34,794 bases of DNA from Octopus sinensis (taxonomy: Eukaryota), in NCBI RefSeq assembly GCF_006345805.1, contig NW_021835385.1, positions 1 to 34,794 on the forward strand. Direction: 5' to 3'. Shown one piece after another: positions 1-34,794 of the stretch. The first letter of the stretch is position 1. Each line of letters opens with the position of its first letter. The notes beneath the pieces are model-generated. The model did no database searches. It was not told the DNA's origin and saw nothing but the letters and a program-made list of their open reading frames with translations. The position numbers and the translations under genes were made by a program.

Positions 1-205
1 ATCAATCCCTAATTCCTATGGCATTCTAAAATGATACTGAGGGCGTGAGTTTCCTCCACCAGCCGTAATGGAGTGAGCATTGCTGATGAGTATTAACTTC
101 CTATAGAAATTACCATGCTAATCTAATCCATCTGGCTTACCGTGGGGATGTTTCTCCCCACTGTCAATGCAAAGAGACCATGTCTTTTTGTGGCTAAGGA
201 GTCTA

Positions 206-552
206 AGGGTAAGGTAAAGACCCCCTTCGGTCATGAATGATCATGGGATTGCACCTAGAAAGTTACCCTCCTAGACACAAGTCCGGGCAAGGTTGTTTAT
301 GGAAGACCAGGAGTCGCCCATGCATACCGGCCTCCCCTCTCCACGCCACCGGTGTTATCAAAGGGAAAGACAAAGGTCGATACAGCTTGGCACCTGTGAC
401 GTCGCAACTCATTTCTACAGTTGAGTGAACTGGAGCAACGTGAAATAAAGTGCCTTGCTCAAGAACACAACACGCAGCCCGGTCCGGGATTCGAGCTCAC
501 AACCTCACGATCGTAAGCTCGACGCTCTAACCACTGAGCCATGCGCCTTCAC
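206..552 (-). mobile_element. Full-length tRNA-derived SINE (octopus OK-like) with 11-12 bp target-site duplication
   Basis: Minus strand GGCGCATGGCTCAGTGGTTAGAGCG (A box)...GAGCTCGAATCCC (B box), CORE-like ttcttgagcaaggcactt; ctaaggagtcta at 194-205 and 552-563. Confidence 0.9.
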
Positions 553-684
553 TAAGGAGTCTATGACTAATATTTCTAATAATGCTGGTGCTCACTGCAC
601 TCTTTTCACACTAGTGACTGTGAATTATTTTCCTTGTTGGTTTCAAATTGCCGATACCCACCTCAATTTAATAAATACACACCC

Positions 685-734
685 ATATATGTGTGTATAT
701 ATATATGTGTGTATATATGTGGGTGTAGCATATG

Positions 735-795
<61 letters not shown>

Positions 796-1080
796 TAACG
801 ACAATTTATAATAAAACATATGCATACATACATATATGTACATACCTACATCTATATGTATATATATACATGCATATATGAGTACAGGATATCACAAATA
901 AAAGTAGAACACAACGAGAAACGAAAACTTAAGATCAAACAAGGAAACAGACTTTTCCAACAACGAAAAAATAGAGTACAGACAAACAATACAAGGAAAA
1001 TTCCCCTTCTTCAGTTGGCCCTGTTTCGACTCAATGCGTATGTATATACATATATATATATATATATAATTATATATATA

Positions 1081-1123
<43 letters not shown>

Positions 1124-1175
1124 ATATATATATATATATAATATATAGGTATGTATGTATGTATATATGCATATA

Positions 1176-1252
<77 letters not shown>
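685..1252. repeat. (TA)n-rich microsatellite cluster
   Basis: Direct inspection; similar tracts at ~1535-1605, 4583-4685, 5817-5852, 6125-6180. Confidence 0.9.
877..1040 (-). mobile_element. Short repeat fragment embedded in (TA)n, likely a Penelope-like terminus
   Basis: Unique island between AT microsatellites; minus strand has a partial hammerhead-like CUGAAGA-agggg. Confidence 0.35.
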
Positions 1253-1254
<2 letters not shown>

Positions 1255-1369
1255 TTCTCTCTGTATCTTTATATGGGTTTGTTTGTCCTTTGTATAATAA
1301 AACGTTGATAACACACTTAACATTTCATTGAATGTATGAATTAGTAATATTGTGGGTCACAGTACAACA

Positions 1370-1518
1370 CTATTGACTATTGTGACGTATATATGCGATT
1401 AAATCGAATGTTTGGAACAAAACCAAATAAATTTGAATAAATGTGTTAGATGCATCTGCTTCCCCACAGTCTTCAACTCTAAATGTTCCCGTCACGGTTG
1501 AAAGGTCATGAGCGCCAT
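1370..1518 (-). pseudogene. Probable next exon, frameshifted: phase-0 reading MALMTFQP* (stop at 1494-1492); shifted frame HDLSTVTGTFRVEDCGEADASNTF...
   Basis: Acceptor ggcttttgcag|ATG. Unique sequence between two (TA)n tracts; the long protein-like frame is out of phase with the upstream exon. Confidence 0.5.
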
Positions 1519-1544
1519 CTGCAAAAGCCGATGTGTATATATAT

Positions 1545-1611
<67 letters not shown>

Positions 1612-1744
1612 AATATAAGAGAGTGGTCAATATATTGCTCACTCTAGCACCAGTTAATCAAAAGGTTCAACCACGAAGATACATGTTTCCATGAAAGCCC
1701 CCTTATTAATTAATTAATATATATATATATATATATATTATATA

Positions 1745-2109
1745 TAGGTCCCGGGTTGAGTCGGGTTAACCACAGTAAATAAGTTACTCAATACATAGCA
1801 GAGTAAATTAATTTATTATATAAAGGAGCTTCTACAGGACTAGAACTGTTTCATTCAAAAGAAATCACAGGAAGCTAGTTGACAAGAGTTGTTTTGGCAT
1901 TTATACATTAGGCAGGTTTAAAGGGGTGGTGGTGGGGGACTTTTTGGGGGTAGGCATGGCGCAAGACTATCATTCTTAGGGGAGTGGTCGAAGGAAACGG
2001 TGGTAAAGTAGATAAAAGAATAAAAGAATAAATAGAAAAATAGAGTTTTAGGTAAATAAGGAGACTCTCACTTATACATATACATATATATATACACCCA
2101 CATATTCAT

Positions 2110-2154
<45 letters not shown>

Positions 2155-2556
2155 TATATATACATATATATATACATATACATGCACACACATGTCCATA
2201 TACACACACATATATACACACATATGTGTACATATACATACACACATATACACACATATATGCATACATAGACATATACATATATACACATACACATACT
2301 TACACATACACACATACACCATATACACATGTACTCTATATGTACCCATATACATGTATCTACGTACAACGCCCATACCCATACTCATACATACACTTAT
2401 ATATGTCTACACACATATATATATATAACTATATAAATATATAAATATATAAATATATAAATAAGAGGGTATAGACACCCCCATACACACACGCTCACAT
2501 ATCCATATCTGTATATATATATACAATATATATATATATATATATAATATATACAT

Positions 2557-2590
<34 letters not shown>

Positions 2591-2909
2591 ACACACCCAT
2601 ATACACATATATATACATACATACATACACATACAAACCCATACATATATCTACATATATACATATACATATGTATATACATATATATACATATATACAT
2701 ACATATACATATATATATACACACTGGCACATATATATACATACACACACATACACATGCATATACATGCACACACATACACACACATTTTTATTTCCTT
2801 ATTTTAATTTTATTATTGCCTTTGTTTAAATCTTTATTTTTATCTTGAACTCGGTCAGCCATCCCGGCTGTCGTCCCAAGGGATAGTCTAAAGAGTCCAT
2901 TTATCTTTC

Positions 2910-2940
<31 letters not shown>

Positions 2941-3351
2941 ATGCTTGTGTGTTTATGTATATGTAGGTATGTAGAGTTATGTGTGTATGTATGTATGTAT
3001 ATATACATATGTGTAAATAGGTATATATGTGTATGTTTATATGTATGTATCCGTCTGTATAATGGGTAACTGCACGTATATATATTTATTATCTATTATT
3101 TGAGTATGCATGTATGTATATATGTATATGTCTGTAATGCATGTAGTATTATGTATATAAGGAGGCGCGTGTGTGGTGGTATGTGTATGCATATGTATAA
3201 ACATATGTATAACATTTATGTATGTATTACTTATGTGTATATAGATGATGCGCGTGGTGTGTGTGGTGTGTATTGTACGCATATATATGTGTATATGTGT
3301 ATGTATGTATATGTGTATGTATATGTATGTATATATATATATGTATATATA

Positions 3352-3384
<33 letters not shown>

Positions 3385-4460
3385 GTATGTGTATGTATGT
3401 GTATGTATGTGTATATGTATATATGTATATGTGTATATATATTTATTAGAGTATATGTATGGACTAGTCTTCTGTGGGTGTATTGAGGTATGTATGTGTA
3501 TGCGTGTAGATATGAATCTGTAGGTACGTGTACGTATGTGTATATACGTGAATGTATGTATGTATGAATATAACACGTGCATGTGTGTATTTGTATGAGT
3601 GTACGTGTGAGTGTGTGTGCGTGAGTGAGTGTTTGTGTTCGTATCAGTGAGTAGAAAGATAAATGGACTCTTTAGACTATCCCTTGGGACGACAGCCGGG
3701 ATGGCTGACCGAGTTCAAGATAAAAATAAAGATTTAAACAAAGGCAATAATAAAATTAAAATAAGGGAATAAAAATGTGTGTGTATGTGTGTGCATGTAT
3801 ATGCATGTGTATGTGTGTGTATGTATATATATGTGCCAGTGTGTATATATATAATGTATATGTATGTATATATGTATATATATGTATATACATATGTATA
3901 TGTATATATGTATATATATGTATGGGTTTGTATGTGTATGTATGTATATATATGTGTATATGGGTGTGTGTGTATATATATATATATGTGTATGTATATG
4001 TATATATATATATATGTATATATATATACATATATATGGATATGTGAGCGTGTGTGTATGGGTGTGTATATACCCTCTTATTTATATATTTATATATTTA
4101 TATATTTATATATATATATGTGTGTAGACATATATAAGTGTATGTATGAGTATGGGTATGGGCGTGTACGTAGATACATGTATATGGGTACATATGTACA
4201 TGTGTATATGGGTGTATGTGTGTATGTGTAAGTATGTGTATGTGTATATATGTATATGTCTATGTATGCATATATGTGTGTATATGTGTGTATGTATATG
4301 TACACATATGTGTGTATATATGTGTGTGTATATGGACATGTGTGTGCATGTATATGTATATATATATGTATATATATGTGTATATTGTATATATATATAT
4401 ATATATGTGTGTGTGTATGAATATGTGGGTGTATTAATATGTATATGTATAAGTGAGAGT
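1745..4460. mobile_element. Penelope-like non-autonomous remnant with a long inverted repeat (arms ~2065-2911 and ~3652-4460)
   Basis: Arms are reverse complements, including unique sequence (2791-2910 vs 3653-3775). The left copy continues into a terminal region with a hammerhead-like motif and AATAAA, and ends in (TA)n. Confidence 0.65.
1827..1876 (-). ncRNA. Degenerate type I hammerhead ribozyme motif
   Basis: AGCUUC-CUG(-)UGA-UUUCUUUUGAAU-GAAACAG-UUCUAGUC-CUGUA^GAAGCU: 6-bp stem I, 4-bp stem III, GUA triplet; the core lacks one A. Confidence 0.7.
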
Positions 4461-4579
4461 GAACTGGAGCACGTGAAATAAAGTGTCTTGCTCAAGAACA
4501 CAACACGCAGCCCGGTCTGGGATTCGAGCTCACAACCTCACGATCGTAAACTCGACGTTCTAACCACTGAGCCATGCGC

Positions 4580-4585
<6 letters not shown>
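4457..4585 (-). mobile_element. 5' part of the same SINE family (3' portion missing)
   Basis: Near-identical to 423-552. Confidence 0.88.
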
Positions 4586-4622
<37 letters not shown>

Positions 4623-4642
4623 TATATATATATATATATATA

Positions 4643-4686
<44 letters not shown>

Positions 4687-5611
4687 CATACATTAAATTC
4701 AAGAAATCAAGTTCGATTTAAAAGCGTGAGATGTATTGAAAAATAAAGAAATAATTTTATTCTGAAACGCAGGATAATGCTAATGATATAACGTGAACCG
4801 GATGAAATATCCATAATTTGTAGAAAAATCTGTCGGCGGCCAGCTGTGTGACTACAACTCACACCCCTGTGATTACGCTTTAAGTGCTTTACCATTAAGC
4901 TAAACTGCGTGAACGACAAATACTTCCGCAAATTTAGGCTATATACATCTAGCTTTATAAGACGCGTAATCTGGCCGCCGACAGAGTTTTCGGCAACAGG
5001 TGAATACTTTATCCTGTTCATGCTATACTATTAACATTATCCTGCGTTTGAGAATATAATTATATATTAGCTTGACACTCGGTAAAGTGGGGGAAATGGG
5101 AGGGTTTTTAATGTTCCGAGCATATCTCTTTTTCAGAAAGGAAAACGAAAATGTTGAGAAGAAAAATATTACCAAAAGGAAGTGTGTGATTACATATGTT
5201 CTTATGTGTGTGTGTCTGTGTCTGTGTGTGTCTGTGTGTAAACACAAGATTAGTGAATATTTGAGTAGGATTTTATTTACTGTCAGAATCGGAAATTATA
5301 AGACGGAATATATAAAGACAAAATAGTGGGTAGAACAGTCTTTTTATTGACCAGCAAAACTTCAGTAAGTTAAAAAAGAAAGTTTTATGTAATAGTTTAC
5401 TATCAGTAAATGGAGTTGATTGTCTGAATTTCATGAAACCTCACTATTTATGTGACGTTTCACATTTCTTCTATAAAATATGCATGTGTGTGTGTATGTG
5501 TGCGTGAGAGTGTGTATATGTATGCATGTGTGCGCATGTTCAGTGCATATGTGTGCGCGCACGCGCGTCTGTGTACGGAGAAAGAGAGAGAGAGGGCAGA
5601 TATCTACTCAC

Positions 5612-5694
5612 GGCTCTTGATATGTTCTCAGCGGGGATTTTATATTCGTTGAACTTTTTAAAAATCAAACGAAATACGAGGGATTTGGTCCAGC
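5612..5694 (-). CDS. Exon: (G)WTKSLVFRLIFKKFNEYKIPAENISRA
   Basis: caatccatag|GC...GCC|gtgagt; 83 nt, phase 1/0, in frame with the previous exon. Confidence 0.8.
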
Positions 5695-5813
5695 CTATGG
5701 ATTGATATAGAAAATAATCGCTGCGTTTATAAATGAGACACAATTCATAGATGCACATAAAACCCACATACATAGATAAAAATATACATTCATAATCACA
5801 TATACACTTAAAA

Positions 5814-5857
<44 letters not shown>

Positions 5858-6127
5858 CTTATTCTACTATTATATACGTTTTTATTATTATTATTATTTC
5901 CATTTACTTAAGCATTGACATTTAATTGTTATTTATTTTTTATATTTCTGTTATATGTAATTTTCTAGATGGTGTATTTAATTGTTCATTTTGAATTGAT
6001 AAAAGCTGTTTTTTTTATTTTAATTTTTTTATATATATCTTATATTGTGAAATTTGATTTAGTATTTCTAAATTTAATTTTTCCCTTGTAAGTTTGGATT
6101 TTATTCACTCAAATAATAATAATTTAT

Positions 6128-6172
<45 letters not shown>

Positions 6173-9100
6173 ATATATACACACATTATCATTCCTTTTC
6201 TTCCTGTCGCTCTCTTCGTTATCAGCTATCAATGCCTGCACATGGATGATTGCTTCCATACATCGATAGGACCTTTCTTGACTTCCTGTCCAACTCCTCT
6301 GTCCCTTCAGTTTCCTCTTCCAACTTCTGCACGACTTCCGACTACTGCGACTGCGTACGAGTTTATCGCCGAAATTATGTTCCAGGCATTCAGCTTTCTA
6401 ACCAATATTTTGCTCACTCGCCAAAAGTGCTCTCTTTTACTCTTTTCCTTCATGTCGTGGTGTTTGATTCCATCTGCGAGTGTGTGTGTGTTTTAGAGAG
6501 AGAGAGAGAGAGAGAGAGAGGAAGAGGGAGAGAGGGAGAGAGAGCATTGCAAACAATATATATATACACACATATATATATAAATATATATATATATATA
6601 CACACGTATACACACATCAAAATATTTTCCCGTATATTAATTACTATAAAATGTTCTTATTAACTATCAATTTGTAATAAACTTGTTAGTGTTATATTAG
6701 ACAATAAATAACACTTACCAATGAAATCATTCTTGTTACATAAGTGTCCGACGCAACAACCAGTACAAGACGTGCTATTCGTCCGTTTATTGCATGTAAG
6801 GGTATTGTTTATCATAGCTTCAACACATTTTCTGTATGTGCTGCAGGACCTTTCAGTCTTCAGTTTAGTACCGTTCATTGATATTGCGAATCGGCATACA
6901 GGCTGTAATAATAGATATGAAAATTATACACTACAACAACAATATTTATTAGTACGATTACTGCTAATTACAGCAGCAACAACAGAAACAACACCACTGG
7001 GGATGTTTACCATGCAAGTAAGTTTAATCATTGCTTTAAAATACCCAAAAGCAATAAATGAAACCGTAAAAGAGTTGCCGAATTGTTGAAAGTTAACAGC
7101 ATAAGTAAAATTCCGTAAAATTTATTGCTATTTAGTATTCAAAAATCATGTTTTAAATGCTTACAGTGTCCAAACCTCTCGGATCACATGTAGATATGGA
7201 CATCGGATCACGGTCTTTAGCAAAACCGCATCGCACTGTCACCCGTCACCAAACTTAAAATAGGTCAAATTATCCCAATAAAGATGTATCAATTCTCTAA
7301 AATTTCTTCTTACTGGAGGAATGCTCAAGAGGAATTTTTCATATAAAATTTACGGAAAATCATGCGTACAAAACTCACCAACAAGAGAAACTAATATGCC
7401 TTTACCCAAAGATGAAAATGAAATATAATTGTCAGATTGAACTCCTCAGTCCAAGCAAATAAAACAGAAAATACATAAAACGAACACAAGAGAAACTTCG
7501 TTTTATTTTGCAAGTATATTTTATATGAAAATACGGTATATTAGTATAAAATTTGGAGAGAAAACAACCAAGGTCTTGTTAACTTAATAAGGGACATTCT
7601 GAAAGCGAAAAATATCAGAAATGGAGAAGAATATTTAAGAAAAGAATCCATCACGAAAACGCAATTAATAATCGCAAACACCTAACAATAATAAAAGCAA
7701 TGAAAATGTAGACACTGAAGTTAGAAATAAGATATGCGTTGCCTTAGTTTGGAATTGAAACTCGTTTCTTCCAATGTTGGAAAAGTTTTAGAAAGAAAAT
7801 TGGATCTCCCAAACTGAGTGAGGATGTCATGAAAAAATAACCAATGATAGTGTCCGAAGGCTGGCGTATTCAAAAGAGCCAATGGAGTCTGTGATTGCAA
7901 ATGCATGAATCATTACATAAGCTAACTCAGCTTCAAGAAAACAGAAAGGTCTGAGATCAAAACAGGCAACAGAATTTAGCCATGCTCTTATGTCACGCTC
8001 TATTCTCCTATATTCTCGTAATGTGAAGCATTGATCTGTGACATTACCGGTGTCTTTTATTGTTTCTCTTGTGTTTCTTTCACCAATGTACAACTGTGTA
8101 TTCAGAGATATGCCTGACAATTTTAATTTGTGTTTTAGCTGCGTTTTAAAGTTATAGGTTTTACCTTTCTGTGAAACAATATGACCCCCACCTATTATGT
8201 TCTGGAGAGCTTATTGTACTACTTGATGTGAGGGAAGATTTAATCTGTTTCGAATATTTCATAACCTCGTATATCAAACAACCTCTTTTGCTATGGCCAG
8301 CAGACGAAGGAAAACTGTCATTTGCTTCTTAACTTATTCAATCCGCTCCCTGTAATGTTTGCGAACTGGTAGGGCCAGGTTCGACTTCCAGTTACCCCTC
8401 TAAGGTTAGTGACCCGAGGTCATTCGACAAGGAACCTTGATTCCAAGTTGACTTATAGCCACATACATTCATGCATCCTACTCTAAGGACAGCCATGTTT
8501 GTCGGAGAAAGGTCACTCTAAGTTCGTGTGTTCGTTTCTTGAATAGGGATTCCTGGACAGGGTAGAACGTTGCGTCCTTGAACAAGGCACTTCATTTCAC
8601 TTTGTCCCAGTCTAATCAAGTGAAATGTGTCCCAACCTAGTGATGTTCATCTATTTCTCCCTTCTATCGTCACATCCTTGTTTTCCCATTGAGTCATGAA
8701 TAAGAAGATCGACAGGGTGTGTGTATGTCTACGCAGGCACATAAAAAAAAAACTAGCGAAAGCATATTACAATCTATGTGGACTTTATGGCTTTCGAGTG
8801 ACGGCTGTGGATATATTTTAACGAAAAGGAAGAAAGTAACATTCCAGTTTACCTCTGCTTCTGGACAGCTTGTCACTTTTGAATCATTGCATGTGATTCC
8901 TGAACATGTTTGACACTGTAAATTCCGTTGAAATAACGAGTAATCTACAGAATACAAGTAAATATCTGTATTTATGAACCAAATAATGCAATGCATAGCA
9001 ATAACAAGAAATATTTTCTTTCAGATGTAAAAACAAATGTATGCGTGTTAGTATTGAAATCAATACTTGTTAGACATATAAAGCAAATTATTAACAAAGA

Positions 9101-9462
9101 CTATAAACCTATTTTCATGTTCATTTGGAAACGATTCAATAATGTCACAAATTCAACTGAGAGAAGCATGAAAGCCACTTGTTGTCCTTTTAGTATTCTG
9201 ATGTAACAAATACGTGAAAATCGTTGAACAAGTGAAATAAAGGGATTAAATTTGTAAGTTGCAAGCATTGTTGCAGTGGGAACTCCCTAATGAAACCTGA
9301 GAATCTCATTTAAGTTATGCTGCAATGTCATATAGTATGTGAAGAAGGCCATAATATGTGAAGTGAGCAAAACAATATTTGGATAAACAATAAAAATTAT
9401 GATCACTAATATTGTGCTTTTTCCAATATACACACATTTATGTATGTATGTATGTATGTATG

Positions 9463-9493
<31 letters not shown>

Positions 9494-10897
9494 GGTTTTA
9501 GTTGCCAATCCTGTAAAATACATTGTAGATATTTAGCTGGGCTAAAAAGTCACATTCGATCACAGCACCAGTAACAGTTAAGCTTCGTCCAATGGCCATA
9601 CTCGGTAACAAGGGGGCAGCCATAATAATACATGTATGTATTATGTATGTATGTATGTCATTATTCACTGTTATTTCAAGATTTCTTGGCAATAGAGGAG
9701 AGAGTTTCTATCCTACACCTACGGCTCCTTCATTGGAATTTCAACAACATCAATATTGCCATCATCTCGGAACTTTCTACCAACATATCCATGCATAGTC
9801 TTCTGTTTATAGATACTCATCCGTTCATCTAATGATACGTTGCGGTAGAGTCGTGCGACATCTTTGAGCATGTATTCTGTTATCAGATAAGGAATGTTGC
9901 TCAAGGAGCTGCCTTCCAAGTCATATGAATTATGCAAACTTGGTCAAAGGATGCACTTTGACATTTGTGGTTATAAGATGTTACCGAAAGGATATGATAC
10001 GACATTCAAAGACATTTTGCATCGATGTTAAGCCCCTGCCGCCTTGTTTTCGTTTTAAGGAGAGGGGGTCTACTTCACCGTTTATGTGGATATTATGTGT
10101 ACTTGTCAGTATTTTCCGGGTTTTCACATAAACAGCTCGGATCTCATCAAGTGTCCAATAAAGCAGCCCAAATGTCAGCATGAGTACTTGCACAGCAAAC
10201 ACGTTGTGGGCCAATGTTTTATTGAATGCATAGATTTCTGAGGTCGAAATTTTATTTATTCAGCTGTAATGTTCTTTGTTTATACTTTAATGACACCTGT
10301 AAGTTAATGGTACCTGTAAAAAAGCATTTGTTTTGTTACAGGTGCTGTTATGAGATATATTTTCAACCACCCCTAGATATCTGTAACATTCCTCTTCAGA
10401 TATAGGGGAAACAGTCAGGTCATTGATGTTGCTCGACTGGTTTACATTTTTCGCCCTTTTCACAACCATATAACATTTATCCTGAACAAACGCCAACCCC
10501 ACATTTTTTGAGAATGTTGTAACTTGGTCAAGGCTCTTTTTCATCTCATCCATATTCTTTGCATAAAGTTTTTAAGTCATCCACAAAGAAACAGCGTTCA
10601 ATTTTGTAATTTCTGTTTCCTTTTGAACCAATGAGATATCCTTAACATGAATGACATGAGGTTTACAGAAAGTATAAACAACATCATAACGAGGTTGTCC
10701 CCTTGGAATATGCCTTTGCGATATTGTATTCTGTCAGTGATAATAGTCACTCTTTGTGTTTAATTTCATGATGGTTGCCCACAATGGAATCAGGTCAGCT
10801 ATGGCTTTGATTATGGCTCACTGGAAATTTAGCAAGCTGAAGGACTTCTAGCATCCATGAGTATGTATGTATGTACGTATGTATGTATGTATGTATG

Positions 10898-10929
<32 letters not shown>

Positions 10930-10943
10930 TGTATGTATGTACG

Positions 10944-10977
<34 letters not shown>

Positions 10978-11086
10978 GGTATGTATGCATGAATGTACGT
11001 ATGTACGTATGTATGTATTTATGTATGTATGTATGTATGTATGTATGTATGTATATGTATGTATGGTATGTACGTATGTACGTATG

Positions 11087-11120
<34 letters not shown>

Positions 11121-13625
11121 TGTATGTATGTATGTATGTATGTATGTATGTATGTATGTGCGTATGTACATACATATACATACTGACTCATATATTTTCT
11201 CGAGTGATGTGCTTCATCGGACCCCATTTTAAGTCTGTCATTTGGAACCTTCGCTGTTTATGCCGGATTCTTCTCTGTTATAAACAATCAAGGCAGGTCT
11301 TTGGTTTCAGGATATCTTCCTACTTTGCCCCAACCAATCACAGCAGCCTTCTGAATGATCCTGAGCATTGACTGTCTTCCTGGCTAAGCGCTAAATATAC
11401 TTTACCTCTCTACTTTCGTTTTCTCCTCTCTCTCTCTCTCCTCCGCAGCATCACTCTTACCAACCCACATCCTCACATTATTTGTCCCTCCGCCCACATT
11501 TACACTTTATACACACTTCACACGCTAGACCACAGTTTCTACCTACACATCTCACTTCGGTAGCACAGTTACTCTCTGCACACTTATTCACACAAAGCAA
11601 ACACACAACACACTCAACACACACACGCACACACATACACACACAACTTTGTCCCATTGGATATTCTACATTTGACACACACATACAAATGCATACACAC
11701 TCGTACATAGACTCATACATATTCCCGCACACTCACTCTTCAAACACATACACACACTCACACACACATACCCATACTCACAAGTGCTGCCCTCACCTAT
11801 TCACTTTTGCACCCAACGTTTTGCTTTGTATCTCTAAACCACTCACTTCTCTCTCTCCCCCTCCTCCTCCTCCCTTTTCCTCCCACTACTGCTTGGCTCC
11901 TACTAACTGCAACGGTTTACCTCCCCTATACGCACTTATACCGCACCCTTCTTCTCTCCCTTTCCATTCGTGTTCACTCTTCTTCGAATAAAACCACTTT
12001 TGCTCTTCTCTCCTTCTTTCGTCAGCCATTTTCTGTCTCTCACTTAACCCATGTGTACCAACCCTTTGCTTGTACCGTCTACATTATTTGACCTTCATGA
12101 AGTGTGCCATCTTTTTCAGACAATTTACATTACTGAATGTTTTGCCTGCATTTTGCCCTTTCTTGTCTTGGTATTTGATCTTCTGAAGCAACTTTTCTCT
12201 CTTATTCGAGTTTTATCCTATAGATTCTACTGCAACTGTCCATGTCACGTCTTGCTGACTTTACAGTGTTCCCAGAGCATTGAACAGCAGTGATGGTGTC
12301 TGAATTGTGGTAACCGTCATGAATTATCATGAATACAGGTTTCTCTCTTCCAATATTTAGATGGCTTTCAAGGCGGCAAGCTGGCAGAAACGTTAACACA
12401 CCGGGCGCAAAGCTTAGCAGTATTTCGTCTGTTTTTTCACGTTCTGTGTTCAAATTCCACAGAGGTCGACTTTGCCTTTTATCCTTTCGGGGTAGCAGTT
12501 GCGTACTGGGGTCGATCCAATCGACTGGCCCTCTCCCCACCAAATTTCATGCCTTGTGCCTAGAGTAGCAAAGAATATTTAGATGGCTTCCAGTCCGCCA
12601 TATCAGCTTTTTTCTCAGCTACAACTTTATGCTCTCTAACGCCTTTGCTTACCAATACACTACGTTTTCCTTAATATAATGGGACATAAAATCGTTATAT
12701 TTAATACCCACACTCTGTATATCCATCCATCTACCATCTTCAACGCTCATTATTCCTGGGAGGGTCATGAGGACATCCGGTGCCTCAGGTACCTCCTGCA
12801 TAGAGTACTATCAGAGGCAACTGCCAATACGCATACTGATTGAATTCTCAAGCATGACCAAATGAGGCTATGGATATTTTCTAGCCATCTCTTTTTGGTC
12901 TACCTCTACATTCCCTGCTGTTTTGCATCATTTTAAAGAATCGATCTTGCGATTTTGTCATGTGACATCCTAATCGCATGTCCGCATTACCGGAAATGTA
13001 GTGGCACAATACGGAAAAGTACCGACCTGATCTGGAGAGACTCCCTCATCTCCAAGGTACACACTGTGTCGAGTAAAGCTACTCCAGTTTTTTCGGAGGA
13101 ATCCCATTTCGGCCGCTTCTGTTTGAGATCAGACTCTTTCAGTCGTTAGCCAATATTCATGACAACAGATGAGAATGGGCACGAAACCCAAACTGAAGAT
13201 AGTGTGTTTGGCTTTGTTACCAAGTTGTCCTCTTCTGGGGATCGAATACTGGAACATTTGTTGGTATCTCGGGAGGGTCATTTAGCCAATAATAAACACA
13301 CGTACTGGTTCTATTTCACTTTAATATTCGTCACTTTGTTAACAATTTGTTAACGAATTAACTAAATGAATGTTTGATTAACCGTTTGGTTAACCTATCA
13401 ACCAGTTATGGTTGTTAGCGACATTTTGTTGTCAATCGTGACCGCTTCGATGACTTGTTTTTGTTCTATACTTATGTAGTTATGAGAGAGAGTGTACGTG
13501 AGAGAGAGGGTTAGAGAGTATGTCTGTGTACATATGTGTGTGTACATGTGAGCGTACATTCATGTGTGCGCTGTTGTGAATGTTTGCGTATGTATGTTTG
13601 TGTATGTCTGTGTGCGCGCGCGCCC

Positions 13626-13656
<31 letters not shown>

Positions 13657-15333
13657 GTTGATGGTTTGTGTGATACAGTTGAATCTATAAGTTCGTTGGA
13701 GAGAAGATGTGAATGTAAAGCGTGCGAATGGTAAAACGTTTATTCCTCATATCTTTATCTATAGTTTCCCTTTCATAAGACATGATATTGTAAGCTTCAG
13801 AGAATAACCCGGATTTTCTTAGTATTAATAATAAAAGAAAAGAAGAAACGAGAATTTTACTTACTTTGACATTGCGAATAATCCAGTATAGGTATTCGTT
13901 TCCCTGAGCCTTCCTGACACGTGCCAAAGACAGCAACAGTTCTGTTATAGACTTCTTTAATATACTTAACGAAGGCTGGCAAGTGACATCCACACCTCAT
14001 AAGGTTATTGTTTTTGAGGTTACTGTAATAATAAAGAGAACTCTGAATGCGTTTCAGATCAACAGAGAAATTCCTATGTGATTTGACAAGAAACAAAGAT
14101 TATAAAATTTGAGCAGGTTTATAAACGCTATGGCATTCATTTTTTTAAGTGTTGTTAATAACATCAATATTGCGAAATGGTTTCTAGTAGAAAGTGGAAG
14201 CACTAAGGTTCTATTCTCTTTTAGCTTAGATATTGAATAATAAGGTATCTTTAAATAAGATTACTAGCCACTTGAAACGATTCTATTTTATTGTAGTTTA
14301 GGGACATTTTAGTGTCGGGAATTTTGTAGTAGGGATCTTGCGCCGCTCTGTCTGAGAAAACTCATTTAGATGGGCGGCTTTGGCGCTAAGAAGGACATGT
14401 TTATTCTATGTAGCAACTGGTTTTAAAACTAGAGACGTACCAGCGCAGAAACTGAGAGATTACAGTGTTGTACATTTTATAGCTTCAGCGGTACAGACAT
14501 GTATAGTAATACTCCTAATTAAGAAGGGGAAAATTAATATTCAATTTTGATATATCAATTTGATATTTTCAGTCATAATAAATCTCTGAACGAGATGTAC
14601 AGTAACGGCTCGACAACGTAAAGTATAATAGCCATCTCAATATGGCTAACCACTAAGGGTGGGTGTTACTATAGCTTTTAATCCCAGGAGATCATCGTCA
14701 ACGCAGGGTATTCACCGGTTTACGATCGTAAACCAGTGATTGCCGTGCGTTGACAAGAGGCAAATACCTCGAAACTGCGGTCCGTGCGTATCACTTAGGC
14801 TTATGAGAGAGGGATGACCTCCCTTTGCAAATACCATAAGGGCACAGATAGTGTGCCTAAAGCCAGCTGGAGACGATGATCTCCTGGGGCTACAAGCTAC
14901 AGTAACACCCACCCTTAGTGGTTAGCCATATTGAGATGGCTATTATACAATATTTTCAGTGTTTTTAAAAAAGAGCAACAGCAAGAACAACAGCAACAAC
15001 ATCAACAAAAATACAACAAAAACAACAACAACAACAACAACAACAACAATAATAATAATAATTACACAACCATGACTATTTGAAGTGAGAAATAGAAGGT
15101 TGTTGACAATGAAGAGAGTAGATGTGATACCAATAGTAATTGGTACATTTGGAAGTATTAGCACTCAACTACTAGCATGACTGAAAACAATTGGTACAAG
15201 TGTGAAGGTAGAACACCTAAAAGAAATCAGTATTGCTTGGAACGCAAGAATTCTTCGTAGGGTTCTTGAAGTATAAACAGTAAACAAGTAACACTTTCCA
15301 TCAAACCCAGAAAAGTAAGCTGTGAGTTTTCAT

Positions 15334-15372
<39 letters not shown>

Positions 15373-15959
15373 ATGATGGTGATGATTATGATGATGATGG
15401 TGGTGATGATGATGATGATGATGATAATGATGATGATAATGATGATGATGATGATGATGATGATGGTGATGATGATGGTGATGATGAGGAGGGGGAGGAG
15501 GGGAGGGGGAGGAGGAGGAGGAGGAAGAGTAGGATAATCCAAAGTGCTTAGGAGAAGAGAAAAGAATACATTCTTTAAATGAGAATGCATGGACAGTTTG
15601 AAAGGAATAAACAGGATGTTAAGGATAATACAGCATCGTGGGCATGGCTTGAGCGAGGTGATTTGAAGCGTACCACTGAAAGCCTGATCATTGTTGCATA
15701 AGACCAGGCTCTCGCTACCTCATTGGTCTGTCTCATTCGCTGTGTATTGACCAAAACCAAATAATCCATTGTAAGGAGGTCATCCGATAATCCCTAAAGC
15801 CAAAAACCTCTCAGTTCAATTGTCTTATGCCTGAGTAGAAATTAGAGGGAAAAATGAATAAAAGAAGGTTTAACCTTCTCATTTGACCCTTCACATGCAA
15901 TCATAGACATCTTCATACACATTCAAGCATGAATATGGTAGTAGAAAGTAAAGTTAGAG

Positions 15960-16010
<51 letters not shown>

Positions 16011-16913
16011 GGGGGTATGAATGTAAGCCATTCCCACCACTCTGTACTACATACTGCAGTAAATTTATTAGAGAGGAGAAATGAGAAAATGATAATTGAA
16101 AATAACAGATACCAAATAAAATTAGGTAGGATGTGGTTAGAGAATCTTTAAATGATATTCTAGATATAGTTTTGAATCATACGACAAACATGATATAGTA
16201 AAATGTATTGGGCAAACAGATTGCATACAACTGTCAGAGGAGAAAGAGATGACATACAATATATAAATGGCATACGAGATTTAGAGGATATACTAGATAT
16301 AGATGATATGCTATGATAGATTTTGATGATATGTTTGAAGAGATGACATACAAGATATGGATAAATCTACTAAATGTAGCTAACCTGCAATATAGAGATT
16401 ACCAGCTACAAGATATAAGTGACATACGAGCTATTGTTGGCAAACGGTATTGTCATATATGTGCTGTGGCGAAAGTTGATAGGTATTGCGAAGCTGCGAA
16501 ATATTGCTGAGTAAAATACCAGTTATATTTGACATGAGAGATTTAGCTGGATAAGCATTCTAAATATAACTGGAAATTATAGCAGATATATCTGAAATTG
16601 TAGGTATTGGAAATATTTTCTCCCTTGGCACTTCCTTTATTGAAAATGATTTTCAGAAGAGAATATTCTGAACCTTTTAGGAATTTTGCTACATCGTAAT
16701 GCAATTCTATCATGTTCTGATAAATACAATTTTGAAATAGATCTGCTTGTATACCTCCCAACCTCTAATACTGCGCGAACGTTGTTAGTTTTACTACTAT
16801 TTATCTCCCTTAAAAGGTTCTCCATTCCAAGCAGTGTGGTTAAGCTTTAATAGGGATAGGATTGTGTTAAATTTCCCTCTCTTTCTTTACCTCTCCACAC
16901 ACACGTGTATATA

Positions 16914-16959
<46 letters not shown>

Positions 16960-18269
16960 TGTAAATATATATATATTAACACAGAAGAATGGAGATATCA
17001 TACATATTGAATCATCCCGTTTCTATCAGATTGGCAAATCGACCCTATAGTTACAGGGTGTTCTGTTTTCATGTTCTGAGTTCAACATTTCGAGGACGAT
17101 TTTGCCTTTCATCTTTTTGGGGTCAATGAATTAAGTACCAGCCGAGCACTAGGGTGGATGTAATCGACAAACCCCCAGCCACAAAATTGCAGGCCTTGTG
17201 CTTATCGTAGAAAGAATATTATACCAAATGGTTTCGTGGTAAAAATACAGAGGCAAATACAGCAGTCATCAGAGATATTTGAATGGAATTTTTGTGGATC
17301 TTATTCCTTCTGATAACTTCGTTGTCATAAGGATATAATAAGTAATAACAATATATATATGTGTGTGTGTATGCTTATGTATGCACATACGCACACACAC
17401 ACATGAATCTTTATATATGTGTGCATGTAGATTGGTATGTAGGCCACTCTCTCGACTCCAGTGAATTATGTGTATTTATAAACATGGGGTAAACTAGATC
17501 AAACCAACCATCTGATATTTGAACATAAACTTTTCGATAATAAAACACGGTGCTCGGAAATCATGTTGATCCACTGAAATTTAAATCAACTCATTGTTGT
17601 TTATTACCAACAACATTTAACGAGGAATTGAGAATTCGATGACCTAATTCTTATTATTTTCATTTTCCTATAAACAAAAAAAACTTGTTTGCTTATATTT
17701 CAACTATGCTGGTAAGGAATAAGAAAGCGCCATCTTCATATTTTTCTATGAGGTTGTTATGTAAATATCTGAAAAAGAGACAAATATTACACACTTTAAA
17801 ATAAGTAAAATTAAATAAATCTGTTTACTCTTGTTCAGTACTAAATTGCTTTTTAGTCAACACTAACAGGGTAAATGCTGATATTACACACTACAATTGT
17901 TTATTTCTCTTTATAGTTCTGTGGGAAGTGTTGTTTGAACAAGAATAGGTTCCTTCAATCTAACTTAATTATCCTAAAAGAAAACCTGATAACAAAACAG
18001 CAAAAGATGGAAGAGGATAAAATACAAAACTAACAAAATAACAAGGAGACTTTCTTATGTGCACAATATGGGTTTTAGGTAACATTCTCATCTATGGTAG
18101 AAATATCATTCACCATACAGGCAAGGTTCTGTGGCAGGAAAATTACTTCTCACATCCATGGATTCTTTAGTCCAACTGTGTGGCACATTGGACAAATAAC
18201 ATTTACTATAACCTTGGGTCAACTAAGCGTTGTGAGTAAATTTGCTGCAGGAAACTGTGTGGATTCCCT

Positions 18270-18307
<38 letters not shown>

Positions 18308-18320
18308 TATATATATATAA

Positions 18321-18361
<41 letters not shown>

Positions 18362-21300
18362 TGTGCTTGTCTTTGTGTTTATCCCCACCAACGCTTCAGA
18401 ACAAATATTGGTTTGTTTACGCCCCCCGTAACTTAGTGGTTCCGCAAAAGGTATCCGACTGATTAAGTGCCAGATTTTAAAAATTCAGTACTAAGGATGA
18501 TTTGTTCGAGGAATCGCTTAAAGCTACTGCTCCAGAATGGCCGCAATCTGATAACTGAAACAAAGAATAGTAAAAGTATATACTCCAGTAGCAGTGTAAT
18601 GATAAAAAAGGTTTTCAAAACAATAAAATAATAATTATTGCAATAACATTGACCATCATCAGGCTAGTACATAACTTTCAGAATCCTATTCAAAGTACAT
18701 AAAACAATGGTCACCTTTTGGTAGAAGATATATACTGGGTACCTATAAATTGACTTTACAATTTGAACACTTCAGAAGACAATGAAGAACAAGGATAGCT
18801 CATCAAACTTTATTGGAAATCATTGGCAAACAAATATCAGAAGCATTAGAACACTTCGACGTGGATTTAATTGTTACCAATTCTACGTCGCTAAAAGCCA
18901 CACTGCTTTTTTCTTGGTTGATTTTTATAACGGGATTTTTACTTAAAAATTTGATTAATCTACACATTTTTCTTTGGAAATAACTGAGATATTTTGATTC
19001 AAAGTCACTCTTTCGCCTTACGCTGCCATTTTTTACCTCAAAAACTTTGAAATAACTATTTTAAAGAATCAATTTACAATTATTTTAGCTCGAAATGTAG
19101 CTTACATCTCGATCATCATTGCCAAAACGATGCAATTAATTAGGTTGAGAACTGAATTACTAATTAAATCATGTAATAGGAGTGGAAGAGTTGCACTGTT
19201 GTTGGGGTGCCTAGTGGGATAATCTATAGTCACCTTGATACTTTGGTGGATGGAGTTGGCTACTTGCTGGATGCTCTCCATTATGTTCCTCTCAGTTTCT
19301 ACATTACCGTTATTAGATCTGGTCTTAACTGTGATATTATTGCCATCTATATACCTACAGTAAAGTAGAAGAGTTGTGGACTGTTTTGCCAAGGATTGCT
19401 TGGGTTTTCTGATCCACCAGGTCATGAAGAGGTCAGCAATATCTCCAGACACACCGACACAAATGGCTGCACCTTGAACTTACATGTATTGTTTCAAGCA
19501 TTTATCTTATGAAGGAAGACTGAAGACGCTCGACCTTTGTTCTCTCGAAAAACGACGACGCCGTGGTGATCTCATTCTTGCTCACTACATCATAGCGGAA
19601 AGTGTAACCTCTCGAAAGAGCTGTTCTTCACACCTGCCCCAGAGCGTCGGCTGCAGGGTCACTCCGGAAAGCTCTATCTACGACGATTTGATTTCAATCG
19701 GAGAGGGGCTTTCTCCGTCCGGGTTGCGGATCCGTGGAATAAGCTGCTGGACGAGATAGTGAAGATGCCGATGACCGTTCGGTTCAAAGTCTCTCTTCAC
19801 CAGAAATAGCCTGAACTCTTTGTATGACCACCCTCCCTGTACATAACTCCCTGTCCCCCTACATGGCCTTGATTTTGCTTTTTGAGCCAAAAATTTAAAC
19901 TAAACTAAACTAGTTATACTTTAGTCTGTGGTTCTTCAACGTGGTTCTTACGCTAGCTCCTACTGCATGTGCAATCATTCCTTTCTCCTAATTGTTGTTC
20001 TCAGGGTGTTGGGTGGGTAGGGTCCAGCCACACCAGCGCTCAGTGGTGCATTTATTTACTGCTGAAGTGATGGTGGGTGGTCTAAGCATCGGTGATCTAT
20101 CGAGGCAGAATATATAGTCTAAGAACGAGACACGGATCACGCGTGTTGACCTCACAGAACTACACTTCACTTTTCACAGACAATCTCATTACATTATACC
20201 CCAGAAAAATCGATGTCAACAGATGCGTAGAGGGAATCATGTCCTTAGTGTCCACTACACAACATGAGAAGAACTTGGAGTGGCCGCAAATATTCATTTA
20301 ATTGAGGATGTCCTCAGTGCTAACATAGAAGAATAAGAAGAAAAAGAAGTAGAAGATGAAGAAGAACAAGAACAAGAAGAAAAAGAAAAAGAAGAAGAAC
20401 AACCACAAAAGCAACAATAACAACACGGACAGAATAAAGTAAAAAAGAAAAGTAAAAAATGAAAAGTTGGAAAAACTATACGAAGAAGAGGAAAACAAAG
20501 AAGAAGAAGAAGAAGAAGAAGAAGAAAATGAAGAAAAGAAGAAAGAAAAGGAGGAAATAGGAAGAATATGAAGAAGTGGAGGTGGAAGAAGAAGAACAAC
20601 AACAACAAGAAGGGGAGGAGGAGGAAGCCGAGAAGGAAAAGAAAAAGAAGAAGGGGGAGGAGAAGGCAAAGACGAACAAGAATAAGGAGAAAAAGAGGGA
20701 GAAGTAGAAGAAAAAAGAAGGTGGAGGAAGAGAAAGATAAGAAGAAGCAGAAGCAGAAGAAGAACAAGAAGAAGAAAAGAAAGAAGAGGAAGAAGAAGGA
20801 GTAAAGAGAAAAAGAAGAAGAAGAAGAAGAAGAAAAAGAATTTGACGTTGAATGACAAAATCGAAACACGAAAGAGAATATTGAAATACGAAATGGAGGT
20901 GGATGCAAAATATAAAATAAAGGAATAATATAGTCACATTTCACACAGAACTACACTTATATATGAACATACACATATACTTCAGCTAAAAATATTTGGT
21001 GCAGACATGTAAACTCTCAAACGTTGCCATTTCTAATACAGATTCATATCAAAATCATTGAAATCTGGGGAAAAAAATGAGTTATTGAGATGCGAATTGA
21101 AACAAAGCAAATACAATAAAAGAACATTATATTTTTCCTATTATTTCACTTTCTTTCACATTGTCTCGCTCTCTCCGATTTTCTTTGTATCTTCCTAAAT
21201 CGTGTTCATTCTACAAATTTGAATTGATTTTGCCCGGAACAGTCTGAAAATTTATACATTTGTGAGCTTAATATCAGCATCAATTATTACTTTCGGAAAA

Positions 21301-24300
21301 TAGTATCAAGAAATTAAACGAACTTACAATTCTTTTAAATTCGAAAGCCCCGTGAATGTACCTTCTTTGATGGTTGCAATATTGTTGTCCGAAAGATCTC
21401 TATAGCAGTAAAGAAAGCGTGAAATAGATTATATGGAAAACATTTGTGATACGACATCAAACACTGTGACTTCAGAATGAAAGGAAGAAAAAGAAGAAGG
21501 ACGAGGAGGAGGAGGAGGAGAAGAAGAAGAACAAGAAGAAGAAGAAGAAGAAGAAGAAGACGGAATGCGGTATGCAAACTCACATCACACATATCCCACT
21601 CACCCTTGTGGAAACATGATCAGAGAGATTATTCATTTTATATCGCTTCATTGTCACAAGCATATTAGAAAACACACAGGAAATATATCTGCAGTTTAAT
21701 TGTATCAGGCCAAATATTCCAGCTTACAAGTACAGTAAGTATTTCAGGTTTACAGATAGAATGTATGTGACAATATTATTCGAATATATATTTTCCGCTT
21801 CCACTTCAGTTGCTCTATTACATAAATAACGTGAAGTGAATGACAAAATTCGAAGTTGAATGATAATATCGAAACACGAAGGAGAATATTGAATTAGGAA
21901 ATGGAGGAGGATGCAAAATATAAAATAAAGGAATAATATAGTCACATTTCACACAGAACTACACTTATATATGAACATACACATATACTTCAGCTAAAAA
22001 TATCTGATGCAAACATGTAAACTCACAAACGTTACCATTTCTAATACAGATTCATATCAAAATCATTGAAATTTGGGGAACAAAAATGAGTTATTGAGAT
22101 GTGAATTGAAACAAAGCAAATACAATAAAAGAACATTATATTTTTCCTATTATTTCACTTTCTCTCTCAAATTCTCTCTTTCTTTCACATTGTCTATCTC
22201 TCTCCGATTTTCTTTGTATCTTCCTAAATCGTGTTCATTCTTCAAATTTGAATTGATTTTGCCCGGAACAGTCTGAAAATTTATACATTTGTGAGCTTAA
22301 TATCAGCATCAATTATTACTTTCGGAAAATAGTATCAAGAAATTAAACGAACTTACAATTCTTTTAAATTCGAAAGCCCCATGAATGTACCTTCTTTGAT
22401 GGTTGCAATGTTGTTGTCCCAAAGATTTCTATAGCAGTAAAGAAAGCGTGAAATAGATTATATGGAAAACATTTGTGATACGACATCAAACACTGTGACT
22501 TCAGAATGAAAGGAAGAAAAAGAAGAAGGAGGAGGTGGAGGAGAAGAAGAAGAAGAAGAAGAAGAAGAAGAAGAAGAAGAAGAAGAAGAAGAAGAAGAAG
22601 AAGAAGAAGAAGACGGAATGCGGTATGCACACTCACATCACACATATTCCCACTCACCCTTGTGGAAATATGGTGAGAGAGATTATTTATTTCATATCGC
22701 TTCATTGTCACAAGCATATTAGAAAACACACAGGAAATATATCAGCAGTTTAATTGTATCAGGCCAAATATTCCAGCTTACAAGTACAGTAAGTATTTCA
22801 GGTTTACAGATAGAATGTATGTGACTATATTATTCGAATATATTTTCCGCTTCCACTTCAGTTGCTCTATTACATAAATACGGAAGTGAATGACAAAATT
22901 CGAAGTTGAATGATAATATCGAAACACGAAGGAGAATATTGAATTAGGAATGGAGGAGGATGCAAAATATAAAATAAAGGAATAATATAGTCACATTTCA
23001 CACAGAACTACACTTATATATGAACATACACATATACTTCAGCTAAAAATATCTGATGCAAACATGTAAACTCTCAAACGTTACCATTTCTAATACAGAT
23101 TCATATCAAAATCATTGAAATTTGGGGAACAAAAATGAGTTATTGAGATGCGAATTGAAACAAAGCAAATACAGTAAAAGAACGTTATATTTTTCCTATT
23201 ATTTCACTTTCTCTCTCAAATTCTCTCTTTCTTTCACATTGTCTCGCTCTCCCCGATTTTCTTTGTTTCTTCCTAAATCGTGTTCATTCTACAAATTTGA
23301 ATTGATTTTGCCCGGTACAGTCTGAAATTTTATACATTTGTGAGCTTAATATCAGCATCAATTATTACTTTCGGAAAATAGTATCAAGAAATTAAACGAA
23401 CTTACAATTCTTTTAAATTCGAAAGCCCCGTGAATGCACCTTCGTTGATGGTTGAAATGTCGTTCATCCAAAGATCTCTATAGCAGTAAAGAAAGTGTAA
23501 AATAGATTATATGGAAAACATTTGTGATACGACATCAAACACTGTGACTTCAGAATGAAAGGAAGAAAAAAGAAGGAGGAGGAGGAGGAGGAGGAGGAGG
23601 AGAAGAAGAAGAAGAAGAAGAAGAAGAAGAAGAAGAAGAAGAAGAAGACGGAATGCGGTATGCACACTCACATCACACATATTCCCACTCACCCTTGTGG
23701 AAATATGGTGAGAGAGATTATTTATTTCATATCGCTTCATTGTCACAAGCATATTAGAAAACACACAGGAAATATATCTGCAGTTTAATTGTATCAGGCC
23801 AAATATTCCAGCTTACAAGTACAGTAAGTATTTCAGGTTTACAGATAGAATGTATGTGACTATATTATTCGAATATATATTTTCCGCTTCCACTTCAGTT
23901 GCTCTATTACATAAATAACGTGAAGTGAATGACAAAATTCGAAGTTGAATGATAATATCGAAACACGAAGGAGAATATTGAATTAGGAAATGGAGGAGGA
24001 TGAAAAATATAAAATAAAGGAATAATATAGTCACATTTCACACAGAACTACACTTATATATGAACATACACATATACTTCAGCTAAAAATATCTGATGCA
24101 AACATGTAAACTCACAAACGTTATTATTTCTAATACAAATTCATATCAAAATCATTGAAATTTGGGGAACAAAAATGAGTTATTGAGATGCGAATTGAAA
24201 CAAAGCAACTACAATAAAGGAACATTATATTTTTCCTATTATTTCACTTTCTCTCTCAAATTCTCTCTCTTTCTTTCACATTGTCTCGCTCTCTCCGATT

Positions 24301-27300
24301 TTTTTTGTATCTTCCTAAATCGTGTTCATTCTACAAATTCGAATTGATTTTGTTTGGTGCAGTCTGAAAATTTATACATTTGTGAGCTTAATATCAGCAT
24401 CAATTATTACTTTCGGAAAATAGTATCGAGAAATTAAACGAACTTACAATCTCTCTAAATTCGAAAGCCCCGTGAAGAAACCTTCTTTGATGGTTGAAAT
24501 GTCGTTCTTCCAAAGATGTCTATAGCAGTAAAGAAAGTGTAAAATAGATTATATGGAAAACATTTGTGATACGACATCAAACACCGTGACTTCAGAATGA
24601 AAGGAAGAAAAAGAAGAAAGATAACGAAGAAGAAGAAGAAGAAAAAAAGAAGTAGAAGAAGAAGAAGAAGACGAAGAAAAGTAGGAAGAAGAAGGAGAAG
24701 AAGAAGATGGGGAAGAAGAAAAGAAGAAGAAGAAGAAGAAGAAGAGAAGAAGAAGACGAAGAAGTAGAAGAAGATTAAGAAGAGGAAGCAGAATAAGAAG
24801 GAGAGGGGGAGGAGATGGGGAGGGGCAGAGGAGGAGGAGAGATGGGGGTTTAGGAGGAGGACAAAGGAAAGAATGACTGAGGAGGGGCAGCTGGGGGTAT
24901 CAGCAGAAGGAGCAGGAAGAGCATGAGAATGAGAATAAGAGGAAGAATTGGCAGAGAATGGAAAAGAGGGAGACCAGTGACGAAGCAGAAAGTAAAGAGA
25001 AGAAAAAGAAGTAGAAATAGAAGAAAAAAGAGGAAGAAAAAGAAGAAGAAGACAAAGAAGAGGTAGAAAAATAAAAAGAAAAAAAAGGGGTAGAAGAAGA
25101 AGAAAAAGAAAAAGCGGAAAATGTGAAAAAGACGAAGGGGAGGAGAAAAAGACGTAGAAGGAAAACAAGTATCAGAATAAGAGAAGAAAAAAAGAAGAAG
25201 CAGAAGAAAAGAAACAAGGAGAAATAGTAGAAGAAGAGGAAGTTGAAGGAGAAAAAGAAGAAGGAGAAGAAGACGAAGAAGAAGACGAAGAAGAGGAGGA
25301 AGAAGAAGAATAAGAATAAGAAGAAGCAGAAGAAGAATAAGAATAAGAAGAAGAATAAGAAGAAGAAGAAAAAGAAGAAAAAAAGTAGATGAAAACGAAG
25401 AAAAAGAAGAAGAAAGAGAAGGAGAAAGAGAAGAAGAAGAAGAAGAAGAAGAAGAAGAAAAGAAGAAGAAGAAGAAGAAGAAGAAGAAGAAGAAGAAGAA
25501 GAAGAAGAAGAAGAAGAAGAAGAAGAAGAAGAAGAAGAAGAATATACATTGAAAATCCTGATGTTCAAGACGAAACAGAAAATGTTCTCAAAATATCAGG
25601 AAATAATTCAAGGATAGAGCGATAAATTTTGGGCGAGAAGACATTGCTGAAAAATCAGGGAATATACGGAATCAGAATTCAACATATTCAAATGCACTCA
25701 TACACATTCTTATATTCATAGTATCAACGACGGAATGCGGTATGCACACTCACATCACACATATTCCCACTCACGCTTGTGGAAATATGGTGAGAGAGAT
25801 TATTTATTTCATATCGCTTTATTGTCACAAGAATATTAGAAAACACACGCTTACAAGAAATATATCAGCAGTTTAATTGTATCAGGCCAAATATTCCAGC
25901 TTACAAGTACAGTAAGTATTTCAGGTTTACAGATAGAATATATGTGACTATATTCGAATATATATTTTCCGCTTCCACTTCAGTTGCTCTATTACATAAA
26001 TAACATGAAATGAATGACAAAATTCGAAGTTGATTGATAATATCGAAACACGAAGGAGAATATTGAAATACGAAATGGAGGAGGATGCAAAATATAAAAT
26101 AAAGAAATAATATAGTCACGATTTTCTTTGTATCTTCCTAAATCGTGTTCATTCTACATATTCGAATTGATTTTGTTTGGTGCAGTCTGAAATTTTATAC
26201 ATTTGTGAGCTTAATATCAGCATCAATTATTACTTTCGGAAAATAATATCAAGAAATTGAACGAACTTACAATGACTTTAAATTCGAAAGCCCCGTGAAT
26301 AAACCTTCTTTGATGGTTGAAATGCTGTTGGAACCAAGATATCTAAAGCAGTAAAGAAAGAGTAAAATAGATTATATGGAAAATATTTGTGATACGACAT
26401 CAAACACCGTGGCTTTAGTATGAAAGGATGAAAAAGAAGAAAGATAACGATGAAGAAGGAGGAGGAAGAGAAGAAGAAGAAGAAGAAGAAGAAGAAGAAG
26501 AAGAAGAAAAAAGAGGAAGAAGAAGGAGAATTGGGGAGAGTGGAGGAGGATGAGATGTGGGAGTTTAGGAGAGACAAAGGAACGCATGACTGAGGAAGGG
26601 CAGCGGGGGTATCAGCTGAAGTACATGAGAGCAGAGAATTAAAATAAAGAGAATCGGCAGAGAATGGAAAGAGGAGAACCATTGCCGAACAGAAAGTACA
26701 GAGAATAAAAGAGAAGAAAGAAGAAGAGGAAGAGAAGAAGAAGAAAGAAGAGAAGAGAAGAAAATAAGAAGAAGAGAAGAAGTAAAGAAGAAGACGAAAA
26801 AGAAGAAGCTGAGAGAATATTGCTGAAGAAGAAGATGAAAAAGAAGAAGCTGAAGAAGAAGATGCTGAAGAAGAAGATGCTGAGAAGAAGCTGAAGCAGA
26901 AGAAGCTGAAGAAGAAGAATGATGCAGAAGGGGAAGAAGAAGAAGGAGAAGAGAAGAAGAAGAAGAAGAAGAAGAAGAAAAACAAGGCGAAGGAGAAGAG
27001 AGAAGAAAAGGAGAAAAAGAAGAAGAGAAAAAGAAGAGAAGAAGAAGAAGAGAGAAGAAAAATAGAGAGAGAAGAAGAAGAAGAAGAAGAAGAAGAAGAG
27101 AAGAAGAAGAAGAAAGACAAATTATTAAATAATGGAATAATATAGTTACATCTCACACAGAACTACACTTAATATTGATAATACTCACATACTTCAGCTA
27201 AAAATATTTGATGCAAACATGTAAACTCTCAAACGTTGTCATTTCTAATACAAATTCAAATAAAAATCATTGAAATTTGAGGCTCAAATATGAGTTATGG

Positions 27301-28940
27301 TGACTGGAATTGAAACAAAGCAACTGCAATAAAGAAACATTAAATTTTTCCTATTATTTCACATTCTCTCTCAATTTCTCCCTCTTTCTCACTTTGTGTC
27401 TCGCTTTCTTTCTCCCTCTTTTTATCTTCTTAAGACGTGTTCATTTTACAAATTTGAATTGGTCTTGTTTAGTGCAATCTGAAAGAATATTGGGTAATGA
27501 GTGTATATATCAGCATCAATTATCACTTTCAAAAAATAGTAACAGGAAACTGAACGAACTCACAATATCGTCAAATTCGAAAGCATCGAGAATACACCTT
27601 CTGTGATGGTTGCAATGTTGTTCGAATGCAGATTTCTATAGCAGTAAAGAAAGAATAATGTAGATTATATGGAAAATATTTGTGATATGACATCAAACAC
27701 CGTGGCTTTAGAATGAAAGGAAGAAAAAGAAGAAAGATGACGATGAAGAAGAAGGAAGAGGAGAAGAAGAAGATGAAGAAGAAGAAGAAGAAAACGAAAG
27801 GGGAGGAGGGGAGGAGTGGAGGAAGAGGAGAAGTGATGATGGGGAGACATGGGAGGAGAAGGAATTGAGGTGAGGAGGAGGAGGAAGAGAGGGAAGGAGG
27901 AGGACAAGAGAGAAAGGAGGAGGAGGAGAGAGGAGGGGCAGAACCTGGAGGAGCAGGAGAAGTAGGTCAATGACAAAAAATAAAAGTAGAAAAAAGTGAA
28001 GAAAAAGAAATTAGGGGAATGATTTATGAAAGAGAAGAAGAAAAAGAAAAAGAGAAGACGAATAAGAAGTAGAAGAGGAGGAGAAGAATTAGAAGAAGAA
28101 GAAGAAGAAGAAGAAGAAGAGGAAAAATAGATGAAAAAGGAGAAGAACATAAGAAGAAGACGTGAAAGAAGTAGAAGAAGAAGTAGATAGAAGTAGAAGC
28201 GAGGAAGAAGAAGAAGTAGAAGAAGATGAAGAAGAAGAAGTTGAAAAAGAAGAAGAAGAGTAAAAGGCAGGAGAAAAAGGAAGAAAAGAAGAAGAAGAAA
28301 CGAGGAAAAAGAAGAAGAAGAAGACGAGGAAGAAGAAGATGAAGGAGAAGGAGAAAAAGAAGGAAGAGTTGAAGAAGAAGAAAAAGAAAAAAAGAAGAGA
28401 AAGTAGAAGAAGCAGGAGAAGAAGAAGAAGAAGAAGAAGAAGAAGAAGGCGAAGAAAAGGAGGAAGAAGAAGAAGAAAGAGACTTGGGGAGAGGTGGAGT
28501 AGGCGGAGGAGATTAGGAGGAGGATAAAGGAAGGGATGACTGTGGAGGGGCAGCTGGGGTATCAGGAGAGGGAGCAGGAAGAGCAGGAGAATGAGAATAA
28601 GAGGAAAAATTGGCAGAGAATGGAGAAGAGGGAGTCCAGTGACGAAAAAGTAGTAGTAGGAGGAGGAGCAGGAGGAGTGGAGGAGGAAGAAGAAGAAGAA
28701 AAACAAGAAGAGGAGAAGGAGAAGCAAGAAGAAGAAGAAGAAGAGAAGAAGAAGAGAAGTAGAAGCAGAAGAAGAAGAAGAAGAAGAAGAGCAAAGGGAA
28801 TAGAAGAAGAAGAAGAAGAAAAGAAGAAGGAGAAGAAGAAGAAGAAGGAGAGAAGAAGAAGAAGAAAAGAAGGAGAAGAGAAGAAGAAGAAGAAAAGAAG
28901 AAAAAGAGAAGAAGAAGAAGAAGAAGAAAAGAAGAAGAAG

Positions 28941-28972
<32 letters not shown>

Positions 28973-31900
28973 GAAGAATAGCCAAATTATTAAATAAAGG
29001 AATAATATAGTCACATCTCACAGAACTACACTTAGATATTGATATACTCACATACTTCAGCTAAAAATATTTGATGCAAACATGTAAACTCTCAAACGTT
29101 TCCATTTCTAATACAAATTCAAATAAAAATCATTGAAATTTGAGGCTCAAATATGAGTTATGGTGACTGGAATTAAAACAAAGCAACTGCAATAAAGAAA
29201 CATTAAATTTTTCCTATTATTTCACATTCTCTCTCAATTTCTCCCTCTTTCTCACTTTGTGTCTCGCTTTCTTACTCCCTCTTTTTATCTTCTTAAGACG
29301 TGTTCATTTTACAAATTTGAATTGATCTTGTTTAGTGCAATCTGAAAGATTATTGGGTAATGAGTGTATATATCAGCATCAATTATCACTTTCAAAAAAT
29401 AGTAACAAGAAACTGAACGAACTCACAATATCGTCAAATTCGAAAACCCCGAGAATCACCTTCTGTGATGGTTGCAATGTTGTTCCGTTGCAGATATCTA
29501 TAGCAGTAAAGAAAGAATAATGTAGATTATATGGAAAATATTTGTGATACGACATCAAACACCGTGGCTTTAGAATGAAAGGAAGAAAAAGAAGAAAGAT
29601 AACGATGAAGAAGAAGAAGGAGGAGGAGGAGGAGAAGAAGAAGAAGATGAAGAAGAAGAAGAAGAAAGGGGAGGATGAGAGGAGGGCGAGAGATGGGAGG
29701 AGAAGGAAGAGATGGTGAGGAGGAGGAGGAGGAGGAGGAAGATAGAGGAAGAGGAGGGAAAGAGAGAGAGGAGGCGGAGGAGGAGAGAGGAGTGGCAGGA
29801 CCTGGAGGAGCAGGAGAAGTAGGTCATTCAGATTAAGTAAAAGAAGTAGAAATAAGTGAAGAAGAAAGTACGGGAATGATTATGAAAGAGAAGAAGAAGA
29901 AGAAGAAGAAGAAGAAGAAGAAGAAACGAAGAGGAGAAGGAGAATTAGAATTAGAAGAAGAAGAAGAAGAAGAAGAAGAAGAAGAAGAAGAAAAAGAAAA
30001 ATAAGAGGAAGAAGAAGAGGGAGAAGAAGAAGAAATTAATTTTATGGAAATGCGGATAAATAACTGCCAGTCGTTGTCATGTCCAGACACATTCAAAGCG
30101 TCGATATATTAAGGAAATACTAAAAAATGTTCTTGTTCAGAAGATTATATGAAGCAGGAAGCAACGTTGCTTAATTTAACATCGTATGTAATTGCGACGA
30201 AATATTGAATAATATTCATTATGTGAAGAAAAAATTTTTATGGAAATATAACGAAGAAAAGAAGAAGAAGAAGAAGAAGAAGAAGAAGAAGAAGAAGAAA
30301 AGGAAGGAAACGAAGAAAAAGGAGTAGAAAGAGAAGGAAGAGAAGAAGAAGAAAAAGAAAAAAGAAGAAGAAAGAGAAGAAAAAGAAGAAAGAGAAGAAG
30401 AAGAAGGAAAGAACGAAAACTACAACAACAATAACAAAAAATTTATTTCGGTGGAAGTGTGGATAAATAACCACACGGCACCACAGAATCAAGAGAACAA
30501 TGTGTAACAAAATAGTAGCTAAAACTTATATTAATAGTGCAGATACATACATACATATGAACATACACATATATATTTTCAGGAATAACATTTTTATGCA
30601 GACAATTATCAATTGACAGTCATTGACATGTTCTGACTAAATCAAATAAATATAACACGAATATGAGAACTGAATATGATTTACAGTAATAGAGAGTGAG
30701 AAAACATGGAAATAAGGGGATATTAAATTTAAAGACAAAGTATATTCCTCATGTATAAACGACAACATTGAAAGAACTTACAATATCTCTAAGTTGTGAA
30801 GGCCTTGAAACATCTCTTTTTCAATCCTTGAAATCTTATTGTTGTGAAGATATCTGAAGCAGGAAACAATATTGGTTAGATTGACATAGTGTGAATTGCA
30901 ATAACATATTCAATATTGTTCTTTATGAAAAGGGACAAAATTATAGGAAAATAATAAAAGAAGAAAAAGATAAGAAGAAGAAAAAGGAGGAGGAGGAGGA
31001 GAAGTATAGGAAGAAGTAGAAAGTAGAAGAAGAAGAAGAAAAGAAGAAGAAGAAGAAGAAAGGAAAGAAGTAGAAGGAATAGAAGAAGAAGAAAAAGAAA
31101 AAGAAGGAGGAAGACGAGCAGGAGAAGAAGAAGAAGAAGAAGAAGGAGAAGAAGAAAAAGATGAAAAAGAAGAAAAAGGAGCAGAAGGTGGGTTGCTGAG
31201 GAGGGAGAATTACAAGAAGAAAAAGGTGAAGGAGGGGGAGTGAGAGGAGGAGGAAGAGAATTACAAGAAGAAAATCATGAGGAAGAAAAAGAAAAAAATA
31301 GAAGGGGGAGGAGGAGGAGGGGTGGAATAGAAGAAAAAGTAGAAGAGAAGAAAAAGTAGGAGGAGGACGAGGAGGAACAGGAGAAAGAAGAAGAAGAAGA
31401 AGAAGATAAAGGAGAAGCGGATAAAGAAGAAGGAGGAGTAGCAGAAGAAGAAGAAGAAGATAAAGAAGAAGAAAAAGAAGAAGAAAAAGAATAGGAAGAA
31501 GAAAAATGAAAAAGATGTAGAAAAAGAAGAAGAGAAGAAAAAGTAGGAGGAGGAGCAGGAGGAGTGGAGGAGTGGGGGAGGAAGAAGAAGAAGAAGAAGA
31601 AGAAGAAGAAGAAAAAGAAGAAGAATAAGAAGAAGAAGAAGAAGAAGGGGAAGAAGGAGAAATAGAATAGGAAGAAGTAAACAGAAAAAGAAGTAAAAAG
31701 AAGAAGAAGAAGAAGGAGTTAGAAGAAGAAAAGAAGAAGAAGAAGAAAAATTGAAGAAGAATTTGAAGAAAAAGAAGAAGGAGGAGGAGAAGAAGAAAAA
31801 GAATTCGAAGTTGAATGATGATATCGAAACACGAAGGAGAATATTGAAATACGAAATGGAGGAGGATGCAAAATATAAAATAAAGGAATAATATAGCCAC

Positions 31901-32533
31901 ATTTCACACAGAACTACACTTATATATGAACATACACATATACTTCAGCTAAAAATATTTGGTGCAAATATGCAAACTCTCAAACGTTGCCATTTCTAAT
32001 ACAAATTCATATCAAAATCATTGAAATTTGGGGAAAAAATGAGTTATTGAGATGCGAATTGAAACAAAGCAAATACAATAAAGGAACATTATATTTTTCC
32101 TATTATTTCACTTTCTCTCTCAAATTCTCTCTCTTTCTTTCACATTGTCTCGCTCTCTCCGATTCTCTTTGTATCTTCCTAAATCGTGTTCATTCTACAA
32201 ATTTGAATTGATTTTGCCCGGTACAGTCTGAAATTTTATACATTTGTGAGCTTAATATCAGCATCAATTATTACTTTCGGAAAATAGTATCAAGAAATTA
32301 AAAAAACTTACAATCCTTTTAAATTCGAAAGTCCCGTGAATGCCCCTTCATTGATGGTTGCAATGTTGTTCCTATACAGTTCTCTATAGCAGTAAAGAAA
32401 GAGTAAAATAGATTATATGGAAAACATTTGTAATACGACATCAAACAATGTGACATCAGAATGAAAGGAAGGAAAAGGAGAAAAATAACGAAGAAGAAGA
32501 AGGAGTTGGAGGAGAAGTGGAAGAAGAACAAAG

Positions 32534-32564
<31 letters not shown>

Positions 32565-33540
32565 GAAGAAGAAGAACGTAGAAGAAGAAGAAAGAAGAAG
32601 AAGAAGAAGTAGAAGAAGAAGAAGAAAGTAGAATAAGAAGAAAAACAACAAGAAGATGAAGGAGGGGAAGAAGAAATTGGAGAATATGAAGAAAAAGAAG
32701 GAGGAGAATTGGGGAGGAGGTGGAGGAGGTGGAGGAGGAGGGTGGGGAGTTTAGGAGGAGGACAAAGGAAGGAATGACTGAGGAGGGGCACCTGGGGGTA
32801 GCAGCTGAAGTACATGAAGAGCAGGAGAATTAAATAAGAGAAAGAATCGGCAGAGAATGGAAAAGAGGGAGACCAGTGACGAAGCAGAAAGTACAGAGAA
32901 GTAAAAGAAGAAAAAGAAGAAGAGAAGAAGAAGATGAGAAGAAGAAGAAGAAGAAGAAGAAGAGAAGAAGAAGAAAAAGAAGAAGAAGAAGAAAAGAAGA
33001 AGAAGAAGAAGAAGAAGAAAAGACAAATTATTAAATAATGGAATAATATAGTCACATCTCACACAGAACTACACTTAGATATTGATATACTCACATACTT
33101 CAGCTAAAAATATTTGATGCAAACATGTAAACTCTCAAACGTTGCCATTTCTAATACAAATTCAAATAAAAATCATTGAAATTTGAGGCTCAAATATGAG
33201 TTATGGTGACTGGAATTGAAACAAAGCAACTGCAATAAAGAAACATTAAATTTTTCCTATTATTTCACATTCTCTCTCAATTTCTCCCTCTTTCTCACTT
33301 TGTGACTCGCTTTCTTACTCCCTCTTTTTATCTTCTTAAGACGTGTTCATTTTACAAATTTAATTGGTCTTGTTTAGAGTGCAATCTGAAAGATTATTGG
33401 GTAATGAGTGTTATATCAGCATCAATTATCACTTTCAAAAATAGTAACAGGAAACTGAACGAACTCACAATATCGTCAAATTCGAAAGCAATCGAGAATA
33501 CACCTCTGTGATGGTTGCAATGTTGTTCGAATGCAGATTT
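5612..33540 (-). CDS. Multi-exon gene (5' end outside window): tandem LRRs + LRR-CT + Ly6/uPAR-like Cys-rich domain; extracellular receptor-like protein
   Basis: Manually spliced GT-AG exons with compatible phases: LRR exons (2/2) -> 14022-13865 (2/1) -> 8944-8853 (1/0) -> 6902-6719 (0/1) -> 5694-5612 (1/0). Each LRR-LRR junction codon TT|A gives the consensus Leu. No signal peptide or TM segment seen in the window. Confidence 0.88.
6185..6435 (-). mobile_element. R4/Dong-like LINE fragment
   Basis: RVSKILVRKLNAWNIISAINSYAV...ELDRKSRKVLSMYGSNHP. Confidence 0.75.
6719..6902 (-). CDS. Cys-rich exon 2: PVCRFAISMNGTKLKTERSCSTYRKCVEAMINNTLTCNKRTNSTSCTGCCVGHLCNKNDFI(G)
   Basis: tattattacag|CCT...ATT G|gtaagt; 184 nt, phase 0/1; ends in the CC-x4-CN hallmark of three-finger domains. 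Confidence 0.92.
8500..8630 (+). mobile_element. Old degenerate copy of the same SINE family
   Basis: gttgcgtccttgaacaaggcacttcatttcactttgtcccagtc resembles the core of the 206-552 SINE. Confidence 0.55.
8853..8944 (-). CDS. Cys-rich exon 1: (N)YSLFQRNLQCQTCSGITCNDSKVTSCPEAE
   Basis: attctgtag|AT...GAG|gtaaac; 92 nt, phase 1/0; LxCxxC start typical of Ly6/uPAR domains. Confidence 0.9.
9700..10860 (-). mobile_element. Decayed R4/Dong-like non-LTR retrotransposon RT region
   Basis: SWMLEVLQLAKFP, GIFQGD, YRYLG, AVQVLMLTFGLLYW...KTRKILT...LKRKQGGRGL with stops and frameshifts. Confidence 0.85.
10860..11182. repeat. (TATG)n microsatellite
   Basis: Direct inspection; a shorter tract lies at ~9439-9492. 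Confidence 0.95.
12371..12579 (+). mobile_element. Octopus OR-type SINE with target-site duplication
   Basis: aggcggcaagctggcagaaacgttaac...gttcaaattcc...ggggtcgatccaatcgac...ccttgtgcctagagtagcaaagaatatt; tagatggctt(t/c)ca at 12358-12370 and 12580-12592. Confidence 0.85.
13865..14022 (-). CDS. Last LRR + LRR C-terminal cap exon: NLKNNNLMRCGCHLPAFVKYIKEVYNRTVAVFGTCQEGSGKRIPILDYSQCQ
   Basis: ttattattacag|T...CAA A|gtaagt; 158 nt, phase 2/1; CxC...C...C LRR-CT pattern. Confidence 0.92.
14623..14948. mobile_element. Small inverted-repeat element (77-bp arms 14623-14699 / 14872-14948), probably a Penelope-like terminal remnant
   Basis: gtataatagccatctcaatatggctaaccactaagggtgggtgttac... and its reverse complement; internal hammerhead-like motif. 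Confidence 0.7.
14767..14813 (+). ncRNA. Degenerate minimal type II hammerhead-like motif
   Basis: ccuc-GAAAC-ugcg-GUC-...-CUUAUGA-gagagg; core CUGAUGA carries a G>U change; short near-palindromic stem III. Confidence 0.45.
15068..15276 (+). mobile_element. R4/Dong-like LINE C-terminal fragment
   Basis: MKRVDVIPIVIGTFG...ARILRRVLEV*. Confidence 0.7.
15334..15530. repeat. (ATG)n followed by (GGA)n microsatellite
   Basis: Direct inspection. Confidence 0.95.
15540..15720 (+). mobile_element. R4/Dong-like LINE fragment (post-RT region)
   Basis: MHGQFERNKQDVKDNTASWAWLERGDLKRTTESLIIVA*DQALAT. Confidence 0.75.
17030..17222 (+). mobile_element. Degenerate copy of the 12371 SINE family
   Basis: gttctgagttcaac...ttttgcctttcatc...ggccttgtgcttatcgtagaaagaatatt. 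Confidence 0.7.
17697..17768 (-). CDS. Terminal-type LRR exon K, 72 nt: YLHNNLIEKYEDGAFLFLTSIVE(I); donor is AT rather than GT
   Basis: Strong acceptor tgtctctttttcag|A and an open LRR frame, but followed by ataagc instead of gtaagc. Confidence 0.7.
18115..18576 (+). mobile_element. Degenerate octopus SINE with internal (TA)n microsatellite
   Basis: tRNA-like head, then (TA)n, then cccccgtaacttagtggttccgcaaaag...gctccagaatggccgcaatc...actgaaacaa; recognised from recall of this family. Confidence 0.7.
18760..18837 (-). pseudogene. Decayed LRR pseudo-exon: YLFANDFQ*SLMSYPCSSLSSEVFK(L)
   Basis: Acceptor reads gcttctg (compare gcttcag of exon H); starts A TAT TTG, ends AAA TT|gtaaag; in-frame stop. 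Confidence 0.45.
19195..20325 (-). mobile_element. Decayed Penelope-like reverse transcriptase fragment, interrupted by a CR1-like insertion
   Basis: Motifs across frameshifts: STEDIL...LYASVDIDF...RPPTIT...MIAHAVGASVRTTLKNH | VQGAAICVGVSGDIADLFMTWW...RYIDG...VANSIHQSIKVTIDYP. Confidence 0.75.
19488..19912 (+). mobile_element. CR1-like LINE 3' fragment
   Basis: LSYEGRLKTLDLCSLEKRRRRGDLI...GHSGKL...FSVRVADPWNKL, followed by a (taaac)n tail. Confidence 0.88.
21328..21399 (-). CDS. LRR exon A, 72 nt: DLSDNNIATIKEGTFTGLSNLKE(L)
   Basis: ctatag|A GAT CTT TCG GAC AAC...GAA TT|gtaagt. Confidence 0.92.
21728..21814 (-). other. Atypical LRR-like candidate exon, 87 nt: ATEVEAENIYSNNIVTYILSVNLKYLLY(L); copies at 22782-22866 (85 nt), 23817-23903 (87 nt), 25905-25988 (84 nt)
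   Basis: taatag|A...TAC TT|gtaagc, phase 2/2, partial LRR pattern (IxxNNI...NLxxLxxL). May be a decayed pseudo-exon. Confidence 0.45.
22357..22428 (-). CDS. LRR exon B, 72 nt: NLWDNNIATIKEGTFMGLSNLKE(L)
   Basis: ctatag|A AAT CTT TGG GAC AAC...GAA TT|gtaagt. Confidence 0.92.
23406..23477 (-). CDS. LRR exon C, 72 nt: DLWMNDISTINEGAFTGLSNLKE(L)
   Basis: ctatag|A GAT CTT TGG ATG AAC...GAA TT|gtaagt. Confidence 0.92.
24448..24519 (-). CDS. LRR exon D, 72 nt: HLWKNDISTIKEGFFTGLSNLER(L)
   Basis: ctatag|A CAT CTT TGG AAG AAC...AGA TT|gtaagt. Confidence 0.92.
26271..26342 (-). CDS. LRR exon E, 72 nt: YLGSNSISTIKEGLFTGLSNLKS(L)
   Basis: ctgctttag|A TAT CTT GGT TCC AAC...TCA TT|gtaagt. Confidence 0.92.
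27564..27635 (-). CDS. LRR exon F, 72 nt: NLHSNNIATITEGVFSMLSNLTI(L)
   Basis: ctatag|A AAT CTG CAT TCG AAC...ATA TT|gtgagt. Confidence 0.92.
29427..29497 (-). pseudogene. LRR exon G, 71 nt with a 1-nt deletion: YLQRNNIATITEG-/-FSGFSNLTI(L)
   Basis: Splice sites intact (ctatag / gtgagt) but GGT GA TTC versus GGT GTA TTC in exon F. Either a real frameshift or a sequencing indel. Confidence 0.75.
30782..30853 (-). CDS. LRR exon H (divergent type), 72 nt: YLHNNKISRIEKEMFQGLHNLEI(L)
   Basis: cctgcttcag|A TAT CTT CAC AAC AAT...ATA TT|gtaagt; its flanks differ from those of the main repeat unit. Confidence 0.92.
32312..32383 (-). CDS. LRR exon I, 72 nt: ELYRNNIATINEGAFTGLSNLKG(L)
   Basis: ctgctatag|A GAA CTG TAT AGG AAC...GGA TT|gtaagt; typical-type LRR consensus. 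Confidence 0.92.
33469..33540 (-). CDS. LRR exon J, 72 nt: NLHSNNIATITEVYSRLLSNLTI(L)
   Basis: ctgctatag|A...TT|gtgagt. Nearly identical to exon F but with a compensated -1/+1 indel (EGVFSM -> EVYSRL). Confidence 0.8.
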
Positions 33541-34794
33541 CTATAGCAGTAAAGAAAGAATAATGCAGATTATATGGAAAATATTTGTGATACGACATGA
33601 AACAAGGTGGTTTTAGAACGAAAGGAAGAAAAAGAAGAGAGATAACGAAGAAGAAGAAGAAGGAGGAGGAGGAGAAGAAGAAGAAGAAGAAGAAGAAGAA
33701 GAAGAAGAAGAAAGTAGAAGAAGAAAAAAAAGAGAAAAGAAGAAGAAGAAGAAGGAGAGAAAGAAGAAGAAGAAGAAGGAGGGGAAGAAGAAGAAGAAGA
33801 AGAAGAAGAAGAAGAGAAAGGAGTAGCAGAAGAAGAAGGTATAGAAGAAGAAAAAGAAGAAAATGACGAAGAAGTAGAAGAAGAAAAAGAAGAAGAGTTA
33901 GACGGCGTAGAAGATGAAGATTAGAACAAGAAGAAGCAGAAGAAGTAGAAGAAGAAGAAGAAGAAGAAGAAGAAGAAGAAGACGTTGAAGAAGAAGTAGA
34001 AGAAGGCGACGAAGAAGAAGAAAAAGAAAAAGGGAGGAGGGGAGAAGTGGAGGAGGAGGAGAAGTGATGATGGGGAGAGATGGGAGGAGAAGGAAGAGAG
34101 GTGGGGAGGAGGAGGAGGAGAGAGTATGAGAGAGTAGGGGCAGGACCTGGAGGAGCAGGAGAAGTAGGTCAATGAGAATAAATAAATGAAGTACAAAAAA
34201 GTGAACAAAAAGAAAGTATGGGAATGATTTATGAAAGAGAAGAAGAAAAAGAAAAAGAAGAAGAAGACGAAGAAGTGGACGAGGAGGAGTAGAATTAGAA
34301 GAAAAAAAGGAAGAAGAAGAAGTAGAAGGAGAAGAAGAAGAAGAAGAAAAGAAGAAGAAGAAGAAGAGGAAGAATGAGATGAGAAGAAGAAGAAAAAGAA
34401 GAAGAGGAAAAAGAAGTTGAAGAAGAAGAAAAGAAGAAGATGTAGAAGAAGAAGAAGAAGAAAGGAGGAGAAGAAGAAGAAGAAGCAGAAGAAGACGAGG
34501 AAGAAGAAGGAGAAGAACAAAAACTACAACAACAATAACAAAAATTTTATTTCGGTGGAAGTGTGGATAAATAACCACACGGCACCACAGAATCAAGAGA
34601 ACAATGTGTAACAAAATAGTAGCTAAAACTTATATTAATAGTGCAGATACATACATACATATGAACATACACATATATATTTTCAGGAATAACATTTTTA
34701 TGCAGACAATTATCAATTGACAGTCATTGACATGTTCAGACTCAATCAAATAAATATAACACGAATATGAGAACTGAATATGGTTTACGTAATA

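What the first reader, a model, noticed from the sequence alone, without database searches (positions are those of the whole stretch)
20326..34520. Strand-asymmetric (GAA)n tracts sit at a near-fixed distance before every LRR exon
Seen: each unit has a polypurine tract on the + strand, from ~85 bp to over 1.2 kb. In the pre-mRNA it is a (UUC)n tract ending ~75-80 nt upstream of the acceptor (~95 nt for exon H). Length and sequence vary greatly while the flanks are conserved. Established: GAA/TTC tracts form triplex DNA and R-loops and are recombinogenic; GA microsatellites flank the diversified sea-urchin Sp185/333 (SpTransformer) immune genes; long UC-rich tracts bind PTB-type splicing regulators. 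Inference: the tracts may drive exon shuffling or tune exon inclusion.
Basis: partly seen in the sequence, partly recalled or inferred. Interest (0 to 1): 0.72.

Follow-up and report, generated by a model that had tools for sequence, protein, structure and literature searches.

The report
Inherited GAA spacers between octopus exons
In an octopus receptor gene each small repeat exon has a long GAA-repeat stretch about 74 bases away; the fixed spacing is likely just inherited from one copied unit, and although such a stretch served as the joint in at least one exon duplication, sister genes without these stretches have equally long exon arrays.

Summary
The pattern is real. Ten of the 11 single-LRR exons in the window have a (TTC)n-rich tract ending 73-79 nt before the acceptor; the terminal LRR exon does not (2,558 nt). 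In close paralogs, 96 of 113 internal exons show 72-79 nt, against 4 tracts in 200 kb of background. The gene belongs to the octopus LRR adhesion-GPCR expansion. Fixed distance and strand are best explained by descent: exon, flanks and tract were copied as one cassette, so the copies are not independent. Tracts do recombine: one exon duplication has its junction inside a tract, seen in two contigs. But they were not detectably hotter per base than unique intron in three tests. Arrays of 19 and 15 internal exons exist without GAA tracts, with similar variability at the binding-face codons. Tract length did not track exon inclusion in a weak isoform test. Verdict: inherited microsatellite spacers (55% of intron DNA) acting as frame-neutral joints, not a shown shuffling device or splicing code.

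The parts
33615..34523 (-). (TTC)n-rich tract, edge 74 nt before exon 33540
33469..33540 (-). A-type 72-nt LRR exon; middle looks shifted by compensating indels, possibly consensus errors
32458..33023 (-). tract, 74 nt before exon 32383
32312..32383 (-). A-type LRR exon
30927..31803 (-). tract, 73 nt before the H exon; joins an A-type donor flank to an H-type acceptor flank
30782..30853 (-). H-type LRR exon (second cassette type, about 44% different from A exons)
29572..30406 (-). two-piece tract, 74 nt before exon 29497
29427..29497 (-). A-type LRR exon, 71 nt as assembled (frameshift or error)
27710..28978 (-). longest tract (1,269 nt), 74 nt before exon 27635
27564..27635 (-). A-type LRR exon
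   Evidence: joint 26342/27564 in a presumed RNA run
26422..27117 (-). tract, 79 nt before exon 26342
26271..26342 (-). A-type LRR exon
24594..25542 (-). tract, 74 nt before exon 24519; holds a pure run of 27 units
24448..24519 (-). A-type LRR exon
23552..23653 (-). short tract (102 nt), 74 nt before exon 23477
23406..23477 (-). A-type LRR exon
22503..22618 (-). short tract (116 nt), 74 nt before exon 22428
22357..22428 (-). A-type LRR exon
21474..21565 (-). short tract (92 nt), 74 nt before exon 21399
21328..21399 (-). last A-type LRR exon
20327..20840 (-). tract closing the array; not near an acceptor (2,558 nt)
17697..17768 (-). terminal LRR exon (type T), no nearby tract; donor reads AT instead of GT
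13865..14022 (-). LRR C-terminal cap exon
   Evidence: boundaries read
8853..8944 (-). first exon of the Cys-rich domain
   Evidence: sequence matches proteins; boundaries read
6719..6902 (-). second exon of the Cys-rich domain (three-finger-like motif, recalled; no Pfam hit)

Best explanation
The tracts are microsatellite spacers between single-LRR exon cassettes of an octopus adhesion-GPCR-family gene, and their fixed distance and strand are likely inherited from one ancestral cassette rather than set independently before each exon. Shown: each cassette is a ~74-nt acceptor flank, a 72-nt exon and a 360- or 990-nt donor flank, bounded by tracts that fill 55% of intron DNA; one single-exon duplication has its junction inside a tract. 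Inferred: the array grows and reorders by unequal exchange and conversion anywhere along the cassette. The tracts take a share of breakpoints roughly in proportion to their length. They matter most where they are the main shared sequence, namely on both sides of one exon and between the diverged A and H cassettes. Breaks there leave splice sites and reading frame intact. The tract cannot move much closer because the branch-point and acceptor region must survive (inferred).
For: Flanks between tract and acceptor are homologous: p-distance 0.10 (A) and 0.075 (H). 12 of 23 internal flanks of distant paralogs align to the A flank at z>=3, against 0 of 7 terminal flanks. Tract state clusters on the gene tree (GAA label 2 changes, shuffled mean 6.5). 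Distant paralogs keep a decayed C-rich, G-poor zone at the same place (23 of 23 internal exons, 0 of 7 terminal). Linkage across a tract is r 0.35-0.40, against 0.32-0.36 across unique flank. Pair persistence drops across tracts about as their greater length predicts. By my manual count there are 11 internal deletions and about 8 tract-anchored truncations; the uniform null gives a tract-anchored share of 0.27-0.59 and the observed share is 0.42. Arrays without GAA tracts: 19 internal exons on C2 and 15 on C27, with variable-codon diversity 0.83 and 0.67 against 0.58-0.88 in nine GAA genes. A tract chimera is seen in two contigs.
Against: In all six persistence comparisons survival across a tract was lower than within the cassette; a modest per-base excess cannot be excluded with so few, related pairs. 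The type of the next cassette looks randomised against the last 400 nt of the donor flank (10 changes, shuffled 11.7), so re-pairing at or near tracts is frequent. A and H flanks differ by about 40% yet keep 74 and 73 nt, and a single-pair test of their homology was weak (z 1.2). Many young, still homogeneous arrays carry pure tracts, but this is essentially one lineage. The C2 control array is older (blocks 91-95% identical).
Confidence: 0.68

Rival explanations
1. The tracts are selected fragile sites: triplex or RNA-stabilised H-DNA breaks in them start repair that duplicates, deletes and swaps LRR cassettes, and selection keeps them to diversify a recognition receptor.
For: Tract-tract chimera at a duplicated exon. 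A C10 duplication with one end in a tract and a short shared sequence at the junction. At least 4 A/H re-pairings forced by well-supported branches. Transcribed (TTC)100 expands in yeast and RNase H loss raises the rate (PMC5909440, passages). STRs sit at duplication and deletion edges of Sp185/333 genes (PMC5103432, abstract and section 17).
Against: No per-base enrichment in three tests (with 82). Long arrays without GAA tracts, one holding five 4.3-kb copies at 98-99% identity. Two A/H chimeras were formed in unique flank. Pure runs are at most 27 units. 15 of 20 tract pairs in near-identical copies agree in length within 6%.
Confidence: 0.13
2. The (UUC)n RNA is a splicing silencer: it is dense in UCUU, would bind a PTB-type protein upstream of the branch point, and would make each internal exon skippable, so that transcripts carry different LRR subsets.
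For: 12-22 UCUU per 100 nt of tract (that UCUU is a PTB site is recalled, with only a search listing). Annotated isoforms skip whole LRR exons: 13 models for one paralog, 7 for another. The tract marks internal but not terminal exons. Orientation is 118 to 0 inside arrays.
Against: Inclusion in the 13 models did not follow upstream tract length (rho -0.14, P 0.67, 11 exons; the models are a poor proxy). The distant-branch-point version fails for most exons: the first upstream AG lies within 80 nt in 105 of 113, and contigs of presumed RNA runs use the annotated acceptors. One-way orientation needs no selection if inherited.
Confidence: 0.14
3. Tract lengths and unit copies are largely long-read assembly artefacts.
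For: Several exons carry 1-2 nt indels that look like consensus errors. The window is an unplaced contig.
Against: Independent contigs of near-identical copies give similar tract lengths (15 of 20 within 6%) and the same chimeric tract. Units differ at many sites. Proteins labelled Octopus vulgaris hold matching exons. Spliced joints match three predicted introns.
Confidence: 0.03

Closest known systems
Octopus-specific adhesion GPCR expansion, group 3 (Ritschard et al. 2019, PMC6408891; passages read)
   Same: Full-length relatives carry LRR, GPS/GAIN and 7tm_2 domains; all hits of the Cys-rich exon are Octopus proteins. The paper reports LRRs in 5 of 22 group 3 sequences.
   Different: The passages seen do not describe exon cassettes, intronic tracts or splicing. 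The window's nearest protein (P0006) ends without GPS or 7TM. I did not place the gene on that paper's tree.
Ectocarpus ROCO LRR exon shuffling (Zambounis et al., PMC3341825; passages read)
   Same: One LRR per 72-nt exon, variable exon number, intra- and intergenic recombination, selection on the concave face.
   Different: The word microsatellite does not occur in that paper (0 hits). It reports inverted intronic LRR exons; I scanned both strands of the close paralogs and found exons on one strand per region.
Tetrahymena 90-bp LRR exon arrays (Xiong et al., PMC6564038; passages read)
   Same: Uniform LRR exons with phase 2 introns; unequal crossing over; an intronic repeat (REP retrotransposon) proposed as extra recombination substrate.
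   Different: The intronic repeat here is a simple-sequence tract at a fixed place in the cassette, exons are 72 nt, and the family has tens rather than thousands of genes.
Sp185/333 (SpTransformer) STR-flanked genes (Oren et al., PMC5103432; abstract and section 17 read)
   Same: Purine-rich STRs at edges of duplicated or deleted units of a diversified family; mechanism proposed, not shown.
   Different: There the STRs flank whole genes and occur in both orientations; here they lie inside introns, bound single exons and have one orientation.
Prunus Ma TIR-NBS-LRR genes (PMC6141779; passages read)
   Same: Sizeable intronic microsatellites upstream of each repeated exon; the authors leave open whether this is a by-product or affects splicing.
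   Different: A plant resistance gene; the repeated exons encode post-LRR domains, not single LRRs.

Membership tests
Octopus LRR adhesion GPCRs (group 3 of PMC6408891) | GPS motif and secretin-type 7TM domain | tested here: inconclusive
   Present in close relatives P0015 and P0030; absent from the nearest protein P0006; the window ends before the 3' exons.
Octopus LRR adhesion GPCRs (group 3 of PMC6408891) | Homology of the ectodomain to these receptors | tested here: met
   The Cys-rich exon is 69-100% identical to 30 Octopus proteins, several with GPS and 7tm_2.
Octopus LRR adhesion GPCRs (group 3 of PMC6408891) | Placement in the group 3 clade of the 7TM tree | not tested
   No 7TM tree was built.
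Single-LRR-exon shuffling arrays (Ectocarpus ROCO type) | One LRR per frame-preserving exon, variable number and order among paralogs | tested here: met
   72-nt exons; A/H order and number differ among 21 regions.
Single-LRR-exon shuffling arrays (Ectocarpus ROCO type) | Diversification concentrated on the concave face | tested here: met
   Four codons have pN 0.58 vs pS 0.38 (62 A exons) and 0.45 vs 0.04 (22 H exons) (the codons were chosen for variability, so the figure is biased upward). Strands of the model fall across the splice junctions.
Single-LRR-exon shuffling arrays (Ectocarpus ROCO type) | Somatic rearrangement or immune function | not testable with these tools
   Needs single-cell DNA and challenge experiments.
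STR-driven instability loci (Sp185/333 model) | STRs at edges of duplicated or deleted units | tested here: met
   Chimeric tract at a duplicated exon; one end of a C10 duplication.
STR-driven instability loci (Sp185/333 model) | Breakpoints enriched in the STR beyond its length share | tested here: not met
   with 82; power is low.
STR-driven instability loci (Sp185/333 model) | Expansion depends on the STR | tested here: not met
   Arrays of 19 and 15 internal exons without GAA tracts.
Distant-branch-point exons (PMC1431707; passages read) | Long AG exclusion zone reaching the pyrimidine tract | tested here: not met
   105 of 113 exons have an AG within 80 nt; 6 of 113 have 150 nt or more, two of them in the window.
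PTB-repressed cassette exons | PTB binding and inclusion that depends on the tract | tested here: inconclusive
   UCUU-dense; no trend in annotated isoforms; binding not testable here.

The most novel reading that the evidence does not exclude
In the youngest octopus LRR-receptor subfamily the (TTC)n tracts are maintained parts of a diversity generator: as DNA they are universal joints that let diverged LRR cassettes be copied singly and re-ordered, and as UCUU-rich RNA they make each cassette skippable. Because the variable binding strand is built across each splice junction, every new order or skip makes a new binding face, a Dscam- or VLR-like repertoire built from a microsatellite.
Probability: 0.15. 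Interest if true: 0.8.

Novelty: new variant of a known kind. Interest (0 to 1): 0.42.

Why it matters
If the best explanation holds, this is a clean natural test of the idea that repeats beside immune-type genes drive their diversification: the same family offers arrays with pure, decayed and no tracts, and the repeat turns out to be a passenger that hosts some breakpoints. It also shows why a fixed position in a tandem array is weak evidence of function. If the novel case holds, a simple repeat would serve as both recombination joint and splicing signal for a combinatorial receptor repertoire in a mollusc. I found no paper on these tracts in searches (open-access library only).

Tried and rejected
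Independent placement of tracts before each exon: rejected, the flanks are homologous. Distant branch point upstream of the tract: rejected for 105 of 113 exons. A conserved decoy AG just after the tract: present in most A and H flanks of the window but not seen throughout distant paralogs. Automatic mapping of homology-block ends was not counted: overlapping windows self-aligned, and fast tract turnover mimics breakpoints. The island map of tracts showed shared modules but did not place breakpoints. No RNA holder was listed on record; runs X6, X15 and X20 are guessed to be RNA, hold contigs only and include paralog sequence, so they show joints but not inclusion levels. The AT donor of the terminal exon was not settled: all laid DNA contigs read GT, but they carry other paralog-like differences. 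The structure model was unreliable for the Cys-rich domain (pLDDT under 50) and no fold search was run; Pfam gave no hit for that exon. The (GAA)12C count (1,349 sites) gives only a rough background. Look-ups of earlier findings near the window, by sequence and by tract words found nothing. Other cephalopod genomes could not be read. Supplements of the cited papers were not opened; the supplementary tables of PMC6408891 may bear on group membership.

Full report
What the window is. The window is the whole contig G000:C11856 of a 2.72-Gb genome. A minus-strand gene has ten array exons of one LRR each (33540 to 21328; nine 72 nt, one 71 nt as assembled), a terminal LRR exon at 17768-17697, an LRR cap exon and two Cys-rich exons. 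The second Cys-rich exon finds 30 proteins among 31 candidates, all labelled Octopus. Full-length relatives carry LRR, GPS/GAIN and 7tm_2 domains. This fits the octopus-specific adhesion GPCR expansion, group 3 of PMC6408891 (passages), though I did not test tree placement. Contigs of a run guessed to be RNA join three predicted introns at or within 2 nt of their predicted ends; paralog sequence is mixed in.

The observation. All ten array exons have a tract edge 73-79 nt before the acceptor; the terminal exon is 2,558 nt from one. I fetched 20 further regions of close paralogs and found 154 exons in all, window included. Five regions that nearly duplicate others (C11815, C8846, C6381, C29e, C10618) were dropped for counts. 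Of the remaining 113 internal exons, 96 have the edge at 72-79 nt and 111 within 120 nt; the 10 measurable terminal exons are 946-2,674 nt away. Inside arrays there are 118 TTC-sense and 0 GAA-sense tracts in 220 kb; downstream of the terminal exon there are none in 113 kb; upstream there are 18 and 0 in 149 kb. Twenty background loci hold 4 tracts in 199,900 nt. The pattern is real, but 'every LRR exon' is wrong.

Why distance and strand are fixed. There are two cassette types. A has a 74-nt acceptor flank and a ~990-nt donor flank; H has 73 nt and ~360 nt. Acceptor flanks differ by 0.10 within A, 0.075 within H and 0.40 between them; a single-pair shuffle test of A against H gave only z 1.2. 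In six distant paralogs, 23 of 23 internal exons keep a C-rich, G-poor zone 100-330 nt upstream, mostly decayed TCA/TCC/TTC repeats, and 0 of 7 terminal exons do. Twelve of those 23 flanks align to the A flank at z>=3. On a tree of 21 terminal exons with flanks the GAA state needs 2 changes against a shuffled mean of 6.5; the deeper branches are weak. The simplest reading is one old repeat in an ancestral internal cassette, copied with it, decayed in some lineages and long and GAA-rich in the youngest.

Do tracts drive shuffling? For: a 530-nt tract between two identical exons on C29 matches the 5' part of the next tract over about 480 nt (95% identity; 97% in the duplicate contig) and ends like the previous tract, so the junction of this single-exon duplication lies in the tract. 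A 2.1-kb duplication on C10 starts inside a tract and ends in unique sequence. On a tree of the last 400 nt of 40 full A donor flanks, the type of the next cassette changes 10 times (shuffled mean 11.7; 88 of 500 shuffles as low; at least 4 forced by starred branches). That places frequent re-pairing in the tract or in the flank just before it.

Against: distance matrices on either side of a tract correlate at r 0.40 (25 units) and 0.35-0.38 (23 units), against 0.33 and 0.32-0.36 between the two ends of the unique flank; for 21 H units the values are 0.70 and 0.79. Among 48 A units, near-identical pairs persisted less across a tract than within the cassette in all six comparisons (for example 8 of 18 against 12 of 18), but the intervals were about 1,440 and 640 nt, so the rate per base is similar. 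By manual count there are 11 deletions wholly inside unique flank and about 8 truncations anchored in a tract; uniform placement predicts a share of 0.27-0.59 and the observed share is 0.42. Two A/H chimeras formed in unique flank. An exon of a protein labelled Octopus vulgaris looks like a hybrid of two window exons, so exchange also occurs inside exons. These tests have low power and related rows.

The control. Following earlier finding e1-8831139 I located a paralog on C2. It has 19 internal exons, none with a tract closer than 2.2 kb, and repeated blocks at 91-95% identity. A paralog on C27 has 15 internal exons and no TTC tract in 60 kb; 12 of the 15 keep only a decayed TCA-rich zone, yet it holds five 4.3-kb copies at 98-99% identity. 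A C9 paralog has 4 detected internal exons and no tract. Amino-acid diversity at the four variable codons is 0.83 (C2), 0.67 (C27) and 0.75 (C9), against 0.58-0.88 in nine tract-bearing genes. GAA tracts are therefore not needed for long, variable arrays. The C2 array is older, so equal present-day rates are not shown.

Splicing. Annotated isoforms skip whole LRR exons: 13 models for the C10451 gene, 7 for a C25 gene. Inclusion in the 13 models did not follow upstream tract length (rho -0.14, P 0.67, 11 exons), but such models are a poor measure. The tracts hold 12-22 UCUU per 100 nt, a PTB site by recall, so silencing remains possible. The distant-branch-point model of PMC1431707 (passages) fails for 105 of 113 exons. 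The transcript carries UUC; PMC5909440 (passages) states that R-loops were not detected in vitro for this orientation, while expansions in yeast still rose.

What is under selection. Exons differ more than their flanks (0.21 against 0.065-0.10). Four codons (1, 3, 4 and 23 of the exon) carry most of it, with pN above pS (chosen after seeing the variability). In 26 pairs of near-identical copies these codons differ at 6 of 312 sites against 44 of 16,090 non-coding sites. In the model the strand of each repeat spans the splice junction, so a skip or re-ordering would create a new strand. Earlier findings of this scan already describe this exon variability.

Comparison and verdict. The array works like the single-LRR-exon arrays of Ectocarpus ROCO genes (PMC3341825, passages) and Tetrahymena (PMC6564038, passages). 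The repeat placement recalls Sp185/333 (PMC5103432, abstract and section 17) and Prunus Ma (PMC6141779, passages). PMC11378527 was seen as a listing only. Searches returned nothing on these tracts. The tracts are best read as inherited spacers that host breakpoints without causing them: a new variant of a known kind, interest 0.42, with a 15% chance of the bolder reading.

Noticed in passing
window 21328-33540 and paralog arrays: Four codons at the two ends of each exon are hypervariable while introns are conserved; the strand they form spans the splice junction, so exon skipping would build new binding faces.
   Followed up: yes
window 17697-17768: The terminal LRR exon has an AT donor; the matching proteins labelled Octopus vulgaris go straight from the last array exon to the cap exon, so the exon may be lost in this gene.
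   Followed up: partly
paralog arrays on C29, C5, C25, C1, C10451: H cassettes are almost never adjacent: 1 H-H pair against 7.4 in within-gene shuffles (P 0.0002). This may reflect an ancestral A-H dimer or a structural constraint.
   Followed up: partly
proteins P0006, P0011, P0016, P0020, P0023: Many family members end without GPS or 7TM domains and would be secreted or shed LRR proteins.
   Followed up: no
window 32458-33023 and 33615-34523: Two exons have AG-free zones of 394 and 606 nt that run into the tract and are candidates for a distant branch point.
   Followed up: no
window 2064-2911 and 3652-4460: An inverted duplication of about 850 nt at 94% identity, rich in (TA)n/(CA)n, around a short inverted core.
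   Followed up: no
window about 6200-6480, 9800-10800 and 19450-19900: Stretches that look like retrotransposon fragments by eye; the last has very high depth in the DNA run.
   Followed up: no
L135-L137 (G000:C27:9330001-9360000): Five 4.3-kb copies of one LRR cassette at 98-99% identity, each containing a 760-nt internal repeat; a very recent expansion or an assembly artefact.
   Followed up: partly
proteins P0002 and P0004: The Cys-rich domain itself is repeated two or three times in some paralogs.
   Followed up: no
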